Source: a virus. Taken from it: a stretch of 41,407 bases of DNA. Location: the IMG/VR virus record IMGVR_UViG_3300010285_000002. One strand, written 5' to 3'. Of this stretch, positions 1-41,407 are shown one piece after another. A model generated the notes under the pieces. The model saw only the letters and a program-made list of their open reading frames with translations. It searched no databases and was not told the DNA's origin. The number at the start of each line of letters is the position of its first letter. Positions within the stretch are counted from its first letter, which is position 1. The position numbers and the translations under genes are program-made.

Positions 1-30
1 ATGGCAAAAAGAAAGCGAGGTTGAAGAAGA

Positions 31-309
31 ATGAGTGATTTATTGAAACTTAATAACATAGTGCAGCGAAGTGGCGACATAAAAGCTTTTCCATTGTCAA
101 GCAATATGAAAAGTGCAAAGCATAGTAAAGGCCCATGGGGAGAAGTGACTATTGCAATCGACAGTGAGAGTGTAGAACGTCTTTGGGGCAATGATGTTGT
201 CGGGATTTTGTATATTATCGGCAGGGATGAATGGGAACGCGAATGTAAACCAAAACCAAATAAGAGCGAGGGTGAGGAAGGATGGCAAAGTATAGAAAGA
301 AGCCAGTAG
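31..309 (+). CDS. hypothetical early protein (92 aa)
   Basis: ORF with RBS gcgaggttgaagaagaATG. No recognisable motif. Confidence 0.55.
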   Translation: MSDLLKLNNIVQRSGDIKAFPLSSNMKSAKHSKGPWGEVTIAIDSESVERLWGNDVVGILYIIGRDEWERECKPKPNKSEGEEGWQSIERSQ

Positions 310-581
310 TTATTGAGGCATGGAAGTGGCCTGAAAACGAAGTGCCGGAAGCTAAAATAAGCATGATAGATTCCGATTTTGACTGGATATGTAAAGAATG
401 TGGCCATTTAGCACATGAACACGGTAATTGTCCAACATTAGAAGGATACCACATTGTATGTCCAGGCGACATGATAATAAAAGGGATAAAAGGTGAATTT
501 TACCCATGCAAACCTGATATTTTTGAAAAGACATATGAAAAAGTAGAGGAAAGTGAGGTCGAACACGATGCCATGTTGTGA
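282..581 (+). CDS. hypothetical early protein (99 aa)
   Basis: ORF with upstream GAGGAAGG RBS. N-terminal KKPVVIEAWKW is reminiscent of small phage proteins. It overlaps the previous gene. Confidence 0.55.
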   Translation: MAKYRKKPVVIEAWKWPENEVPEAKISMIDSDFDWICKECGHLAHEHGNCPTLEGYHIVCPGDMIIKGIKGEFYPCKPDIFEKTYEKVEESEVEHDAML

Positions 582-687
582 AGATTGTCCGTGTGTTAAT
601 TATTGTGATGGTTCAATGATAGAAGCCTGTATGGGTGACTGGAGAAAAAGAAAACAGAGGGAAAGTGAGGTTGAACACGATGCCTAA
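568..687 (+). CDS. small Cys-rich protein (39 aa, MPCCEDCPCVNYCDG...), below the ORF-track cutoff
   Basis: ATG preceded by GTGAGGT RBS, inside a 24-nt junction motif that repeats at 661-684. The ORF fills an otherwise empty gap. Confidence 0.35.
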   Translation: MPCCEDCPCVNYCDGSMIEACMGDWRKRKQRESEVEHDA

Positions 688-817
688 AGCGATATTGGAG
701 TTGGAGATGCCGGGGAGTTGTTAGGATTGTAAATTGCGAACAATATGGGGAGCTTGCATAGTTCTTTTAGGCAACGATCGGCTGAAGCTGGTGGAGGAGG
801 TTGAAGATGCTAGTTGA
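680..817 (+). pseudogene. small Cys-rich ORF (MPKAILELEMPGSC*DCKL...) interrupted by an in-frame TAG at 722-724
   Basis: Same RBS and ATGCC junction motif as 568. The frame stays open for 30 codons after the TAG. The TAG sits inside an apparent C-x-x-C motif. Confidence 0.25.
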
Positions 818-1685
818 AAATACACTATTCGGCGTCAAGGATAAAGTAAAAATAGCAATAGACAGATTAAGAGCAGTTGAGCCGCCAGAAGGTTATTATC
901 TTGCTTTTAGCGGCGGCAAGGACAGCCAATGTATATACCATCTTGCTAAAGAGGCAGGGGTAAAGTTTGACGCACACTACAATATCACGGGAATCGACCC
1001 GCCGGAGTTAGTCTACTTTATCCGTGAATATTATCCTGATGTAAAACATGATATGTACAAAGAGTCAATGTGGAAACTTATAGAGAAAAACGGGCCACCT
1101 ACAAGGTTAAATAGGTTTTGTTGCAAAGAATTAAAAGAACGTGGTGGAGAAGGACGGATTTGTATAACCGGCGTCCGTTGGGCTGAAAGTGTAAGAAGGA
1201 AAAATGATAGACGTGCATTTGAATTTATGGGTTCAAGTAAAAAAAACAGAGTTCTTTTTAATGACAATGATGAAGGACGTAGGCAGTTTGAAAACTGTAC
1301 TTTAAAAGGGAAGTTTATAGTCAACCCTATAATTGACTGGGAAGATGCAGACGTTTGGGAGTATCTGAATAAAAGACAAATTCCACATTGTTGTTTGTAT
1401 GATGAAGGATTTAAAAGGTTAGGGTGTGTTGGATGCCCAATGGCTGGTGTTGGTAGAGTAAAAGAATTTCAGCGGTGGCCTAAATTTGAAGATGCTTACA
1501 AGCGGGCGATAGCACGTTTTATACCCGGTTATATTGAAAGACGTAAGGCTATGGGCAAAGAGCCACTGTATACCACAGTAGACGAATGGTGGAACTGGTG
1601 GATATATGGCACAGACAAGAAACTTATAATTATAGATGGTCAACAAGAAATTGAAGTTGAAGCTGGTGGAGGGAAAGGAGGTTGA
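807..1685 (+). CDS. PAPS reductase / ATP-pyrophosphatase family protein with CC..CxxC cysteine cluster
   Basis: FSGGKDSQ PP-loop motif. C-terminal HCCLYDEGFKRLGCVGCP cluster. ATG 807 lies 6 nt after GGAGGAGG; the track start at 801 is a TTG. Confidence 0.85.
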   Translation: MLVENTLFGVKDKVKIAIDRLRAVEPPEGYYLAFSGGKDSQCIYHLAKEAGVKFDAHYNITGIDPPELVYFIREYYPDVKHDMYKESMWKLIEKNGPPTRLNRFCCKELKERGGEGRICITGVRWAESVRRKNDRRAFEFMGSSKKNRVLFNDNDEGRRQFENCTLKGKFIVNPIIDWEDADVWEYLNKRQIPHCCLYDEGFKRLGCVGCPMAGVGRVKEFQRWPKFEDAYKRAIARFIPGYIERRKAMGKEPLYTTVDEWWNWWIYGTDKKLIIIDGQQEIEVEAGGGKGG

Positions 1686-1690
1686 ATAAC

Positions 1691-2140
1691 GTGAGGGAGT
1701 ATAAATTCCGTGGCAAACGTGTTGATAATGGCGAATGGGTGTATGGTTGTTTATGCTATATAGACAACGAGCCTGTAATTGTTGAAGGAAGCATGAAATG
1801 GGTAGACGGTTCTGAATTATATTGTAATACGTTTCATTTTGTTATTCCAGAAACTATCGGTCAATATACAGGCTTAAAAGATAAGAACGGCAAGGAGATA
1901 TATAAAGGGGATATTGTCGAACTTGTAAACACCTATAAAGGCATGAATACAAAAAGCATAGTCGAAATTGATTTCATTGATTTTACTTTTGCAGGGAAAT
2001 GGGCAGAAGAATACTCACCTTCGGGATATGTGTATAATCCACTTGATTCATACAATTTCCCAACAGTCACGATTGAGGTTATTGGGAACATCTATGAAAA
2101 CCCTGAACTGTTGGGCGAACATAGGAAAGGAGATTCTTGA
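1691..2140 (+). CDS. YopX family protein
   Basis: Motifs EYKFRGKR..GEWVYG, IGQYTGLKDKNGKEIYKGDIV and VIGNIYENPELL. GTG 1691 has better spacing from the GGAGG RBS than TTG 1682. Confidence 0.85.
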   Translation: MREYKFRGKRVDNGEWVYGCLCYIDNEPVIVEGSMKWVDGSELYCNTFHFVIPETIGQYTGLKDKNGKEIYKGDIVELVNTYKGMNTKSIVEIDFIDFTFAGKWAEEYSPSGYVYNPLDSYNFPTVTIEVIGNIYENPELLGEHRKGDS

Positions 2141-2899
2141 ATGAATAAATCAAAAATTGAATGGTGTGACTATACTTGGAATCCGGTTACGGGATGCTTA
2201 CATAATTGTACTTACTGCTATGCCAGACGTATTGCAAATAGATTTGGTGACAAAACTGATGGAGTATGTGATGAATGGCATGATTTGCACACACCTTTTT
2301 ACAAGATGAATGGAAGGCTTAACCCATATCCATATAGTTTTGCGCCTACATTTCATAGATATAGGCTTGATGAACCACAGAAAATTAAGAAACCGTCAAA
2401 GATATTTGTTTGTAGTATGGCAGATTTATTCGGGGACTGGGTGCCAGATGAATGGATTGAGGAAGTATTTAAAATTTGTATAATAAAGGCACCTCATCAT
2501 AAATACTTGTTCTTAACAAAAAATCCTGCGCGCTATCTTCAAATATTAAAATCCCAATATCCCCTATGTGATTATCAAAATATGTGGTTTGGATTTACTC
2601 ACACAGAGGGAGAATTGTGGGGACTGCCGGCTCATATGCAAATAAACCGATTCGTAAGTATTGAGCCGTTACTTGGTGAAGTCTATCCAAGCCCATTTTT
2701 CTGGGAAGACGGCATTGACTGGGTTATCATCGGCTCAGAAACAGGAAATCGCAAAGACAAGGTTATACCAAAACGTGAATGGATTGAGAACATCGTTTCA
2801 GAGTGCAGAGAGCATAACATTCCGGTGTTTATGAAGAATAGCCTGAAAGATTTAATGGGTAATGATTTCATTCAGGAATGGCCCGAGGGTCTCAAGTAG
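2141..2899 (+). CDS. DUF5131 (phage Gp37/Gp68) family protein with CX3CX2C motif
   Basis: N-terminus SKIEWCDYTWNPVTGCLHNCTYCYA is the family signature. Confidence 0.85.
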   Translation: MNKSKIEWCDYTWNPVTGCLHNCTYCYARRIANRFGDKTDGVCDEWHDLHTPFYKMNGRLNPYPYSFAPTFHRYRLDEPQKIKKPSKIFVCSMADLFGDWVPDEWIEEVFKICIIKAPHHKYLFLTKNPARYLQILKSQYPLCDYQNMWFGFTHTEGELWGLPAHMQINRFVSIEPLLGEVYPSPFFWEDGIDWVIIGSETGNRKDKVIPKREWIENIVSECREHNIPVFMKNSLKDLMGNDFIQEWPEGLK

Positions 2900-3098
2900 A
2901 GTTTGCTTAAATTATGCACCTTGACAATTGAATAAAAGGACAGCCCAGTTACGGGCTATCCTTAGATGCACGACCGACATACTGAATGTATTTATATACC
3001 ACAACTAAATCCACATGCAAAGTAATGAAAGGAGTGGTTAGATGAATGAAAAAACCACAGGTAAATCCACATACCCGAGAAAGTGAGGGGGAATTAAA

Positions 3099-3239
3099 TT
3101 GAATGATTATAAAAAAATATGTGAAACCTGTCTATTCTCACGTCCCTTTGCCGAATCTATTCAATATCTCAAATGTGAAAAATCCCGAAAATATGTTGAC
3201 AAGACACATACATGCAAATATTGGGCACCAAAACATTAG
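3099..3239 (+). CDS. small Cys4 protein (46 aa, TTG start; NDYKKICETCLF...CEKS...CKYW)
   Basis: TTG lies 7 nt after the GAGGGGG RBS. The alternative-frame translation looks like a zinc-ribbon module similar to the C-terminal half of ORF 3103..3384. Confidence 0.35.
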   Translation: MNDYKKICETCLFSRPFAESIQYLKCEKSRKYVDKTHTCKYWAPKH

Positions 3240-3384
3240 TAGTTGTTTTGATTGTATTTTCAAACAAGTAGATGAATATGACGGCACGATTTTTTGCACA
3301 GAAAATAGTTTTCGGGTGATAGACGATATTTGGGGTCACGGTAATAGTGACCCTTGTGAAAAATTTAGGAGGAGAGAAAAGTGA
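3103..3384 (+). CDS. hypothetical protein. The C-terminal half is a Cys4 module (CFDC..C..C); the true start may be ATG 3193
   Basis: ORF-track entry. The N-terminal 45 aa look non-protein-like and overlap the better-looking frame of 3099..3239. Confidence 0.4.
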   Translation: MIIKKYVKPVYSHVPLPNLFNISNVKNPENMLTRHIHANIGHQNISSCFDCIFKQVDEYDGTIFCTENSFRVIDDIWGHGNSDPCEKFRRREK

Positions 3385-4136
3385 ATTTACCAAAGGATTA
3401 CATAAGTGTATCTCAAATCAACATGTATCTCAGATGTCCAGCACAATATTACTTCCGATATGTTCAAGGCATGATTATACCGCCTAAATCGGCATTAACG
3501 AAAGGTAAGGCAGTACATAAAGGGCAGGAAGTCAACTACAAACAAAAGATAGATACGCACGAAGATATTAAACTTACTGATCTGCAAGAAGTTGTAGCAA
3601 CAGAATTTGAAACCTTAGCCCCAGAAACAGAATGGATGCCTGACGAGGATCCGGGCAAAGTCAAAGATGAAACAATTTCTCTTGCAAGTCTATACCACAC
3701 AGAAATTGCACCAACAGTACAACCTATGCTCGTTGAAGAAGAAATATTGATTGATATTCCCGGCGGTAAATTGAAAGGTTACATTGACCTTGTTGATATG
3801 CAAGAATACATCAGAGACACAAAAACAGCATCCAGAACACCATCGCAAGATGTTATATCAAAGTCACTTCAATTGTCAGCTTATGCTTTAGCTTATCGAA
3901 AAGAAATGGACAGAGAAGAAGCTGGAGTCAAATTAGATTATCTCGTCAACACTAAAACTCCAAAAGTAGTTACTCTTGAAGGGAAAAGAACTGAACAGGA
4001 TTTACAACGCTTCATTAACATAGCAACTCGTGTCATGGATGCAATTCAAAAAGATGTGTTCTATCCAAACCAGGACAACTTCATGTGCGACAAAAAAAAC
4101 TGCGGATACTATAAGATTTGTCATCAGACATTTTAG
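3381..4136 (+). CDS. PD-(D/E)XK (Cas4/RecB-like) exonuclease
   Basis: Motifs CPAQYYFRY, GYIDLVD...DTKT, QLSAYA and the C-terminal cysteines CDKKNCGYYKIC. GTG start lies 8 nt after AGGAGG. Confidence 0.75.
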   Translation: MNLPKDYISVSQINMYLRCPAQYYFRYVQGMIIPPKSALTKGKAVHKGQEVNYKQKIDTHEDIKLTDLQEVVATEFETLAPETEWMPDEDPGKVKDETISLASLYHTEIAPTVQPMLVEEEILIDIPGGKLKGYIDLVDMQEYIRDTKTASRTPSQDVISKSLQLSAYALAYRKEMDREEAGVKLDYLVNTKTPKVVTLEGKRTEQDLQRFINIATRVMDAIQKDVFYPNQDNFMCDKKNCGYYKICHQTF

Positions 4137-4148
4137 GAGGGATATTTG

Positions 4149-4898
4149 ATGGAATTACAAACAACTAGCTTGTCAATTATAGAAAATGTAAATTTGCAAC
4201 AGGTACAAGGAACACTAACAAAAATCGCACAATTCCAACAATTAGTACAAAATCAACTAAGACAAAACCATGATTATGGGATTATACCTGGAACACCAAA
4301 GCCAACTTTATTGAAACCAGGCGCAGAAAAAATACTCATGCTCATGGGATTACGTTCTGAATTTGAAATTGTAGATAGCACAAGAGATTTTGAAAAAGGA
4401 TTCTTTCAATATCAGGTACGATGCAAGTTATATCGTGGGGATGTACTCATTACTGAAGGTTTGGGCGCAGCAAACACTAAAGAACGCAAGTATCTCAAAC
4501 AAGATCCATTTACCATGGATAACACTGTATTGAAAATAGCCAAAAAACGTGCCTTAATAGATGCAACACTTCTCGTAGCTTCTTTATCAGAAGTTTTTAC
4601 CCAAGACATCGAGGATATGGACCTTGAAGGAAATCATTTGCCACAGACTGAGCAGCAGAGACAACAGCAGAATTTAACACCTGACAGTGATGCTGTAATT
4701 AGCAAGGCACAAGCAAAGCGTATGTATGCGTTGTCAAATGGCGATGCGGATCTTTGTAAGCGGATTATGCAAAAGTATGGTTATGAAAAGTCGGAGCAGG
4801 TCAAGAAGATTGACTACAACAAGATATGCGAAGAAATTGAAGCAGAAGTTGCAGCAAGTAAAGAAAATAATACAAAAGGAGGGGACAACAATGAATAA
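4149..4898 (+). CDS. putative single-strand annealing protein (recombinase), family not assigned
   Basis: Sits between the exonuclease and SSB. Has an acidic or Q-rich tail. ATG 4149 follows an AGGAGGG RBS. Confidence 0.5.
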   Translation: MELQTTSLSIIENVNLQQVQGTLTKIAQFQQLVQNQLRQNHDYGIIPGTPKPTLLKPGAEKILMLMGLRSEFEIVDSTRDFEKGFFQYQVRCKLYRGDVLITEGLGAANTKERKYLKQDPFTMDNTVLKIAKKRALIDATLLVASLSEVFTQDIEDMDLEGNHLPQTEQQRQQQNLTPDSDAVISKAQAKRMYALSNGDADLCKRIMQKYGYEKSEQVKKIDYNKICEEIEAEVAASKENNTKGGDNNE

Positions 4899-5283
4899 AG
4901 CATTTCTAGTTGGACGACTAACCAAAGATCCGGAACTAAATTACACAAATAACAACACAGCAGTTTGTAACTTCACTCTTGCAATAAATAGACGTTTCTC
5001 AGAAGAAACTGACTTTATCCCTATTGTCGCCTGGAGCAATACAGCCGAATTTTGCTCAAAATATTTCACTAAAGGTCGTAAGGTTATTGTCATTGGAAGA
5101 ATACAAGTCAGGTCGTGGGAGGATAACACCGGAAACAAAAGATATACAACTGAGGTTGTGGCAGAAGAAGTGGATTTTGCGGATTCGAAGAGAAACGACA
5201 TCGGAGATACATATGAGATGAATGCAAATGGTATCGATGGATTCTATCTGAATCCAGATGAGGAGGATGAAATTCCTTTTTGA
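4891..5283 (+). CDS. ssb: single-stranded DNA-binding protein
   Basis: MNKAFLVGRLTKDPEL OB-fold start and acidic C-terminal tip DEEDEIPF. RBS is AAAGGAGGGG. The upstream part of track ORF 4726.. is rejected. Confidence 0.9.
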   Translation: MNKAFLVGRLTKDPELNYTNNNTAVCNFTLAINRRFSEETDFIPIVAWSNTAEFCSKYFTKGRKVIVIGRIQVRSWEDNTGNKRYTTEVVAEEVDFADSKRNDIGDTYEMNANGIDGFYLNPDEEDEIPF

Positions 5284-5346
5284 GAAAAAACTTCCCCGGC
5301 AGTTAATCTGCTGGGGGGTACATTAAATAATAGGAGATGATATTTA

Positions 5347-5532
5347 ATGACATATAACGTGAAGTTATCACACAGCGACAAGAGCCGTGCAAAAATGTTG
5401 TACGCACCAATACGACAAGGCAAAGTTGTATATGAGCATCCAGAAGGAAGGTTTATTACTCTTGAGTTTGAAGGCAGGAGCGGGAAGTTTAGGGAATCGT
5501 TCCGGCCGGATGAATTAATAAGTGTGGTATAG
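5347..5532 (+). CDS. hypothetical protein (61 aa)
   Basis: ORF with AGGAG RBS. No recognisable motif. Confidence 0.45.
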   Translation: MTYNVKLSHSDKSRAKMLYAPIRQGKVVYEHPEGRFITLEFEGRSGKFRESFRPDELISVV

Positions 5533-5565
5533 AGGATAAGAAACAATATATACAAGTAAATATAA

Positions 5566-6261
5566 ATGAGAGAAGGTGAGCAAGTGGCAGGCTATATAAA
5601 GCTCTACAGGGATATACAAGAACACTGGATATGGCAAGATAAACCTTTCTCCAAAGGGCAAGCGTGGATTGACTTATTGATGACAGCAAATCACGATGAA
5701 AACAAGGTAGTTCTAGGCAATGAAATTATTCTTGTAGAGCGTGGCTGCTTGATTACATCAGAAGTTAAACTTGCCAAGCGATGGGGTTGGTCAAGATGTA
5801 AAGTTAGAACATTTTTAGAACTTTTAGTGAATGATGGTATGATTGATAAAAAATCAGACAGCAAAAAAACATACTTAAAGATACTAAATTACAACGTTTG
5901 GCAAGATTCAGAAACAACAAAAAAACATCAAAAAGACAGCGTTCATACAGCGTTTAGACAGCATTTAGACACAAACAAGAATGATAAGAATGAAAAGAAT
6001 GATAAGAATAATAAAAATAATATATTTATCCCACCTACACTCGAAGAAGTTACTGCATATTGCCGAGACCGAAACAATAATGTAGACGCTCAGAGATGGT
6101 ACGATTTCTATTCAGCTAAAGGCTGGATGATAGGTAAAAACAAAATGAAAGACTGGAAAGCAGCAGTAAGAACATGGGAAAAAAGTAGCACTTCAAAACA
6201 AATCAAATCTAAATCAACAAATCCATTCTTAGAACTTGCTAGAGAGGAAGGATTATTATGA
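5566..6261 (+). CDS. phage replisome organizer / DnaD-like replication protein
   Basis: N-terminus GYIKLYRDI..W has a winged-helix-like pattern. C-terminal PPTLEEVTAYC..WYDFY..KGW motif is typical of phage replication proteins. GTG 5584 is an alternative start. Confidence 0.6.
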   Translation: MREGEQVAGYIKLYRDIQEHWIWQDKPFSKGQAWIDLLMTANHDENKVVLGNEIILVERGCLITSEVKLAKRWGWSRCKVRTFLELLVNDGMIDKKSDSKKTYLKILNYNVWQDSETTKKHQKDSVHTAFRQHLDTNKNDKNEKNDKNNKNNIFIPPTLEEVTAYCRDRNNNVDAQRWYDFYSAKGWMIGKNKMKDWKAAVRTWEKSSTSKQIKSKSTNPFLELAREEGLL

Positions 6262-6863
6262 CAAGGCAAGAGGCTATTAAAATTATGACTATATTAAAAA
6301 CAGCTTATCCAAATTTCTACAAAGATTACAGCAAAGAAGAGTTAAATGCTGCAATAGATTTATGGGCAACAATGTTTGTTGATGAACACCCTAAAATAGT
6401 TACTGAGGCAGTAAAAGCTCTTATATGTACACATAAATATCCTCCTACAATAGCAGATATCAAAGAAAAAATTGCTACTATAACAAGGCCTCAAGAGATG
6501 ACTGAAATGGAAGCCTGGCAAAAAGTAAAAGCAGCAATTAGTTACTATAATGCAGCGGAAAACTTTGATAAGTTACCACCAACCCTTCAAAAGATAGTTG
6601 GTAGTCCAAATACTTTGAGAGAATGGGCAGTAATGGATGGCGAAGTGGTCAATAGTGTTATACAGTCAAATTTCATGCGAAGTTACAAAATAAAAGTTGC
6701 TCAGGAAAAAGAATTTACAGTGCTGCCAGATAGCACAAAGCAGCTTATCGCTGGCTTGTCTCAAAGATTGAGTTTGGAGGACGATTATGAACCTAATAGC
6801 GAACGCAAAGTTGATGTTGACAAAGTGCAAAGACTGCCTTGGATGCAATCAACTGGAGATTGA
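6258..6863 (+). CDS. G39P-like replicative helicase loader/inhibitor
   Basis: ILKTAYPNFY...AIDLWATMF pattern. It follows the organizer gene and shares an ATGA overlap with it. Confidence 0.6.
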   Translation: MTRQEAIKIMTILKTAYPNFYKDYSKEELNAAIDLWATMFVDEHPKIVTEAVKALICTHKYPPTIADIKEKIATITRPQEMTEMEAWQKVKAAISYYNAAENFDKLPPTLQKIVGSPNTLREWAVMDGEVVNSVIQSNFMRSYKIKVAQEKEFTVLPDSTKQLIAGLSQRLSLEDDYEPNSERKVDVDKVQRLPWMQSTGD

Positions 6864-6957
6864 AACCTTCAGGGGAAATGACAAGTGCAAAAATTATCGA
6901 TGTGGTGTTACATTAGACGAAACAAGACTCAAAGAGTATGAAGGAGTGGGAAAATGA
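6814..6957 (+). CDS. small Cys-rich protein (47 aa, MLTKCKDCLGC...CKNYRC), below the track cutoff
   Basis: Fills the 6864-6953 gap. Its TGA overlaps the ATG of the VRR-NUC gene (aaaATGA), which suggests translational coupling. Confidence 0.4.
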   Translation: MLTKCKDCLGCNQLEIETFRGNDKCKNYRCGVTLDETRLKEYEGVGK

Positions 6958-7313
6958 AATCAGCTGAATCATTGGAACAACAAGCTTTAATACAATGGGC
7001 GCAATTTCAATCAAGAACTTATCCTGAGCTAAAACTGCTTTATCATGTACCAAATGGAGGAAAGAGGAATAAAGTCACAGCGATACGACTCAAGAAAGAA
7101 GGAGTCAAGGCAGGAGTGCCGGATTTATGCTTACCGGTACCCAAAGGAAAATGGCATGGACTCTATATAGAGATGAAGGCTCAAAACGGGAAACTGTCAG
7201 AAAAACAAATATGGTGGATAGAACAGCTTAGGCAGCAAGGATATTATGTAGCGGTGTGCTACGGCTGGGAACAGGCAAAAGAGACGATTGTGAGGTACTT
7301 GAAGGGAGAGTGA
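6954..7313 (+). CDS. VRR-NUC domain nuclease
   Basis: Motifs GVPDLCL and YIEMKAQNGKLSEKQIWW. Confidence 0.85.
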   Translation: MKSAESLEQQALIQWAQFQSRTYPELKLLYHVPNGGKRNKVTAIRLKKEGVKAGVPDLCLPVPKGKWHGLYIEMKAQNGKLSEKQIWWIEQLRQQGYYVAVCYGWEQAKETIVRYLKGE

Positions 7314-7317
7314 AAAT

Positions 7318-7515
7318 ATGTTGCCATGGTTCAAAGAGCAAAAACCTTGGAAAATACTGAATCATCCGAATAGGATGAATAGTGAAGTTATAGTTAGACC
7401 AATGAATGAAGAAGAGATCCGGAAATATGGTCCGCCTAAGAATATGAAAATAGAAAAGAAAGAAGAGAAATATGTTTGCAGGATTTGCGGTAAAGAGAAT
7501 TGTGACAGAGGCTAG
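7318..7515 (+). CDS. hypothetical protein (65 aa)
   Basis: ORF tightly packed after VRR-NUC, with a C-terminal CRICGKENC motif. Confidence 0.45.
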   Translation: MLPWFKEQKPWKILNHPNRMNSEVIVRPMNEEEIRKYGPPKNMKIEKKEEKYVCRICGKENCDRG

Positions 7516-7523
7516 GGGTAAAG

Positions 7524-7808
7524 ATGGCAAAGAAAAAAGAAGATAAAAAAGAGTTCGTTGTATATAAGGTAACAGATTGGAGGCTGTATCATGACGAAGA
7601 TCCATTCGCTAAATTAATCGAGGATGGATTGTATTATTGGGAAGCGCATCAATTGTGCAATAAGCTTAATATAAAGTCTGGATTGGAACCTACAGGAGGA
7701 TATAAGGTCTGTCATATATCAGATTGGGAAAAGCATCTTGAAAAATTCCGAGAATATCTCGAAATGAAACCTTTATCGGAATATAAGCAATTAAGCTTAT
7801 TTGAATAG
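7524..7808 (+). CDS. hypothetical protein (94 aa)
   Basis: ORF with RBS GGGGTAAAG. Confidence 0.55.
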   Translation: MAKKKEDKKEFVVYKVTDWRLYHDEDPFAKLIEDGLYYWEAHQLCNKLNIKSGLEPTGGYKVCHISDWEKHLEKFREYLEMKPLSEYKQLSLFE

Positions 7809-7821
7809 GAGTGTGAAAAGT

Positions 7822-8013
7822 ATGAGCAAATATGGTGAAATTAAATCATTTTTAAAAATAGTTTGCCCATATAAATCAAACTTTTGTAACGGGCAAGCGA
7901 TTAAGACAGAAAAAACAGTAGACAGAGAACCTTGTAGATTCTACAGAGGTGGCAAATGTAGACATCTGTTGAATCCAAAGAACATGAGGCAATTGCAAAA
8001 GAAAACTCCATGA
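7822..8013 (+). CDS. hypothetical Cys-containing protein (63 aa)
   Basis: ATG 7822 follows a TAGGAGTG RBS. The track start at 7801 is a TTG with no RBS. Confidence 0.5.
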   Translation: MSKYGEIKSFLKIVCPYKSNFCNGQAIKTEKTVDREPCRFYRGGKCRHLLNPKNMRQLQKKTP

Positions 8014-8027
8014 ATGGAGGGATACAT

Positions 8028-8444
8028 ATGACACAAGAAGAACTTAGTAGGTTGCAGCACATCCAGAAGGAAATTCAAATCATTCAGCAGCAAATCAGCA
8101 ATACAAGTCACTTATCATATCAATATGACAAAGTCAGGGGTTCAGATTCTAATTTCCCTTATACATTACGTTCGTTCACAGTTGAAGGCTATGACTATGA
8201 CGCTTATTATGCAAAGTTAGACAGATTGAACAAAAAGCTTGAACAGAAACTATGTGAATTGATGGACGAAAAAGATAGGTTGAATGATTATATTGAAAGC
8301 GTAGAAGACCCAATCATGAGGATGATTTTGCGATTGAAGCATATGGATGGACTTACATGGAGCCAGATCGGAGACAGAATTGGGTATACTGAGAGACAAT
8401 GCAGACGAAAATATAAGAAATTTTTTGAGAGTAAGAATGTGTAA
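8028..8444 (+). CDS. putative late-gene transcriptional activator (sigma-70 region-4-like; ArpU/RinA/DUF1492-type)
   Basis: C-terminal LTWSQIGDRIGYTERQCRRKYKKF helix-turn-helix. It is the last early gene before the packaging module. ATG 8028 follows GGAGGG. Confidence 0.6.
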   Translation: MTQEELSRLQHIQKEIQIIQQQISNTSHLSYQYDKVRGSDSNFPYTLRSFTVEGYDYDAYYAKLDRLNKKLEQKLCELMDEKDRLNDYIESVEDPIMRMILRLKHMDGLTWSQIGDRIGYTERQCRRKYKKFFESKNV

Positions 8445-8531
8445 AAATGTCCGTCAATGTCCGTTTCTAATGTGTTATATTGGTATTGTGAAAAGTGTAT
8501 TTTACGATACTCCCCTAAATAATATTAGACT

Positions 8532-8557
8532 TAGAGCCATGTAGGCTCTATTTTTTT
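8532..8557 (+). terminator. intrinsic terminator ending the early operon
   Basis: Stem TAGAGCC/GGCTCTA with a 5-nt loop, followed by T7. Confidence 0.7.
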
Positions 8558-8626
8558 ATATCTACATCCTATGTGGCCGGTTCATCAAGAGCCGGCTAAA
8601 CTATTTATGCAAAAAGAGGTGATACC

Positions 8627-9016
8627 ATGGCGAGCAAGCCAAAGAAACCATGTTGTAAAGTAGGTTGCCGCAACTTGACAACAGAACGATATTGTAGCAA
8701 CCATCAACATATAGCAGAGCAGGAGAACAAGGATAGATACAAATACTACGACCAATATCAGAGAGACAAGAAGACCGCAAAGTTCTATAACTCTGCGGAG
8801 TGGAAGAGTCTAAAGCAGCAAGCGTTAATACGTGACAAAGGATTGTGTCAAGACTGTTTGGAAAATCAAAAGATAACAATGGCTACAGAAGTAGACCACA
8901 TCATACCAATCAAAGAGAGATGGGATCTGAGGTTAGTATTGGGCAACCTTAGGTCCCTTTGTCATAGGTGCCACATGAGAAAGACAGCGCGAGACAGAAA
9001 AAAGTACCAAAGTTAG
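8627..9016 (+). CDS. HNH endonuclease (packaging-associated)
   Basis: Motifs CQDC...EVDHIIPI...LCHRCHMRKT. It lies immediately upstream of the terminase genes. Confidence 0.85.
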   Translation: MASKPKKPCCKVGCRNLTTERYCSNHQHIAEQENKDRYKYYDQYQRDKKTAKFYNSAEWKSLKQQALIRDKGLCQDCLENQKITMATEVDHIIPIKERWDLRLVLGNLRSLCHRCHMRKTARDRKKYQS

Positions 9017-9140
9017 AACGACTGTTCGATTATAGGGGTAGGGGGTAGGCAAAATGTTTGAAAGGGCGGCGTAGATACCGCGTGCCCCCTCGCGTGTGAA
9101 AAAATGTCCCCGAAAAATTTCCAAAAAGGAGGTGGCGACG

Positions 9141-9626
9141 TTGGGGAATCCTGTAATTGATTTTTCAAAAATGCAAGTAGGTCAAAAAGGCGGAGGAAAA
9201 CATTGGACAAAAAAGGAAGTCGAAGCGCGTCAACGCGCCGCCGCCAAAATGACAAGGGCAAAAAAGAAAAACCTCAAGATGCCAGATTGGCTCGACGAAG
9301 AGGCTCAAAAAGTCTGGAAGAAAACTCTTAGGGATATGAAAGACTTTGACGTGCTTGACAAAGTTGACGAAGACGTGCTTGCTGCATACTGCGATGCGGT
9401 AGCAAGACACAAAGAATTAGCTGCAATTATCCGCGAGAGAGGATACACAACGTTTAATTCCACAGGATCAGAGGTTGAAGCTCCATGGGTGAAGACGCAT
9501 CAAAGCTACACTAGATTGATAATCCAGTGTAGCGATAAACTTGGCCTGAATGCAAATTCAAGGGCACGACTAGCACGTAAAATAGCACAAGAGGAGACGG
9601 ATCCAAATGAAGACCTCTTTGATTAA
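9141..9626 (+). CDS. terS: terminase small subunit (P27-like)
   Basis: Position, size and helical content fit TerS. TTG 9141 lies 7 nt after AAGGAGGTG. The track start at 9096 has no RBS. Confidence 0.7.
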   Translation: MGNPVIDFSKMQVGQKGGGKHWTKKEVEARQRAAAKMTRAKKKNLKMPDWLDEEAQKVWKKTLRDMKDFDVLDKVDEDVLAAYCDAVARHKELAAIIRERGYTTFNSTGSEVEAPWVKTHQSYTRLIIQCSDKLGLNANSRARLARKIAQEETDPNEDLFD

Positions 9627-11418
9627 TCTTCCAAAGGATTTGAGCGAGCTGCATCCAACACACAGGTATGCGGTTGAAATCGTGGCAGGGCTTAGACCGT
9701 CGAATGAATTAGAATGGCTAGCGTGTGAACGTCACTTGAAAGATTTGCAGCGTCAAGGAACCGAGGAATTCCCGTACGTGTTCGATGAAACACGAGCAAA
9801 CAGGATATTTGACTGGTTTGAACGTTGTTGTAAACATGTTAGAGGTCCGTTTAGCGGTCAATATATACAACTACTACCGTTTCAAAAATTCGACCTCGGA
9901 TGTGTGTTTGGCTGGGTACATAAAGATACTGGAAAACGGAGGTTCAACCGTTCATACAACGAAAGAGCAAGAGGAAACGTAAAATCAACTGAAATGTCAG
10001 GTATTGCACTATACGGTATGTGCGGAGACTGTGTATACCCACCATACGACCCAAGCCAAAAGCGGTATGAGGATATGCCGGAAGTTGAATGCGCTGCTGT
10101 AGACAGGCAACAAGCAAAACGTGTTTGGGGCGATGCTCAAAAGATGGGGGAAGGAAGCCCGGATATCGCTAAAAGGTTAAGAATCAAGCGCACATATATC
10201 GAGCACGGCACTAGAGGAGGATGGCTTAGACCGCTATCCAAGGACACCAAAAACAAGGATTCCGGCGCGCCTTGTATGGTTATCATAGATGAGTATCACG
10301 CTCATCCAACTTCTGAAATTGTGGATGTGCTTTATTCCGGTTTTGGTAAGAGATTGCAGTCTCTGATGATGATAATTACGACAGCTGGAAAAAACGCAGA
10401 GAATAACCCTTGCAAAAAAGAGCGCGACATGCTCGAAAAAATGCTTCGCGGTGAAATACCTATGATCGAGACCTATTTTGCGATGATCCGGACGCTAGAC
10501 AAGGAGGACGATCCGCACGACGAAAGTAAATGGGTTAAGGCAAATCCAATTTTGCAAGAAGATAACGAGTACAGTAGAGAGTTACTCAAACAGATACGGA
10601 CTGAACATGACGAGGCGTTCAATTCCGGTGACCCCGCGAAGATTCGCGAATGGCTTACTAAGCGCGTAAATCTATGGCAGGATGACAGCGAAGAAAAATA
10701 CATGGCTGGTATTATGGGCAAATGGAAAGCTTTGGCCGTGTCACGAAAAGAGTTTTTGGAACTGATTCGCGGACTCGAAGGTTGGGTAGGCGTCGATATG
10801 TCTAAGAGAATAGACCTTACTGCCGACGCACATGTATTTTGGCTCCCTGACGGACGATTAGCCGTAACCGCCCATGGATTTATGCCGGAAGAAACCGCAA
10901 CAAGGCACGAACATACTGACCGAGTACCTTATAAGCAATGGGCGAAAGACGGTTGGTGCACACTTACACCAGGCGCAGTAACGGACTATAAATATATAAC
11001 AAATCATCTTGACGAATTTGAGTTTGATAACGGAGTTAAAATTCTTGAAGAATGCTACGACCCGTACAATGCAACTCATTTTATGTTAGAGAGAGCTGCT
11101 GCTGGGAAAGAGGTAATTGAAATATCACAAAACTTCTTAACACTATCTGAACCAACGAAATATTTCCGTGAACTCGTATTACAGGGCAAAGTTGTTCACG
11201 ACGGCAACCCGCTTTTGACATGGTGCCTATCAAATGCGGTTGAAATCACAGATAGCAACGGGAATATCAAACTGAGCAAAAAACACAAGGACGACAGTCA
11301 ACGCATTGACCTTGCAGCTGCAGTAATTAACGCGCTGGTGAGAGCCATGTTGAATGAAGCCCCGCCGGACGTAAGCGAATTTGCCGAAGAAGACTTTCTA
11401 AATAAATTATGGGGGTGA
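9607..11418 (+). CDS. terL: terminase large subunit
   Basis: 603 aa. ATPase and nuclease layout with the IIDEYHAH Walker B-like motif. Lies downstream of TerS with an overlap. Confidence 0.95.
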   Translation: MKTSLINLPKDLSELHPTHRYAVEIVAGLRPSNELEWLACERHLKDLQRQGTEEFPYVFDETRANRIFDWFERCCKHVRGPFSGQYIQLLPFQKFDLGCVFGWVHKDTGKRRFNRSYNERARGNVKSTEMSGIALYGMCGDCVYPPYDPSQKRYEDMPEVECAAVDRQQAKRVWGDAQKMGEGSPDIAKRLRIKRTYIEHGTRGGWLRPLSKDTKNKDSGAPCMVIIDEYHAHPTSEIVDVLYSGFGKRLQSLMMIITTAGKNAENNPCKKERDMLEKMLRGEIPMIETYFAMIRTLDKEDDPHDESKWVKANPILQEDNEYSRELLKQIRTEHDEAFNSGDPAKIREWLTKRVNLWQDDSEEKYMAGIMGKWKALAVSRKEFLELIRGLEGWVGVDMSKRIDLTADAHVFWLPDGRLAVTAHGFMPEETATRHEHTDRVPYKQWAKDGWCTLTPGAVTDYKYITNHLDEFEFDNGVKILEECYDPYNATHFMLERAAAGKEVIEISQNFLTLSEPTKYFRELVLQGKVVHDGNPLLTWCLSNAVEITDSNGNIKLSKKHKDDSQRIDLAAAVINALVRAMLNEAPPDVSEFAEEDFLNKLWG

Positions 11419-11422
11419 TACG

Positions 11423-12229
11423 TTGAGTAAAAACTACGCACCGAAATCCGGAAACATTGTAGGTCAAGACGGCCAAATACAAAATATCGTCGATTTATTG
11501 GGCGGCGGAACGCCTGTGTCAGACGAAGTGCACGACATTCGACGCTATGCGCCCATGGGCGGACTTGTAATTGGTAGCGACGGCAAGGCCTACGATTTGA
11601 TTAAGCTACTAAAAAATATTACCAATGGTGAGATTTCATATGATTTAGAAGAAAGATTATCATTAATTGAAGATGATCTTGATATAATTAAAGCAGCCAT
11701 TGGCAATGGAAATTATGAAATAATGAGCTATATTAATGTTGTAGCTCCTCCACCTGAAAGTAATAAAAAATTTGCATATTGGATAGATCAAGATAATAAT
11801 ATTCTTTGCTACACTCCTTTATATGGATTTTACAGCATAAGAGATGTTCAATTAACTCCTGTTTATGTAGATGAATCAGTAGAAGTTGAAAGAAAAGGAA
11901 ATAGTATGGTAACTGTTGTATCTCCACTTGATAAGAAAATAATTTTTATTGTTGAAAGATGTATTCCACCTGAAAATAGTATAGTAACACATGGTTTGAT
12001 TGTAACCAATAACGCTTCAATAGGAACTAATGAAAATGCTTTTGTAATTGGAGGTTCTGGAGTTTTGAAAGCAGAATCATCAACTAAGAGTGGAGTTGGT
12101 ATATACAAGGTTACTAAAACCGCAAATTCTGGAGAGACATGGTACGCTAGAGGGTTTATAACTCATCAAGATAGCAACAATAATATCGAGACCGTATATA
12201 GTTCAATAGTTAGTGGTACAGCACTATAA
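11423..12229 (+). CDS. fibre/decoration-like protein A, whose N-terminal module is paralogous to the next gene
   Basis: N-terminus has two copies of a roughly 24-aa motif (YAPKSGNIVGQDGQIQNIVDLL and YAPMGGLVIGSDGKAYDLIKLL). TTG start follows a GGGGGTGA RBS. Confidence 0.65.
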   Translation: MSKNYAPKSGNIVGQDGQIQNIVDLLGGGTPVSDEVHDIRRYAPMGGLVIGSDGKAYDLIKLLKNITNGEISYDLEERLSLIEDDLDIIKAAIGNGNYEIMSYINVVAPPPESNKKFAYWIDQDNNILCYTPLYGFYSIRDVQLTPVYVDESVEVERKGNSMVTVVSPLDKKIIFIVERCIPPENSIVTHGLIVTNNASIGTNENAFVIGGSGVLKAESSTKSGVGIYKVTKTANSGETWYARGFITHQDSNNNIETVYSSIVSGTAL

Positions 12230-12253
12230 ACAGTATACCAGGAGGTATTACTA

Positions 12254-13651
12254 ATGAATTACAACCCAATGACCGGACGTATAATTAATGAAAATGGTGA
12301 AATTCAAAATATTGTTGATCTATTAGGTGGAAGTAATCCAATATCTGACGCGACATATAACATTAAACATTATGCCCCAAAAAGCGGTAATGTAATTGGT
12401 GAAGATGGAAAAGTATATAACTTAGTTCAATTAATAAAAAATTTTAGTGGCGGCGGAGGTGGAGGTGGAGGCGGAGGCGGCCCTGTAGCTTGGAGTGACG
12501 TACAGGGCAAACCGTCAACATACCCGCCTACCGAACACAGTCATGATGCCAGGTACTATACAAAGCAGGATATTGACAATGCCGGATACTTGCTTGCTCA
12601 ACCAGATGGTGAGACGGTGCATGTACAAGGCGGCGAATTGAAAGCTAAAACTCTGACGGGGCTACAGTTGGGTGTATCTCAACTCAATGCTTGGCTGGCC
12701 GGTACAGAGGGCAATATCCAAAGCCAATTCAACGACATATACATGACACTCGCCGCACTTTCTTCAGGTATGAGATACAGAGGCAAATTTGAATCAAAAT
12801 CAGGCCTCGACAGCGTCACAATTAAAGACAATGGCGATTTGGCCGTTGTGCTTTCCGACGAGACACGCGGCGGAGCACGCAGCCTGTATGTCTACAACGA
12901 TTCACTCGGCATATGGGACTTCGTCGGCGCGTTCGAGTTTTCCGACGCTTTTACGTCGCTCACCGACACCCCCAATGCCTATGACAGCGGCAAACTGCTG
13001 CGCTCCGGCACCAATGGCCTGTACTTTGACACCATCAAATGGGATGAGATCGACGGTCGCCCCGAACCCTCCAAAGCCGCTATAGAGCAAGCTGTTAACA
13101 AGGCGCACACGCACGCTAAGACGGATGCAGAGATATCAAATGCGGTTGAACTGGCGCATCCACATCCCAACATAGCCGCACTCAACCGCATCGGCATCGA
13201 CGCGCAAGGGCGCATAACCGTTGATGGTATGCCCTATATTCTACAACGGAGTTTTTTGGTTGCTCGATTTAGCAATCACTACACCACTTCGACGGACGGA
13301 GAGATCTTGAAGTTCGACCAAAAAGTGGCTGGGGACATTCCGCTCAATACTTCGACCGGAAAATTCACACTCCAGGCGGGTAAGCGATACCTCGTCATCG
13401 CAAATTTCAACGGGGATACACAGCGCGGTTACGCAGCAGTCCTGTATCTGAGATCAAACGGTGTTGATAACGTGAACGACAACTCGCGAACATCGCTTTA
13501 TAACAGACGCTATGAAGGCGACGAAATAACGTCTGGAAACATCGTAACCGTCGTTATCCCGACCGCCACACAAGAATACTGGGTGTACTGCAACCGATCT
13601 GGATACAGGTTTTTCTCGAGCGGAACTAACCTGACGGTGATTGAGTTTTGA
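12254..13651 (+). CDS. fibre-like protein B: paralogous N-module, Gly11 linker, KPSTYPPTEHSH fibre motif and a C1q/TNF-like C-terminal head
   Basis: N-terminus has GRIINENGEIQNIVDLL and YAPKSGNVIGEDGKVYNLVQLI. Eleven Gly codons lie at 12449-12481. The C-terminus FLVARFS...TGKFTLQAGKRYLV resembles a C1q-type jelly-roll. Confidence 0.7.
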   Translation: MNYNPMTGRIINENGEIQNIVDLLGGSNPISDATYNIKHYAPKSGNVIGEDGKVYNLVQLIKNFSGGGGGGGGGGGPVAWSDVQGKPSTYPPTEHSHDARYYTKQDIDNAGYLLAQPDGETVHVQGGELKAKTLTGLQLGVSQLNAWLAGTEGNIQSQFNDIYMTLAALSSGMRYRGKFESKSGLDSVTIKDNGDLAVVLSDETRGGARSLYVYNDSLGIWDFVGAFEFSDAFTSLTDTPNAYDSGKLLRSGTNGLYFDTIKWDEIDGRPEPSKAAIEQAVNKAHTHAKTDAEISNAVELAHPHPNIAALNRIGIDAQGRITVDGMPYILQRSFLVARFSNHYTTSTDGEILKFDQKVAGDIPLNTSTGKFTLQAGKRYLVIANFNGDTQRGYAAVLYLRSNGVDNVNDNSRTSLYNRRYEGDEITSGNIVTVVIPTATQEYWVYCNRSGYRFFSSGTNLTVIEF

Positions 13652-13677
13652 GCCCAGTTAATCGCTGGGCTTTTTTT
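13651..13677 (+). terminator. intrinsic terminator between fibre gene B and portal
   Basis: Stem AGCCCAG/CTGGGCT with a 7-nt loop, followed by a T-run. Confidence 0.75.
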
Positions 13678-15024
13678 ATGACGAAAGGCGGTGAGAAATT
13701 GGGAATTAGAGATTACGTCAGGCGATGGCTCGGAATTGACGAGAAACGCGAAACGTTAGAGCTGAACAAAGACGACCGCAGACTTGCAGAAATCCTCGGC
13801 CTTGATATAGATGGTGTAGATGTGAAAGGTAAGGGGGCTCTTAAGGTCGATACGGTATATGCTTGCATACGTATTCGATCCGAATCTGTGGCGAAACTGC
13901 CGCTCAAGGTATACCAAGAAGATGAATACGGAGTCCGAAAACAAAATAAGCACCATGTAGCTCGACTACTAAAACTCAGGCCGAACCCGTTTATGAGTGC
14001 TTACGACTTCTGGAAGACTCTTGAGACTCAAAATTGCCTGTACGGCAATGCTTTCGCAAATATCGAGTTCGATCGGCGAACCGGAAAACCTATTGGATTA
14101 TGGCCGATAGACAGCACTAAGGTTACAGTCTACGTTGATGAGGATACCGGAATGTCGAATATAATGCAACCGAAATCGAAGCTATGGTACGTGGTAGACC
14201 TCGGCCACGAGAAACGAAAGGTTTCGGAAGATGAAATGCTGCATTTTCGCGGAGGCTTGACACTCAACGGTATAGTAGGACTTTCACCGATTGACCAACT
14301 TAAGGCAACCGTTGAAAATCAAGGGCAATCCAATGAATTCATAAACAAATTCTATAAGCAAGGGTTGCAAGTCAAAGGACTTGTGCAATATGTAGGAGAT
14401 TTGAACGAAGATGCCAAGCGCACATTCCGTGAGAAATTTGAATCAATGTCGAGCGGGCTGAACAACGCCCACAGAATTGCACTTATGCCGATTGGATACA
14501 AGTTTGAGCCGATAGCATTGACCTTGCAAGATGCACAGTTTCTAGAAAACGCGCAATTGACCATCCGGCAAATCGCGGCAGCATTCGGTATCAAAATGCA
14601 CCAATTGAACGATTTGAGCCGGGCAACCTATAACAACACTACAGAGCAGCAAAAAGAATTCTACACTGACACGCTACAACCTATTCTCACAGGATATGAA
14701 CAGGAGTTGACCTATAAGTTGTTCCTCGATGATGAGATCGAGAACGGGTACTTCACCAGGTTCAACGCTGACGCGATTCTTCGAGCTGATATAAAGTCGA
14801 GGTACGAGGCATATCGCTTGGCAATTCAAGCAGGATTTAAAACGCCAAATGAAGTTCGAGCACTAGAAGAAGATCCGCCGAAGGAAGGCGGAGATCAACT
14901 CATTGTCAACGGAAATATGGTACCTTTGACAGAAGTGGGTGCAGCTTACCGCAAAGGAGGTGAAAAAAGTGGGCAAAGCAAACAAGATGACGGTACAGAA
15001 GGAAATCAGAGCGCTGCCGACTAA
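13678..15024 (+). CDS. portal protein (HK97 family)
   Basis: About 450 aa in portal position. The start is uncertain: ATG 13678, or TTG 13699 after a GGCGGTGAG RBS. The track start at 13648 lies inside the terminator. Confidence 0.9.
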   Translation: MTKGGEKLGIRDYVRRWLGIDEKRETLELNKDDRRLAEILGLDIDGVDVKGKGALKVDTVYACIRIRSESVAKLPLKVYQEDEYGVRKQNKHHVARLLKLRPNPFMSAYDFWKTLETQNCLYGNAFANIEFDRRTGKPIGLWPIDSTKVTVYVDEDTGMSNIMQPKSKLWYVVDLGHEKRKVSEDEMLHFRGGLTLNGIVGLSPIDQLKATVENQGQSNEFINKFYKQGLQVKGLVQYVGDLNEDAKRTFREKFESMSSGLNNAHRIALMPIGYKFEPIALTLQDAQFLENAQLTIRQIAAAFGIKMHQLNDLSRATYNNTTEQQKEFYTDTLQPILTGYEQELTYKLFLDDEIENGYFTRFNADAILRADIKSRYEAYRLAIQAGFKTPNEVRALEEDPPKEGGDQLIVNGNMVPLTEVGAAYRKGGEKSGQSKQDDGTEGNQSAAD

Positions 15025-15595
15025 AATCGAGATCCGTGCTGATGAAAATGAAACCGGCAAGCGCACAATTACGGGCGCAATCAAATACGAGACTGATTCG
15101 GCTGACTTCATCGATTGGTACGGCGACACGTGGATTGAACAGATTGCTTCTGGAGCTTTTGCAGAAAGCTTGAAAGTTCGCAATGTAGTAGGACTCTGGA
15201 GTCACGATACTGCGCAAGTATTAGGTAGTACAAAATCAGGGACTTTGAGAATAACAGACAGCGATAAAGAGCTTAGTTTTGAACTCGATATTCCAGACAC
15301 ACAAGCAGGTAACGACGCTTGGACACTCATCAAGCGCGGCGACGTGGACGGAGTATCGTTTGGAATGAAGGTAACAAAAGATAAGTGGTCAACAGAAGAG
15401 CGCGACGGGAAGAAAATATACAAAAGAACCATATTGAGTGCAGAATTGTACGAAATCAGCCCGGTAGCGTTTCCAGCATATCCAGCAAATGAAGTATCTG
15501 CCCGCGGACTTGAGGAATTCAAAGCTTCCGAGCAGCGAGCAGCAGATCAATATGAAAAAGAAAAGTTACTTATTGAACTCGATCTTTACGGTTGA
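14969..15595 (+). CDS. prohead protease (HK97/S78 family)
   Basis: Lies between portal and capsid. Motifs GLWSHD and DGVSFG. GTG 14969 follows an AAAGGAGGTG RBS. Confidence 0.85.
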   Translation: MGKANKMTVQKEIRALPTKIEIRADENETGKRTITGAIKYETDSADFIDWYGDTWIEQIASGAFAESLKVRNVVGLWSHDTAQVLGSTKSGTLRITDSDKELSFELDIPDTQAGNDAWTLIKRGDVDGVSFGMKVTKDKWSTEERDGKKIYKRTILSAELYEISPVAFPAYPANEVSARGLEEFKASEQRAADQYEKEKLLIELDLYG

Positions 15596-15644
15596 GTTTA
15601 ATTTTTTAAAAATTCTAAAAAAAAATCTAGGAGAGTGAATAAAT

Positions 15645-16838
15645 ATGACAAAGGAATTAAGATCACTACTTGCAAAACTTGAAACAGCGAAAACAGAGGC
15701 GCGATCCTTGTTAGCGGAAGACAAGGTAACAGAAGCAAAAGAAAAGATGGACGAAGTTCGTACACTCCAATCAAAAATTGACGCTATGAGAGAACTGGAA
15801 GAAATAGAAGCTCGCGGACTTGGCGGCACCGAATTGAACGATGACGGTAACGTTGCAGAGCGCGATATGCAGGAACTAGAGGCAGAATATCGCAGCATAT
15901 TCTTGCAAGGTATTCGAAGAAGACCGATATCATCGGAGCAGCGTTCCATCATCCGTGAATACGAACGCAGGGCAGTTATGAACGAAGGTAACACCAACCC
16001 AGCTATTTCTGATGGAGACGTTGGTATTATTGTTCCCCAAGACATACAAACACAAATCAATACACTTATGCGTCAGTGGAACGACCTAAGCCAGTACGTA
16101 ACAATTGAGAACGTAACAACTCTTTCAGGTTCTAGAGTATTAGAAACTGACGCGGACATGACACCGTTCCAAGTAGTAGACGAATACGGACAAATTCAGG
16201 AGACTGATAATCCGAAGTTCACAAGCATTAGCTACAAACTTAAGAAGCGTGCTGGATATCTACCTCTTACAAACGAGCTATTGTCAGACAACGATGCAAA
16301 TTTGCTCAGCTACGTGAACAATTGGATTGCAAAAAAGGCAGCGCATACAAGAAATACTCAAATCATATCACTTCTCAACACTTTAACGCCGCAGACATTA
16401 GCTGATCTCAAGGCGATTAATAAGGTGCTCAATGTCGAACTCGACCCGGCTATAAGCCAAACAGCAGTTATACTAACCAATCAAGATGGATGGGATTGGC
16501 TCGATAATCAAGTTGACGGAAATGGACGCCCAATTCTACAAGATGATTTCACACAACCGGGCAGAAAGATGTATAAAGGTCGTCCTATTGTTGTCGTATC
16601 AAATCGCCATCTGCCGAGCGATGCAACCAAAGCACTAGCACCACTCATCATTGGTAACCTCAAACAGTTCATGGTGCTATTCAATCGCAAATTCTTCGAA
16701 CTATCTTCTACTAAAGAAGGCGGCGACGCATGGAGACGCGATACCACAGAATTAAGAACCATCATGCGTGACGACTACGTGAAATGGGACGCCACTGCCG
16801 CTGTGTACGGACAGCTCGATATCTCACCTACACCATAA
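15645..16838 (+). CDS. major capsid protein (HK97 fold) with N-terminal coiled-coil delta domain
   Basis: 397 aa. Charged helical N-terminus. Lies after the protease with a strong RBS. Confidence 0.9.
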   Translation: MTKELRSLLAKLETAKTEARSLLAEDKVTEAKEKMDEVRTLQSKIDAMRELEEIEARGLGGTELNDDGNVAERDMQELEAEYRSIFLQGIRRRPISSEQRSIIREYERRAVMNEGNTNPAISDGDVGIIVPQDIQTQINTLMRQWNDLSQYVTIENVTTLSGSRVLETDADMTPFQVVDEYGQIQETDNPKFTSISYKLKKRAGYLPLTNELLSDNDANLLSYVNNWIAKKAAHTRNTQIISLLNTLTPQTLADLKAINKVLNVELDPAISQTAVILTNQDGWDWLDNQVDGNGRPILQDDFTQPGRKMYKGRPIVVVSNRHLPSDATKALAPLIIGNLKQFMVLFNRKFFELSSTKEGGDAWRRDTTELRTIMRDDYVKWDATAAVYGQLDISPTP

Positions 16839-16843
16839 TATAT

Positions 16844-16862
16844 GGGCGGCTAAAAACCGCCC
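16844..16862 (+). terminator. weak hairpin after the capsid gene (possible partial terminator)
   Basis: Stem GGGCGG/CCGCCC followed by a poor T-tract. Confidence 0.3.
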
Positions 16863-16884
16863 TAATCTATTTGGAGGTAACAAC

Positions 16885-17064
16885 ATGGCAAAAGTGATCA
16901 AAGTTTTTAGGGAGAGGCAACACAACTATAAACGTTATGAAATAGGAGACGACTACCCCGAAAACGACGAAAAGCGCGTAGCGTATTTAGTCGGGCAAGG
17001 TTTCTTAGAAAAACCTAAGTCTAAGAGCAAGAAAGGTGCTGATAAGGATGGTACTGACACTTGA
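16885..17064 (+). CDS. small head-module protein (59 aa, MAKVIKVFRERQH...), below the track cutoff
   Basis: ATG follows a TTGGAGGT RBS. The ORF fills the capsid-connector gap and overlaps the next gene. Confidence 0.55.
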   Translation: MAKVIKVFRERQHNYKRYEIGDDYPENDEKRVAYLVGQGFLEKPKSKSKKGADKDGTDT

Positions 17065-17338
17065 AGAAGCCAAAACATGGCTAAGAATTGACAGCGACGA
17101 AGAGGACAGTATACTAGAAATGCTAATCGGGGCAGCGGAAACATATCTTCATAACGCAACCGGGAATAGATTCAGCTCAGAGAATCAACTTGCAAAGATG
17201 TATTGTCTAGTCCTCTGCGCTGATTGGTATGAAAACCGAGATTTAATAGGGCAACAGCCATCCGAAAAAATAAGGTTCACGTGTCAATCTATTATGGCAC
17301 AATTGCAGCATGCTTACGGCGGTGATGAAGATGGCTAA
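17048..17338 (+). CDS. head-tail connector (gp6-like)
   Basis: LTLEEAKTWLRIDSDEEDSILEMLIGAAETYL is the typical signature. Confidence 0.8.
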   Translation: MVLTLEEAKTWLRIDSDEEDSILEMLIGAAETYLHNATGNRFSSENQLAKMYCLVLCADWYENRDLIGQQPSEKIRFTCQSIMAQLQHAYGGDEDG

Positions 17339-17669
17339 GTTATTGGTGAACAAGTTGAATACCAGAATTACTTTTTTGCGAAGAGAATCAACCAGAGATG
17401 AATACGGAGAACCTTATGACGAATGGACTCCAGTAAAAACCGTATGGGCAAGCAAATTTGACCTCATGGGTACAGATTTTTATGCGGCGCAGACCTCGGA
17501 TACAAAAGTTGAAGTGAAGTTCAGTTGCAGGTACACAAAAGACGTATCGAAAGATATGCGCATTCAATGTGGCAACGAAATATACGATATTGTCGGCGTG
17601 CCAATTGACGTGGACAACAAACACAGGGAATTGCTTATATATGCCAGGCTGGTGAATGCGTATGACTAG
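17331..17669 (+). CDS. head closure / head-tail adaptor (SPP1 gp16-like)
   Basis: LNTRITFLRR...DEYGE..W pattern. Its ATG overlaps the previous stop codon. Confidence 0.75.
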   Translation: MAKLLVNKLNTRITFLRRESTRDEYGEPYDEWTPVKTVWASKFDLMGTDFYAAQTSDTKVEVKFSCRYTKDVSKDMRIQCGNEIYDIVGVPIDVDNKHRELLIYARLVNAYD

Positions 17670-18150
17670 AGTATATTTCAAAGTAGAAGGAATGAAAGAA
17701 CTACAAAAAAGCCTAAAAAAACTCGGGAAAGTACCTCAAAAGCATGTAACTTCAACATCTAAAAAGGCTATGAATATTGTATTACGACAAGCGAAAAAAG
17801 ATGCACCTGAGGAAACTGGGGCATTAAAACAGGGTATGATATTACATGGTGAAAAAAGCCGGTACAAAGCTAAAAAAGTGTATCAAGTTATATTTGACCC
17901 AAGCATGAATGATGTGTTTCAAAAGCCGGTTAAAAATGTTGGCGAATCTGGCAGCCCTCATGCAAAGAATCCTGCTTACTATCCTTTTTCTCAAGAATAC
18001 GGCTTTTTTGCTAGGGACGGAAAGTATATTCCTGGATTTAGGTTTTTGCATAATAGTCTAGCCAACAATGCACAAAAGATGGAAAAGAGCATTGTTGATA
18101 CGATGAAAAAGAAAATCGACCAAGAAATAAGAAAGGTGGGACTGAATTGA
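17656..18150 (+). CDS. HK97 gp10-family tail-completion protein
   Basis: Position and the motif AKKDAPEETGALKQG. Confidence 0.7.
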   Translation: MRMTRVYFKVEGMKELQKSLKKLGKVPQKHVTSTSKKAMNIVLRQAKKDAPEETGALKQGMILHGEKSRYKAKKVYQVIFDPSMNDVFQKPVKNVGESGSPHAKNPAYYPFSQEYGFFARDGKYIPGFRFLHNSLANNAQKMEKSIVDTMKKKIDQEIRKVGLN

Positions 18151-18151
18151 T

Positions 18152-18331
18152 ATGGATAAGGAAACAGCTAAGAAAATGATAAGTGACCTTATTGATTCGG
18201 CAGATGAGATACAGGGCATATCCATAACTAACGACGTAGAGGAAATTGACAGATCCACTTTAGATGGTGAATACAGGGAGTACAGAAATACCGGGAGAAC
18301 CAACGTTTTCATAACGATATTTAAGGAGTAA
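18152..18331 (+). CDS. small hypothetical protein (59 aa), below the track cutoff
   Basis: ATG lies 2 nt after the previous stop. The ORF fills the gap to 18336 exactly. Confidence 0.45.
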   Translation: MDKETAKKMISDLIDSADEIQGISITNDVEEIDRSTLDGEYREYRNTGRTNVFITIFKE

Positions 18332-18335
18332 TCGT

Positions 18336-18713
18336 ATGGAGAGAGCGTTAAGGTACGAATTAGGAATAAGAATACCGGAGCTTGAGGGAAACATCTATCC
18401 AACGAATGCACCAGAAAGCTCAACAAAGCCTTACTTGGTATATACAAGAATATCAACTAGAAAAGGGAAAACGCTAGAAGGCTTTACCGGAGATGAAACA
18501 TTGAGTTTCATGTTTTCGATTATGGCAACAAAATATTCAGATATGAAATCCTTAGCCAAAAAGGTTGAGGATTTTTTAGTGTCTTTGCCAGGCACAACGA
18601 TAGGTGAAGACAATATTTACATTCAAGACATAGACATAAACAATATACACGAGCAATTTGAGCATGAACTTAAAGTTAATCGAGCAATAATTGATTTTAC
18701 AATTTACTATTAG
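18336..18713 (+). CDS. tail terminator / tail completion protein (DUF3168-like)
   Basis: Lies directly upstream of the major tail gene. Motif YPTNAPE..KPYLVY. Confidence 0.6.
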   Translation: MERALRYELGIRIPELEGNIYPTNAPESSTKPYLVYTRISTRKGKTLEGFTGDETLSFMFSIMATKYSDMKSLAKKVEDFLVSLPGTTIGEDNIYIQDIDINNIHEQFEHELKVNRAIIDFTIYY

Positions 18714-18729
18714 AAAGGTGGTCTAAAAT

Positions 18730-19155
18730 ATGGCAGGAGAAGCAAGAAAAGCAACAAGAGCGTTGGGAACAGTGTTAATGAAAGGAACTCAAAAAATAGG
18801 CGGACTTACTTCTATTGGTGGTATTGAAATCACAGCTGATACAATGGACGTCACCACATTGGATAGTGACGGCGGCTACAGAGAATTCATTGGTTCATTC
18901 AAGGACGGAGGCGAGGTACCAATAGAAGGATATTTCAGGCCAGAGGATGCCGGACAAATAGCAATGCAAACATCTCTAGACGAAGGGCAACCGGAAGACT
19001 ATACGATTGAATTTCCTACTTCACCGAAAGCAGCATGGAGCTTCAAAGGGGTTGTAACAGGCTTCAAGGTTGGAGATGTTGACGTGGACGGCACTGTTAA
19101 TTTCGGTGCTACAATTAAAGTGTCCGGAAAGCCAGTATTAGAAATCGAAGAATAA
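18730..19155 (+). CDS. major tail protein (phi13/TP901-like)
   Basis: 141 aa in conserved position before the chaperone pair. Confidence 0.8.
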   Translation: MAGEARKATRALGTVLMKGTQKIGGLTSIGGIEITADTMDVTTLDSDGGYREFIGSFKDGGEVPIEGYFRPEDAGQIAMQTSLDEGQPEDYTIEFPTSPKAAWSFKGVVTGFKVGDVDVDGTVNFGATIKVSGKPVLEIEE

Positions 19156-19168
19156 CGGAGGGATATAG

Positions 19169-19474
19169 ATGTATCAACCAATCAAGCTTGATAAAACAAG
19201 AAATTTCAAATATGGCATGAAGGCTATTTCTCTAATAGAGAAAAAACTTAAAACCCCAATCGGTAAGATTGACATGAATAACCTAACAATGGAAGATACG
19301 GCTACAATAATTTGGGCCGGACTGGTGCATGAGGATAAGGATTTGACACCTGACAAGGTGATGGACCTTATAGATGAGTATTCAAATGTTCAGACCGTAG
19401 TTGAAGCAATGGGAGAAGCGTTGCAAGCCGCATTTGGGGCAAAAGAAGGAGACGAAGAAGGAAAAAACGAATAG
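19169..19474 (+). CDS. tail assembly chaperone (gpG analogue)
   Basis: Lies between the major tail and tape measure genes. Acidic C-terminus. A slippery site lies near its end. Confidence 0.75.
   Translation: MYQPIKLDKTRNFKYGMKAISLIEKKLKTPIGKIDMNNLTMEDTATIIWAGLVHEDKDLTPDKVMDLIDEYSNVQTVVEAMGEALQAAFGAKEGDEEGKNE
19462..19468 (+). promoter_or_regulatory. -1 programmed frameshift slippery heptamer A_AAA_AAC
   Basis: In zero-frame phasing (gga aaa aac), 2 codons before the TAG. The -1 frame is open from here to 19851. Confidence 0.65.
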
Positions 19475-19851
19475 AAGGCAGCGAAGAAGAGTTCAGTATT
19501 GAAAAAGCACTCGAAACCGCTGCCTATATCAACTTACCACTATCTGATTTTTGGGAAATGACCCCTTACGAATTTTCAGTAATCGTGAGGGGTTATTCTC
19601 TGAGAAAAGAACACGAAGCAAAAGAGTATGAAGCAAAATTGCAAAATGAAAGAGCATTGTTAGTGGAACAGGCATTTTTGATATCAAGATGGGTATGGCA
19701 AAAACGAATTAAGAAACAAGATATTGAAAAGATACTCAAAGTTGAAGAGCAATCAAGCAAAAAGCAAATGACCAATGAACAAATGTTGGCTCAGGTCAAA
19801 GCACTCAATATCCTGTTTGGCGGGGAGGTGAGAATAATAAATGGCAAATAG
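19468..19851 (+). CDS. gpT-like extension of the tail chaperone, expressed as a G-T fusion by -1 frameshift
   Basis: The -1 frame has no stop from 19462 to 19851. It has no RBS or start of its own before 19558. Motif LSDFWEMTPYEF. Confidence 0.65.
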   Translation, partial: RIEGSEEEFSIEKALETAAYINLPLSDFWEMTPYEFSVIVRGYSLRKEHEAKEYEAKLQNERALLVEQAFLISRWVWQKRIKKQDIEKILKVEEQSSKKQMTNEQMLAQVKALNILFGGEVRIINGK

Positions 19852-22531
19852 AAGAAGTAACTTTATCGTGCGCGGCGGTGCGGATTTTTCAGGAATTAAC
19901 AAAGCACTAAATCAAACTCAAGCGAAGTTAACTACGTTTCAGTCTAATATAAGAAAATCCATGAAAGCTATAGGCATATCTTTGAGCAGTTTGGCAGTAG
20001 GAAAACTAATTAAAGATTCAACAGCTATGGCTATGACAGTTGAATCATCTATGGACAACATCAGGAGAAACATGGGCAAAGCATCAAGCGCATTCGAGAA
20101 GTTCGCGGACACCCAAGCAAAAGCTTTAGGGATGGCCCGTAAAGATGCTTATGAATATGGTTCGGTATTCTCAAATCTACTATCAAGTTTTTCTAACGGG
20201 ACACAAGAAACTGCAGAAAAAACTCAAGAGTTAATGAAAGCTGCTGCTATAATCGCAAGCAAAACAGGCAGAACTTATGAAGATGTTGCTAATCGTATTA
20301 GGTCCGGTATGTTGGGCTCCACAGAAGCAATCGAGGATCTCGGTGTGTACACCAACATATCAATGATTGAGTCAACAGAGGCGTTCAAGAAATTTGCAGG
20401 CAACAAGTCATGGAATCAGTTAGATTTTAGAGTACAGCAACAAATTAGGCTTGCAGCTATATTAGAGCAAGCGTACTCAAGGTATGGTGATGCACTTGCA
20501 AATACTACTCAGACCAAACAGGCCATGTTCCTGGCAAGTCTTGAAAATATCAAGCTTAACCTCGGTCAAGCATTTTTGTCAATTTACAATGTTATACTTC
20601 CAGCTTTGAATGCTTTAGCTTCAAAACTCGAAGTAGTAACAGCACGACTTGCAGTGTTCACACAAGCGATTTTTGGAAAAGCAAACTCAGTGCAGGTAAC
20701 AGAAAAACAAACCGAGGCTTTTAAGGATCAAAGCAATGCTATTGCCGATGTGGGTGACGCTGTAGAAGAAGCAGGAAAGAAAGCAAAGAAGGCGCTGGCA
20801 CCGTTTGACGAATTGAACGTATTGACTTCTCAAACAGGCGGATCAGGATCAGCAGCTTCAACCAGTACACAATCAATCGTTGATATATCGAACACAGAAC
20901 AAGAAATAGGCAAAATAGAAACTGTGTTCGACAAGGTTAGGGCAAAGTTTGCCGAACTAAGCGAAATTTTTAAAGAGGGTTTTGCAATTGGTTTCGGTAC
21001 ATCAAACTTTGATAACATAGCAAACAGTCTCAACAACATCAAAAAATCCCTGAAAAGTATTTTTGCTAGTTCAGAAGTCACTAAAGCTGCTGACAACTGG
21101 GCCAATAAAGTTGTACTATCTCTTGGCAAAATAACCGGATCTATTGCGAGCATAGGAAGCACAATAGCAGAATTTTTTGTAGGTAGTATAGACAAATACT
21201 TTTCACAGAATGCTGACTTTCTAAGAAGCAAGATAGTATCATTGCTAGATATATCGGCAAGAAGAGCAGAAATATACTCAAAGTATACAACTGCTCTAGC
21301 TGATATATATAGTGTATTCAGAAGTGACCAAGCAAAACAAATTGGAGCTGACCTAATCGGTATTTTTGCAAATAGCTTTATGTCAGTTGCGGAATTAAGC
21401 TGGGCATTCGGTACCGATATCATCGAGGCTATTACAAGGCCGATAACCGAAAACAAAGACGCTATTAAGAAAGCCTTAGAAAATACACTTGCGCCAGTAC
21501 GAATTCTAGTTGGAGGTATAAAAGACTTCCTTGACAAAACATTTGCAGCGATTAAAAACTCCTATGATAAATATATAAGTCCAGCACTTGAAAATTTTGG
21601 TTCTGGATTTAGCAAGGCGTTTAAGGGCGTGCTTGATGGATATAATCAGTATTTAGCTCCAACGATTGATAACATATCAAGAAAGTTTGTGGAGCTAGTT
21701 GATACTTATTTATCGCCGTTAATTAGGAAAATACTTGATTTTATAGGATCACTCATATATGAAGTGTCAAGGCTTTGGGATTTCCTATCGCCGTTCGTTG
21801 GATGGCTGGCATCTAACTTCTTTGAAAAGATATCAAATAGCTTAAAATTAATGTGGAGTCTATTTGAAACAGTATTTAAGCAGATAATTAATATTTTAAA
21901 TACTACTATAGGTGTTCTGCAGGGATTACTTGATTTTATCGCTGGTGTATTTACAGGCGATTGGGGTAGAGCTTGGAATGGCATCAAGCAAGTTTTTACT
22001 TCGATTTTAGACGGTATGAAGAACTCAATTACGAATTTCATTGACTTTATAGGCAAAGCTTTTGCTGGTATTGGAGATACAATTAAAATTACTATCAAAG
22101 GTGCTATAAATGGAGTTATTGTATTATTTAATAAATTTATTAATCATGTGAATAATAAACTCAAATTCTCTTGGGATGGTCTAAAAATTGCTGGCAAAAC
22201 TATATTCGAGGCCGGCAGTGTTCAGTTAGCAAAAATTCCTACAATCCCTCAACTTGCCCGGGGAGGTATAGTTGACAGCCCGACACTCGCAATGATAGGC
22301 GAAGCAGGAAAAGAGGCAGTTGTGCCTCTCGAAAATACTAGCTTTGTTACGACACTTGCAAGTGCTATAGCGAATGAAATATCTAAGAAATTGGGAAGCA
22401 ACACATCAAATAATAGCAATAATACTGGCGATGTAGTGCTGAAAATAGGAGACGTTGAGTTTGGACGAATAGCCATAAAAGCTATTAATGAGGTACAACG
22501 TAGTGCAGGGGCAACCCTGTTAATTGTCTAA
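19841..22531 (+). CDS. tail tape measure protein
   Basis: 896 aa, helical and low complexity, in the conserved position. Confidence 0.9.
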   Translation: MANRRSNFIVRGGADFSGINKALNQTQAKLTTFQSNIRKSMKAIGISLSSLAVGKLIKDSTAMAMTVESSMDNIRRNMGKASSAFEKFADTQAKALGMARKDAYEYGSVFSNLLSSFSNGTQETAEKTQELMKAAAIIASKTGRTYEDVANRIRSGMLGSTEAIEDLGVYTNISMIESTEAFKKFAGNKSWNQLDFRVQQQIRLAAILEQAYSRYGDALANTTQTKQAMFLASLENIKLNLGQAFLSIYNVILPALNALASKLEVVTARLAVFTQAIFGKANSVQVTEKQTEAFKDQSNAIADVGDAVEEAGKKAKKALAPFDELNVLTSQTGGSGSAASTSTQSIVDISNTEQEIGKIETVFDKVRAKFAELSEIFKEGFAIGFGTSNFDNIANSLNNIKKSLKSIFASSEVTKAADNWANKVVLSLGKITGSIASIGSTIAEFFVGSIDKYFSQNADFLRSKIVSLLDISARRAEIYSKYTTALADIYSVFRSDQAKQIGADLIGIFANSFMSVAELSWAFGTDIIEAITRPITENKDAIKKALENTLAPVRILVGGIKDFLDKTFAAIKNSYDKYISPALENFGSGFSKAFKGVLDGYNQYLAPTIDNISRKFVELVDTYLSPLIRKILDFIGSLIYEVSRLWDFLSPFVGWLASNFFEKISNSLKLMWSLFETVFKQIINILNTTIGVLQGLLDFIAGVFTGDWGRAWNGIKQVFTSILDGMKNSITNFIDFIGKAFAGIGDTIKITIKGAINGVIVLFNKFINHVNNKLKFSWDGLKIAGKTIFEAGSVQLAKIPTIPQLARGGIVDSPTLAMIGEAGKEAVVPLENTSFVTTLASAIANEISKKLGSNTSNNSNNTGDVVLKIGDVEFGRIAIKAINEVQRSAGATLLIV

Positions 22532-22544
22532 GGAAGTGATATAC

Positions 22545-22898
22545 ATGCTAAAAATTAATGGAAATGATGTAGTTACACCGTCTGAATTCTCGGTTACTAT
22601 ACTCGACTTAGACAATGGTGAAAGCTCGGTGAGAACAGCAGACGGTACGCTTAACAGGGATAGGATAGCAGTGAAAAGGCAACTTGATATAACTTGGCCA
22701 GTTATGAATTGGTTAGACACATCAACTATTTTACAAGCTATGTCGAGTGTATTTTTTACTGTGAATTATCCTGATCCGTTTACAGGTTACTACGAAACAA
22801 AAACATTCTATGTCGGGAATAGACCTGTTCCAGTTGCTATTGTGAAGGGTAATGAAATATATTGGGGCGGTCTCAAAGTCACTCTAATAGAAAGATAG
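22545..22898 (+). CDS. small distal tail component (Dit-like position)
   Basis: Immediately follows the tape measure gene. ATG 22545 follows an AAGGAAGTGA RBS. Confidence 0.5.
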   Translation: MLKINGNDVVTPSEFSVTILDLDNGESSVRTADGTLNRDRIAVKRQLDITWPVMNWLDTSTILQAMSSVFFTVNYPDPFTGYYETKTFYVGNRPVPVAIVKGNEIYWGGLKVTLIER

Positions 22899-22908
22899 GT
22901 GATGCAAT

Positions 22909-24876
22909 ATGTATCCTACTTCACAAAAATACAAAGACTATATCAACTCTCCAAATCGACAATTTGAAGTGCAGGCAATCATCAATGGGGTTGTATATGG
23001 TAGCGATGAAGTGGTGGAATTCTCCATTGACGATATGCTTACTGGTAGCGATGAATTGACACTTGGTACAGTTATTCCAGCGAAATTAAATATCAAAATA
23101 AAGACTACAAGCTCAATACCAACTAATGCCAAAATAGTGCCTGAACTAAGATTGAATGGTCCTGATGGGTATACTGAATGGATACCTATGGGTGAATTTT
23201 ATATTGACTCAAGGCAGTATCAAAACGGGATCTGGACTTTCAGTTGCGTTGACAAACTTATTACAACCGAGCAGCCTTATGTATCAAATTTGACTTATCC
23301 GGTAAGCATGAGCGACGTATTCGAAGAAATATTAGATATCTTGGACATTGAATCTGATGTAGCAATTAATCCCACATTCCAGATACCCTACAAGGATGAA
23401 AGCATAAGTATACGGGATATGTTGTCGTGCATAGCCTCGGCTCATGGGGCTAATGTGAAACTGAACAGAGAAGGGGAACTGATATTTATTCCTATTTCAC
23501 CAAGTTTGGAACCAGTTGCTACAGTCACAGCATCCAGCTATATCCGAGGCGAGCAAACAAATCCCCAAAAGGTGTATACAAAACTCGAAGTAGTACATAA
23601 TGCGGAAGGCGAAACTTTAACACGAGGCACCGGAACAGAAGATAACACTTTGAAGTTTGAAAACCGCTTCATGTTCATTGAACAGAATCAGCTTAACAAT
23701 GCTTTTTCAATAATCGATGGCTTTTCATATGTGCCATACACCATGACTTGGACTGGTAGACCTGATTTGGACGTCGGGGACACTATTAAGATTGTATTGT
23801 TAGACAGTACCGAAATAACAAGCATTATAGCAGTCAACAAAATCAGTTTCAAAGGTGGATTACTTCAACAGAGCTCCGCACCTTCTAAGAGCGAACAGCA
23901 AAGCGAGTTCAGGTTCACCGGAACAATTTCAAAACAATTGGCTCAAAAAATCACAAAAGATGCTGTATACAATGGAGTTTCATTTGGACCGACGTACGGA
24001 TTGAAAGTTGAACGAAGTGATGGAAAAGTTCGTGTTCTTGCAAATGCGACAAAAGGAATACTCATACAGAAAAATATTGGTGGAGACAATTGGGAAGATG
24101 TCATATTCCTCGATACAGAAGGCAACGGCAACTTCGTGGGAAAAATCATTTCTTCTCAATTCATAGGTGGTTCAATCGATATCGGAGACGGACAATTCAC
24201 AGTAGATAGCGAGGGTAATGTATTTTCTAATTCTATGACAGTTACAGGCGGAACTATTGCTATCACAAGGGTAGACAACAAAGCACGTGTAACTATAAGT
24301 GGTGCGGACGGTTTCAAAATACAGAAGGGCGACGGTACCGGGGAAGTTTGGGAAGATGTAGTTTACATCGATAACGAAGGCAATGCCAATTTCACCGGGA
24401 TAATCACAGGCGGGATGATAAGAACTGCAGCAGAAGGAGCAAGAATCGAGATTAGCAACAACCAACTGAGGCATTATAATACATCTGGAAGACTTCAAGG
24501 TTTTTGTAGCAATACTATGGACAATCGTTATGGGGACGTTGAAATTTATGATGGAGGAGAATTAATTTTTCGTATTTACGTTGATATAAGTAACGGAGCT
24601 TGGTTAAGACAAGAAAATGGGAAGCCTCTATATATAGGAAGAACTGGTCATGATACTTACTGCTATGGGAATTGGGTTGGAGTTGTACAACACTTAACTC
24701 AATCAGAAGCAGCTGCAAAAACCGATTGGATTTTAAATCAGCTAGTGGAAATAACAGATGAAGAACTGCCTTTAATAACAGATGACCTTAACGAATCATC
24801 AACTATTGAACAGATAGTAGAAAAAATTAATGATATAATACGAGCGCTCGATGGTTGGATGCTTAGGAGAGAGTAA
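22909..24876 (+). CDS. tail-associated protein (Tal / prophage tail endopeptidase-like) with repeated C-terminal modules
   Basis: 655 aa after the Dit position. Repeated WEDV(I/V)..D.EGN.NF.G.I units. Confidence 0.7.
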   Translation: MYPTSQKYKDYINSPNRQFEVQAIINGVVYGSDEVVEFSIDDMLTGSDELTLGTVIPAKLNIKIKTTSSIPTNAKIVPELRLNGPDGYTEWIPMGEFYIDSRQYQNGIWTFSCVDKLITTEQPYVSNLTYPVSMSDVFEEILDILDIESDVAINPTFQIPYKDESISIRDMLSCIASAHGANVKLNREGELIFIPISPSLEPVATVTASSYIRGEQTNPQKVYTKLEVVHNAEGETLTRGTGTEDNTLKFENRFMFIEQNQLNNAFSIIDGFSYVPYTMTWTGRPDLDVGDTIKIVLLDSTEITSIIAVNKISFKGGLLQQSSAPSKSEQQSEFRFTGTISKQLAQKITKDAVYNGVSFGPTYGLKVERSDGKVRVLANATKGILIQKNIGGDNWEDVIFLDTEGNGNFVGKIISSQFIGGSIDIGDGQFTVDSEGNVFSNSMTVTGGTIAITRVDNKARVTISGADGFKIQKGDGTGEVWEDVVYIDNEGNANFTGIITGGMIRTAAEGARIEISNNQLRHYNTSGRLQGFCSNTMDNRYGDVEIYDGGELIFRIYVDISNGAWLRQENGKPLYIGRTGHDTYCYGNWVGVVQHLTQSEAAAKTDWILNQLVEITDEELPLITDDLNESSTIEQIVEKINDIIRALDGWMLRRE

Positions 24877-24877
24877 T

Positions 24878-25633
24878 ATGTTGCAAAAAATAAGATTTAA
24901 AAAATATACATCTTCGGGATTTGTACCAGCAAGGTTAAAAAAGTTTGGATTTGGTACAGATAAAGAAATGAATATAGATGGATTGAAAGCAGAATATTTG
25001 TTTAAAAATAGCTTAGAAGATACAAGTGGGAATGAGTATCATTTGACGCCCATAGGGAATGTTATGTTTAAAAAGGGGTTAGGTGGTTATTGTTTGTATT
25101 ATGAAACACAACAAGTTGGGGCTATTGTACACTCTTCAGAATTAACATCAATCTTTATTGGACGAAAGCCTTATACAGTTTCATTTTGGATTATGCCTAC
25201 TATTTTTAGTCACGAAAATGCTGAAATAATCAAAGTATCTAATGCTTCTGGTGAGGCATCAACCATAAGCATATTTATATTATCAAATGGTATTATACAA
25301 TTTAGAAGGCAACTATTGTGGTCATATAGCGACCTATATTCTACAGAACCATTAAAACTTAATAAATGGCAACATTTTTTATGTGAATACAATGGAACAA
25401 CAATGAAAATTTATATAAATAATAAATTATGTGGTGAATTAGAAAGCACATTATCTGTAACACAGTATGGGATTTTATGGTTTGGGTTAGTTGCTGGGAC
25501 ATATGTTTCTTCACAACCTGGCTATTATGATTCTCTTCGTATTTTTGATAGAATATTAACTGAAAAAGAGAAATTTGAACTTTATAATGAATTTAATTTA
25601 GCTCCTATTAGATTATTTAAATTTATGGTATAA
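24878..25633 (+). CDS. LamG/concanavalin-like lectin-domain protein (putative receptor-binding component)
   Basis: Motifs TVSFWI and SLRIFDRILTEKE are typical of Laminin_G_3-type domains. ATG 24878 follows AGGAGAGAG. Confidence 0.6.
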   Translation: MLQKIRFKKYTSSGFVPARLKKFGFGTDKEMNIDGLKAEYLFKNSLEDTSGNEYHLTPIGNVMFKKGLGGYCLYYETQQVGAIVHSSELTSIFIGRKPYTVSFWIMPTIFSHENAEIIKVSNASGEASTISIFILSNGIIQFRRQLLWSYSDLYSTEPLKLNKWQHFLCEYNGTTMKIYINNKLCGELESTLSVTQYGILWFGLVAGTYVSSQPGYYDSLRIFDRILTEKEKFELYNEFNLAPIRLFKFMV

Positions 25634-25634
25634 T
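25606..25634 (+). promoter_or_regulatory. possible extended -10 promoter (TGgTATAAT) for the secreted-protein moron
   Basis: tggtataat lies at 25626-25634. The -35 (tattag) is poor. Confidence 0.35.
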
Positions 25635-25658
25635 ATAGGCGAGGGAGGCGATGAATGT

Positions 25659-26312
25659 ATGAAAAAATATATATCAGGATTTATAGTAGGAGTTCTCACA
25701 ACAGTAGGGATAACTGTTTTTGCAGAAGAAGTCAAAAGTTTTATTGCTGAAAAGGCTACTTTTGATGTATACGTTGCAGGCGAAAAATTTGAAAGCGACA
25801 AGCCTGCGGTGGTCATCGATGGCAGTACATATCTGCCTTTAAGAGCCACAGGAGAAGCTTTAGGTGTAAATGTCGAATGGAACGCTGAGAAAAGAAGGGT
25901 GGAGGTTGGAGAAATGAAAGCTACAATATCAGAAGCGACACCAGCATCAACAAAAATACCAACAAATATACCAGTAACAACTCCCGTACCAATGCCACCT
26001 TCTCAAACAAAAGGGGCAGCTCAAAATTGGTATAATTTTAGGTCAGATATAATACCTAATGCAGATGGATTCCCAATGATTACAAAAGATGGTGAGCATT
26101 ATTTGTTATTAAGTTTATTTGGTCAAGATAATATTATATATCCTGAAACAAAAGACGGTTTTTACTCAGTAAAACTTCCAGGGACAGAACCAGTTCAATT
26201 GTCTGAAAATAACACAGTAAAGTATGAAGGAAGGACTTTTGTAAAAGTGTCATCTTTGGGTCTCAAAGCAAGAATAGAAGGTGATACAGCATATATCGAA
26301 TGGGCGGATTAA
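25659..26312 (+). CDS. secreted or membrane-anchored protein with copper-amine-oxidase-N-terminal-like (stalk) domain
   Basis: Signal-like N-terminus MKKYISGFIVGVLTTVGITVFA. Domain motif DGSTYLPLRATGEALGVNVEWNAEKRRVEV. Confidence 0.65.
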   Translation: MKKYISGFIVGVLTTVGITVFAEEVKSFIAEKATFDVYVAGEKFESDKPAVVIDGSTYLPLRATGEALGVNVEWNAEKRRVEVGEMKATISEATPASTKIPTNIPVTTPVPMPPSQTKGAAQNWYNFRSDIIPNADGFPMITKDGEHYLLLSLFGQDNIIYPETKDGFYSVKLPGTEPVQLSENNTVKYEGRTFVKVSSLGLKARIEGDTAYIEWAD

Positions 26313-26313
26313 A

Positions 26314-26337
26314 AGAGAGTAACAACTCTCTTTTTTG
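26314..26337 (+). terminator. intrinsic terminator
   Basis: Stem AGAGAGT/ACTCTCT with loop aaca, followed by T6. Confidence 0.75.
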
Positions 26338-26343
26338 TTATTC

Positions 26344-26373
26344 TTGACAAGATGCAACGATGCATCATAAAAT
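26344..26373 (+). promoter_or_regulatory. sigma-A-type promoter (TTGACA-18-TAAAAT) with GATGCA/GATGCATC repeat in the spacer
   Basis: ttgaca lies at 26344-26349 and taaaat at 26368-26373. Confidence 0.55.
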
Positions 26374-26378
26374 AGATA

Positions 26379-26515
26379 TGCTGTCGGATAGGGACTGCAG
26401 CCTGACAAGTATCTTACCCGAGATACTTCCGACAGCACATTAATCGGGTACCCGATCGGGGAAGGGTGTATATATTACACCGGCCAGAAGAGAGTCAGAA
26501 ATGGCTCTCTTTTTT
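26379..26515 (+). ncRNA. structured leader RNA ending in an intrinsic terminator, upstream of the lysis cassette (riboswitch/attenuator-like or sRNA)
   Basis: 10-bp stem 26379-88/26428-37 encloses a 7-bp hairpin. Overlapping palindromes ATCGGGTACCCGAT and CCCGATCGGG follow, then hairpin GGTGTA/TACACC, then terminator AGAGAGTC/GGCTCTCT plus T5. Confidence 0.45.
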
Positions 26516-26549
26516 GTATGCAAAAATACGGTGTAGAGGAGATGTATAT

Positions 26550-26849
26550 ATGACAATTGAGGTTGCAATAGTGATATCAGGTATATCTCTTGCTTTTGCT
26601 ATCTATTTTGGAGTATCAAATTTAAGAAGAAATCAGAAAGCTGATGACAAAAAAGAAGCAAGCGAATTAACAACAGTTATCGTGAAGTTAGAAAACATCG
26701 GAACTGGAATTACTGAAATTAAATCAGAAATGACTAATGTTAAAAATGATATTAAGGAATCTAGAGAAAGACTTATTAAAGTAGAAGAGTCTGCAAAACA
26801 AGCTCATAAAAGGCTGGATATCTTAGAAAACAAAAGGAAGGATGGTTAA
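26550..26849 (+). CDS. lysis-cassette membrane protein (one N-terminal TM plus coiled coil; XhlA/holin-like)
   Basis: ATG 26550 follows an AGAGGAG RBS. TM segment IEVAIVISGISLAFAIYFGV. The track start at 26466 runs through the terminator. Confidence 0.55.
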   Translation: MTIEVAIVISGISLAFAIYFGVSNLRRNQKADDKKEASELTTVIVKLENIGTGITEIKSEMTNVKNDIKESRERLIKVEESAKQAHKRLDILENKRKDG

Positions 26850-26851
26850 TT

Positions 26852-27190
26852 ATGATGGAAATTATTAAAGATTTTTTAATTGAATACAGGTTTGTTATTG
26901 CAGTTATAGTATGCTTTATTCTTTATTTTTTGTTTGAAAGAGAAAAAGGATATAGCATATTGTATAATCTGATGTTGCAAGCAAAACGATTAGCAAAAGA
27001 CGCAATTTTGAAGTCAGGTCAACAGCAAGAGGATTGGGTTGTAGAAAAGGCGATGTATTTATTGCCAGTTTCTTGGAAAGTGTTCATAACAGAAACTAAA
27101 GTACGGAAAATAATTAAATGGTTATTTCACAAAGGGAAAGATCTAATTGACGATGGGAAATTGAATGATTCCTGGGGGAATGACCTATGA
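26852..27190 (+). CDS. putative holin / membrane protein
   Basis: N-terminal TM segment FVIAVIVCFILYFLF. Directly precedes the endolysin with an ATGA overlap. Confidence 0.5.
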   Translation: MMEIIKDFLIEYRFVIAVIVCFILYFLFEREKGYSILYNLMLQAKRLAKDAILKSGQQQEDWVVEKAMYLLPVSWKVFITETKVRKIIKWLFHKGKDLIDDGKLNDSWGNDL

Positions 27191-28602
27191 TTAGTAAACC
27201 TAAACCTTATGTTACTGTAGTAACGATACCCAAAAGTCAAATCAAAAATTTAGACATAGCAATGGCTACCGAACCTCTCGAACAAATGCAAAAGGCTTAC
27301 TCAAGATTGGGTAAGCCTGATTTCATGCTCAACGGCGGATTTTTTGATATGAGCAATGGGAAAACTGCCTCTAACCTCATAGACGATGGCGTTGTCAAAG
27401 GGAAAGGATGTAGCGATTTTGGGCTAATAGCAAACGGCAATACCGTGAAGTTCGGTAATATATCAGAAGCCAATTTTGATTTCATCGGTGGAACTCCGGC
27501 ACTGGTCAAGAACGGCAAAGTCGATATAGACCAAAATTATGGAGACAGCTTCAACAATGCTAGGCACCCTAGAAGCGCAGTAGGTGAAAACAAAGACAGC
27601 ATATTCTTAGTTGCTGTGGACGGCCGGAGAACAAATGCACCGGGAATGACATTGAATGAACTAGCCGAATTCATGATATCGATAGGCTGCACCAATGCAA
27701 TCAATCTTGATGGCGGAGGTTCTACTCGATTACTGCATAATGGCCAGCCTATTAACAACCCGACAGAGAATAGGGCAGTAGATAACTTCATATGTGTCTA
27801 CCTGAAAGGACAGACTAGTGGCAAAAAGAAGATATTCATTGACCCTGGACACGGTGGAAGTGATCCGGGGGCGCAAGCAAATGGATTGGTTGAAAAACAG
27901 CTAAATTTAACAGTAGCATTGAAGGTTAAAGAGCTGTTACTCGCTAGAGGCTTCGATGTTAAATTAAGTCGTGAATCAGATGTTTACCTGTCGCTCACCG
28001 AGCGTTGTAATCTAGCGAATAATTGGGGTGCAGATTATTTCATCAGCATTCACCACAACGCCGGCGGAGGCGATGGGTGGGAAATTATACATACAATTCA
28101 TACACATCAGTCAGAAGGTGACGAACTGGCAGAGGCAATTGGGAAGGAATTTACTAAGACTGGACAAAATAAGCGTCGGATTTTCAGTCAAGAATCCCAA
28201 AATTATCCCGGGCAGGATTACTTTACAGTAATTCAAAAAACTAAGATGCCAGCAATTATAACAGAATATGCTTTTCTTGACTCAGATGATTACAAGGCGG
28301 TTGATAGTATTGAAAAACTGTATAGAGAAGCACAAGCAATTGCAGACGGACTATGTGATTATCTTGGAATTGCTGTTACTGATACTACTAATGTTGGTCA
28401 AGAAGTAAAGGAGGTAAATACTGTGAGTTGGGAAGAGAAAAATAAAGAGTTTATAAAAATCGTGCAAAGAACAATAGGTGTTGATGTTGATGGACTTGCT
28501 GGTCCTAAAACAGTATCAGCTTTTGAAACTTACACTAAAAGTAAAGGAAACGAAAATGAGATTAAGCAAGCATGGAAAAAGTTAATGGAATTATTGAATT
28601 AA
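27187..28602 (+). CDS. three-domain endolysin: phosphodiester glycosidase (NAGPA/DUF2233)-like domain, N-acetylmuramoyl-L-alanine amidase (Amidase_3) and PG_binding_1
   Basis: N-terminal domain: NGGFFDM and RSAVGENKDSIFLVAVDGR...AINLDGGGST. Amidase: IFIDPGHGGSDPGA. C-terminus: IGVDVDGLAGPKT. Confidence 0.9.
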   Translation: MISKPKPYVTVVTIPKSQIKNLDIAMATEPLEQMQKAYSRLGKPDFMLNGGFFDMSNGKTASNLIDDGVVKGKGCSDFGLIANGNTVKFGNISEANFDFIGGTPALVKNGKVDIDQNYGDSFNNARHPRSAVGENKDSIFLVAVDGRRTNAPGMTLNELAEFMISIGCTNAINLDGGGSTRLLHNGQPINNPTENRAVDNFICVYLKGQTSGKKKIFIDPGHGGSDPGAQANGLVEKQLNLTVALKVKELLLARGFDVKLSRESDVYLSLTERCNLANNWGADYFISIHHNAGGGDGWEIIHTIHTHQSEGDELAEAIGKEFTKTGQNKRRIFSQESQNYPGQDYFTVIQKTKMPAIITEYAFLDSDDYKAVDSIEKLYREAQAIADGLCDYLGIAVTDTTNVGQEVKEVNTVSWEEKNKEFIKIVQRTIGVDVDGLAGPKTVSAFETYTKSKGNENEIKQAWKKLMELLN

Positions 28603-28606
28603 GCAA

Positions 28607-28636
28607 AGCCCCGGGTTAGTCTCGGGGCTATTTATT
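28607..28636 (+). terminator. intrinsic terminator after the endolysin gene
   Basis: Stem AGCCCCG/CGGGGCT with a 9-nt loop, followed by ATTTATT. Confidence 0.65.
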
Positions 28637-28663
28637 GACAATTGTTTCAACTCTTGTTATAAT
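28635..28663 (+). promoter_or_regulatory. perfect consensus sigma-A promoter (TTGACA-17-TATAAT)
   Basis: ttgaca lies at 28635-40 and tataat at 28658-63. No CDS lies downstream. Confidence 0.7.
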
Positions 28664-28666
28664 ATA

Positions 28667-28747
28667 ATCATCCACGGAAACAAGGATTGAAACGTTTTTA
28701 AATTTAAATTTTCTTGGAGAGCCCCTATCAAAGGGGCTTTTCTATTT
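28667..28747 (+). ncRNA. orphan small RNA with CRISPR-repeat-like segment ATCATCCACGGAAACAAGGATTGAAAC (candidate solitary repeat unit)
   Basis: The predicted transcript starts about 28670. The repeat-like 3' tag ATTGAAAC lies at 28686-28693. Terminator AGCCCCT/AGGGGCT plus TTTTCTATTT lies at 28720-28747. Confidence 0.45.
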
Positions 28748-28778
28748 CTGGCAGTTTTACCACTGCCAACCATGTTTT

Positions 28779-29333
28779 TTAGTGTAAACCAGGACATTCA
28801 ATCAATGTGGGTTTGCAATCTTGCTGAATTTCGTTCCAGCTTGTTTGTACTTCTTGAAGTGTTGCACCATCTTTGATTGCAAGACCTATAATTTCCCAAT
28901 CTTCTGTTTTCCAGTTGCCAGTCATACATGATTGCCAACGTCTTGCATATACATGTATCTTCAATACACCAACTTCTAATGTAAAAGTTTCATCGTACAT
29001 AAATGATATAATATCTCTATATACTTCGTTTTTAAAATTTGGGTCTTCCCAGACCCAAATTTTTTTCTTTGTAATTCCTTGTTCCCATAAAAATTTTCTA
29101 ATTGAATCTTTGGGTGGTATCGGGGGATTCCAAATTGCAACTTTTGGAATTCCTCCCCACATATCTAGGAAGATTCTTTGACCTTTTTCCACATCAAAAA
29201 TCTGTGGCTCTCCACGTTTCCATTCAATTTTTGCAGTACCTTTGCCATTTTCGTTTAAGTTAATAGTAACTCTAGTACTCATTCCGGCCATGTAAGTTTC
29301 TGTTTTTTCAATCAAAAATACTTTTTTAGACAT
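28779..29333 (-). CDS. hypothetical protein (about 184 aa), last gene of the cargo island
   Basis: ORF on the island strand. ATG 29333 lies 8 nt after TAGGAGGAA; ATG 29339 is too close to the RBS. Confidence 0.6.
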   Translation of the reverse strand: MSKKVFLIEKTETYMAGMSTRVTINLNENGKGTAKIEWKRGEPQIFDVEKGQRIFLDMWGGIPKVAIWNPPIPPKDSIRKFLWEQGITKKKIWVWEDPNFKNEVYRDIISFMYDETFTLEVGVLKIHVYARRWQSCMTGNWKTEDWEIIGLAIKDGATLQEVQTSWNEIQQDCKPTLIECPGLH

Positions 29334-29416
29334 ATCCATTTCCTCCTATAAATTTATTCCGGACTTGTGACCGAACTGTAGCATTACCGGCCCGAAGGCC
29401 GTCACTCTGCTTTTGC

Positions 29417-29920
29417 TTAATGCCAAGTATGATAAACAGTGTTGAATTTTTTTCCGTCTGGTTTAATTATTTCTCGCACTATGTCTTTACCGCACTCTTC
29501 GCAGTCTATGAGATACCTTCTTATCTCTTGTGCATAACCTGTTCTTTTTGCTTCGGACAAGGCTTCTTCTTCTGTTTTCTGTTTTCTTTGAACTGGCTTA
29601 ACCATATCGCTTAAAGGCATTTCAAATTTTTCTATTTCGTTTACATGAGAAAGTCTCTTGTTTTCAAATGTATTAAAGAACCATCCAGAGAGATTACCTA
29701 TACTATCGACTAATACAAGTTCTATTGCTTTCCTGATAATTAATTCATCTATTGATGATGTCGTTACTCCAAGAGCTTTAAATTCTTCAGTTTCAATAGC
29801 AAGAGTTGGAGTATAATACGGCTTTGCCCATCCTTCAGCTACAAATTCCACATTTCTTTTCCCTTCAATCAGTTCCTGAACAATACCATTAATTTTTTCC
29901 TTAGCCTCTTTACTTAACAT
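29417..29920 (-). CDS. hypothetical protein (167 aa) with C-terminal CEEC..H.WH motif
   Basis: Strong RBS GAGGGAGGA. First gene behind the second island promoter. Confidence 0.65.
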   Translation of the reverse strand: MLSKEAKEKINGIVQELIEGKRNVEFVAEGWAKPYYTPTLAIETEEFKALGVTTSSIDELIIRKAIELVLVDSIGNLSGWFFNTFENKRLSHVNEIEKFEMPLSDMVKPVQRKQKTEEEALSEAKRTGYAQEIRRYLIDCEECGKDIVREIIKPDGKKFNTVYHTWH

Positions 29921-29956
29921 ATTAATTCCTCCCTCAAAATATTTATCTTACTTAAG

Positions 29957-29985
29957 ATTATACTATGACTGTCACTGACTGTCAA
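29957..29985 (-). promoter_or_regulatory. perfect consensus promoter (TTGACA-17-TATAAT) carrying two TGACAGTCA sites
   Basis: Minus-strand sequence is TTGACAgtcagtgacagtcatagTATAAT. The operator pair lies at 29966-29984. Confidence 0.7.
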
Positions 29986-30172
29986 TAATATTTTTCAATT
30001 TTTTTTCATTTCTTTTATATTTTTCAATAGTATCCAACATAAATTGGCGGATAAGTTTCCCTGGGTTCAAACAATTTTCCTCACAAACTTTTTTGTATTC
30101 ATCTTGTATTTCTTGTTCAACTCGATACCAAAGTTGTGGATTTTTTTTGATGCTTTTGTTTTTATCTGCCAT
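29972..30172 (-). CDS. small ribbon-helix-helix-like protein (66 aa)
   Basis: ATG 30172 lies 8 nt after AAGGAG. The pattern LNPGKLIRQFMLD is typical of RHH/CopG-like regulators. Assignment is tentative. Confidence 0.5.
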   Translation of the reverse strand: MADKNKSIKKNPQLWYRVEQEIQDEYKKVCEENCLNPGKLIRQFMLDTIEKYKRNEKKLKNIIDSQ

Positions 30173-30177
30173 AAAAA

Positions 30178-30699
30178 TCACTCCTTTACCTTATATATCG
30201 CATCAGCACGGTTGACTAAATCATCAGTGCTGTAATTTCCAAATATCATATTGATTTTTTTGTGATATGCATCTGCGTCCCAAGGAATGCTTTTTTGATT
30301 TTCAATAGCAATCCGGAGCTTTTGTGAAAATTCAGTAGACAGTCCAGAATATCTTATTGCTTTTAAGATACCAGTGTTGGCATCTACAAGCAGAGTAGTC
30401 AATCCGAATCCTTTTCCTTCTGTAATTTCTTGAAATTCAAAAGGCTGTGACAAATGAATACTATATGGTGCATCCATCCATGGTATACCTTGAAATTTGG
30501 TCAGTATAAAAATAACTTCATCTTTTTGATAAAATCTAATTTCAAATTTTCCTTTTTTGACAGACTCTATTTCTGCGTCTGTAGGACTATTGAAAAAGAG
30601 GTAGAGTAGAGGACCAGCTTGCTGAAAGTCAAAAATCACTCCTTCTTGATATTTTGTTTTTCCTTCTTGTAGTAATTGTCCTACTTCAAGTTTCTGCAT
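30178..30699 (-). CDS. hypothetical protein (173 aa)
   Basis: ATG 30699 follows an AAAGGAGG RBS and overlaps the end of the ParB-like gene. Confidence 0.6.
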   Translation of the reverse strand: MQKLEVGQLLQEGKTKYQEGVIFDFQQAGPLLYLFFNSPTDAEIESVKKGKFEIRFYQKDEVIFILTKFQGIPWMDAPYSIHLSQPFEFQEITEGKGFGLTTLLVDANTGILKAIRYSGLSTEFSQKLRIAIENQKSIPWDADAYHKKINMIFGNYSTDDLVNRADAIYKVKE

Positions 30700-31345
30700 A
30701 AAATTCTTTCCTCCTTTGTTCGTATTCTTCCCAGCTCTTGCTAAATTCGTGATTTGCAAAAGCTTCTTTCAAACCTGTAATCTGTTTGAGCCTGATAACT
30801 TCATCAAGTTCCATTCCAAGTTTTTTGCAAATTTCTTGGTCACTCCATCCATATTTCGTAAGTTCCAAAACAATGTCGCTCATGTTTCGTATCTGATGTG
30901 TTCCTCTTGCTCTGTTGTGCCGGATAGTACTTCCCATACGCTCGTCAAGAGGCTTATTAATTGTTGATACTGGAAGCCTGCCAAAAGTTCTTTCGGCAAT
31001 ATCATTATGTTCTTTTACAATTCTGTTCCTGTGGAAGCCATCTACAACTTCCCGGGCTTCATTTTCTAACTTGTATGTAACTATTGGCATTGTATATCCA
31101 TCAAGCTTGATTGATTGATATAAGAGCTTCATTTCTGGATTTGCTACTTTATTTGGGTTGTATTCATTGGCCTGGACTTTATTAGCCGGCACCCAAATTA
31201 CGCAGTCAACTGGGTCCGAAATAGGGGAAACTTCATGCAAATTAATCTTTATTTCATTAATTGTGTCGATTTTTTCGTCGACATCCTCAATTTTCTCAAT
31301 TTCTTCTTTAAGCTTCATCAGTAATTTTGTTATTTCAGTTCTCAT
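30686..31345 (-). CDS. ParB/Srx N-terminal-domain protein (IbrB-like)
   Basis: Motifs YNPNKV...L..SI..DGYTMPIV and VVDGFHR. RBS is TAAGGAGGG. Confidence 0.85.
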   Translation of the reverse strand: MRTEITKLLMKLKEEIEKIEDVDEKIDTINEIKINLHEVSPISDPVDCVIWVPANKVQANEYNPNKVANPEMKLLYQSIKLDGYTMPIVTYKLENEAREVVDGFHRNRIVKEHNDIAERTFGRLPVSTINKPLDERMGSTIRHNRARGTHQIRNMSDIVLELTKYGWSDQEICKKLGMELDEVIRLKQITGLKEAFANHEFSKSWEEYEQRRKEFYAET

Positions 31346-31748
31346 TATTATCCCTCCTTAAATAATAATATCTACCGTTCTGGCGATAAACTTCAAATCC
31401 ACTATTAATCCAATACTTTTTTAGGTGTTCTTCTTTTGTAATAACTTCAATGGGTTTATTTTTATCTGAAGCATACTTAAACCTGAATTCATTAAGCTTC
31501 TTCCAAATACCTTTCTTTCGGTATGCTTCTTCTACATATGAATGTTCGAACATGATTTTATTTTTTAGTTCATGCAGCGAGGCAAAAGCGATTAAAGTAT
31601 CTTTTTCAAAAGCTAGGAACCAAACACTGCCTTCTTTGTTTGCAAGATAAGGCATTTCTTTTTGATATTTTGGTTCTGCAAAGTATTTCCCCATGTGAGA
31701 GTAGAATTTAGATTTGTCATAATTCCCTTCAAAAATTTCAATCTGCAA
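31335..31748 (-). CDS. GNAT-family acetyltransferase-like protein
   Basis: VEEAYRKKGIWKKL resembles an acetyl-CoA-binding motif. TTG 31748 follows a GAGGTGAG RBS, immediately after the upstream stop. The start is uncertain. Confidence 0.55.
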   Translation of the reverse strand: MQIEIFEGNYDKSKFYSHMGKYFAEPKYQKEMPYLANKEGSVWFLAFEKDTLIAFASLHELKNKIMFEHSYVEEAYRKKGIWKKLNEFRFKYASDKNKPIEVITKEEHLKKYWINSGFEVYRQNGRYYYLRRDNNEN

Positions 31749-33096
31749 ACAACTCACCTCTTTCCCAGCGTTCCATGTCCTTGTCGACTTTGCCATCGCC
31801 GACAATATGACTGTATTTTTCTTTGAGTTTATTAAGTTTCTCGACATCCTTTTTTGTAGCCGAGAAACTTAATCGCTTCATCCAAAAATCATTTTTTTCA
31901 AGTGCTCTTGCAATTCTTCGCCATGATGGGATATGTGTTTCTGCCTCAAGTTTTCTGTCTCCTTCGTCCGGTATCTGATGTACATCAATACCTCTATTGT
32001 CGTACCACCATTTCATGAAGGTTTTAATTTTCCCGTAATAATGCTGCTCCAATTCCGGAGCATATATCCGGATGCTCTCAAGTAGAAATATTGTGTATTG
32101 CTCCCAGGTCATATGTTCTGGTTTTTCTGTTTTTAGGTTGCCAAGCAGTGAAGTCCGGGCATATATATTACCAAAGTTTACGCCGTTGACCCGGTTTAAA
32201 ACTTTTTCCCATGTTTCGGGCTCCAAAGCTTTAAACTGGTCAAGGCCGTTTCGCTGGTCATCTCCATACGGCTGGCATAACCTCTGCTCGTGAATTGATA
32301 GCCCATTTTTGTACATCAACTCATATATTTCATTGAATTTCAAGTCCAATTTTGCGACGGCTCCCCATATATCCTCTGTACACCAATCGTAAAGAGGGAA
32401 GAAGTTGTAACAGTCAATTAATTTTTCCCTGATTTTAATTTGAGTGGTCCATCCATAATCTCGGTATCTTATTTTTGATTCGCTGACAATAGTCCTAAAC
32501 CTGTTCAAACTTTCGTTGCTTCTGATACCAATTCCAGCGGCAGACAGTCCTTTTTGTTCGCTGTACCATTTCGCGAACAATATGATAAATTCCTCGAACT
32601 CCATACTATGTCTAAACCAGTCCCAAGGGCAGTTTTTTTCGTTGATGACCCATTTATTTTTTGGCATATCCCGTACCCATTTATCTTTATCCTTCTTATC
32701 CCAGCAGGTCCATTTGGGTTGTAAAATGGACACCGCGTTTCTTAGGGAAAGGGGGAGACATACCCAATAAACCCGTTCTATAACATCTTGGCAATCTTCC
32801 AACAATTCTTCGACATGCTTAATTGTTGCCTTGTACTGTGCTTCAAGATCTATGTATAGCATGTCAATTTTCTTTTTGTATTCCCTGGCTTTTTGCGCAG
32901 CTAATTGGAGCATAACGCTGCTATCCTTACCTCCAGAAATAGAAAAGTATATATTGTCAAAATCCCTAAATATAATGTCATACCTTTCCATAGCAGCTTC
33001 AAACACATTTTTGTTGCTGTATATCTTCGACACCGTCAATCCACCTCCCAATATCTTTTTTGTTTTGAGTTTTTGTAATGTAATATTTGAAAGCAT
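31738..33096 (-). CDS. PAPS-reductase-family ATP pyrophosphatase with long C-terminal extension (IbrA/DUF3440-like)
   Basis: YFSISGGKDSSVML PP-loop motif. About 450 aa. Adjacent to the ParB-like gene, as in IbrAB pairs. ATG 33096 follows GAAAAGAAGG. Confidence 0.85.
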   Translation of the reverse strand: MLSNITLQKLKTKKILGGGLTVSKIYSNKNVFEAAMERYDIIFRDFDNIYFSISGGKDSSVMLQLAAQKAREYKKKIDMLYIDLEAQYKATIKHVEELLEDCQDVIERVYWVCLPLSLRNAVSILQPKWTCWDKKDKDKWVRDMPKNKWVINEKNCPWDWFRHSMEFEEFIILFAKWYSEQKGLSAAGIGIRSNESLNRFRTIVSESKIRYRDYGWTTQIKIREKLIDCYNFFPLYDWCTEDIWGAVAKLDLKFNEIYELMYKNGLSIHEQRLCQPYGDDQRNGLDQFKALEPETWEKVLNRVNGVNFGNIYARTSLLGNLKTEKPEHMTWEQYTIFLLESIRIYAPELEQHYYGKIKTFMKWWYDNRGIDVHQIPDEGDRKLEAETHIPSWRRIARALEKNDFWMKRLSFSATKKDVEKLNKLKEKYSHIVGDGKVDKDMERWERGELFAD

Positions 33097-34384
33097 CAGA
33101 AAGACCTTCTTTTCTTTCAAGACACTTCAAAATTCTTTCGTCTAAAGTACCGTCTGCAACAATATCAATTATATGTACATTATTATTTTGTCCTATACGA
33201 TGCAGCCGATCCTCACTTTGTGAACGTGTTGCCCAATCCCAATCATTATTATAATAAATTGCATAATTGCAAAATTGGAGGTTGAGGCCATAACTAGCAC
33301 ATGATTTATTTGCTATAAGATATTTTTTGTTATTAGCAAATAAATCTGTATTTATATCCCTTTGTTTCTTTGTAATTTCGCCGTAGAAGCATATGGCATC
33401 ATTACCTAGTATATTAGATATGTTTTCTATTTCATGTGTGTATTTGCACCAAATAACCACTTTGTCGTCGATTCTTTCTAATAAGCTTAATAGTATTTGG
33501 ATTCTTGGATTATCTTTTGGTTTCTCGAAAAATGGTACAGTACGAATAGGTTCATCATACTTTGACACAATCCTATTTCCTGTAAGTACATGTTGCAAAG
33601 CTGTAAATAATCTGTATATCGTATGAGGTTCAAACTCATCAAGCTGTAGCAAAAATTCTTCTTTGACTTTTTTATAATGCCAATATTGTTCATCTGTTAA
33701 GTCGAAATATTTCTTGCTATAAGTTTTTTCAGGAAGTTGCAGACATTCTGACTTTTTTATTTGATAGGTATATGGCGAGATTTTTCTCACCAAGTAGTCA
33801 GTATTCAAGCAACGATTAATTTTACCTGGAACACGTTCATCGTATTCCAGGTGATTTGCAGCAAAACTCCAAAAAGACTTATAACCAAGTATACGCCAAT
33901 CAAGTATATACCATTGTGAGAATAGGTCTTTTTCGCATCTGGACACTGGTGTACCATTCAGTATAAGTTTATATTGGCAATGTTCAGCAAGTCTTTCAAT
34001 GTTTATTGTACGTTTCGCCCTGTGGTTTTTCACAAGGTTAGATTCATCCACAATAAGAAAGACCTTATTATTTTTCACATATTCAAGTAACTCACAATTA
34101 AGTCTTATACTGCTTGACAGGCTTTCGATGCCTTCTATACGAAAGTATGAAAAATCTCCATCTATGTGTTTCTGCAATTCCTTGCGAATAGTTGTTTTTA
34201 CACTGCAAGGACATAGCCATAACACTTTATTTACTTTTCCGACGACAAGACGGCGGTAAATAAGTTCCAGTGCCGTCCTTGTCTTGCCTGTGCCCATTTC
34301 CATGTAAAGTGCTCCAACTTTGATTTGTTGGAGCTTTTCTACCGCTGGAATTTGATGGGGGAGGAGATTAGTCTTTAAGATCAT
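32999..34384 (-). CDS. SNF2-family helicase/translocase
   Basis: Motifs LLPHQ, MEMGTGKTRT (motif I), VDESNLVKN (motif II) and SQSEDRLHRIGQ (motif VI). Confidence 0.9.
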   Translation of the reverse strand: MILKTNLLPHQIPAVEKLQQIKVGALYMEMGTGKTRTALELIYRRLVVGKVNKVLWLCPCSVKTTIRKELQKHIDGDFSYFRIEGIESLSSSIRLNCELLEYVKNNKVFLIVDESNLVKNHRAKRTINIERLAEHCQYKLILNGTPVSRCEKDLFSQWYILDWRILGYKSFWSFAANHLEYDERVPGKINRCLNTDYLVRKISPYTYQIKKSECLQLPEKTYSKKYFDLTDEQYWHYKKVKEEFLLQLDEFEPHTIYRLFTALQHVLTGNRIVSKYDEPIRTVPFFEKPKDNPRIQILLSLLERIDDKVVIWCKYTHEIENISNILGNDAICFYGEITKKQRDINTDLFANNKKYLIANKSCASYGLNLQFCNYAIYYNNDWDWATRSQSEDRLHRIGQNNNVHIIDIVADGTLDERILKCLERKEGLSDAFKYYITKTQNKKDIGRWIDGVEDIQQQKCV

Positions 34385-35495
34385 CAAGTATCTCCTCCGA
34401 TGATTCTAATATTTTTTTCAAGCCATCGACTGGCTTTTCTTCTTTTTTTGAAGCAGGTGTAACAACAGTTACATCCTGCAAGCTTGCTTTGTACTGTTCA
34501 ATAAGCTCTTTTGCGGAATCTGAAAATGCAAAGCCGTATAGATTAGCAAAATCTTCTACCTCCTGCCAATAGTTGACCTTTACAACCATACTGCCATCGT
34601 GCCATTTGGCAGAAGGTAACTTTTTGGCAACTTTATATAAATCATCGTTATAACCTTCCCATGATATAGCCAATTTCTCTTTGTGTTCTTCTTTTGTACA
34701 TGCCTTTATCCAACGTTTTTGTTCCGGATTGTAGTTGCCGGAAATAGCATTTTGAAGTATACTATTATCGGTAATCATTATAGGGAATCCTGCATTAAGC
34801 AGCTTGTTTCCCAACTCAGCGGCTCTGTCCTCAGCAGGGCCGTTAAACTTATTAATTTCTCTGTACCAATAACCATCTCCCCAAGTATAGCCAAGGGATT
34901 TGACTATTTTGCGAAAGTTTTCGTTTTTTGAGAAAGTAACAGTGATTTTTGTATCACTGACTTTTATTTCAGCTGGTTCTTTATATCCACAGTTTTCAGG
35001 GTAAACTGTGGAATCTTTTTTGATATCTTCTAAAATTGGAGCAATCTCCTGATCTTTTTTCCACATTCTAATCTCTTTCAACTTCTCCTCCAGCCAAAAT
35101 AGTATTCCATATGATCTATTATCTATGAACCAGCTTGCTTTTTTTTGGCTCATGACATAGTCAAGAATATCTTGTTTTTCTTTTTTATTGGATCCAATTC
35201 GAAATAAATCTTCAGATTCTAATCTATCAATCTTATCTATCATTTCTTGCCTGAGCGTAACAGCCCAAGCAATTTGTTTTTCACTCCCTTCGAGTTCTGG
35301 GAGTTCCATCTTCTTAGCTTTTTCTAAAGCTTCTATTCTGGCTTTTTCTCTTTCTTCAGTTCTTTTCTTTTCAAAACATTCCGGGCACAATCCTCGAAAG
35401 TGTGCATCAGCTTTCCATTGTCTATGTTTCATAGGTCCTATTATATTTGTACGGCCTTCATGACCACAACTATATGTACCGTAATACCATGCCAT
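34368..35495 (-). CDS. hypothetical 375-aa protein with N-terminal zinc ribbon (CGH...CPEC), coupled to the SNF2 helicase
   Basis: Motifs YGTYSCGHEG...GLCPECFEKK and LEGSEKQIAWA. It overlaps the SNF2 start by about 17 nt. Confidence 0.7.
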   Translation of the reverse strand: MAWYYGTYSCGHEGRTNIIGPMKHRQWKADAHFRGLCPECFEKKRTEEREKARIEALEKAKKMELPELEGSEKQIAWAVTLRQEMIDKIDRLESEDLFRIGSNKKEKQDILDYVMSQKKASWFIDNRSYGILFWLEEKLKEIRMWKKDQEIAPILEDIKKDSTVYPENCGYKEPAEIKVSDTKITVTFSKNENFRKIVKSLGYTWGDGYWYREINKFNGPAEDRAAELGNKLLNAGFPIMITDNSILQNAISGNYNPEQKRWIKACTKEEHKEKLAISWEGYNDDLYKVAKKLPSAKWHDGSMVVKVNYWQEVEDFANLYGFAFSDSAKELIEQYKASLQDVTVVTPASKKEEKPVDGLKKILESSEEILDDLKD

Positions 35496-35507
35496 AATAA
35501 TCCCTCC

Positions 35508-35684
35508 TTAAATTTTATTAACACGTTCTGCAATATCTGGATTAAGAACATCAAATATTTTTATTGCTCTTTCTAAGCTACAACCAAGATAACTTTTTAT
35601 ATGAGATACTCTTGGCTTGATTTCTCCTTTTTCTACAGCCTTCTTTACTTTTTCTATATCTTCTAATAAATCTATATTTGTCAT
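35508..35684 (-). CDS. small HTH-like protein (58 aa), first gene of the island operon
   Basis: ATG 35684 follows a GAGGGAGGA RBS. The segment VSHIKSYLGCSLERAIKIF is compatible with a helix-turn-helix. Confidence 0.5.
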   Translation of the reverse strand: MTNIDLLEDIEKVKKAVEKGEIKPRVSHIKSYLGCSLERAIKIFDVLNPDIAERVNKI

Positions 35685-35720
35685 CTGTAATTCCTCCCTC
35701 AAAATTTATTGACATATATA

Positions 35721-35749
35721 ATTATAACATGACAGTCATTGACTGTCAA
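35721..35749 (-). promoter_or_regulatory. perfect consensus promoter (TTGACA-17-TATAAT) with palindromic operator TGACAGTCA-n-TGACTGTCA
   Basis: Minus-strand sequence is TTGACAgtcaatgactgtcatgtTATAAT. The operator lies at 35730-35748. Confidence 0.7.
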
Positions 35750-35882
35750 TATTTTTTATATTAATTAATTACAATATTTAATAAAAAACAAGAAACTTGT
35801 TTGCTTTTCTTATTGTATATTATTATTGTTGAATATTGACAAAGCTTGAATTAAAACAGAATTATTTAAATTAATTTTTTTC

Positions 35883-35911
35883 TTGAAAATCGAACACATG
35901 TTCAGTATAAT
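35883..35911 (+). promoter_or_regulatory. near-consensus promoter (TTGAAA-17-TATAAT)
   Basis: ttgaaa lies at 35883-88 and tataat at 35906-11. Confidence 0.5.
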
Positions 35912-35948
35912 AAAAGCAATACCCAAAATAAGAAGGGGAGGAATAAGA

Positions 35949-36152
35949 ATGGTTAGTTTGTCGAATATGCAAAGAGAAATCACTATACTTAGTGAAGGCA
36001 TTTTTGAAATTGCTAGCATCCTGAAGCGCAACTATGGTTGTAATGATCCTAATTTCAGAAAAACTTTTTCTGACATATTAATACAATCCGGAAATGAAAA
36101 TTTAAATATAATCATAAATTCTATAGTAGATTCTATTGTGACAGAATTGTGA
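35949..36152 (+). CDS. hypothetical protein (67 aa), a moron next to attP
   Basis: ATG 35949 follows an AAGGGGAGG RBS. It has its own promoter and terminator. Confidence 0.5.
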   Translation: MVSLSNMQREITILSEGIFEIASILKRNYGCNDPNFRKTFSDILIQSGNENLNIIINSIVDSIVTEL

Positions 36153-36156
36153 CATT
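36135..36156 (+). repeat. two direct ATTGTGACA(tt) repeats, candidate integrase arm-type sites (left arm)
   Basis: attgtgaca lies at 36135-43 and attgtgacatt at 36146-56. Confidence 0.5.
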
Positions 36157-36165
36157 TTTATAAAA

Positions 36166-36189
36166 AAGCCACTGCAAAAACAGTGGCTT
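36166..36189. terminator. bidirectional hairpin terminator
   Basis: Stem AAGCCACTG/CAGTGGCTT. An A6 run upstream gives T6 on the minus strand. TTTAAAAATTTT lies downstream. Confidence 0.6.
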
Positions 36190-36267
36190 TAAAAATTTTA
36201 TAAATCGTCAAAGTATTGGCATTACTATATTTTAGGATAATATAGAAAAAAGCAGAACATTTATTTA

Positions 36268-36331
36268 TACGACTGGAAATCGTGTGTACGTTAATAGCGT
36301 ACCGAGGGTTCGAATCCCTCTCTCTCCGCCA
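36268..36331 (+). tRNA. partial tRNA-Ser(GGA), 3' portion only (anticodon arm, long variable arm, T-arm, acceptor 3' strand, CCA), interpreted as the attP core
   Basis: Anticodon loop CTGGAAA. Variable stem GTACG/CGTAC. T-arm GAGGG-TTCGAAT-CCCTC. 3' end TCTCTCC-G-CCA. No matching 5' acceptor (GGAGAGA) or D-arm lies upstream. Confidence 0.75.
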
Positions 36332-36338
36332 CTTAAAA

Positions 36339-36368
36339 GGATTTAGATGTAAGTCTAAATTCTTTTTT
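36339..36368 (+). terminator. hairpin plus T6 directly after the tRNA fragment
   Basis: Stem GGATTTAGA/TCTAAATTC followed by TTTTTT. Confidence 0.55.
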
Positions 36369-36416
36369 ATTGTGACATTATTGTGACATTTCTGTTTTCT
36401 CCGATTTTTGTGACAT
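36369..36416 (+). repeat. three direct (A)TTGTGACAT(T) repeats, candidate integrase arm-type sites (right arm)
   Basis: Copies at 36369-79, 36380-90 and 36408-16. They overlap the 3' end of int. Confidence 0.5.
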
Positions 36417-37487
36417 GAATACTAAATTATCAATATTGGTACTTGCTTTCTTAATTAATGTTTTATTGTTATGGAGATAAGTATCTGAAGTAATACCTAT
36501 TTTGCTATGACCAAGCAACCTTTTTAATGTATCCAGGTCGGTACCGCATTCAAGTTGAAGTACCGCAAATGTATGTCGGAGGTCATGAAATCTACAAGTT
36601 GGAAGATTGTTAGCTTTTTGAAAGTTTTTTAATGCTCTAGATAAATGAGAAGGGTCCGGAAGTTTTCCATCTATTTCACTTACATAGATAGAATTAGCTC
36701 TTTTTTTATGCTCTTTTAATTCTTCAGCCAAAAAACCTTCTATAGAAAATATTCTTTCAGATTCTTTAGTTTTTACTTTCTTATGAATTTCTTTGCCTTC
36801 AACAACAACATAATTATTTCTTACATAAGCAATGTTATTGTTGAAGTCTATATCAGACCAACGTAGCCCCAAGCATTCCCCTCGTCGCAAACCTCGCATA
36901 GCTGCAAGTAATACAGGGATATATAAGTAATGTTTTTGCTCGCGTAAAAGAGAAATAAGTTTTCCTAAGTCTTCAGCAGTATAAACAGATATTTCAAACT
37001 TTTCATTATCTTCTGCTATTTCTACACCTTTACAAACATTTTTCTCTACAAGGTCATTTTTTAAAGCATATTCAAGTGCAGCATGAAGAACTCTACAAAC
37101 GTATTTTACAGTACGATATTTTAATCCAGATTTAGTTAATGTATCTGCCATATTTTGAACATCTATTAATTTTAGTTTCATTAAAGGGATATTACCAATG
37201 TGATTATTTATATGTTGAATATTCGTTTTATACCCACTCAATGTAGTTGGGGAAAGTTTCTTTTCTTTAGTAACAATCCATTTTTCTAAAAATTCTTTAA
37301 CAGTAATGCCGTCAGCACCTTCAGCAAGACCTTCCAGTTTTCTTTTAGTATCAATTCCCCAATCTTCTGCTTCTTTTTTCTTTTCAAAACCCGACTTATA
37401 TTTACTTTTCTTTTTACCATTCTTATAATACCAAAAACGGCACGAATAATATGTTTTCGAGCCGACTTTGTAACTTTTAACTTCCAT
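36378..37487 (-). CDS. int: tyrosine integrase
   Basis: Catalytic motifs RGLRRGE, HDLRHTFA and LGHS...TSDTYLH. Adjacent to the tRNA fragment. Confidence 0.95.
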   Translation of the reverse strand: MEVKSYKVGSKTYYSCRFWYYKNGKKKSKYKSGFEKKKEAEDWGIDTKRKLEGLAEGADGITVKEFLEKWIVTKEKKLSPTTLSGYKTNIQHINNHIGNIPLMKLKLIDVQNMADTLTKSGLKYRTVKYVCRVLHAALEYALKNDLVEKNVCKGVEIAEDNEKFEISVYTAEDLGKLISLLREQKHYLYIPVLLAAMRGLRRGECLGLRWSDIDFNNNIAYVRNNYVVVEGKEIHKKVKTKESERIFSIEGFLAEELKEHKKRANSIYVSEIDGKLPDPSHLSRALKNFQKANNLPTCRFHDLRHTFAVLQLECGTDLDTLKRLLGHSKIGITSDTYLHNNKTLIKKASTNIDNLVFMSQKSEKTEMSQ

Positions 37488-37836
37488 TATCATTACCTCC
37501 TAATCTTTTTATGAAATTTAATACTAAATCAAGATCCGAATCATTTAAATTAGCTATTAATGGCAAAGCTTTTTGAACTTTATAATTGTTAAGTATTTTA
37601 TTAACCAATTCTTGGGCATCACTTTCCATTTGTTTAGGGTTGTCCCAACCTAATAGCCAGTTTGCATCTACTTCAAGTGCCCCTAGTAACAATTCAATTG
37701 TATCAGCATAAGGCATATTTTTATCATTTTCCCAATCACTTATAGAATTATGTTTTACACCTATTAAATCAGCTAATTGTCTTTGTGTTAATCCTTTTTT
37801 TAGTCTAGCTTCTTTGATTCTTTTACCTAAGCTCAT
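37477..37836 (-). CDS. CI-like repressor (XRE-family HTH, no peptidase domain)
   Basis: LTQRQLADLIGVKHNSISDWEN motif. Divergent from the cro-like gene. Confidence 0.85.
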   Translation of the reverse strand: MSLGKRIKEARLKKGLTQRQLADLIGVKHNSISDWENDKNMPYADTIELLLGALEVDANWLLGWDNPKQMESDAQELVNKILNNYKVQKALPLIANLNDSDLDLVLNFIKRLGGNDNGS

Positions 37837-37863
37837 TTTAATAATTCCCCACCTTTCAATTTT

Positions 37864-37892
37864 ATATTAGCACGCAATTTCGATTTTGTAAA
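37864..37892 (-). promoter_or_regulatory. candidate repressor-maintenance promoter (TTTACA-17-TAATAT)
   Basis: Read on the minus strand upstream of the repressor RBS AAAGGTGGGG. Confidence 0.4.
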
Positions 37893-37901
37893 TATTTTGT
37901 T

Positions 37902-37974
37902 TTCGAAAATTTCGAAAATCATATTGACAATTCGAAAATTTCGAAATATAATAAAATTGTTCGAAGATTTCGAA
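37902..37974. promoter_or_regulatory. three operators TTCGAAnATTTCGAA spaced 29 bp apart
   Basis: Operators at 37902-16, 37931-45 and 37960-74. Each contains two TTCGAA palindromes. Confidence 0.65.
37924..37952 (+). promoter_or_regulatory. early lytic promoter with perfect consensus (TTGACA-17-TATAAT) and operator O2 in the spacer
   Basis: ttgaca lies at 37924-29 and tataat at 37947-52. Confidence 0.75.
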
Positions 37975-38012
37975 ATCCGGATTTCAACCCGCAATTCTAG
38001 GAGGTATCAATT

Positions 38013-38228
38013 ATGGGAGTCGGTTCTGAAATTAAGCAATTCTTAGATGAAAATAATATCAGCCAGACGACACTTTCTATTGAAACTAAAATTCCCCTTC
38101 CAAAACTTAATCTAATGCTAAATGAGAAAAGGAGAATTCAAATACCTGAATTAGAAGTTATATGTTGGGCTCTTAATGTAAAACCTGATAAGTTTGTTAA
38201 ACCAAGAGCCCCAGGGAAGGTGGTTTAA
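38013..38228 (+). CDS. Cro-like XRE-family HTH regulator
   Basis: ISQTTLSIETKIPLPKLNLMLNEKR motif. Divergent from the repressor. RBS is TAGGAGGT. Confidence 0.75.
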   Translation: MGVGSEIKQFLDENNISQTTLSIETKIPLPKLNLMLNEKRRIQIPELEVICWALNVKPDKFVKPRAPGKVV

Positions 38229-38402
38229 ATGGAAAAAACATTTCTCAAAGTTAAAGAAGCAACAAAGTTGTATAGCATCGGAAGAGATACGCTTTATAAC
38301 GCAATAAAAAAAGGTGAACTAAAAGCTTATAAACCTAATTGTAGAGATTATCTTATCAAAGTCACAGAATTAGAAGCTTGGATTCAAAGTAAACCTGTCT
38401 AA
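38229..38402 (+). CDS. excisionase-family HTH protein (57 aa), below the track cutoff
   Basis: FLKVKEATKLYSIGRDTLYNAIKKGELKAYK...ELEAWI is typical of MerR-like excisionase HTH_17 proteins. Confidence 0.6.
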   Translation: MEKTFLKVKEATKLYSIGRDTLYNAIKKGELKAYKPNCRDYLIKVTELEAWIQSKPV

Positions 38403-38536
38403 GTAAATTTTCAAATGTTATTGAACCTTGAAAACAAAATACAGAGCTTGCGAATACGGTTGAATAGGCGACGACCCGAAAGGCGAGCCCTAAGAACTGG
38501 AAAGCAAGAAAATAAGCAGAGAGCGAGGCGAAAATA

Positions 38537-39301
38537 ATGGAATTACAAATTTTTAAGAATGAACAGTTTGGCGAAATTCGAATTGTTGAAAAAAACAAAG
38601 AGCCTTGGTTTGTTGCTTCTGATATTTGTAAGGCATTAGAAATTAAGAATGCTACACAAGCAGTAAGTAGATTAGACGAAGATGAACGGTCTATGTTTAA
38701 CATAGGGCGTCAAGGAGAGGCCAATATTGTTAATGAATATGGTTTGTATAATCTAATACTTGTAAGTAGAAAGCCGGAAGCAAAACAATTTAAGCGTTGG
38801 ATAACTCATGAAGTCATTCCTTCAATTCGCAAAAATGGCGGTTACATTGCCAATCAAGAGAATTTGACACCTGAGCAAATTGTAGCTAATGCTCTTATAG
38901 TTGCTCAAAATATCATTGCTGAAAAAGATAAACTACTTGAAGAACAAAAACCAAAGGTACTATTCGCTGATGCCGTATCAGCTTCAAAAACATCGATATT
39001 GGTTGGCGAACTAGCTAAGATACTCAAGCAAAACGGCATTGACATCGGACAGAATCGATTATTCGAGTGGCTAAGAAAAAAGAGTTATCTTATTAGCCGC
39101 AAAGGTACAGACTACAACATGCCAACACAATACAGCATGGAGAGAGGGCTTTTCGAAATCAAAGAGACAACTATCACACATTCAGACGGACATATCAGTG
39201 TTTCTAAAACAGTCAAGGTAACAGGCAAGGGACAGCAATATTTCGTAAACAAATTCTTGCAGAATTGGAGGCGAAATTTCAATGAAGATATATCGGGATA
39301 G
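38537..39301 (+). CDS. antirepressor (BRO-N domain plus KilAC-like C-terminal domain)
   Basis: Motifs LQIFKNEQFGEIRIVEKNKEPWFVASDICKALE, FKRWITHEVIPSIRKNG and ELAKILKQNGIDIGQNRLFEWLR. Confidence 0.85.
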   Translation: MELQIFKNEQFGEIRIVEKNKEPWFVASDICKALEIKNATQAVSRLDEDERSMFNIGRQGEANIVNEYGLYNLILVSRKPEAKQFKRWITHEVIPSIRKNGGYIANQENLTPEQIVANALIVAQNIIAEKDKLLEEQKPKVLFADAVSASKTSILVGELAKILKQNGIDIGQNRLFEWLRKKSYLISRKGTDYNMPTQYSMERGLFEIKETTITHSDGHISVSKTVKVTGKGQQYFVNKFLQNWRRNFNEDISG

Positions 39302-39440
39302 AGATGGGAGGATTATTGGAACAGAAAGAACAGTCAACGAGCAACCAAAAAGCACATTGGTTGATATAGCAGTTAAGTTACTTCTTATAGGTTCGCTTCT
39401 AGGCTTATCTTATGTAATCAAATTATTAATAGGGAAGTGA
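39282..39440 (+). CDS. micro-ORF (52 aa) with C-terminal TM segment
   Basis: ATG follows a TTGGAGGCG RBS. TM segment LLLIGSLLGLSYVIKLLI. Confidence 0.4.
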   Translation: MKIYRDRDGRIIGTERTVNEQPKSTLVDIAVKLLLIGSLLGLSYVIKLLIGK

Positions 39441-39445
39441 TTAAT

Positions 39446-39538
39446 ATGTTGTATTTTATAGCTGGTGTTGTAATCGGTATATTTTTGACTATCTTTTGCC
39501 TGGCATTGGCGAAAAGTGCAAAGGAGAGTGAGTTGTGA
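39446..39538 (+). CDS. micro-ORF (30 aa), a single TM peptide
   Basis: Sequence MLYFIAGVVIGIFLTIFCLALA. Its stop overlaps the next ATG (TGATG). Confidence 0.3.
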   Translation: MLYFIAGVVIGIFLTIFCLALAKSAKESEL

Positions 39539-39696
39539 TGCAAGAAAAACGTTTGCGCCGTTGGATGAAGGAATTGCTATCTCGCAAGGGTCTTAATGTT
39601 GAAAACTGGTACTATATTCGTTGTAATCAAAATCAGCTTGTTGTTGTTCACAAACATTCATTGCAGCCTAGAATAATTAATTTAAGAGAGGATTGA
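39538..39696 (+). CDS. micro-ORF (52 aa), basic
   Basis: RBS is AAGGAGAGTGAG. Coupled to the previous ORF. Confidence 0.4.
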   Translation: MQEKRLRRWMKELLSRKGLNVENWYYIRCNQNQLVVVHKHSLQPRIINLRED

Positions 39697-39729
39697 GATT
39701 ATGTTGACAAAATTCAAGGAGGTAGAACC

Positions 39730-39903
39730 ATGAATGATGGTCCAGGAGTAGCACAAATTATATTTTTATCAGTTCTTTTTGTAGTGTCCGCAGCAATGTT
39801 TGCTTATTCGGTAGTTGACTTCATTAAGAGTTTCTTACCTGAAAACAAATCAAGAAAAGGATGTGAGCCTAATGCTCGCAATAATCAAAAATGCAAATAT
39901 TAA
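39730..39903 (+). CDS. micro-ORF (57 aa) with N-terminal TM segment
   Basis: ATG follows an AAGGAGGT RBS. TM segment VAQIIFLSVLFVVSAAMFAY. Confidence 0.4.
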   Translation: MNDGPGVAQIIFLSVLFVVSAAMFAYSVVDFIKSFLPENKSRKGCEPNARNNQKCKY

Positions 39904-40252
39904 TAATATTTCAAAAGTATCTGAAGCAGTTGCAGTATACATAAAAAAGTTTGGTGGAAGAAAAAGAATTACAGTTGAGTTTAATCAAAATAGTTGCATT
40001 GTGTACAGTGAAGGGGATAAAGACAAAATTGATGTGCACGCAGAAGAAATCAATATAGACAATAGTATGCTTATAATAGTTCAAAATGCGAATCTAACAA
40101 ACCTTCCTAAGACTTCAAAAGCAATCTCTGAATGGCTAAAAAAATATGGTCTAAGGAAGCGAATTGTAGTTAGATGGCTTTCACCAAATGGCTGCTTATT
40201 ATACAGCAAAGCAAAAGGCGGAAGTGATTCTATGGTTGTGAATGTGAGGTGA
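39872..40252 (+). CDS. hypothetical protein built from two tandem repeats of about 60 aa
   Basis: MLAIIKNANINNISKVSEAVAVYIKKFGGRKRITV aligns with MLIIVQNANLTNLPKTSKAISEWLKKYGLRKRIVV. Confidence 0.55.
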   Translation: MLAIIKNANINNISKVSEAVAVYIKKFGGRKRITVEFNQNSCIVYSEGDKDKIDVHAEEINIDNSMLIIVQNANLTNLPKTSKAISEWLKKYGLRKRIVVRWLSPNGCLLYSKAKGGSDSMVVNVR

Positions 40253-40257
40253 GAAAG

Positions 40258-40413
40258 ATGAATGAGAATCAAAAAGAATTGTTTGAAAAAGAGCCAGACA
40301 TTAGAAGGCCACTTGATAGTAGGTCGATGATTTGCCCGGAATGCGGATACAGAATGATTCCAGATAGTGGGTGCAGTTTTTGTCCGAATTGTGGATACTC
40401 ACCATGCAAATAA
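40258..40413 (+). CDS. zinc-ribbon micro-protein (51 aa)
   Basis: Motif CPECG...CSFCPNCG. RBS is GTGAGGTGAG. Confidence 0.5.
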   Translation: MNENQKELFEKEPDIRRPLDSRSMICPECGYRMIPDSGCSFCPNCGYSPCK

Positions 40414-40484
40414 AGAAAGCCGCTTAGAAAAGCGACTAAACAAAATAACCCATAATTATTATAACACAAAAAGGAGGCAAAGCA

Positions 40485-41198
40485 ATGCTTATTAATATAA
40501 ATGAGTTGGTTAACAACAAAATAAAAGAACTAGAAGAAAGTAAAAAAATCGAAAAAACAATTGAAGAGGTACTTGAGAAAACTATTCTAGAGGCTGTGGC
40601 TGATGCAATAAAATCATATGAATTGAAAAGAAATATTAGAGACAAAATGACAAAACAAATATCAGAAGTTGTGAAAGATATTGGATTTGAAGGCTATAAC
40701 TCATTTATTGTTGAAAAATTGAAACAAATTATTGATGGAACTTGCAAGAAAGACTTTGAAGAAAAGATACAGGAAAGCTTCAAGGAACTTCTTATGGTAA
40801 AACATGAGAGTATCAAATTATCGAAAATTTTTGAAACATATAGAGAGTGGATTTCTAACCATTTAGATGAGGATGAAAAGAACTATGATGGCTTCTATGC
40901 TAGTATGGAAAAATCTTCTTATAGTTGGTATACCATTATTTTAGCAAAAGAGAAGCCATTATCTTATTCAAGAAAAGATTCTATAGAATTCACTGTACAT
41001 ATTCGCAATAATGGAGAAGGTTGGATTGGGACTATATACCTTAATGGTGTAGACATTGAAGAATCTATTCCTTTTGGTTATCTAACAAAGTTTGAAAGCT
41101 TTCTTATTAACCTCAAATATAATAAAACGCCTATCATAATTGATGTTGAAGCCGAGGATGATATTGACACATCATATATAGGTTATGAGGATTACTAA
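40485..41198 (+). CDS. hypothetical protein (237 aa)
   Basis: ORF with AAAGGAGG RBS. No recognisable motif. Confidence 0.6.
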   Translation: MLININELVNNKIKELEESKKIEKTIEEVLEKTILEAVADAIKSYELKRNIRDKMTKQISEVVKDIGFEGYNSFIVEKLKQIIDGTCKKDFEEKIQESFKELLMVKHESIKLSKIFETYREWISNHLDEDEKNYDGFYASMEKSSYSWYTIILAKEKPLSYSRKDSIEFTVHIRNNGEGWIGTIYLNGVDIEESIPFGYLTKFESFLINLKYNKTPIIIDVEAEDDIDTSYIGYEDY

Positions 41199-41358
41199 TT
41201 GAAAGAGAAAGTGGGCTTGAGGATTTAGGTGCGGTATTGGCATAAATCAGTAAAATGACAGAATTTCAAACAACTTTCATGGTGGTTTATATCTATATTG
41301 GTGTCCAAGATGGCACGACTTTTTAATGATAAAGTTTATACATCATCAGCATGGATGA

Positions 41359-41407
41359 ATGGCAAAAAGAAAGCGAGGTTGAAGAAGAATGAGTGATTTA
41401 TTGAAAC
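41359..41407 (+). repeat. 49-nt terminal direct repeat identical to 1..49 (circular-assembly overlap or terminal redundancy)
   Basis: atggcaaaaagaaagcgaggttgaagaagaatgagtgatttattgaaac occurs at both ends and includes the RBS and start of ORF 31..309. Confidence 0.9.

Follow-up and report, generated by a model that had tools for sequence, protein, structure and literature searches.

Two genes with a shared N-terminal anchor between the terminase and portal genes of a temperate phage, and their probable origin by insertion into a single fibre gene

The TerL-portal interval and its two genes

The window, a stretch of viral DNA analysed over its full length of 41,407 nucleotides, belongs to a phage that is classed as temperate and whose hosts are spore-forming soil-type bacteria; the hosts of its relatives are likewise spore formers. 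All features described here lie on the plus strand. The left flank of the locus is formed by the large terminase gene TerL (9607-11418; Pfam TerL_ATPase, E 8e-19, and TerL_nuclease, E 9e-49), which is colinear with positions 1-2063 of the related locus L001 at 76% identity, and the right flank by the portal gene (13699-15024; Pfam Phage_portal, E 7e-104). Translation of the portal gene most likely starts at the TTG codon at 13699, behind the ribosome-binding site (RBS) AAAGGCGGTGA; this start and its RBS are homologous to those of L001 and L009, and the gene is called as 441 aa in L002-L004.

Between the two flanking genes lie two ORFs, gene A (11423-12229, 268 aa) and gene B (12254-13651, 465 aa), as a preliminary description of this DNA had reported. 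The junction was occupied before the present arrangement arose: comparison with related phages places one gene there in L001 and L009, and thus already in the ancestral state. The two-gene arrangement is seen in at least three sequencing runs, with A called as 268 aa in the independent assemblies L002 and L003, and has been seen in a single near-clonal lineage (98.8-99.97% identity between assemblies). Among 50,697 deposited phage genomes, megablast and blastn with the region and tblastn with B gave no match, and tblastn with A gave a single match, to an unannotated faecal contig, so that no cultured phage can serve as a guide. The small TerL-portal ORF of the nearest cultured relatives, Geobacillus NIIg9.7 and Bacillus yong1, was considered as a counterpart of the 68-aa ORF of L001 and L009 and rejected, being hydrophobic and unrelated.

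Gene A has a TTG start 4 nt past the TerL stop codon, and its Shine-Dalgarno sequence (GGGGGTGA) sits within the final TerL codons. The protein consists of an N-terminal anchor (residues 1 to ~65), a short helix (residues 74-93) and a globular head (residues ~100-268; 11720-12226), the last modelled by AF2 with pLDDT mostly above 90. Residues ~90-266 give 832 HMMER matches with E below 1e-3 (the best at 36-49% identity), almost all at the extreme C-terminus of proteins of up to 6207 aa, which carry Flg_new, Flg_new_2, LRR_5 and CBM domains and have N-termini that look like signal peptides in the sequence. In P0054 (624-684) and P0059 (110-170), the first part of the stretch aligned with A falls within Flg_new_2, and the last ~110 aa of the head find only weak E-set/Ig-like matches with Foldseek, the best in the PDB being ApaG, a sulfite oxidase C-domain and a DUF3823 protein (~1e-3, target TM-score at most 0.6). 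The head is probably a divergent InlB-B-repeat-like unit followed by an Ig-like beta-sandwich, a combination otherwise C-terminal in large secreted bacterial proteins, and the earlier label of gene A as fibre-like does not suit this globular pair. Searches of A against Pfam (E up to 1), PHROGs and PDB sequences returned nothing, and a pattern scan of IMG/VR found no relatives of the head.

Gene B, with 42 homologues, encodes an anchor, a poly-Gly linker, a fibre body and a C1q-like tip. The eleven consecutive Gly codons (12449-12481) and the fibre-type motif behind them, KPSTYPPTEHSH, are present in the translation as previously noted, and in nearly all homologues the N-module is likewise followed by poly-Gly. 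The body (12482-13225) is 75% identical in nucleotides to L001 2087-2874 and comprises, in order, a W..KPSTYPP.H.H motif, a helical stretch, a beta domain (residues 175-260) and a second H.H helical region. The motif, as W..KPS.(Y/F)PP..H.H, matches PDB 9d93 'tail collar fibers gp4' (E 3e-4, two copies); as W..KP..(Y/F)PP..H.H it occupies residues 79-97 of B, directly behind the N-terminal attachment region, and H95 and H97 are invariant across 36 homologues.

The tip of B (13226-13648) had been assigned to the C1q/TNF-like type by its sequence pattern, and structure prediction bears this out. The AF2 model (residues ~325-465, block-mean pLDDT 63-94) is a compact ten-strand jelly-roll beta-sandwich of the ~130-140-residue class, with C1QL3, C1q, EDA-A1, collagen X NC1 and BclA as the best Foldseek matches (E 5e-8 to 1e-6, target TM-score 0.66-0.78), and in BFVD it matches, among others, phage proteins with a C1q domain and receptor-binding proteins of tail fibres. 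No Pfam C1q or TNF match is found for the tip at E up to 1, and its predicted kinship to C1q/TNF is structural only. For B as a whole, Pfam gives nothing above cut-offs, and PHROGs give one clear match, phrog_7946 (unknown function, 5e-9), besides weak ones. BLAST similarity of the tip to L001 ends at 13241 with none from 13242 onwards, so the tip variant, too, has been exchanged. The C-termini of A and B share no significant similarity, as had been stated, and neither protein as read has an evident signal peptide.

A compositional mosaic and its probable origin

The rest of the genome is itself AT-rich (mean GC3 0.33), and in 269 sliding windows of 66 codons covering all genes, both GC3 extremes fall in this interval, the lowest in the A head (0.106-0.136) and the highest in the B body (up to 0.73). 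Within A, GC3 falls from 0.485 (11423-11620) to 0.148 (11621-12229), and within B it rises from 0.169 (12254-12448) to 0.556 (12449-13651). The AT-rich stretch placed by eye at 11620-12448 is thus upheld in its low GC3, but its left edge belongs at about 11600. The switch at the Gly linker is exactly where it had been put, and the naming of 12449-13651 as the most GC-rich stretch agrees both with the GC3 windows and with the 500-nt windows at 12501-13500, which have the highest GC of the entire window. The single genes of relatives, by comparison, are uniform in GC3 (0.66/0.65 in L001, 0.54/0.51 in L009 and 0.40/0.45 in L020).

In L001 and L009, the single TerL-portal gene joins an A-type anchor to poly-Gly and a B-type body. 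The DNA of L001 is colinear with the window on both sides at 72-76% identity, but homology breaks at 11599 and resumes only at 12454, which identifies the intervening ~850 bp (11600-12448) as an insertion. This AT-rich cassette of 849 bp (GC3 0.15-0.17) is absent from L001, which has 23 bp at its position. It contains the end of a donor anchor, the helix and head of A, a TAA stop codon, a 24-nt spacer with the RBS AGGAGG, and a complete second anchor, and at the codon level its junctions read YDL|IKLLKNI on the left and KNFS|GGGG on the right. The N-terminal 59 codons of A differ from those of L001 in 26 synonymous and 9 non-synonymous codons; of the 41 base changes, 30 fall at third positions. 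The anchors of A and B are only 60% identical in nucleotides, which argues against a recent duplication in place.

By this comparison of sequences, AT-rich DNA was very probably inserted into a single ancestral fibre gene, giving A and B. The preliminary description had proposed such a recombination, with a cassette carrying the C-terminus of A and a new anchor, and the proposal is supported by the single gene of L001 and L009, the break in colinearity, the uniform GC3 of the single genes and the anchor identities. Among 47 fetched loci, none had the tandem pair of anchor genes, or the anchor joined to an A-type head, that would mark a donor. The ancestor would have had one TerL-portal gene encoding a doubled anchor, poly-Gly, a fibre body and a C1q-like tip, into which a foreign AT-rich segment of ~850 bp recombined, crossing over within the last anchor helix on the left and at the first Gly codon on the right. 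A stop codon and an RBS would have come with this segment, as well as a new head and a second anchor, such that the old anchor and new head became gene A, and the new anchor and old fibre became gene B, with no loss.

Gene B is followed by a terminator-like site (13650-13679), consisting of a hairpin with a 9-bp stem (13650-13672; five G-C pairs, 5-nt loop, -14.5 kcal/mol) and a run of seven T, which has the sequence features of an intrinsic terminator (a GC-rich stem-loop and U-tract, intergenic, on the sense strand). The terminator scan overall is not enriched (6 sites against 7.6 expected), so the case for this site rests on its quality and position. L001 and L009 carry a homologous hairpin (AGCCTAG..CTAGGCT) with a compensatory T>C/A>G pair and without the T-run. 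Of the strong terminator described earlier, the hairpin and T7 are therefore present, but the hairpin is ancestral rather than imported with the cassette, and the T-run alone is new. An efficient terminator ahead of the portal and capsid genes would not fit easily with one late transcript, and the site probably attenuates transcription into the genes for portal and head rather than blocking it.

The anchor family and its proposed role

The resident anchor of A, A_N (11423-11599), is GC-normal and contains two copies of the motif Y-x-P-x-(S/G)-G-x-(I/V)-(I/V)-G-x-D-G-x3-(N/D)-(I/L)-(V/I)-x-L-L. The second anchor, B_N (12254-12448), imported with the cassette on the above account, is 55% identical to it over 64 aa (E 8e-22), in keeping with the doubled ~24-aa motif reported at both N-termini, and repeat 1 of A also aligns with repeat 2 of B (58%, E 1e-7). 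Over all six frames, a regex for the motif finds exactly four copies in the window (at 11450, 11561, 12275 and 12386), and gives one false match across all other fetched loci. A_N falls with the anchors of P0002 and P0006 from the single-gene relatives (82-87% identity), and B_N stands apart, its closest database anchors being 60-63% identical; all invariant positions of the family are retained in both the A and B copies. As an AF2 monomer the anchor is modelled with moderate confidence (pLDDT 40-79), and it has no match in Pfam or PHROG.

This anchor begins more than 100 phage and prophage proteins, with named hosts in Bacillales, and the one N-module precedes at least six unrelated C-termini (B body, A head, P0040/41, P0042, P0045 and P0046/47), of which P0040, P0042, P0045 and P0046 gave nothing informative against family libraries. 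Short anchor proteins continue into collagen-like, coiled-coil or H.H tails. The B body is also found behind several other N-modules, joined by poly-Gly in every case, and a Paenibacillus prophage carries at the same site a degraded 111-aa remnant consisting of the anchor and the last tip strand.

The anchor gene lies between TerL and portal in L001, L009, L024, L033, L034 and L042. It follows the major capsid gene directly in L025 and one gene further on in L026, and in L045 and L047 it is preceded by a Phage_scaffold gene and a ~320-aa ORF without Pfam match, taken as a putative capsid gene. Two anchor proteins, P0269 and P0227, are homologues of the SPP1 protein gp12 (60% identity over 53 aa, E 1e-18, for P0269; phmmer with gp12, 4.6e-16 and 4.3e-15, respectively). 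At least six anchor genes of 364-716 aa, mostly the long ones (390-716 aa), adjoin a holin gene (in L010, in L021 and in four or more IMG/VR loci), the usual place of tail fibres, and in the IMG/VR set their upstream neighbours include tail-tip families. With contexts split between head/packaging modules and holin-adjacent sites, gene position was discarded as a decisive criterion for head or tail. The anchor occurs together with several unrelated capsid-protein families, so that one conserved capsid site for docking is not obvious.

From these sequence relationships, A and B are probably displayed on the virion via their shared anchor, and apart from the site of attachment, we consider the whole account (insertion origin, accessory adhesins on the virion, shared anchor) to be likely. 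The head-fibre, decoration or receptor-binding role given in the preliminary description was inferential, and is strengthened by the gene contexts and the anchor-bearing gp12 homologues. The reading we favour for the attachment site, at about even chances, is that the anchor docks on the capsid surface, which would make A and B head fibres or decoration proteins. The ~65-aa anchor would dock the protein on the assembled particle, with poly-Gly or the short helix serving as a flexible joint. B would probably trimerise by its helical stretch and C1q-like tip and bind a cell-surface ligand, and A would show a domain pair from the secreted bacterial surface-protein repertoire as a second, different adhesin. 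The two proteins would use common, abundant capsid sites and would boost reversible adsorption while being dispensable.

A more tentative reading, to which we give somewhat less credence, is that a ~30-aa unit Y-x-P-x-SG-R-(I/V)-IGEDG-x3-N-(I/L)-VDLL plus poly-Gly might constitute an undescribed portable capsid-docking module of Bacillota phages. The unit could be single or doubled, and any head fused behind it would get particle display; one copy per trimer chain would fit a three-fold site, and two copies would provide six units, as for a hexon centre. Known heads would then include collagen spikes, C1q-tipped fibres and captured host surface-protein domains, and one recombination step would have added a second, host-derived adhesin to the head, with the first retained. 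If self-sufficient for docking, the anchor would offer a handle for protein display on such phages and a useful marker of accessory adhesins in metagenomes.

With the same origin, the anchor might instead sit on the tail (tube, distal tail or neck), and A and B might broaden or switch the host range as side fibres or accessory receptor-binding proteins. The long holin-adjacent anchor genes with their tail-tip neighbours are compatible with this, as are the occurrence of the B body with other N-modules in the tail-fibre/lysis region of Lederbergia and Heyndrickxia prophages, the match of the H.H motif to a 'tail collar fibre', and the tail-fibre receptor-binding proteins among the BFVD matches. 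We nevertheless regard a tail location as rather unlikely, given that the window's own lineage always keeps the gene in the packaging/head module, that short anchor proteins adjoin the capsid gene and two are gp12 homologues, and that the anchor is found with differing distal-tail types (DUF6711 in the window; SPP1_Dit in L010, L025 and L026).

Three further readings are much less probable. A and B could be moron-type cargo, such as secreted or surface proteins that alter the cell or spore surface of the lysogen: the pair closes with a terminator-like site, in SPP1 the gap between TerL and portal is an established site for morons (PMC6316719), the exosporium protein BclA is among the C1q-tipped structural matches of B, the A head derives from bacterial surface proteins, and the hosts of relatives form spores. 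This is improbable in view of the absence of a promoter-like site before A (the sole 10-of-12 match lies inside B), the close coupling of A to TerL, the lack of evident signal peptides, the position of anchor genes within late structural operons, and the combination of conserved N-module and variable head, which is typical of particle-attached phage proteins. It is similarly improbable that only one gene functions, the old anchor being orphaned or the donor anchor a misfit, and that the other is a decaying recent passenger; the near-clonal distribution and the Paenibacillus remnant speak for it, but both ORFs are intact with good RBSs, the A head is modelled at pLDDT above 90, and both anchors keep the invariant positions of the family. 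A mosaic without horizontal transfer, arising by duplication of the anchor in the genome and local mutational or selective drift, draws on the frequency of fibre-module duplication and the AT-richness of the remaining genome. It is extremely improbable and already contradicted by the GC3 steps (0.49 to 0.15 and 0.17 to 0.56) within a few codons, by the coincidence of the breakpoints with loss of homology to L001, by the low identity of the anchors, and by the A head, which has no counterpart in relatives but hundreds in cellular proteins.

Comparison with known systems

Phages alter adhesion mainly by exchanging fibre and decoration modules, but the recombination step is rarely readable so cleanly as here, where the junctions are known to a few codons, the recipient state is alive in relatives, and composition flags the import. 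The case shows a second adhesin gained with the first kept, one head belonging to a domain family otherwise found on bacterial surface proteins. Evolution of this kind is known, and the locus exemplifies it clearly; the anchor itself is undescribed.

SPP1 gp12 is a small, collagen-like, non-essential trimeric capsid spike, located at hexon centres and thought to aid adhesion (PMC6813328, PMC7602432). It has its collagen region and C-terminal helix in common with the anchor-bearing P0269 and P0227, and it is built like A and B, with a flexible or fibrous middle between its N-terminal piece and its distal end. By contrast, its GXY tract and C-terminal helix (GFGTEAQYNDII.RLEALE) are absent from A and B, its N-terminus (MSKRIPRFLRN) is unrelated to the anchor, and its gene adjoins the capsid gene, whereas A and B lie between TerL and portal. 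A relationship of the anchor itself to gp12 was rejected, as hhalign finds no match and the link runs only via the C-terminal parts of other anchor proteins.

In phi29 gp8.5, T4 Hoc and T5 pb10, a capsid-binding base carries a projecting adhesive part, and these proteins promote attachment to cell surfaces and are not required for infectivity (PMC7602432). The distal Ig-like sandwich of A recalls Hoc and pb10, and the fibre of B, probably trimeric, recalls gp8.5. Neither the beta-tulip base of gp8.5 nor Hoc is matched by A or B in sequence or fold, and in place of such a base the putative capsid binder here is a doubled ~24-aa hairpin-helix unit. Among C1q/TNF-tipped phage fibres, the tail-fibre receptor-binding protein of Bacillus phage Sam46 is one of the BFVD matches of the B tip, and BclA has a layout like that of B (N-terminal targeting piece, spacer, C1q head); B differs in having no collagen stalk and in the location of its gene in the packaging module. 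The Flg_new_2 and terminal beta-sandwich pair of large secreted Bacillota proteins is in A fused to a phage anchor instead.

Alternative receptor-binding heads on a shared N-terminal part are known from the invertible S/S' fibres of Mu and P1 and from K1-5-like dual tailspikes. In these systems, as in A and B, one conserved particle-binding N-terminus is combined with two distal parts, for two specificities. In contrast to these systems, A and B are complete, separate genes with their own diverged anchors, which would be co-expressed without DNA inversion, and neither A nor B needs an adaptor protein.

Genome setting

The window has the appearance of a complete temperate siphophage genome of 41.4 kb. 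Its packaging and head genes run from an HNH endonuclease-like ORF (8627-9016, identified by our own reading of the sequence rather than by a Pfam scan) through a putative TerS (9096-9626, assigned by position) and TerL (9607-11418) to the portal, a putative prohead protease and the major capsid gene (15645-16838). Protease and capsid were assigned by colinearity with three relative loci (L001, L002 and L009), in which the counterpart genes match Peptidase_S78 and Phage_capsid. The tail and lysis set comprises a tail tube gene (18730-19155), a protein of 896 aa whose size and position make it the putative tape measure, a DUF6711 protein (22524-22898) read as the distal tail protein, a putative tail-tip protein (655 aa, without a Pfam match), a Laminin_G_3 protein, a Cu_amine_oxidN1 protein and an endolysin (Amidase_3/NAGPA); integrase and replication genes are also present. 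The best TerL identity to any cultured phage is at most 44%, the nearest being Geobacillus and Bacillus siphophages. Because relatives of genes A and B occur in prophages of Sporosarcina, Lederbergia, Heyndrickxia, Paenibacillus, Lentibacillus and Virgibacillus, the host is most likely a member of the Bacillales.

The composition of the genome is uneven. In the packaging/head module (8600-17700), GC at third codon positions (GC3) is 0.41-0.50, against 0.16-0.40 in the remaining genome, and GC is 0.49-0.51 in relatives with the same module, which looks to have been imported from a GC-richer phage lineage. Two genes 3' of the putative tail-tip gene (24851-26312) are among the most AT-rich of the genome; they encode the Laminin_G_3 (concanavalin-like lectin) protein (GC3 0.19) and the Cu_amine_oxidN1-domain protein (GC3 0.22), and may be further surface-binding modules, recently acquired. 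The early region (801-2899) encodes a PAPS-reductase-domain protein and a DUF5131 protein, which might be a DNA-modification or anti-defence pair.

Origin of A and B by cassette insertion

Gene A (11423-12229, 268 aa) and gene B (12254-13651, 465 aa) lie between TerL and portal. Their N-terminal 64 aa are 55% identical (E 8e-22), and outside the N-terminal region the proteins are unrelated. This shared region, here called the anchor, is itself an internal duplication, and a six-frame translation of the window contains its motif four times, always in A or B. In A, GC3 is 0.485 over the first 66 codons and 0.148 over the rest, and in B it is 0.169 over the first 65 codons and 0.556 over the rest; the lowest GC3 among 66-codon windows of all genes (mean 0.33, sd 0.08) falls in the A head and the highest in the B body. 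The descriptive points made about this locus in the preliminary description were all confirmed on checking, and its proposal that an AT-rich cassette entered an ancestral single fibre gene is supported by the single-gene relatives, the break in the L001 alignment, the GC3 steps and the anchor identities.

A database search with B gave 42 homologues. After the identical P0001, the next-closest is P0002 (63% identity); P0006 (52% overall) has the same build, and both carry an A-like rather than a B-like N-terminus (82-87% identical to the A anchor), followed by poly-Gly and a B-type body. The P0002 gene is the sole large gene between TerL (603 aa) and portal on L001, and the gene for P0016 is arranged in the same way on L009. 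L001 aligns with the window at 76% over 9537-11599, 75% over 12454-13241 and 72% from 13683 on, and the first two blocks are separated by 854 bp in the window versus 23 bp in L001. Read codon by codon, the resident sequence continues through ...Y-D-L, where AT-rich codons begin, and resumes after ...K-N-F-S at the first Gly codon. Given these junctions, the imported piece opens with the final few codons of a donor anchor, continues with a short helix and a globular head that ends at a TAA stop, and closes, after a 24-nt spacer containing AGGAGG, with an entire second anchor.

GC3 is uniform along the single genes of the relatives, the two anchors of the window are only 60% identical at the nucleotide level, and the B anchor has no close relative. 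The pattern fits a single recombination with a phage of a lower-GC pool. The conserved anchor end may have provided homology at both sides of the cassette, in which case the donor would have had two anchor genes in succession, predicted as an anchor-A-head gene and then another anchor gene in an AT-rich phage; none with tandem anchor genes was found in the databases. At least three sequencing runs yielded assemblies with the two-gene arrangement, nearly identical in each.

The 831 bp of net insertion are divisible by three, and A and B share one reading frame, parted only by a TAA stop and eight sense codons (12227-12253); hypothetically, stop-codon read-through would yield an anchor-head-anchor-fibre fusion.

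Downstream of the cassette, the C1q-like tip of B has been exchanged as well, since no DNA similarity to the L001 tip was found 3' of 13241 and at the protein level the tip is a divergent variant. The strong terminator after B (13650-13679), previously thought to have been inserted along with the fibre genes, has a different history: the hairpin directly 3' of the fibre gene is conserved in L001 and L009, with a compensatory T>C / A>G change, and only the run of seven T behind it is particular to the window among the three. It is thus an old hairpin with a newly gained U-tract, not cassette cargo. Another terminator-like hairpin, also with a T-run, separates the putative protease gene from the capsid gene (15572-15602), so internal hairpins in the late operon are not unique to the A/B locus.

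Between fibre gene and portal, L001 (3305-3590) and L009 (4957-5240) carry a 68-aa ORF flanked by a 12-nt direct repeat, GAAAGGCGGTGA, which supplies the RBS of the ORF as well as that of the portal gene. The window (13651-13700) has one copy of the repeat and no 68-aa ORF, consistent with loss or gain of the ORF (deletion or insertion) through the repeat; no relatives of it were detected among the same-site small ORFs of Geobacillus or Bacillus phages. The longest portal ORF begins at TTG 13648, overlapping the hairpin, but the RBS and the homology with L001 and L009 indicate that the real start is probably TTG 13699 (441 aa).

The heads of A and B

Behind its anchor, A has a helix of ~20 residues, and then residues ~100-268 are predicted with pLDDT mostly >90. 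An exhaustive HMMER search gave 832 relatives of the A head, nearly all at the extreme C-terminus of proteins reaching 6207 aa. Ten scanned relatives showed Listeria-Bacteroides / InlB B-repeats, BspA-type leucine-rich repeats and carbohydrate-binding modules, and several relatives have signal-peptide-like N-termini. In homologues, the stretch matching the first ~65 residues of the head is a divergent InlB B-repeat, and the last ~110 residues are predicted to form an Ig-like sandwich with weak structural neighbours only. The A head is thus related to bacterial surface-protein domains, and A, earlier described as fibre-like, is not a fibre but a phage anchor bearing a surface-protein domain pair. 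A stand-alone homologue of the head without anchor (49% identity; phage L005, 2933-3559) occupies the TerL-portal gap of an unrelated head module of SPP1-like type, adjoining a Prp-type protease gene; cargo of this kind seems to land in that gap repeatedly. In SPP1, ORFs 3-5 have been termed morons (PMC6316719).

In B, the anchor is followed by eleven glycines, a W..KPSTYPP.H.H motif, a helical stretch, a beta domain and a second H.H region. Both histidines of the motif are invariant in 36 homologues, and the solved 'tail collar fibre' 9d93 contains the motif in two copies. The predicted structure of the C-terminal ~140 residues, of good confidence, matches C1q, C1q-like, TNF-family and BclA heads and, among viral models, 'C1q domain' phage proteins and tail-fibre receptor-binding proteins, in agreement with the C1q/TNF-like pattern first read from the sequence; the model thus gives B a C1q-like tip.

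The anchor family and its attachment site

The anchor found no match in Pfam, PHROG or PDB. A profile search gave 73 further anchor proteins, mostly of 35-123 aa (by motif count, 54 with one copy and 13 with two), in which poly-Gly follows the anchor and leads into collagen-like repeats, coiled coils or the H.H motif. With the longer, earlier-found proteins included, the anchor precedes at least six unrelated heads, and conversely the B body stands behind several other N-modules. The architecture of anchor plus head is thus modular, and combination in both directions reads as the signature of an attachment module. The A/B family has no members among cultured phages. A Paenibacillus ginsengihumi prophage (L024, the same as L028) encodes between TerL and portal a 111-aa protein (9001-9336) made of an anchor and a short tail whose ending, ...FIIQEI, resembles the final strand of the C1q-like tip; it is apparently what a deletion has left of a B-type fibre gene. 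The head-tail connector genes of this prophage include one for a GDSL lipase. Across the IMG/VR loci L028-L047, short anchor genes (about 90-210 aa) are mostly in head/packaging modules and long ones (390-716 aa) are mostly holin-adjacent.

Attachment to the capsid is the reading that we favour, at about even confidence. Two proteins, P0269 and P0227, consist of an anchor and a homologue of SPP1 gp12, a non-essential trimeric spike that binds a glutamate ring at the capsid hexon centre (PMC6813328) and is classed with decoration proteins believed to help host adhesion (PMC7602432). In a Lentibacillus prophage a short anchor gene lies just 3' of the capsid gene, and in an SPP1-like phage one gene further away; in two IMG/VR contigs, a scaffold gene and an ORF of ~320 aa, which we take to be the capsid gene, lie upstream of the anchor gene. 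Other anchor genes are between TerL and portal, or upstream of HNH-TerS. Attachment to the tail or neck, a clearly less probable but serious alternative, would agree with the at least six anchor genes, mostly long ones, that adjoin a holin gene, the usual place of tail-fibre genes, and in the IMG/VR cases have tail-tip families among their upstream neighbours; the gp12 homologues behind the anchor and the short anchor genes near capsid genes speak against it. Gene position alone cannot settle the choice between head and tail.

Both A and B would be products of the late transcript and use their anchors to dock on the completed particle, B as a trimeric fibre and A as a shorter stalked adhesin, together providing two different low-affinity contacts of the particle with the cell envelope. 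If on the capsid, the docking sites would be numerous, so that a newcomer could be added and the resident fibre not displaced, which would explain why the insertion was tolerated. With capsid genes downstream, the hairpin and U-tract probably reduce rather than abolish transcription into the portal gene.

That phage fibre and decoration genes exchange modules is textbook knowledge, and C1q-like tips are common in phage fibres. What is unusual here is the split of one gene into two, cleanly reconstructable, the capture of an otherwise cellular domain pair, and an undescribed, widespread anchor module with a link to gp12-type decoration proteins.

Follow-up and report, generated by a model that had tools for sequence, protein, structure and literature searches.

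Temperate phages carry morons, insertions of a promoter, a cargo and a terminator that separate genes which are neighbours in relatives, and the gap between the tail and the lysis genes is a classical moron slot. Firmicutes have C-rich-loop sRNAs (RsaE/RoxS type), which are compact, end in a terminator and contain repeated C-rich motifs. Phage-borne sRNAs of anaerobic Firmicutes are almost unexplored. Here we describe a unit from the phage sequence IMGVR_UViG_3300010285_000002 (41,407 nucleotides, hereafter the window). Like a moron, it brings a promoter and a terminator of its own, occurs in some phages and not in others between the same flanks and lies beside a protein-coding moron, but its cargo is a non-coding structured RNA and its terminator is shared with, or duplicated from, a pre-existing one. 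The RNA resembles the RsaE/RoxS type in showing ACCCG twice, in a loop or linker; the likeness does not extend to homology (the Rfam search was negative), and the C-rich loop of the window RNA has an internal G-rich partner.

In the PR'-6S-tR' region of lambda, a strong promoter, a short structured RNA and an intrinsic terminator precede the lysis genes and the terminated transcript is a discrete sRNA; in Stx phages the corresponding short PR'-tR' transcript, StxS, is a working sRNA (PMC7547250). The window repeats this order of parts. In contrast to lambda, the genes scanned in the phage did not include a Q gene, neither sequence nor fold is alike, and the unit stands where the tail genes end rather than where the late operon begins. 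Its RNA body is inserted in some phages and missing in others, and the host, we infer, is a Gram-positive anaerobe. The alpBCDE lysis locus of Pseudomonas aeruginosa also has promoter, intrinsic terminator and lysis genes in that order. Its antiterminator, the small winged-helix protein AlpA, binds between −35 and −10 of PalpB and lets the polymerase pass the terminator (PMC7969949). The window spacer is a palindrome of changing sequence, whereas the ABE motif is GGGACG-N5-GGTA; the AlpA leader is without a structured RNA of this kind, and the HTH_17 protein of the window would be no more than a putative AlpA counterpart. HK022 putL and putR are folded RNAs placed directly behind a promoter, with terminators further on, as in the window, but by inspection the architecture differs (two stem-loops versus a three-way junction and tail).

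The window phage is a temperate siphophage of ~41 kb, and its DNA occurs in bioreactor, anaerobic-digester and manure metagenomes. It encodes an integrase (36378–37493), an HTH repressor (37477–37836) and Cro-like and HTH_17 genes (38013–38402). The last of these (38229–38402, 57 aa) is most simply an excisionase, and the operators of the immunity region are TTCGAAA repeats. A late regulator (DUF1492/PHROG 36, 8010–8444), an HNH endonuclease and a small terminase (at 9096) are also present. The tail genes end at 25633 and are followed by an accessory "moron" gene (25659–26312, + strand) for a 217-aa protein with a Cu_amine_oxidN1 stalk domain (Pfam PF07833, E = 6.9e-13). The lysis cassette, on the same strand, consists of a first gene at 26550–26849 (99 aa, N-terminal membrane anchor and coiled coil, PHROG 1863) with its RBS GAGGAG at 26536–41 and its start codon at 26550; a gene for a 112-aa protein with a single membrane span, a possible holin without a family match (26852–27190); and an endolysin gene with NAGPA and Amidase_3 domains (27187–28602). 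In the soil metatranscriptome X20, assembled contigs match 26084–26307 of the accessory gene with identical letters; none of them extends over the RNA, an absence that carries no information for so short a transcript in assembled data.

Promoter and terminators of the unit

Direct reading of 26100–26800 recovered every element listed in a first-pass annotation, in place or shifted by a few bases, all on the + strand. The accessory gene is indeed closed by a strong terminator, T1 (26311–26339), in which the terminator scan found a 10-bp stem (26311–26334) followed by a T-run. The new promoter that had been proposed after it, TTGACA-18-TAAAAT of the sigma-70/sigmaA type (26344–26373), matches 11 of 12 positions in the consensus scan. 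The GATGCA repeats described in its spacer are present, but they form one inverted repeat, GATGCA-N4-TGCATC (26351–26366), and not direct repeats; with its centre, GATGCA-ACGA-TGCATC, this is the sole copy in the window.

Both hexamers, TTGACA and TAAAAT or TAACAT, are conserved in all loci that bear the RNA and also in the empty frames described below, and a conserved AGAT lies 3' of them. The spacers differ in sequence and length (18, 15, 17 and 17 nt; the loci compared are L083, L097/L098/L105, L124 and L129). The 18-nt spacer holds GATGCA-N4-TGCATC, the 15-nt spacer GA(C/T)GC-CTA-GCGTC and one 17-nt spacer AATTGTTGAATGCATCA, and another of 17 nt has the palindrome TGACGTCA at its end. Since the hexamers are kept over spacers that vary freely, we argue that the promoter works and is of the host type. 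Palindromic spacers occur in three of the four promoter types, each with its own sequence and length, and L124 has no palindrome within the spacer. This recurrent, changing dyad symmetry hints at a bound factor. The palindrome was considered as a CI/Cro operator and rejected, because it has a single copy in the window and the operators of the immunity region are TTCGAAA repeats. No motif similar to the promoter element was found in the late promoter region (8440–8620).

The intrinsic terminator directly before the lysis genes, T2 (26486–26515), was also confirmed. It has a 12-bp stem (26486–26513), a GAAA loop and a U-run to 26515, and lies 20 nt before the RBS GAGGAG. A simple terminator scan did not report it, because part of the U-run is inside the stem. 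T1 and T2 are partial direct repeats over 27 nt (70% identity; T2 copy at 26488–26514).

According to the first-pass annotation, alternative pairings followed by a terminator gave this leader the architecture of a riboswitch or attenuator. The folds speak against a gate of this kind. In the window as in L083, T2 pairs with a probability of 0.999. When the 3' arm was blocked, the 5' arm stayed unpaired, at a cost of 15.7 kcal/mol in the window and 14.8 kcal/mol in L083, and in the folds of both no RNA part was able to pair with either arm of T2. A CGGUGUA motif after T2 was considered as a partner of the P4 hairpin described below and rejected, as it belongs to the translation start of the lysis gene and also occurs in L122 and L123, which have no RNA.

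T2-like terminators are found in the relatives without the rest of the unit. Six loci (L081, L085, L094, L095, L122 and L123) have one between the accessory and lysis genes, with neither promoter nor RNA, followed by GTATGCAAAAA. The comparison was widened to 63 distinct upstream regions from first-lysis-gene relatives. In 34 of them a strong hairpin with a T-run lies no more than 130 nt before the start codon; most of these hairpins lie 23–41 nt before it and about nine lie 74–94 nt before it. Contrary to the earlier view, a terminator at this place is nothing unusual in this phage group, where the lysis cassette ordinarily has one just in front of it. T2 is unconditional and older than the RNA at this site. 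As a group rule, such a strong terminator raises the question of how late transcription crosses it.

Fold and conservation of the RNA

The sequence between promoter and T2 folds into a three-way junction and a sequence-conserved 3' tail. With RNAfold, 26370–26525 gave a minimum free energy of −58.5 kcal/mol, compared with −37.2 ± 3.8 kcal/mol for shuffled sequences (z = −5.6), and none of 200 shuffles was as good; the other fold z-score was −4.3. The 5' domain (26379–26437), supported by folds and covariation, is made up of P1, P1a and P2. P1 is the 10-bp stem enclosing a hairpin that had been noticed before (26379–88 with 26428–37; the arms in the repeat search are 26376–88 and 26428–40), and the enclosed hairpin corresponds to P2, which has 8 bp here (26407–14 with 26421–28, from the repeat search) and the loop UACCCG (26415–20). 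P1a is a short hairpin within 26389–26404. The tail (26445–26481) starts with the 14-mer CGGGTRCCCGATCG (26445–58), which is universal in the family, and continues with GAAGGG and the hairpin P4 (26465–70 with 26476–81), the GGTGTA/TACACC hairpin of the first-pass annotation. No conserved ORF was found in the region.

A covariance model built from the window sequence alone aligned the other versions of the RNA to the same architecture. Covariation was counted on five distinct sequences, and the same alignment with the partners slid by 1–3 columns served as control. Standard pairs were formed in 94.8% of the cells. Changes on both sides affected 13 pairs (24 cells), compared with 1–4 pairs in the slid controls, and the covariation score was reached by none of 500 shuffles. 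Eight of the 13 pairs of P1 had changed on both sides, as had five of the six pairs of P2, which is 100% paired and shows up to three pair types per position. P1a, judged by eye from the alignments, is a hairpin of 2–5 bp with a different sequence in each type. The leader is thus a real RNA that has been maintained in evolution, as compensatory changes keep its stems in the relatives, and selection acts on the fold of the RNA domain itself.

The letters that stay constant are unpaired or belong to the 3'-terminal sequence. They are the GA before P2, the P2 loop (U/A)ACCCG(A/G) and the string CGGGURCCCGAUCG followed by GAAGGG. The stem of P4 (GGUGUA/UACACC) is likewise invariant, over a loop that is UAUAU, UUAAU or GAU. 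The P2 loop perfectly complements the beginning of the conserved string, over 7 bp in the window (UACCCGA at 26415–21 with UCGGGUA at 26444–50, read from the sequence), and a pseudoknot between loop ACCCG and downstream CGGGU is probable (26415–26450). The five pairs of its core, ACCCG:CGGGU, are invariant in all types, so covariation neither supports nor contradicts it and we call it probable only; the same invariance means that covariation cannot speak for P4. One flanking pair of the pseudoknot is perhaps compensated, being A-U in the window and G-C in L083, where the alignment is ambiguous. Both overlapping palindromes that the first-pass annotation listed as mutually exclusive, ATCGGGTACCCGAT (26443–56) and CCCGATCGGG (26451–60), exist in the window, but the pairing of CCCGATCGGG is not kept in relatives, which have CGTGG or CGGCG at the corresponding place; it is broken in types 2 and 3.

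The RNA family is undescribed and absent from Rfam. A search of the whole window with Rfam 15 at gathering thresholds returned only Twister-P5, elsewhere in the window. For 26200–26700 at E ≤ 10 the matches were at chance level (FsrA at 17.5 bits against a threshold of 80, SNORA26, and the S15 leader at 12 bits against 39.5). When the element was compared by BLAST with 50,697 phage records, the sole match was one of 29 nt to T2, in an unrelated context (MT835533.1).

Relatives and states of the tail–lysis slot

The RNA is missing from all 80 IMG/VR loci with a relative of the first lysis gene (amino-acid identity up to 86%). Other metagenome runs contained phages with near-identical flanks in which 26378–26444 is replaced by 66 other letters. 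The RNA-bearing contigs were reached through exact-protein look-ups of two neighbouring genes, and these related digester and manure phages carry four deeply diverged RNA types: type 1 in the window, L082, L101 and L102; type 2 in L083, L091–93, L100 and L103–108; type 3 in L124–126; and type 4 in L129. The family thus comprises only a few phages, all from digesters or manure. The E-values of its models are rough. Covariance models R1 and R2 found no additional members over ~70 loci. Exact and degenerate pattern scans of IMG/VR matched only an empty frame in L098/L099. A scan for the P4 and T2 pattern, once each in JGI metagenomes and GTDB genomes, gave chance matches only, with a pattern so strict that types 3 and 4 would escape it. 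The universal 14-mer had two chance matches in 401 sampled Clostridia genomes, neither of them the RNA.

All four types sit just downstream of a homolog of the accessory gene (25659–26312). This link is partly a sampling effect, because all RNA-bearing loci were found through that gene, and 8 of 12 accessory-gene lineages lack the RNA.

In sister phages, this site was found in six states. In the simplest (a) there is a single terminator only. An empty frame consists of promoter, 13 nt and T2, either behind T1 (b; L097) or without T1 in a myovirus-like backbone (c; L098/L099). The RNA lies between promoter and T2 with T1 in front (d; types 1 and 2) or without T1 (e; types 3 and 4). In L084 (f), T1 is followed by a 52-aa hydrophobic ORF, a promoter remnant and T2. 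The backbone of L098/L099 has a weak tape-measure match to the window phage and nothing else in common with it. Three different first lysis genes were found behind the RNA, and L129 (with RNA) and L123 (without) have an identical set of downstream lysis genes. Against an sRNA gene, the unit has the orientation of the lysis genes in every case, with T2 always 20–40 nt before them.

With its own promoter and terminator, the unit is inserted between genes that are adjacent in L081, L085, L094, L095, L122 and L123, as in a moron. In sister phages it is empty, filled or exchanged between terminator repeats. These comparisons show that the cassette has been gained, lost and exchanged between phages. 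The window copy has terminator direct repeats on both flanks, and recombination between them would be the obvious route for gain and loss.

Autonomous RNA gene or control of lysis

We favor, at a probability of about one half, the stand-alone sRNA that the first-pass annotation had mentioned as an alternative: the element would be an autonomous promoter-to-terminator sRNA gene, an "RNA moron", on a swap-in/swap-out cassette of a temperate siphophage. The fold of the RNA is selected, the RNA is optional and it is unable to affect T2 by pairing; an sRNA gene is the simplest model. Transcription is predicted to start at ~26379–81 from the TTGACA-18-TAAAAT promoter and to end at T2, which would give a discrete RNA of ~136 nt. 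By analogy with lambda 6S RNA and StxS, this RNA would accumulate as a product, and not sense a signal to open T2. Its expression, like that of the accessory gene next to it, would probably come from the prophage.

The conserved C-rich loop and tail, which are partly exposed, and the elaborate junction lead us to infer that the RNA acts in trans. The loop and tail may pair with G-rich sites, as in C-rich-loop sRNAs of Firmicutes, or the junction and pseudoknot may bind a protein or ligand. No complement of at least 10 nt was found in the phage outside the element itself, and no duplex with the neighbouring translation-start regions was significant. The three-way junction and pseudoknot are more elaborate than in usual base-pairing sRNAs, and this counts against an sRNA gene. 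Should the RNA act in trans, this compact, covariation-supported family would supply a new lysogenic-conversion factor, one that consists of RNA; should it act in cis, it would time lysis in a new way.

Among the readings that tie the unit to lysis, we rank second, as doubtful, one in which promoter and T2 form the control of lysis after the manner of lambda PR'/Q or AlpA. T2 would stop transcription in the lysogen, a phage factor bound to the spacer would give late terminator resistance, and the RNA would be an insert or by-product like 6S, possibly with a second job. The empty frame supports it: TTGACA-15-TAACAT, 13 nt, T2, RBS and holin follow each other in L097 and L098/L099, two otherwise unrelated backbones, so the frame travels with the holin, and an empty promoter–T2 frame before a holin fits lysis-linked control better than an sRNA gene. 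The changes in the palindromic spacers of three of the four types are symmetric (GATGCA..TGCATC, GACGC..GCGTC and TGACGTCA), the sites of both Q and AlpA are located between −35 and −10 (PMC7969949), and the 57-aa HTH_17 protein would be at hand. It ranks behind the sRNA gene because no Q-like gene was found, the spacer element is unconserved and most relatives have no promoter here. The scan for a Q-family protein covered early and late-region genes, the HTH_17 gene is most simply the excisionase, and the spacer element varies in sequence and length, is not palindromic within the L124 spacer and, unlike the TTCGAAA immunity operators, is single in the window. Most relatives have a terminator without a promoter before their lysis genes, so late transcription has to get past these terminators in any case, without need of a dedicated promoter; a promoter for the lysis genes would also be more simply placed 3' of T2.

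Control by the RNA itself has less in its favor. The unit has sensor-like features, namely the three-way junction with its 13 compensatory pairs, the invariant loop ACCCG and the conserved tail string. An RNA of a new class, with junction, pseudoknot and tail, could by binding a ligand, a protein or the polymerase decide the passage of T2 from its own promoter, as a put-like or factor-dependent lysis trigger pluggable into a generic promoter–terminator frame of phages of anaerobic Firmicutes; we consider this unlikely. A cis-acting processive antitermination RNA of the HK022 put kind, which would make its own polymerase ignore T2 and reach the lysis genes, is very unlikely. Its position directly after the start site and ahead of terminator and lysis genes suits such a role, as do the covariation-supported structure with conserved unpaired bases and the RNA-less frames, since the RNA could make a functional lysis promoter out of a frame that otherwise leads nowhere. 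It has, however, no sequence or shape likeness to put, constitutive read-through of T2 would lead to lysis-gene expression in the lysogen, barring tight shut-off of this near-consensus promoter, a control that was not found, and the sister cassette of L123 manages without the RNA that L129 has. Least probable of all is the riboswitch or protein- or tRNA-dependent attenuator that opens and closes T2 to time lysis. The layout of structured domain, terminator and genes fits it, and the junction and pseudoknot with conserved loop bases are aptamer-like, but its classical form is refuted by the T2 folding test, which left no antiterminator. The overlapping palindrome CCCGATCGGG is unconserved, T2 predates the RNA and does not depend on it, no Rfam family matched, and the RNA is not tied to regulated genes, as L129 versus L123 and the three first lysis genes demonstrate. 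Both the put-like and the riboswitch mechanism are possible in non-classical forms only.

The RNA could also belong to the accessory gene, as a 3'-UTR or processing element (mRNA-stabilising or RNase-processing) with no gene of its own. All four types adjoin accessory-gene homologs, and as L124 and L129 lack T1, the accessory-gene transcript must run through the RNA to T2 there. A conserved near-consensus promoter ahead of the RNA in every case, the strong T1 that separates it from the accessory gene in the window and L083, and its absence from most accessory-gene lineages make this quite unlikely.

Two smaller observations concern the start of the first lysis gene. An in-frame GTG at 26466 was considered as an extended start and rejected, as an immediate stop follows in L124. 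The RBS (26536–41) is predicted to pair with 26585–95 within the first lysis gene itself, and the leader is not involved.

Terminators and start-site pairing ahead of the lysis genes

Among 63 distinct relatives of the first lysis gene in IMG/VR (loci L001-L080), 34 carried a strong GC-rich hairpin followed by a T-run no more than 130 nt upstream of its start codon, and in most of these 34 the distance was 23-41 nt. In the phage group of the window, late transcription therefore has to pass through a terminator before it gets to the lysis genes. In L038, L040, and L055, a second conserved hairpin (TAGGGGGTAT...ATACCCCCGA) was seen some 60-110 nt before the first lysis gene. This hairpin lies 5' of the pre-lysis terminator in several IMG/VR relatives and could be another leader element.

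In the window, the translation start of the first lysis gene (ribosome-binding site plus start codon) is predicted to pair with an intragenic segment at 26585-95, the whole pairing region spanning 26536-26595 (+); this leaves the ribosome-binding site with a predicted unpaired probability of 0.16. The same pairing is predicted to form without the leader; being independent of it, the pairing may act as a translational brake.

The accessory gene and possible alternative cargo of the slot

The protein product of the accessory gene (25659-26312, +) is 217 aa long and carries a Cu_amine_oxidN1 stalk domain; the gene has its own promoter-like site (25560-25588) as well as the terminator T1. Approximately 44 homologs of the protein were found, the majority from digester and manure assemblies, and a homolog of the gene adjoins the structured RNA in all four RNA types. 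In the sister phage L084, the slot that holds the RNA (L084 2170-2400) contains a 52-aa hydrophobic open reading frame with a TTG start, the ribosome-binding site AAGGAGG, and a charged C-terminus. It has a T1-like terminator on one side and a promoter remnant lacking the -35 hexamer on the other. The encoded peptide may be cargo of the small-membrane-toxin or holin-like type.

Immunity region and a predicted ribozyme

In the immunity region, the repressor and Cro-like genes are divergently oriented, and several copies of operator-like, TTTCGAAAATTTCGAAA-type repeats (37850-37990) lie between them. Directly after the Cro-like gene, 38229-38402 (+) encodes a 57-aa HTH_17 protein (E = 1.2e-12), probably an excisionase, which is also the sole small winged-helix candidate in the window for a role like that of AlpA, the antiterminator of the Pseudomonas aeruginosa lysis locus.

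The Rfam search of the window also returned a predicted Type-P5 twister self-cleaving ribozyme (RF02684) at 29359-29411 (-), with 56.3 bits (gathering score, 37.6) and E = 3.3e-9. The match occupies the intergenic gap between the minus-strand genes 28779-29339 and 29417-29920.

Follow-up and report, generated by a model that had tools for sequence, protein, structure and literature searches.

A mobile phage cassette that joins a consensus promoter to the 3′ part of a type I-B CRISPR repeat: a candidate crRNA mimic

Introduction

What does a phage gain from a perfect promoter with no open reading frame behind it? This question is raised by a short intergenic locus in the IMG/VR virus record IMGVR_UViG_3300010285_000002, analyzed here as one stretch of 41,407 nucleotides (the window). 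An earlier note, made from the letters of this DNA, had proposed that the locus is a solitary CRISPR repeat unit or encodes an RNA anti-CRISPR. RNA-based interference with CRISPR by phages is a known kind of counter-defense. Type I-B systems, to which the locus is compared below, are common in Clostridia and archaea and serve as genome-editing tools in Acetivibrio thermocellus.

The window encodes terminase, portal, capsid, tail, holin/endolysin and tyrosine integrase functions; no cas genes and no tRNA or tmRNA genes were found in it. It corresponds to metagenome contig ERZ651804 NODE_552, and the phage is present in assemblies ERZ651804, SRR21993101, SRR21993102, SRR21993105, SRR6179361 and ERZ27257473 and in IMG 3300010287, 3300038738 and 3300010340. 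By terminase, the nearest cultured relatives are Geobacillus and Bacillus phages (40-44% amino acid identity), and the 90% terminase cluster has a ‘Bacillota bacterium’ MAG among its members. The locus adjoins a convergent two-gene accessory (moron) operon composed of a 167-aa ORF (29417-29920), a twister ribozyme and a 186-aa ORF (28779-29339). Both neighboring ORFs lack matches in Pfam, PHROG and PDB and have few homologs, so they offer no evidence of an Acr function.

Anatomy of the cassette

The locus is a cassette of about 150 nt on the plus strand (28600-28747), made up of a hairpin, a promoter, a repeat-derived RNA gene and a second hairpin, and shared with four other contigs (L054, L304, L308 and L309). 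It is intergenic, with the endolysin stop (28602) on one side and the end of the convergent ORF (28779) on the other. Hairpin 1 (28607-28629, not assigned to a strand), of the form AGCCCCGGG-TTAGT-CTCGGGGCT, is the upstream AGCCCC hairpin recognized in the earlier note; it is terminator-like, sits 3′ of the endolysin stop and is a recurrent junction element.

The promoter (28635-28663, plus strand) is of the sigma-70 type and scores 12 of 12, with TTGACA at 28635-40, a 17-nt spacer and TATAAT at 28658-63 directly preceded by TG. Perfect promoters are rare by chance: the whole window has four, all of them intergenic, against 0.085 expected from shuffles. No ORF of at least 25 aa exists on the plus strand between 28603 and 28771, and the earlier description of a TTGACA-17-TATAAT promoter with no ORF behind it therefore holds. 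A micro-ORF reading was rejected, its sole candidate, read from the sequence, being UUG-AAA-CGU-UUU-UAA.

Hairpin 2 and its T-tract (28716-28747, plus strand; stem 28716-28742) form the predicted intrinsic terminator of the small RNA, in agreement with the strong terminator that had been described after AT-rich nucleotides. From the geometry of promoter and terminator, the primary transcript would run from about 28670 to about 28746 on the plus strand. The predicted length of this promoter-to-terminator RNA is about 75-77 nt, in place of the 80 or so suggested earlier. Its predicted fold has a free energy of -20.7 kcal/mol (z = -2.6). By these features, window positions 28600-28747 have the makings of a compact RNA gene. 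The rough symmetry also seen in the locus is real and is confined to the two similar GC hairpins and a pair of 14-nt arms; palindromy of the whole cassette reaches significance because of these elements only. A second unit on the minus strand (AACAAGAGTTGAAAC, 14 nt, hairpin 1) was considered and rejected, having no credible minus-strand promoter and an Rfam score of 16.4 bits (E about 1).

A repeat tail from a type I-B family

From its predicted start, the RNA corresponds to 24-26 conserved nucleotides at the 3′ end of the “...AAACAAGGATTGAAAC” family of 37-nt CRISPR repeats. The repeat-derived segment (psiR; 28668-28693, plus strand) comprises the 3′ 26 nt of the type I-B repeat, as judged by alignment to Rfam CRISPR-DR7 and identity to array repeats, and includes a predicted mini-hairpin, ATCC/GGAT. 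It stands in the crRNA-coding orientation, and the predicted transcription start coincides with the onset of repeat similarity. The repeat-derived RNA contains the complete 8-nt crRNA 5′ handle, ATTGAAAC (28686-28693, plus strand), which is invariant in five of five cassette copies. Over 26 nt, the unit of L054 is identical to the array repeat of L143 (26/26), and the window unit matches at 24 of 26 positions (92%). What had been called a repeat-like tag is thus a true repeat tail and not a chance resemblance. An end-to-end alignment of CRISPR-DR7 covers 28657-28693 and scores 27.6 bits. It falls short of the gathering score (37) because the -10 box takes the place of the 5′-most 12 nt of the repeat; the L304 unit scores 21.9 bits, also below 37. 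The part of the repeat that gave way to the -10 box, its 5′ third, is variable among natural repeats.

The earlier note had mentioned a 37-nt Clostridium thermocellum repeat with a similar end, and this repeat, GTTGAAGTGGTACTTCCAGTAAAACAAGGATTGAAAC, is indeed listed in Table 1 of PMC3737339. It has the matching tail, is of type I-B and yields the 5′ tag AUUGAAAC (PMC3737339; PMC3479195). Type I-B Cas6b is documented to cleave a 37-nt repeat in a 29+8 fashion to leave this tag (PMC3479195), and the corresponding Cas6b cut in the phage RNA is predicted between 28685 and 28686. C. thermocellum, a carrier of the ...AAACAAGGATTGAAAC repeat family, is itself a Bacillota species.

The family is typed as I-B in two papers (PMC3737339; PMC10651486 supplement). 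In agreement, its arrays adjoin genes of type I-B systems encoding Cas7/Csh2, Cas3, Cas4 and Cas1. For instance, L157 encodes a Cas7/Csh2 protein (TIGR02590) scoring 282.8 bits, above the cut-off, and Cas3, Cas4 and Cas1 are present near arrays of the family in L154, L156, L124 and L128. Comparison with CRISPR repeats, which the earlier note had named as a check, thus leads from the phage tail to repeats whose arrays lie beside the cas genes of type I-B systems. Natural spacers in these arrays measure about 35-38 nt, from periods of 72-75 nt. Mini-arrays of the same family are also found in IMG/VR viral contigs (L010, L052, L087 and L090). A genome scan recovered real arrays with the loop variant of the window’s repeat, mostly in methanogens and in a few non-Bacillota bacteria; it yielded neither a prophage copy of the window unit nor a Bacillota array with the identical loop.

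Distribution and conservation

The cassette is the sole DNA common to the window and the otherwise unrelated phage contig L054, with which it shares 150 nt at 96% identity. A second sequence type (type B) is found in L304, L308 and L309, where it is 78-82% identical to the window and has different flanks. The same unit therefore recurs in four other phage contigs, the outcome of the search of related phages that the earlier note had suggested. In both types it lies just 3′ of the lysis genes, and it does so in four or more phage contexts that otherwise differ. The close relatives L292-L296 lack it. Promoter and terminator anchors retrieved L054 as the only match in IMG/VR, and the exact 24-mer of the window unit had no match there. 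In two cassette contexts the unit accompanies the 167-aa/twister operon, and in L054 unrelated convergent genes adjoin it. Parts of the cassette also occur separately: L303 has hairpin 1 alone, and L300 has hairpin 1 and the next 25 nt. Hairpin 1 in relatives carries an A-tract on its 5′ side, which makes it a better terminator for leftward transcription.

All five copies agree in the -35 box, the handle and the stems of both hairpins, and changes fall in the loops and in the spacer-like segment (psiS). The type B promoter retains six of six -35 positions, the 17-nt spacer and the TGn motif, with TAAACT as its -10 box. The repeat-derived segment is conserved in type B at 21 of 24 positions (28670-28693). 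Hairpin 2 keeps its core stem unchanged; lower in the stem, two pairs differ on both sides (G-U to U-A) between the types, and the loop varies. Judged by this distribution and pattern of change, the cassette is mobile and selectively conserved.

The spacer-like segment, GTTTTTAAATTTAAATTTTCTTGGAG, is 26 nt long, A/T-rich and unique in the window (28694-28719, plus strand). Its 5′ end is GTTTTTAAATTTAA in type A and GTTTTTATCAATAT in type B. The two types are identical at 17 of 26 positions (65%), keeping the first 7 nt, a TTTTCT block and the length (26/27/26); the segment measures 22-26 nt before the hairpin. Window and L054 differ by an indel in it. Among the type B copies it is unchanged, and the hairpin-2 loop varies. 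Partial conservation of this kind, in the first 7 nt and the length, may point to something beyond a passive decoy. Searches for a protospacer in IMG/VR (2.9 million viral contigs), using a 17-mer and a 26-mer drawn from the 3′ half of the segment and the hairpin, found none; the sole match, in L284, lies in a coding region and was set aside as due to chance. No significant match and no protospacer came from GenBank phages or PLSDB plasmids, nor did the window itself contain one. A metagenome scan with the A/T-rich pattern returned at least 120 chance matches, and none of the matches listed had a repeat tail or an extended match.

An inverted copy of the repeat tail, GTTTCAACTCTTGT, lies within the promoter spacer (28644-28657, plus strand). 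It is complementary to 28680-28693 at 12 of 14 positions, just as the earlier note had observed, and no other match with at most two mismatches lies near the unit. In a transcript, the arms of the window would form 12 Watson-Crick pairs and one G-U pair. In type B the left arm, GTTTCAATCCCTGC, would form 11 Watson-Crick pairs and one G-U pair and includes a 10/10 match to GGATTGAAAC. The predicted fold of a read-through RNA pairs the arms with each other (-30.2 kcal/mol, z = -4.7). No pair is altered on both sides between types A and B, and the first 11 nt of the left arm also occur in L300, without the RNA gene. The earlier caveat that the pair might be a protein operator is favored by the conservation of the partner in the diverged type and weakened by the other two observations. 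Because compensatory change is absent and 11 of the 14 nt are present in a relative without the RNA gene, the partner is a possible operator only.

Proposed function and alternatives

The joining of a perfect promoter and a terminator to the 3′ two-thirds of a type I-B repeat points to a small decoy or guide-like RNA directed against host CRISPR. The best explanation, held here with middling confidence and on the strength of sequence comparison, is that the cassette encodes a phage-made mimic of type I-B crRNA that belongs to the SRU/Racr-Cracr class. Host RNA polymerase would start near 28670, where repeat similarity begins, and host Cas6b would then cut 8 nt before the repeat end. The product, expected to begin at 28686 and to measure about 60 nt, would consist of AUUGAAAC, 22-26 unstructured A/U-rich nucleotides and the terminator hairpin. 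With transcription predicted to begin at the core of the repeat, the relevant Cas6 product would be the downstream, handle-bearing, crRNA-like RNA. In type I-B interference, a 5′ handle of 7-8 nt and a spacer suffice, the 3′ handle and Cas6b being dispensable (PMC4326828). Because I-B Cascade needs only these two parts, the processed RNA should load into Cas5/Cas7/Cas8b complexes. Transcribed from a consensus promoter, it would compete with the host’s phage-targeting crRNAs for Cas6b and Cascade subunits, and CRISPR interference against the phage or prophage would be reduced. Expression of a non-targeting crRNA or a Racr is known to lower interference by such competition (PMC10651486). The RNA might also guide Cascade.

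The anatomy of the cassette, its repeat origin, the link of the repeat family to I-B cas genes, its mobility and its selective conservation are established at the level of sequence. The earlier proposal of a solitary repeat unit or RNA anti-CRISPR accordingly gains support of the same kind, from a true tail of a I-B family that is solitary in the phage and recurs. Against the mimic stand the CRISPR-DR7 score below threshold, the limited repeat length (26 of 37 nt), the ORFan neighbors and the fact that no Bacillota array with the same loop was retrieved. Nor does the crRNA-mimic model account for the inverted copy of the tail that is conserved in the promoter. A bolder version, which we consider rather unlikely, describes the cassette as a portable, self-contained ‘single-guide’ I-B anti-CRISPR, in which promoter, truncated repeat, short guide and terminator do without a second repeat. 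As parts of this version, the RNA could load a complete Cascade that is redirected to a host promoter in the manner of a Cracr, the inverted handle copy could be a built-in gate, masking the handle in read-through RNA or serving as an operator, and the module would spread among unrelated phages via recombination at the common terminator hairpin.

What the loaded RNA would do distinguishes the mimic from two further CRISPR-based explanations. In a Cracr-type regulator, the spacer-like segment would pair over about 9-14 PAM-proximal nucleotides with a host promoter, such as that of the cas operon or of a CRISPR-guarding toxin like creT, and the loaded Cascade would act as a repressor of immunity or of its back-up, with crRNA competition an added effect. 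A single repeat-derived segment, a short spacer-like segment and a rho-independent terminator are the architecture of CracrVA1, and the segment’s 22-26 nt fall inside the 17-27 nt range of regulatory crRNA-like RNAs, in contrast to the longer array spacers. Its A/T-rich sequence is promoter-like, and a kept 5′ end and length with a diverging remainder, unchanged within type B, would suit such a role. Type I-B systems also use CreA/CreR, and I-B Cracr candidates have been reported (bioRxiv 10.1101/2023.03.10.532045; 10.1101/2024.10.29.618823). However, the 7 nt conserved between types fall short of the 9 nt that define a Cracr, and no seed match was found in the I-B loci searched, which belong to the wrong hosts. 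A Cracr-type regulator is an unlikely though serious contender. A one-spacer guide, which would arm host I-B Cascade against a competing phage or plasmid in the way of virus-borne mini-arrays, is far less credible. The product would lack no feature of a minimal I-B crRNA (PMC4326828), and viral contigs do hold mini-arrays of this repeat family. Nevertheless, no protospacer was found in the viral, phage, plasmid and window sequences searched, a would-be 36-nt spacer takes in the terminator hairpin, and the spacer-like segment has an indel between window and L054 and diverges between types.

Other explanations dispense with CRISPR function. The cassette may be a regulatory or antisense phage element in which repeat likeness is a relic, either a cis-antisense small RNA over the 3′ UTR of the convergent 167-aa/twister/186-aa operon or a promoter controlled by a protein that binds both inverted 14-nt arms. 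The two arms lie on either side of the -10 box and the start site, remain complementary in type B and are predicted to pair in a read-through RNA. Hairpin 2 has no minus-strand T-tract, hairpin 1 has one in relatives, and leftward transcripts probably traverse the whole unit in antisense; the 167-aa/twister operon accompanies it in two contexts. A relic, however, is not expected to show a 26/26 match, correct orientation, an invariant handle and a start at the repeat boundary. The genes beside the cassette in L054 are unrelated to the operon, the motif has no further copies in the phage, unlike an operator, the arm pairs lack compensatory change, and most of the left arm occurs in L300 without the right arm. 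Such a non-CRISPR element is improbable. Least credible of all, and barely worth entertaining, is a recombination substrate, in which the phage would use the homology of the repeat fragment to integrate into the CRISPR arrays of the host or to exchange DNA with them: the homology is 26 nt only, a dedicated perfect promoter and terminator would be unnecessary, and the phage has its own tyrosine integrase.

If the crRNA mimic works, it would provide a small genetic off-switch for I-B tools. Type I-B RNA anti-CRISPRs are so far bioinformatic candidates only, and the cassette adds a compact candidate of about 150 bp with clear boundaries, which can be compared in its two natural sequence types and between phages that naturally have it and phages that naturally lack it.

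Comparison with known systems

The phage unit shares features with several described classes of CRISPR-related RNA. It is a single unit, distinct from a CRISPR array or mini-array with at least two direct repeats and a spacer. Virus-borne mini-arrays likewise place host-family repeats on viruses, but each comprises at least two repeats, with spacers matching competitors, whereas the phage unit consists of a single truncated repeat and lacks a detectable target. The engineered icrRNA (Maier et al. 2015, PMC4326828) works as a I-B guide with a 5′ handle and a spacer but no 3′ handle, the structure proposed here for the processed phage RNA. It is matured by tRNA-processing enzymes, whereas the phage RNA would need Cas6b or another nuclease to expose the 8-nt handle.

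Regulatory crRNA-like RNAs provide nearer parallels. CreA and CreR of I-B systems (bioRxiv 10.1101/2023.03.10.532045) combine a degenerate repeat with a short spacer and employ I-B Cascade without cleavage. They reside inside cas loci between two flanking degenerate repeats, whereas the phage unit has one truncated repeat and a terminator. Cracrs are represented by CracrVA1 (Liu et al., bioRxiv 10.1101/2024.10.29.618823), which also comes from an uncultured phage and likewise joins one degenerate repeat to a short spacer-like segment that ends in a rho-independent terminator; it differs in serving Cas12a (type V-A). Spacer-like segments of Cracrs are shorter than canonical spacers, a property shared by the cassette (bioRxiv 10.1101/2024.10.29.618823). 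As in Cracrs, a repeat-derived segment (28668-93) and a short spacer-like segment (28694-28719), followed by a terminator, are carried on a mobile element outside cas loci. Type I Cracrs as described go back to CreA/CreR mini-arrays, and what defines them is that at least 9 PAM-proximal nt match a cas or creT promoter of the host next to a PAM.

The remaining relatives are the Racrs and SRUs (Camara-Wilpert et al. 2023, PMC10651486), which resemble the cassette in being phage-encoded, intergenic and solitary repeat mimics with their own strong promoter and a proposed role in Cas sequestration. SRUFinder defines a ‘full match’ by a minimum of 90% for both identity and coverage, and a solitary unit by the lack of another copy within 100 bp (PMC10651486). 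The cassette is intergenic on a virus and solitary, with no direct copy in the window and only the inverted 14-nt tail copy at 28644-57. It is a ‘partial match’, with only the 3′ 70% of the repeat (26/37), the -10 box having taken the place of the rest. Searches for repeat mimics that demand near-full repeat coverage would overlook such truncated units. In its accessible part, the PMC10651486 supplement catalogs solitary units of the ...AAACAAGGATTGAAAC family in IMG/VR as I-B Racr candidates and does not list contig 3300010287 among its SRUs. The Racrs tested functionally, and shown to work, belong to types I-C, I-E, I-F and V-A, with none from I-B (PMC10651486). In RacrIF1, a Cas7 filament assembles on the product upstream of the cut, without a 5′ handle (PMC10651486). 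This mechanism cannot apply to the cassette RNA, which has essentially nothing upstream of the repeat core; its design instead makes the handle-bearing downstream product, not an upstream fragment, the one likely to be active. If the cassette works, repeat mimics can act through complete complexes that are useless or re-aimed.

The predicted RNA gene and its CRISPR repeat tail

The cassette (28600..28747, +) occupies the site between the stop codon of the endolysin gene (28602) and a convergent ORF ending at 28779. Its promoter, proposed in an earlier note on this sequence, scores 12/12: TTGACA (28635-40) and TATAAT (28658-63) are separated by a 17-nt spacer, and a TG directly precedes the -10 box. 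The absence of an ORF behind the promoter, also stated there, holds on the plus strand for lengths of at least 25 aa, and the terminator that follows is a GC-rich hairpin with a T-tract at 28716-28747 (hairpin 2), resembling another hairpin at 28607-28629 (hairpin 1). The proposed start near 28670 stands, although the predicted transcript is about 75-77 nt (28670 to ~28746) rather than ~80 nt. It comprises psiR, a repeat-derived segment (28668..28693) ending in an 8-nt handle (28686..28693), and psiS, a spacer-like segment (28694..28719). An alternative fold enclosing the handle is available to both known cassette types, in which a weak, AU-rich helix would join the A-rich psiR loop to the U-rich 3′ end of psiS (window, 28672-28680 with 28709-28717, CCACGGAAA/UUUUCUUGG; diverged type, GGAAAAUA/UAUUUUUU). 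An extra hairpin, TGGCAG-TTTTAC-CACTGCCA, lies at 28749-28768, between the right end of the cassette and the stop of the convergent 186-aa ORF (28779..29339), beyond the segment common to the window and the viral contig L054.

The sequence tag at the start of this RNA is a true array-repeat tail. The Clostridium thermocellum repeat named in the earlier note appears in print as GTTGAAGTGGTACTTCCAGTAAAACAAGGATTGAAAC (PMC3737339), where it is assigned to type I-B and given handles of 8 and 2-6 nt. A genome scan with CCACGRAAACAAGGATTGAAAC retrieved 43 loci, all true arrays; in one of them (L143), the last 26 nt of the repeat CTTTCAGAGCGACATCCACGAAAACAAGGATTGAAAC equal the L054 unit (26/26) and match the window unit at 24/26. 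The full 37 nt of Rfam CRISPR-DR7 align to 28657-28693 at 27.6 bits, a score that taken over the whole window is insignificant by itself, the array matches being the stronger evidence. It falls under the gathering threshold of 37 because the first 12 positions mismatch, these being the -10 box; from the predicted stem (AUCC...GGAU) through the repeat end all positions match. Among 31 distinct array repeats the 5′ third varies and about 23 nt at the 3′ end are nearly invariant, although over the last 16 nt this constancy is built in because the repeats were gathered by tail match. The phage unit retains precisely this near-invariant part, in crRNA-coding orientation relative to its own promoter, and the predicted transcription start lies within 1-2 bases of where repeat similarity begins.

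Type I-B genes adjoin arrays of this repeat family, including Cas7/Csh2 (TIGR02590; 282.8 bits in locus L157, also in L156) and Cas3, Cas4 and Cas1 (L154, L156, L124, L128). The I-B label also appears in the CRISPRTarget table (PMC3737339) and in entries of the SRUFinder output (PMC10651486 supplement). In C. thermocellum, Cas6b (Cthe_3205) is tied to 37-nt repeats yielding crRNAs with the 5′ tag AUUGAAAC and trimmed 3′ ends (Richter et al., PMC3479195).

Conservation of the cassette and its inverted tail copy

Comparison of the window cassette (type A) with a diverged one (type B, reference L304) shows that the -35 box (6/6), the 17-nt promoter spacer, the TGn of the extended -10 and the ATAATC 5′ of the start site (6/6) are kept, with the -10 hexamer reading TATAAT in A and TAAACT in B. 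In psiR, 21/24 positions (28670-93) are identical and the handle is intact (8/8). The core stems of both hairpins are invariant; in the lower stem of hairpin 2, two pairs are altered on both sides, from G-U to U-A, and its loop has three variants inside type B. Only 17/26 positions of psiS are identical; the types share its opening 7 nt, GTTTTTA, a TTTTCT block and, at 26/27/26, its length. Judged from these alignments, the pattern is what a functional RNA gene that is transcribed and structured should show, with the repeat part and terminator constrained and psiS loosely or type-specifically so.

In both types, spacer positions 4-17 of the promoter hold an inverted copy of the repeat tail, the left arm (28644-57 in the window), which in the window matches at 12/14 as the earlier note had counted. 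Its complementarity is kept in both types: 12 Watson-Crick pairs plus one G-U out of 14 in the window, and 11 plus one G-U in type B (GTTTCAATCC/GGATTGAAAC, 10/10). This much agrees with the caution that the pair might be a protein operator, but no pair is altered on both sides between A and B, and L300, a relative without the RNA gene, carries most of the arm. No further copy of the motif occurs in the window phage. Transcripts starting at the cassette promoter would not contain the arm; in read-through RNA it would base-pair with the handle and hide it (predicted fold -30.2 kcal/mol, z = -4.7). Its possible roles are those of an operator or of a mask acting on read-through or antisense transcripts; alternatively, it may have come about as a by-product when the cassette formed. 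An unrelated IMG/VR unit (L107) likewise has an inverted tail copy directly 5′ of its repeat, which hints that this is a recurring feature.

Mobility of the cassette

The unit was also found in other phages, as the earlier note had suggested looking for. By BLASTN and TBLASTX, L054 and the window share only 28600-28747 (150 nt, 96% identity); in L054 the unit sits directly 3′ of an endolysin gene unrelated to the window's, and the convergent gene also differs. The type B cassette, located via the neighbouring 167-aa ORF (29417..29920), is carried by L304, L305, L307 and the IMG/VR contigs L308 and L309, flanked by Amidase_2+SLH endolysin or other genes. The cassette is thus a mobile module, known from four or more distinct genomic settings. 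The window phage with an identical cassette is present in several sequencing runs. In L292-L296, close relatives with 92% nucleotide identity as far as 28618, the cassette is missing and one terminator is followed by other genes; further phages with related endolysins are without the cassette as well. A nested series comprises L303, with hairpin 1 alone, and L300, with hairpin 1 and the next 25 nt (covering the -35 box and the first 11 nt of the left arm), without a -10 box or repeat unit.

Hairpin 1 (AAAGCCCCGGGTTAGTCTCGGGGCT) stands alone after the endolysin genes of related phages (L303 2018-2042; L300 2882-2931; L292 ~2313-2345), with differing sequence to its right, and seems to be a recombination junction, common to these phages, for cargo 3′ of lysis genes. 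In several relatives an A-tract adjoins it 5′, which would make it a better terminator for leftward than for endolysin transcription. On the minus strand of L300 (2932-3022), where the -35 box and left arm occur without the RNA gene, a strong ribosome-binding site precedes a 15-codon ORF (MPIKKGLRTHSKPQK) whose stop codon overlaps TAGAGTTGAAAC; hairpin 1 would be its terminator.

The phage and its transcription units

The window, from metagenome contig ENA ERZ651804 NODE_552, is a ~41-kb temperate siphovirus-like genome with terminase, portal, capsid, tail, holin/endolysin, integrase and repressor/Cro-like switch genes. Its large terminase shares 40-44% identity with the Geobacillus and Bacillus phage enzymes, and a 'Bacillota bacterium' MAG falls in its 90% terminase cluster; together these point to a host within Bacillota. 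Perfect TTGACA-17-TATAAT promoters occur four times in the window (0.085 expected), at 28635 (+), 29985 (-), 35749 (-) and 37924 (+), all intergenic and at regulatory-looking sites; on this count the phage clearly appears to use consensus promoters. The four seem to mark early, lysogenic or accessory transcription units.

The 29985 (-) promoter drives a two-gene accessory operon in which a type-P5 twister ribozyme (29359-29411, -; 56.3 bits, gathering score 37.6), ~600 nt from the cassette, lies between the ORFan genes of 167 and 186 aa. The twister is kept in L304 (4511-4565, +; 62.8 bits) in the same place after the 167-aa homologue, and the gene downstream of it differs in type B phages. 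A leftward operon (30686-35495, -) combines genes for a ParB-like protein and a PAPS-reductase/DUF3440 protein, with an IbrA/IbrB-like pairing, and for a GNAT acetyltransferase and an SNF2-family helicase; the block is also kept in type B phages (L304) and may represent a DNA-modification or anti-defence module.

Proposed function

Function, host and target are the parts of this account that we infer. In type I-B systems Cas6b is required solely for crRNA maturation, the 3′ handle is dispensable, and a 7-8-nt 5′ handle plus spacer suffices for Cascade function (PMC4326828). Cas6b cuts 37-nt repeats into 29+8, i.e. 8 nt before the repeat end (PMC3479195). A Cas6b-like cut at that position would leave AUUGAAAC followed by 22-26 unstructured A/U-rich nt and the terminator hairpin, a predicted product with the essential features of a crRNA. 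From such a product and the minimal crRNA requirements of type I-B, we infer that the handle-bearing phage RNA would be loaded into I-B Cascade and would compete with the phage-targeting crRNAs of the host. It is most likely a crRNA competitor; competition, even by a non-targeting crRNA, relieves interference dose-dependently (PMC10651486), and so perfect a promoter would suit an RNA required at high dosage.

The main rival to competition is a Cracr-type function, in which the RNA might steer Cascade to the promoter of a cas or toxin gene of the host. The closest described architecture, that of CracrVA1 (Liu et al., bioRxiv 10.1101/2024.10.29.618823), likewise combines one psiR with a psiS and a rho-independent terminator, and the short psiS resembles those of regulatory crRNA-like RNAs. 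A guide directed against competing elements is unlikely because searches of IMG/VR, GenBank phages, plasmids and the window gave no protospacer for psiS, and because psiS of the window and L054 differ by an indel. Nine nt from the start of psiS (GTTTTTAAA) recur within the convergent 186-aa ORF (29028-29063, +), about as often as chance would predict for a match of this length; TTC precedes the match, and a 13-bp hairpin and a T-run follow it.

Relation to known viral repeat units

Viral solitary repeat units were predicted by earlier bioinformatics. They were then shown to act as RNA anti-CRISPRs (Racrs; PMC10651486), and the IMG/VR catalogue of the same study includes among its entries full-length solitary units of this I-B-typed repeat family (PMC10651486 supplement). 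Our own IMG/VR scan added about 40 viral contigs with solitary ...TCCAnnnAAACAAGGATTGAAAC units (within L001-L119), for example L016/L094, L079, L076, L099 and L107. A few (L016/L094, L079) have a recognisable promoter and terminator; L107 combines its unit and inverted tail copy with a second, different degenerate repeat ending ATGATTGAAAC, and L099 carries a two-unit mini-array with a AAATAAGG variant. In RacrIF1 the active RNA lies upstream of the Cas6f cut and lacks a 5′ handle (PMC10651486), whereas the phage cassette has practically no upstream RNA. By SRUFinder classing (PMC10651486) the cassette is a partial match only, its repeat being truncated and fused to the promoter. By its features, the cassette would thus join the known viral repeat-mimic units, among which its truncated promoter-fused repeat, its predicted handle-bearing product and its form as a well-delimited mobile module are noteworthy.

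Follow-up and report, generated by a model that had tools for sequence, protein, structure and literature searches.

The genes of the island

We analysed a 41,407-nt stretch of viral DNA (the window), in which ten minus-strand ORFs form an island between the endolysin and attP/int; all ten were found where the first-pass annotation had placed them (Table 1). Two identical metagenome contigs with gene calls of their own gave products of 58, 375, 461, 431, 153 or 137, 219, 173, 66, 167 and 184 aa. The IbrA protein, previously given as 452 aa, is most likely 431 aa with a GTG start at 33033, and the GNAT gene most likely begins at TTG 31748, which yields 137 aa and an 11-nt overlap with the IbrA stop codon. 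Successive junctions in operon 1 are +12, −20, −35, −11 to −62, −11, −17 and +5 nt (negative values are overlaps), so that most junctions overlap and the tight packing claimed for this operon is borne out. The island shares its strand with the integrase and repressor, and the plus strand carries the endolysin and every structural gene, as described before. Its GC content is 35.5%, compared with 39.8% for the plus-strand block, 44.5% for the structural core and 32.4% for the int/early region. The island is thus richer in AT than the structural genes, as had been noted, but is no outlier within the phage.

Table 1. Features of the island and its flanks, in window coordinates
Feature	Position	Strand	Remarks
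Endolysin	27187-28602	+	
g10, 184/186-aa protein	28779..29339	-	
Type-P5 twister ribozyme, predicted self-cleaving	29359..29411	-	in 77-nt g9-g10 gap
g9, 167-aa protein	29417..29920	-	
Promoter P2, twin of P1	29957..29985	-	perfect TTGACA-17-TATAAT
g8, 66-aa protein, last of operon 1	29972..30172	-	
g7, 173-aa protein	30178..30702	-	phrog_12389
g6, IbrB, ParB/Srx-fold	30686..31345	-	NxYNPN, VDGxHR, HNRARGxH motifs
g5, GNAT-fold protein, probable 137 aa	31335..31748	-	TTG start; ORF reaches 31847
g4, IbrA, probable 431 aa	31738..33033	-	PP-loop PAPS_reduct + DUF3440; ORF reaches 33120
g3, SNF2-family ATPase, 462 aa (461 in independent gene calls)	32999..34387	-	Pfam, PHROG and structure-family match
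g2, 375-aa Zn-ribbon protein	34368..35495	-	C10/H12/C37/C40; overlaps SNF2 gene by 20 nt
g1, 58-aa protein, first of operon 1	35508..35684	-	ORF extends to TTG 35702 (64 aa)
Promoter P1	35721..35749	-	perfect TTGACA-17-TATAAT, extended -10 TG
Integrase	36378-37493	-	
HTH_3 repressor	37477-37836	-	

The SNF2 helicase was correctly identified: it matches Helicase_C (2e-12), SNF2-rel_dom (2e-10) and phrog_62 (7.5e-97), with PF00176 and PF00271 both above cut-off. It aligns with the SsoRad54 core (1z63) across residues 4-429 at 8.8e-27 and with positions 691-1132 of the 1881-position phrog_62 profile, and is a minimal SsoRad54-like core without accessory domains. The Zn ribbon proposed for the 375-aa protein is supported by C10/H12/C37/C40, all four of which are invariant in 50 homologues. 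The protein also carries the motif LPEL-G-[ST]-EKQ-x-x-WA-x-x-LR and two C-terminal alpha/beta domains followed by an acidic tail. Its weak fold matches are to the N-terminal region of XPB/Ssl2 and, among phage proteins, to helicases and those named "HepA-related"; together with its overlap with the SNF2 gene, these matches suggest a helicase accessory.

The IbrA/IbrB assignment also proved correct. The two genes are adjacent, and IbrA matches PF01507 (3.2e-12) and PF11922 (DUF3440, 1e-29) over cut-off as well as phrog_2302 (2.7e-78), and can be aligned from end to end with annotated IbrA proteins. Its SGGKDS PP-loop is intact here and invariant across the family, and its nearest folds are the PAPS-reductase, CysD and FMN-adenylyltransferase group; in the predicted structure, the DUF3440 region and a conserved loop have pLDDT values below 50. 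IbrB matches phrog_2159 at 1.8e-74 and ParB_N at 21.6 bits, which is below the Pfam cut-off of 26.3. Its three motifs are invariant and its C-terminal helical region is conserved. Further matches of the ParB domain are to ParB-methyltransferase families of phages, among them phrog_498. The counterparts in E. coli phage PhiR5_2 are 39% (IbrA) and 46% (annotated IbrB) identical.

Among the remaining genes of operon 1, the GNAT protein matches Acetyltransf_1 at 27.4 bits (cut-off 20.7), and its motif A reads R-K-K-G-I-W, which is partly canonical. Homologues of this protein recur at the same module position in relatives and are fused to the IbrA C-terminus in P0235 and P0260 (40% identity, E 4e-32). 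The 173-aa protein, encoded 3' of IbrB, belongs to a family with more than 1600 cluster representatives. The 58-aa and 66-aa proteins had been labelled HTH-like and RHH-like, labels for which neither protein gave a supporting family match even at E values up to 10.

Promoters and the ribozyme of operon 2

Both operons begin at the promoters that the first-pass annotation had located, and both promoters are perfect minus-strand sigma-70 sites. The two sites have TGACAGTCA-N-TGAC(T/A)GTCA in common between their -35 and -10 hexamers. In the P1 spacer the operator-like sequence TGACAGTCA-A-TGACTGTCA forms a perfect inverted repeat of 8 bp, and the P2 spacer contains TGACAGTCA-G-TGACAGTCA. Within the window, this 21-mer operator-like repeat occurs only at P1 and P2, against a chance expectation of 0, and the ribosome-binding region 3' of each promoter is similar (TTTTGAGGGAGGAATTA). 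Operon 2 is co-regulated with operon 1 through the same operator-like sequence.

Neither operon-2 protein gave a family match in profile searches. A homologue of the 167-aa protein (69% identical) lies downstream of the module in locus L005 and is followed by a twister ribozyme; the single homologue found for the 184/186-aa protein (43% identity, locus L095) has twister ribozymes on its flanks. The island itself carries a twister that the earlier annotation had not recorded and that splits operon 2. It scores 56.3 bits with the Twister-P5 covariance model (RF02684; gathering score 37.6) and covers the full model. In an alignment of five copies, 95% of cells are paired, five pairs show compensatory change and the core nucleotides are conserved, as expected of Rfam RF02684 twisters. 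Bacterial twister and hammerhead ribozymes have been described between cistrons near phage genes (PMC6765202), and the island copy is likewise intercistronic and near phage genes. We found no link between twisters and cassettes downstream of an IbrAB module in the literature searched. The operon-2 mRNA is probably cut by this predicted ribozyme. Twisters recur with homologues of both operon-2 genes in related loci, and operon 2 is a separate, ribozyme-punctuated cargo unit that is seen only in the closest lineage.

Distribution of the module

Operon 1 represents, in full-featured form, a phage module that is very widespread. The basis of the module is an obligate pair of IbrA and IbrB, to which an SNF2 translocase is usually added; in this lineage the pair also carries GNAT, the 173-aa protein and small putative regulators. 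IbrB adjoins IbrA in all 80 viral loci. SNF2 is adjacent in 64 of them, and adjacency is less frequent for the 375-aa gene (13), GNAT (6) and the 173-aa gene (5). In genome loci, SNF2 and IbrA adjoin a full-length 375-aa homologue in 35 of 38 cases, spanning Bacillota, Desulfobulbus, Azoarcus, Methylobacterium and Xenorhabdus. The genes for IbrAB, SNF2, Zn-ribbon protein and GNAT are a genuine functional unit with conserved synteny, as the earlier proposal needed. That proposal had treated the combination as unfamiliar, but it is abundant and is routinely annotated in phages as helicase, PAPS reductase and ParB-like protein. The six "unknown partners" also resolve into different classes. The 375-aa protein alone is a strict partner, dedicated to SNF2 in this lineage; the GNAT and 173-aa proteins are recurrent accessories rather than strict partners, and the ribozyme-punctuated cargo operon accounts for the 167-aa and 186-aa genes. 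Related loci add small HTH_17- or HTH_59-like genes downstream of the module (weak in L010 and L012, clear in L095) and, 3' of IbrB in L095 and L005, a putative DNA methylase gene with a DPPW motif.

The surroundings of the module are variable. In 13 of 40 loci the module runs in the same direction as both flanks, and its position relative to late genes differs among phages. Strand and position are thus not fixed features: the 375-aa/SNF2/IbrA/IbrB core is on the lytic strand in phiCs5676-1 and a Hathewaya prophage and lies just upstream of terminase in an Anoxybacillus prophage. The SNF2-IbrA-IbrB trio occupies the lysin-to-cro stretch of S. thermophilus phages CHPC1148 and D4276, S. equinus phage Pika and L. 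helveticus phage CR28, and no integrase is annotated in these stretches. In these presumably virulent dairy phages and L. helveticus phiAQ113, the order helicase, IbrA, IbrB and a small gene is found directly 3' of the lysis genes, with IbrB 55-59% identical to ours. The dairy-phage trio differs from the island in lacking the 375-aa partner, GNAT and the 173-aa gene, and in being co-directional with the rest of the genome. In D4276 the gene string is AcrIIA5, a hypothetical gene, SNF2, IbrA and IbrB, the single example of an anti-CRISPR neighbourhood. In many actinophages an IbrB-like gene lies beside terminase with no IbrA, which hints at other roles.

Named systems and possible functions

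As the first-pass annotation had concluded, no named defence system fits the island. The only PADLOC matches are to helicase cores (ZorD, DpdE, DrmD and BrxH); IbrA, IbrB and the other island genes except SNF2 have none. DISARM, Zorya and Dpd were rejected because the profile matches are confined to the C-terminal helicase core of profiles of ~750-1290 positions and the partners DrmA-C, ZorA-C and DpdA are missing; the scores fall far short of the NCBIfam cut-offs, with 46.8 for DrmD where the cut-off is 950. BREX type 4 was rejected because IbrA has no PADLOC match and the sole BREX match is that of the helicase core to BrxHI/HII; PglZ and BrxC/L are absent from the island.

The E. coli IbrA and IbrB proteins were reportedly defined by Sandt and colleagues in 2002 as co-activators of prophage eib gene expression, a description that also appears in annotation text. 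The island pair resembles them in that both families are adjacent, overlapping and on one strand, with PAPS_reduct and DUF3440 domains and the NPN, DGxHR and HNRARG motifs. Unlike the island, the E. coli pair (PhiR5_2) is not accompanied by SNF2, the Zn-ribbon partner or GNAT.

We favour a phage-side, translocase-coupled DNA-modification or counter-defence module, a reading to which we give slightly less than an even chance. The module would act for the phage on double-stranded DNA, with the SNF2 motor and its Zn-ribbon partner tracking along the DNA and IbrB, as a ParB/Srx-fold NTP-binding protein, loading or positioning the complex. With its PP-loop, IbrA would spend ATP on adenylating a DNA substrate and so install a covalent, non-sulfur modification, which GNAT, where present, could elaborate. 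The DNA might then be handled differently by host nucleases or immune sensors, amounting to counter-defence or epigenetic marking. Such an action could also explain why E. coli IbrAB raise prophage gene expression. The reading is supported by the conserved synteny, by the dairy-phage, lytic-strand and terminase-side settings described above, and by the signs that the 375-aa protein is a helicase accessory. The DNA-modification theme draws on the invariant PP-loop, the IbrA fold group, the GNAT fusions, the putative DPPW methylase and the phrog_498 match. It also has precedents, because ParB-methylase fusions (PMC12704722) and SNF2-methylase pairs such as DarB (PMC5512222) are documented in phages. 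The likeness lies in coupling a translocase and/or ParB-fold module to a DNA-modifying enzyme, in the SNF2 match to part of the phrog_62 profile and, for the L095/L005 sub-lineage, in the putative methylase gene after IbrB. The island differs in that its enzyme is of the PP-loop ATP pyrophosphatase type rather than a SAM methyltransferase, its components are separate polypeptides and virion packaging is without evidence. No phage with the module is known to have a modified base, the DNA substrate of IbrA is itself a proposal, and we found no mechanism paper on the SNF2-IbrA-IbrB module in the literature searched. Further points count against the favoured reading: SNF2 is not adjacent in PhiR5_2 and in 16 of the 80 viral loci (tblastn); the DUF3440 region and conserved loop of IbrA are poorly modelled; IbrB-like proteins occur without IbrA in actinophages; the only IbrAB genetics, in E. 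coli, reportedly concern expression activation and not DNA modification; and the strand, attP-side position and strong promoters of this phage fit lysogenic expression.

The last point belongs to an alternative that we regard as unlikely, namely lysogen defence or superinfection exclusion, in which prophage-expressed SNF2-IbrAB would mark or attack incoming foreign DNA. The int/repressor strand, the slot beside attP and the two perfect sigma-70 promoters are as this alternative would have them, the SNF2 core gives hits to the helicase models for ZorD, DpdE, DrmD and BrxH, and a 2026 preprint lists clusters of nucleoid protein and PAPS reductase, in which Arc and ParBc proteins may or may not be present, as defence candidates. 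However, domain searches revealed neither a nuclease nor another effector in the island, IbrA, IbrB and the other genes lack PADLOC matches, and the operator-like repeats in the promoters suggest repression. Lysogen-specific defence is further weakened by the trio in integrase-less dairy stretches, beside AcrIIA5 and, in other temperate phages, on the lytic strand. The core is more likely to act for the phage than to protect the lysogen, since it also occurs in phages with no integrase nearby. Of the DNA-tracking or DNA-modifying conflict system proposed at first, the tracking or modifying role is retained as the best reading, and prophage-expressed cargo or lysogen defence as a general property is not supported. 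In this temperate phage, the operator-controlled sigma-70 promoters mean that the module may also be expressed from the prophage, but prophage expression is not a conserved property of the module.

A regulator of the transcription or chromatin type is similarly doubtful. IbrB would here be a ParB/KorB-like NTP-gated clamp and SNF2 a RapA-like remodeller, activating or de-repressing late or cargo genes with IbrA as a nucleotide-handling cofactor. The eib phenotype, the conserved IbrB C-terminal helices (of a kind that could bind DNA), the SNF2 matches to RapA and a "pilus expression-regulating Snf2 helicase", and the terminase-side locations in Anoxybacillus and the actinophages are consistent with such a role. 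It leaves unexplained the invariant IbrA PP-loop, the strict IbrA-IbrB pairing, the GNAT fusions and the putative DNA methylase, and the module has no constant position relative to late genes.

DndB and DndC pair a ParB fold with a PAPS-reductase fold. DndB has been described as a ParB-like protein (PMC12704722, PMC12839542). Dnd/Ssp and BrxP of BREX type 4 resemble the island in combining a ParB/Srx-fold protein, a PAPS-reductase-fold PP-loop enzyme and an ATPase partner. The sulfur analogy drawn earlier is not supported for IbrA: no cysteine is conserved family-wide across 12 diverse IbrA proteins, and where LCQPYGDDQ has its Cys, the dairy phages, Gaia and L011 have Asp or Ala. The lack of a family-wide cysteine speaks against sulfur chemistry of the Dnd or CysH type. 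Minimal Dnd/Ssp-like phosphorothioation, with IbrA as DndC/SspD analogue, IbrB as DndB-like or nicking partner, SNF2 in place of DndD and sulfur from host IscS, is highly improbable despite the parallel fold pair and intact PP-loop, because neither IbrA nor IbrB matches Dnd, Ssp, Pbe or BrxP models and the ten proteins include no PADLOC, Pfam or NCBIfam match to cysteine desulfurase, DndD/DndE or SspB/SspC.

Returning to DNA modification on the phage side, a bolder form of this reading, which we offer tentatively and think somewhat unlikely, is that SNF2-IbrA-IbrB represents a new class of translocase-coupled DNA modification. A PP-loop enzyme lacking catalytic cysteines would adenylate base or backbone and leave a non-sulfur adduct that is sometimes acylated by the fused or adjacent GNAT. 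If this is true, thousands of lytic and temperate phages would use a DNA adduct as a general counter-defence, and the "co-activator" phenotype of E. coli IbrAB would be a side effect of the mark.

The ten-gene island and its control regions

The first-pass annotation described ten packed minus-strand genes between the endolysin and attP/int, and this layout was confirmed by the ORFs, by independent gene calls on two metagenome contigs carrying the identical phage, and by the gene junctions. The products are 58, 375, 461, 431, 153 or 137, 219, 173, 66, 167 and 184 aa (the last also read as 186 aa). The first eight form operon 1, with junctions of +12, -20, -35, -11 to -62, -11, -17 and +5 nt (negative values are overlaps), and the last two form operon 2. 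The integrase and the HTH_3 repressor share the island strand; the endolysin and all structural genes lie on the other. The island is indeed AT-richer than the structural core (35.5% vs 44.5% GC), and with the int/early region at 32.4% it is no outlier within the phage. A megablast search found no near-identical DNA in cultured phages.

The 58-, 173-, 66-, 167- and 186-aa proteins matched no Pfam, NCBIfam or PADLOC family, and Pfam gave nothing usable at E values up to 10 for these five or for the 67-aa plus-strand gene. Of the five, only the 173-aa protein has a PHROGs family (phrog_12389, function unknown). Fusions of this family were rejected as a functional clue: HTH_59 was the sole informative domain, and the N-termini were not IbrB. 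Elsewhere, among its early/replication genes, the phage has another SNF2-family helicase, a distinct 430-aa protein with only 23% identity to the island SNF2.

Coordinates of island, flanking and comparative features. L005, L006 and L095 are related loci; L007 is one of three identical contigs (L007-L009); L167 is S. thermophilus phage D4276.
Feature	Sequence	Coordinates	Strand	Remark
Ten-ORF island	window	28779-35760	-	
375-aa gene	window	34368-35495	-	
P1 promoter (operon 1)	window	35749-35721	-	perfect TTGACA-17-TATAAT
P2 promoter (operon 2)	window	29985-29957	-	perfect TTGACA-17-TATAAT
Type-P5 twister ribozyme	window	29359-29411	-	Rfam, full-length, 56.3 bits vs gathering score 37.6
Twister copy	L005	7953-8007		
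Twister copy	L006	7708-7762		
Twister copies	L095	7519-7584, 8180-8233, 8456-8509		
67-aa gene	window	35949-36152	+	divergent from P1, between island and attP; called on identical contigs; no family match
Promoter-like site of 67-aa gene	window	35883-35911	+	
attP region	window	36140-36400		between island and int
3' part of type-II tRNA	window	~36272-36333		
Two pairs of TGTCACAAT	window	~36141-36165, ~36361-36387		
Sigma-70 promoter	window	28635-28663	+	perfect TTGACA-17-TATAAT with TG, just after endolysin terminator
Hairpin with T-run	window	28716-28742	+	~55 nt beyond the sigma-70 promoter
Region of sigma-70 promoter and hairpin	window	28635-28745	+	
DPPW-motif protein gene	L095	5203-5850		directly after IbrB
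DPPW-motif protein gene	L005	6496-7146		directly after IbrB
Second SNF2 helicase gene	L007	336-1628		outside the window, same 46-kb contig
AcrIIA5/Ibr gene string	L167	1714-5495		

Between their hexamers, both P1 and P2 carry TGACAGTCA-N-TGAC(T/A)GTCA, an operator-like 21-mer that has no other site in the window, where none is expected by chance. The ribosome-binding regions downstream of the two promoters are also similar. Because of this common 21-mer and the alike promoters and ribosome-binding regions, the two operons look co-regulated by one DNA-binding protein, and the 67-aa protein is a possible candidate for that regulator. Among relatives, the 19-bp operator core (without the flanking T bases) occurs only in the identical contigs L007-L009, so comparison lends the regulator site no support.

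The tRNA fragment in the attP region runs up to the CCA end, and its anticodon-loop sequence, CUGGAAA, points by eye to a probable tRNA-Ser (GGA). On its two sides lie four copies of TGTCACAAT, which read as ATTGTGACA (the reverse complement) on the plus strand. ARAGORN called no complete tRNA gene in the window. Next to the endolysin, the sigma-70 promoter and hairpin may produce a ~75-nt short RNA that has no ORF, runs toward operon 2 and is antisense to its 3' end.

Conservation and proteins of the Ibr module

IbrB was adjacent to and co-directional with IbrA in 80 of 80 IMG/VR loci with IbrA, and SNF2 was adjacent in 64, usually just upstream and sometimes just after IbrB. The 375-aa gene neighbored IbrA in 13 of these loci, the GNAT gene in six (in all six directly downstream of IbrA and upstream of IbrB) and the 173-aa gene in five. 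Thus, the strict unit is IbrA plus IbrB, with SNF2 as the usual third member. The 375-aa protein is a putative lineage-specific SNF2 subunit, and the GNAT and 173-aa proteins are recurrent accessories. The combination is not rare: tblastn with IbrA retrieved 151 cultured-phage records, counts for IbrA/IbrB-type genes range from 151 to 226 such records, and at least 7000 clusters were scored in one search.

The island SNF2 is a minimal core that aligns with the SsoRad54 core across residues 4-429 (8.8e-27). In a search begun from the 375-aa protein, with one genome per species, SNF2 and IbrA lay beside a full-length 375-aa homologue in 35 of 38 loci, and these 35 come from several phyla. Of the three remaining loci, two run into a contig end and the third stops ~3 kb downstream. 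Two features mark the 375-aa protein: a C/H/C/C zinc ribbon, which is invariant, and the motif LPEL-G-[ST]-EKQ-x-x-WA-x-x-LR. Its N-terminal 127 residues are also found by themselves in other settings. Its predicted structure is confident (pLDDT 87.8) and has no significant fold match in the PDB, the best weak matches being the XPB/Ssl2 N-terminal region (E 7e-3) and phage 'HepA-related' and helicase proteins. Within residues ~56-122, L-x-G-[ST]-x-KQ-x-x-WA-x-x-[IL]R also appears in AcrIF23 (residues 54-128, E 0.027) and AcrIE7 (N-terminus, E ~0.5). These motif-level matches (E 0.03-0.8) are not significant, and we treat the likeness as a lead toward a common helicase- or nuclease-binding element.

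IbrA comprises PAPS_reduct and DUF3440 domains with an invariant SGGKDS PP-loop, and its modeled N-domain is nearest to PAPS/APS reductases, CysD and FMN adenylyltransferase. Neither IbrA nor IbrB has a sequence relative among solved structures. Among 12 diverse IbrA sequences no cysteine is conserved: that of LCQPYGDDQ gives way to Asp or Ala in the dairy phages, Gaia and the related locus L011. This pattern argues that IbrA is not a PAPS reductase, and it makes a DndC-type Fe-S or persulfide mechanism unlikely as the family chemistry. The neighboring GNAT scores above the Pfam cut-off and is fused to the IbrA C-terminus in two relatives (40% identity, E 4e-32). In the window, the probable TTG start of GNAT overlaps the IbrA stop by 11 nt, and the junction therefore resembles a split fusion gene whose halves are still translationally coupled.

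IbrB is weak against Pfam ParB_N, yet reaches 1.8e-74 to phrog_2159. Its conservation is striking: identity stays at 45-70% across Firmicutes phages, mycobacteriophage Gaia and an E. coli phage, and the motifs NxYNPN, VDGxHR and HNRARGxH are invariant. Many actinophages also encode an IbrB-like ParB protein (36-46% identity) at the left genome end, for example as gene 5 of Mycobacterium phages Athena and Akoma, gene 7 of Arthrobacter phage Salgado and gene 1 of Microbacterium phage Hendrix; in Mycobacterium phage records the gene directly adjoins terminase. By tblastn, IbrA was found in 4 of 60 Mycobacterium and 0 of 12 Arthrobacter phage records. The occurrence of IbrB-like genes without IbrA in these phages suggests that the IbrB family also acts on its own.

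In L095 and L005, the gene directly after IbrB encodes a 215/216-aa DPPW-motif protein with a weak N6_N4_Mtase match (E 5.6e-4). This sub-lineage also has a shorter IbrA (385 aa), and an additional 293-aa gene separates SNF2 from IbrA.

Operon 2 and its twister ribozyme

The 77-nt gap that separates the 167-aa gene from the 186-aa gene is precisely where the type-P5 twister lies. In L005 a copy follows a 69%-identical homologue of the 167-aa gene, and in L006 a truncated copy of that gene. In L095 three twisters bracket the sole 186-aa homologue in a gene-ribozyme-gene-ribozyme array, downstream of the Ibr module and convergent on the lysis genes. The copies show compensatory changes at five pairs. 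A covariance model based on these copies detected no others in the 164 loci scanned. Only L005, L006 and L095 carry the twister among 164 related loci (identical contigs L007-L009 set aside), and the idea that it generally accompanies Ibr modules was rejected. Because the twister and the homologues of both genes are confined to the closest loci, operon 2 is best read as a ribozyme-punctuated cargo array of this sub-lineage, separate from the conserved Ibr genes, although in the window its promoter and operator follow the Ibr design. According to reviews, twister and hammerhead ribozymes of bacteria have the same gene associations close to phage genes, for which there is no explanation yet, and processing of polycistronic mRNAs may be one of their roles (PMC6765202). 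A twister-punctuated cargo operon is a concrete setting for probing the roles of bacterial self-cleaving ribozymes.

Function of the Ibr module

The first-pass annotation proposed that the island is a prophage-expressed, unnamed system that tracks along or modifies DNA, for defense of the lysogen or for self-protection. The island genes do form a real, conserved, unnamed and uncharacterized unit that probably acts on DNA; the module is not specific to lysogens. In Clostridium phage phiCs5676-1, which is the closest relative in culture (IbrA 63%), the 375-aa/SNF2/IbrA/IbrB genes come after the endolysin, share its strand and oppose int. The module follows the lysin co-directionally in a Hathewaya prophage, lies between early genes and terminase in an Anoxybacillus prophage, and converges on the lysin in a Faecalibacterium contig, as in the window. 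In S. thermophilus phages CHPC1148 and D4276, S. equinus phage Pika and L. helveticus phage CR28, SNF2-IbrA-IbrB lie between lysin and cro, with no integrase in the stretch. In D4276, the virulent phage that yielded AcrIIA5, the genes of the string all point one way: AcrIIA5 comes first, then a hypothetical gene and the SNF2-IbrA-IbrB trio. When strands were roughly tallied over 40 loci, 13 had the module running the same way as both neighboring regions, and arrangements like that of the window were rare; the tally uses noisy stop-to-stop ORFs and is counted as weak support. Since placement varies among relatives and window-like arrangements are rare, the attP-adjacent, int-strand orientation is a feature of the window phage, not of the module.

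We consider the module most likely to be a phage-side, DNA-tracking covalent modification or counter-defense module, because it ties a dsDNA translocase firmly to a ParB/Srx fold that binds NTPs and to an adenylating enzyme whose PP-loop is intact. The same reading draws on the acyltransferase fused to IbrA in some relatives, the putative DPPW DNA methylase after IbrB in the closest sub-lineage, the presence of the module in lytic phages, and the validated anti-CRISPR beside it in one phage. DarB-type SNF2-methylase pairs (PMC5512222) and phage ParB-methylase fusions (PMC12704722) are documented precedents with the same logic. Beyond the synteny, domain content, conserved motifs, distribution and promoters that we observed directly, the substrate would be DNA, the IbrA chemistry would be adenylation followed by substitution, and the outcome may be evasion of host immunity.

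Transcriptional co-activation is a rival reading, and is the sole phenotype known for E. coli IbrAB. Defense of the lysogen is another; the module also occurs in phages with no integrase nearby and on the lytic strand elsewhere. In PADLOC, SNF2 was the one protein of the ten with matches, all confined to the helicase core, and SNF2 scored far below the NCBIfam cut-offs for DrmD, ZorD and DpdE. Dnd-like phosphorothioation is unlikely, as IbrA lacks a conserved cysteine.

The Ibr module is of a known kind and mechanistically unexplained; literature searches on IbrA/IbrB, DUF3440 and PAPS reductase with ParB and SNF2 found no mechanistic study of this very common family. Through the PAPS-reductase label, its members are often taken as sulfur 'auxiliary metabolic genes'. 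We argue that this metabolic reading is wrong, because the family is without the reductase cysteine and is bound up with a ParB-fold partner and, in most cases, an SNF2 motor; the label in phage annotations is probably misleading. S. thermophilus D4276, with the module after AcrIIA5, and C. scindens phiCs5676-1 are tractable models. Should it prove to modify DNA or to counteract host immunity, the module would bring new enzyme chemistry to phage-host conflict, and a 20-year-old genetic observation in E. coli would also be explained.
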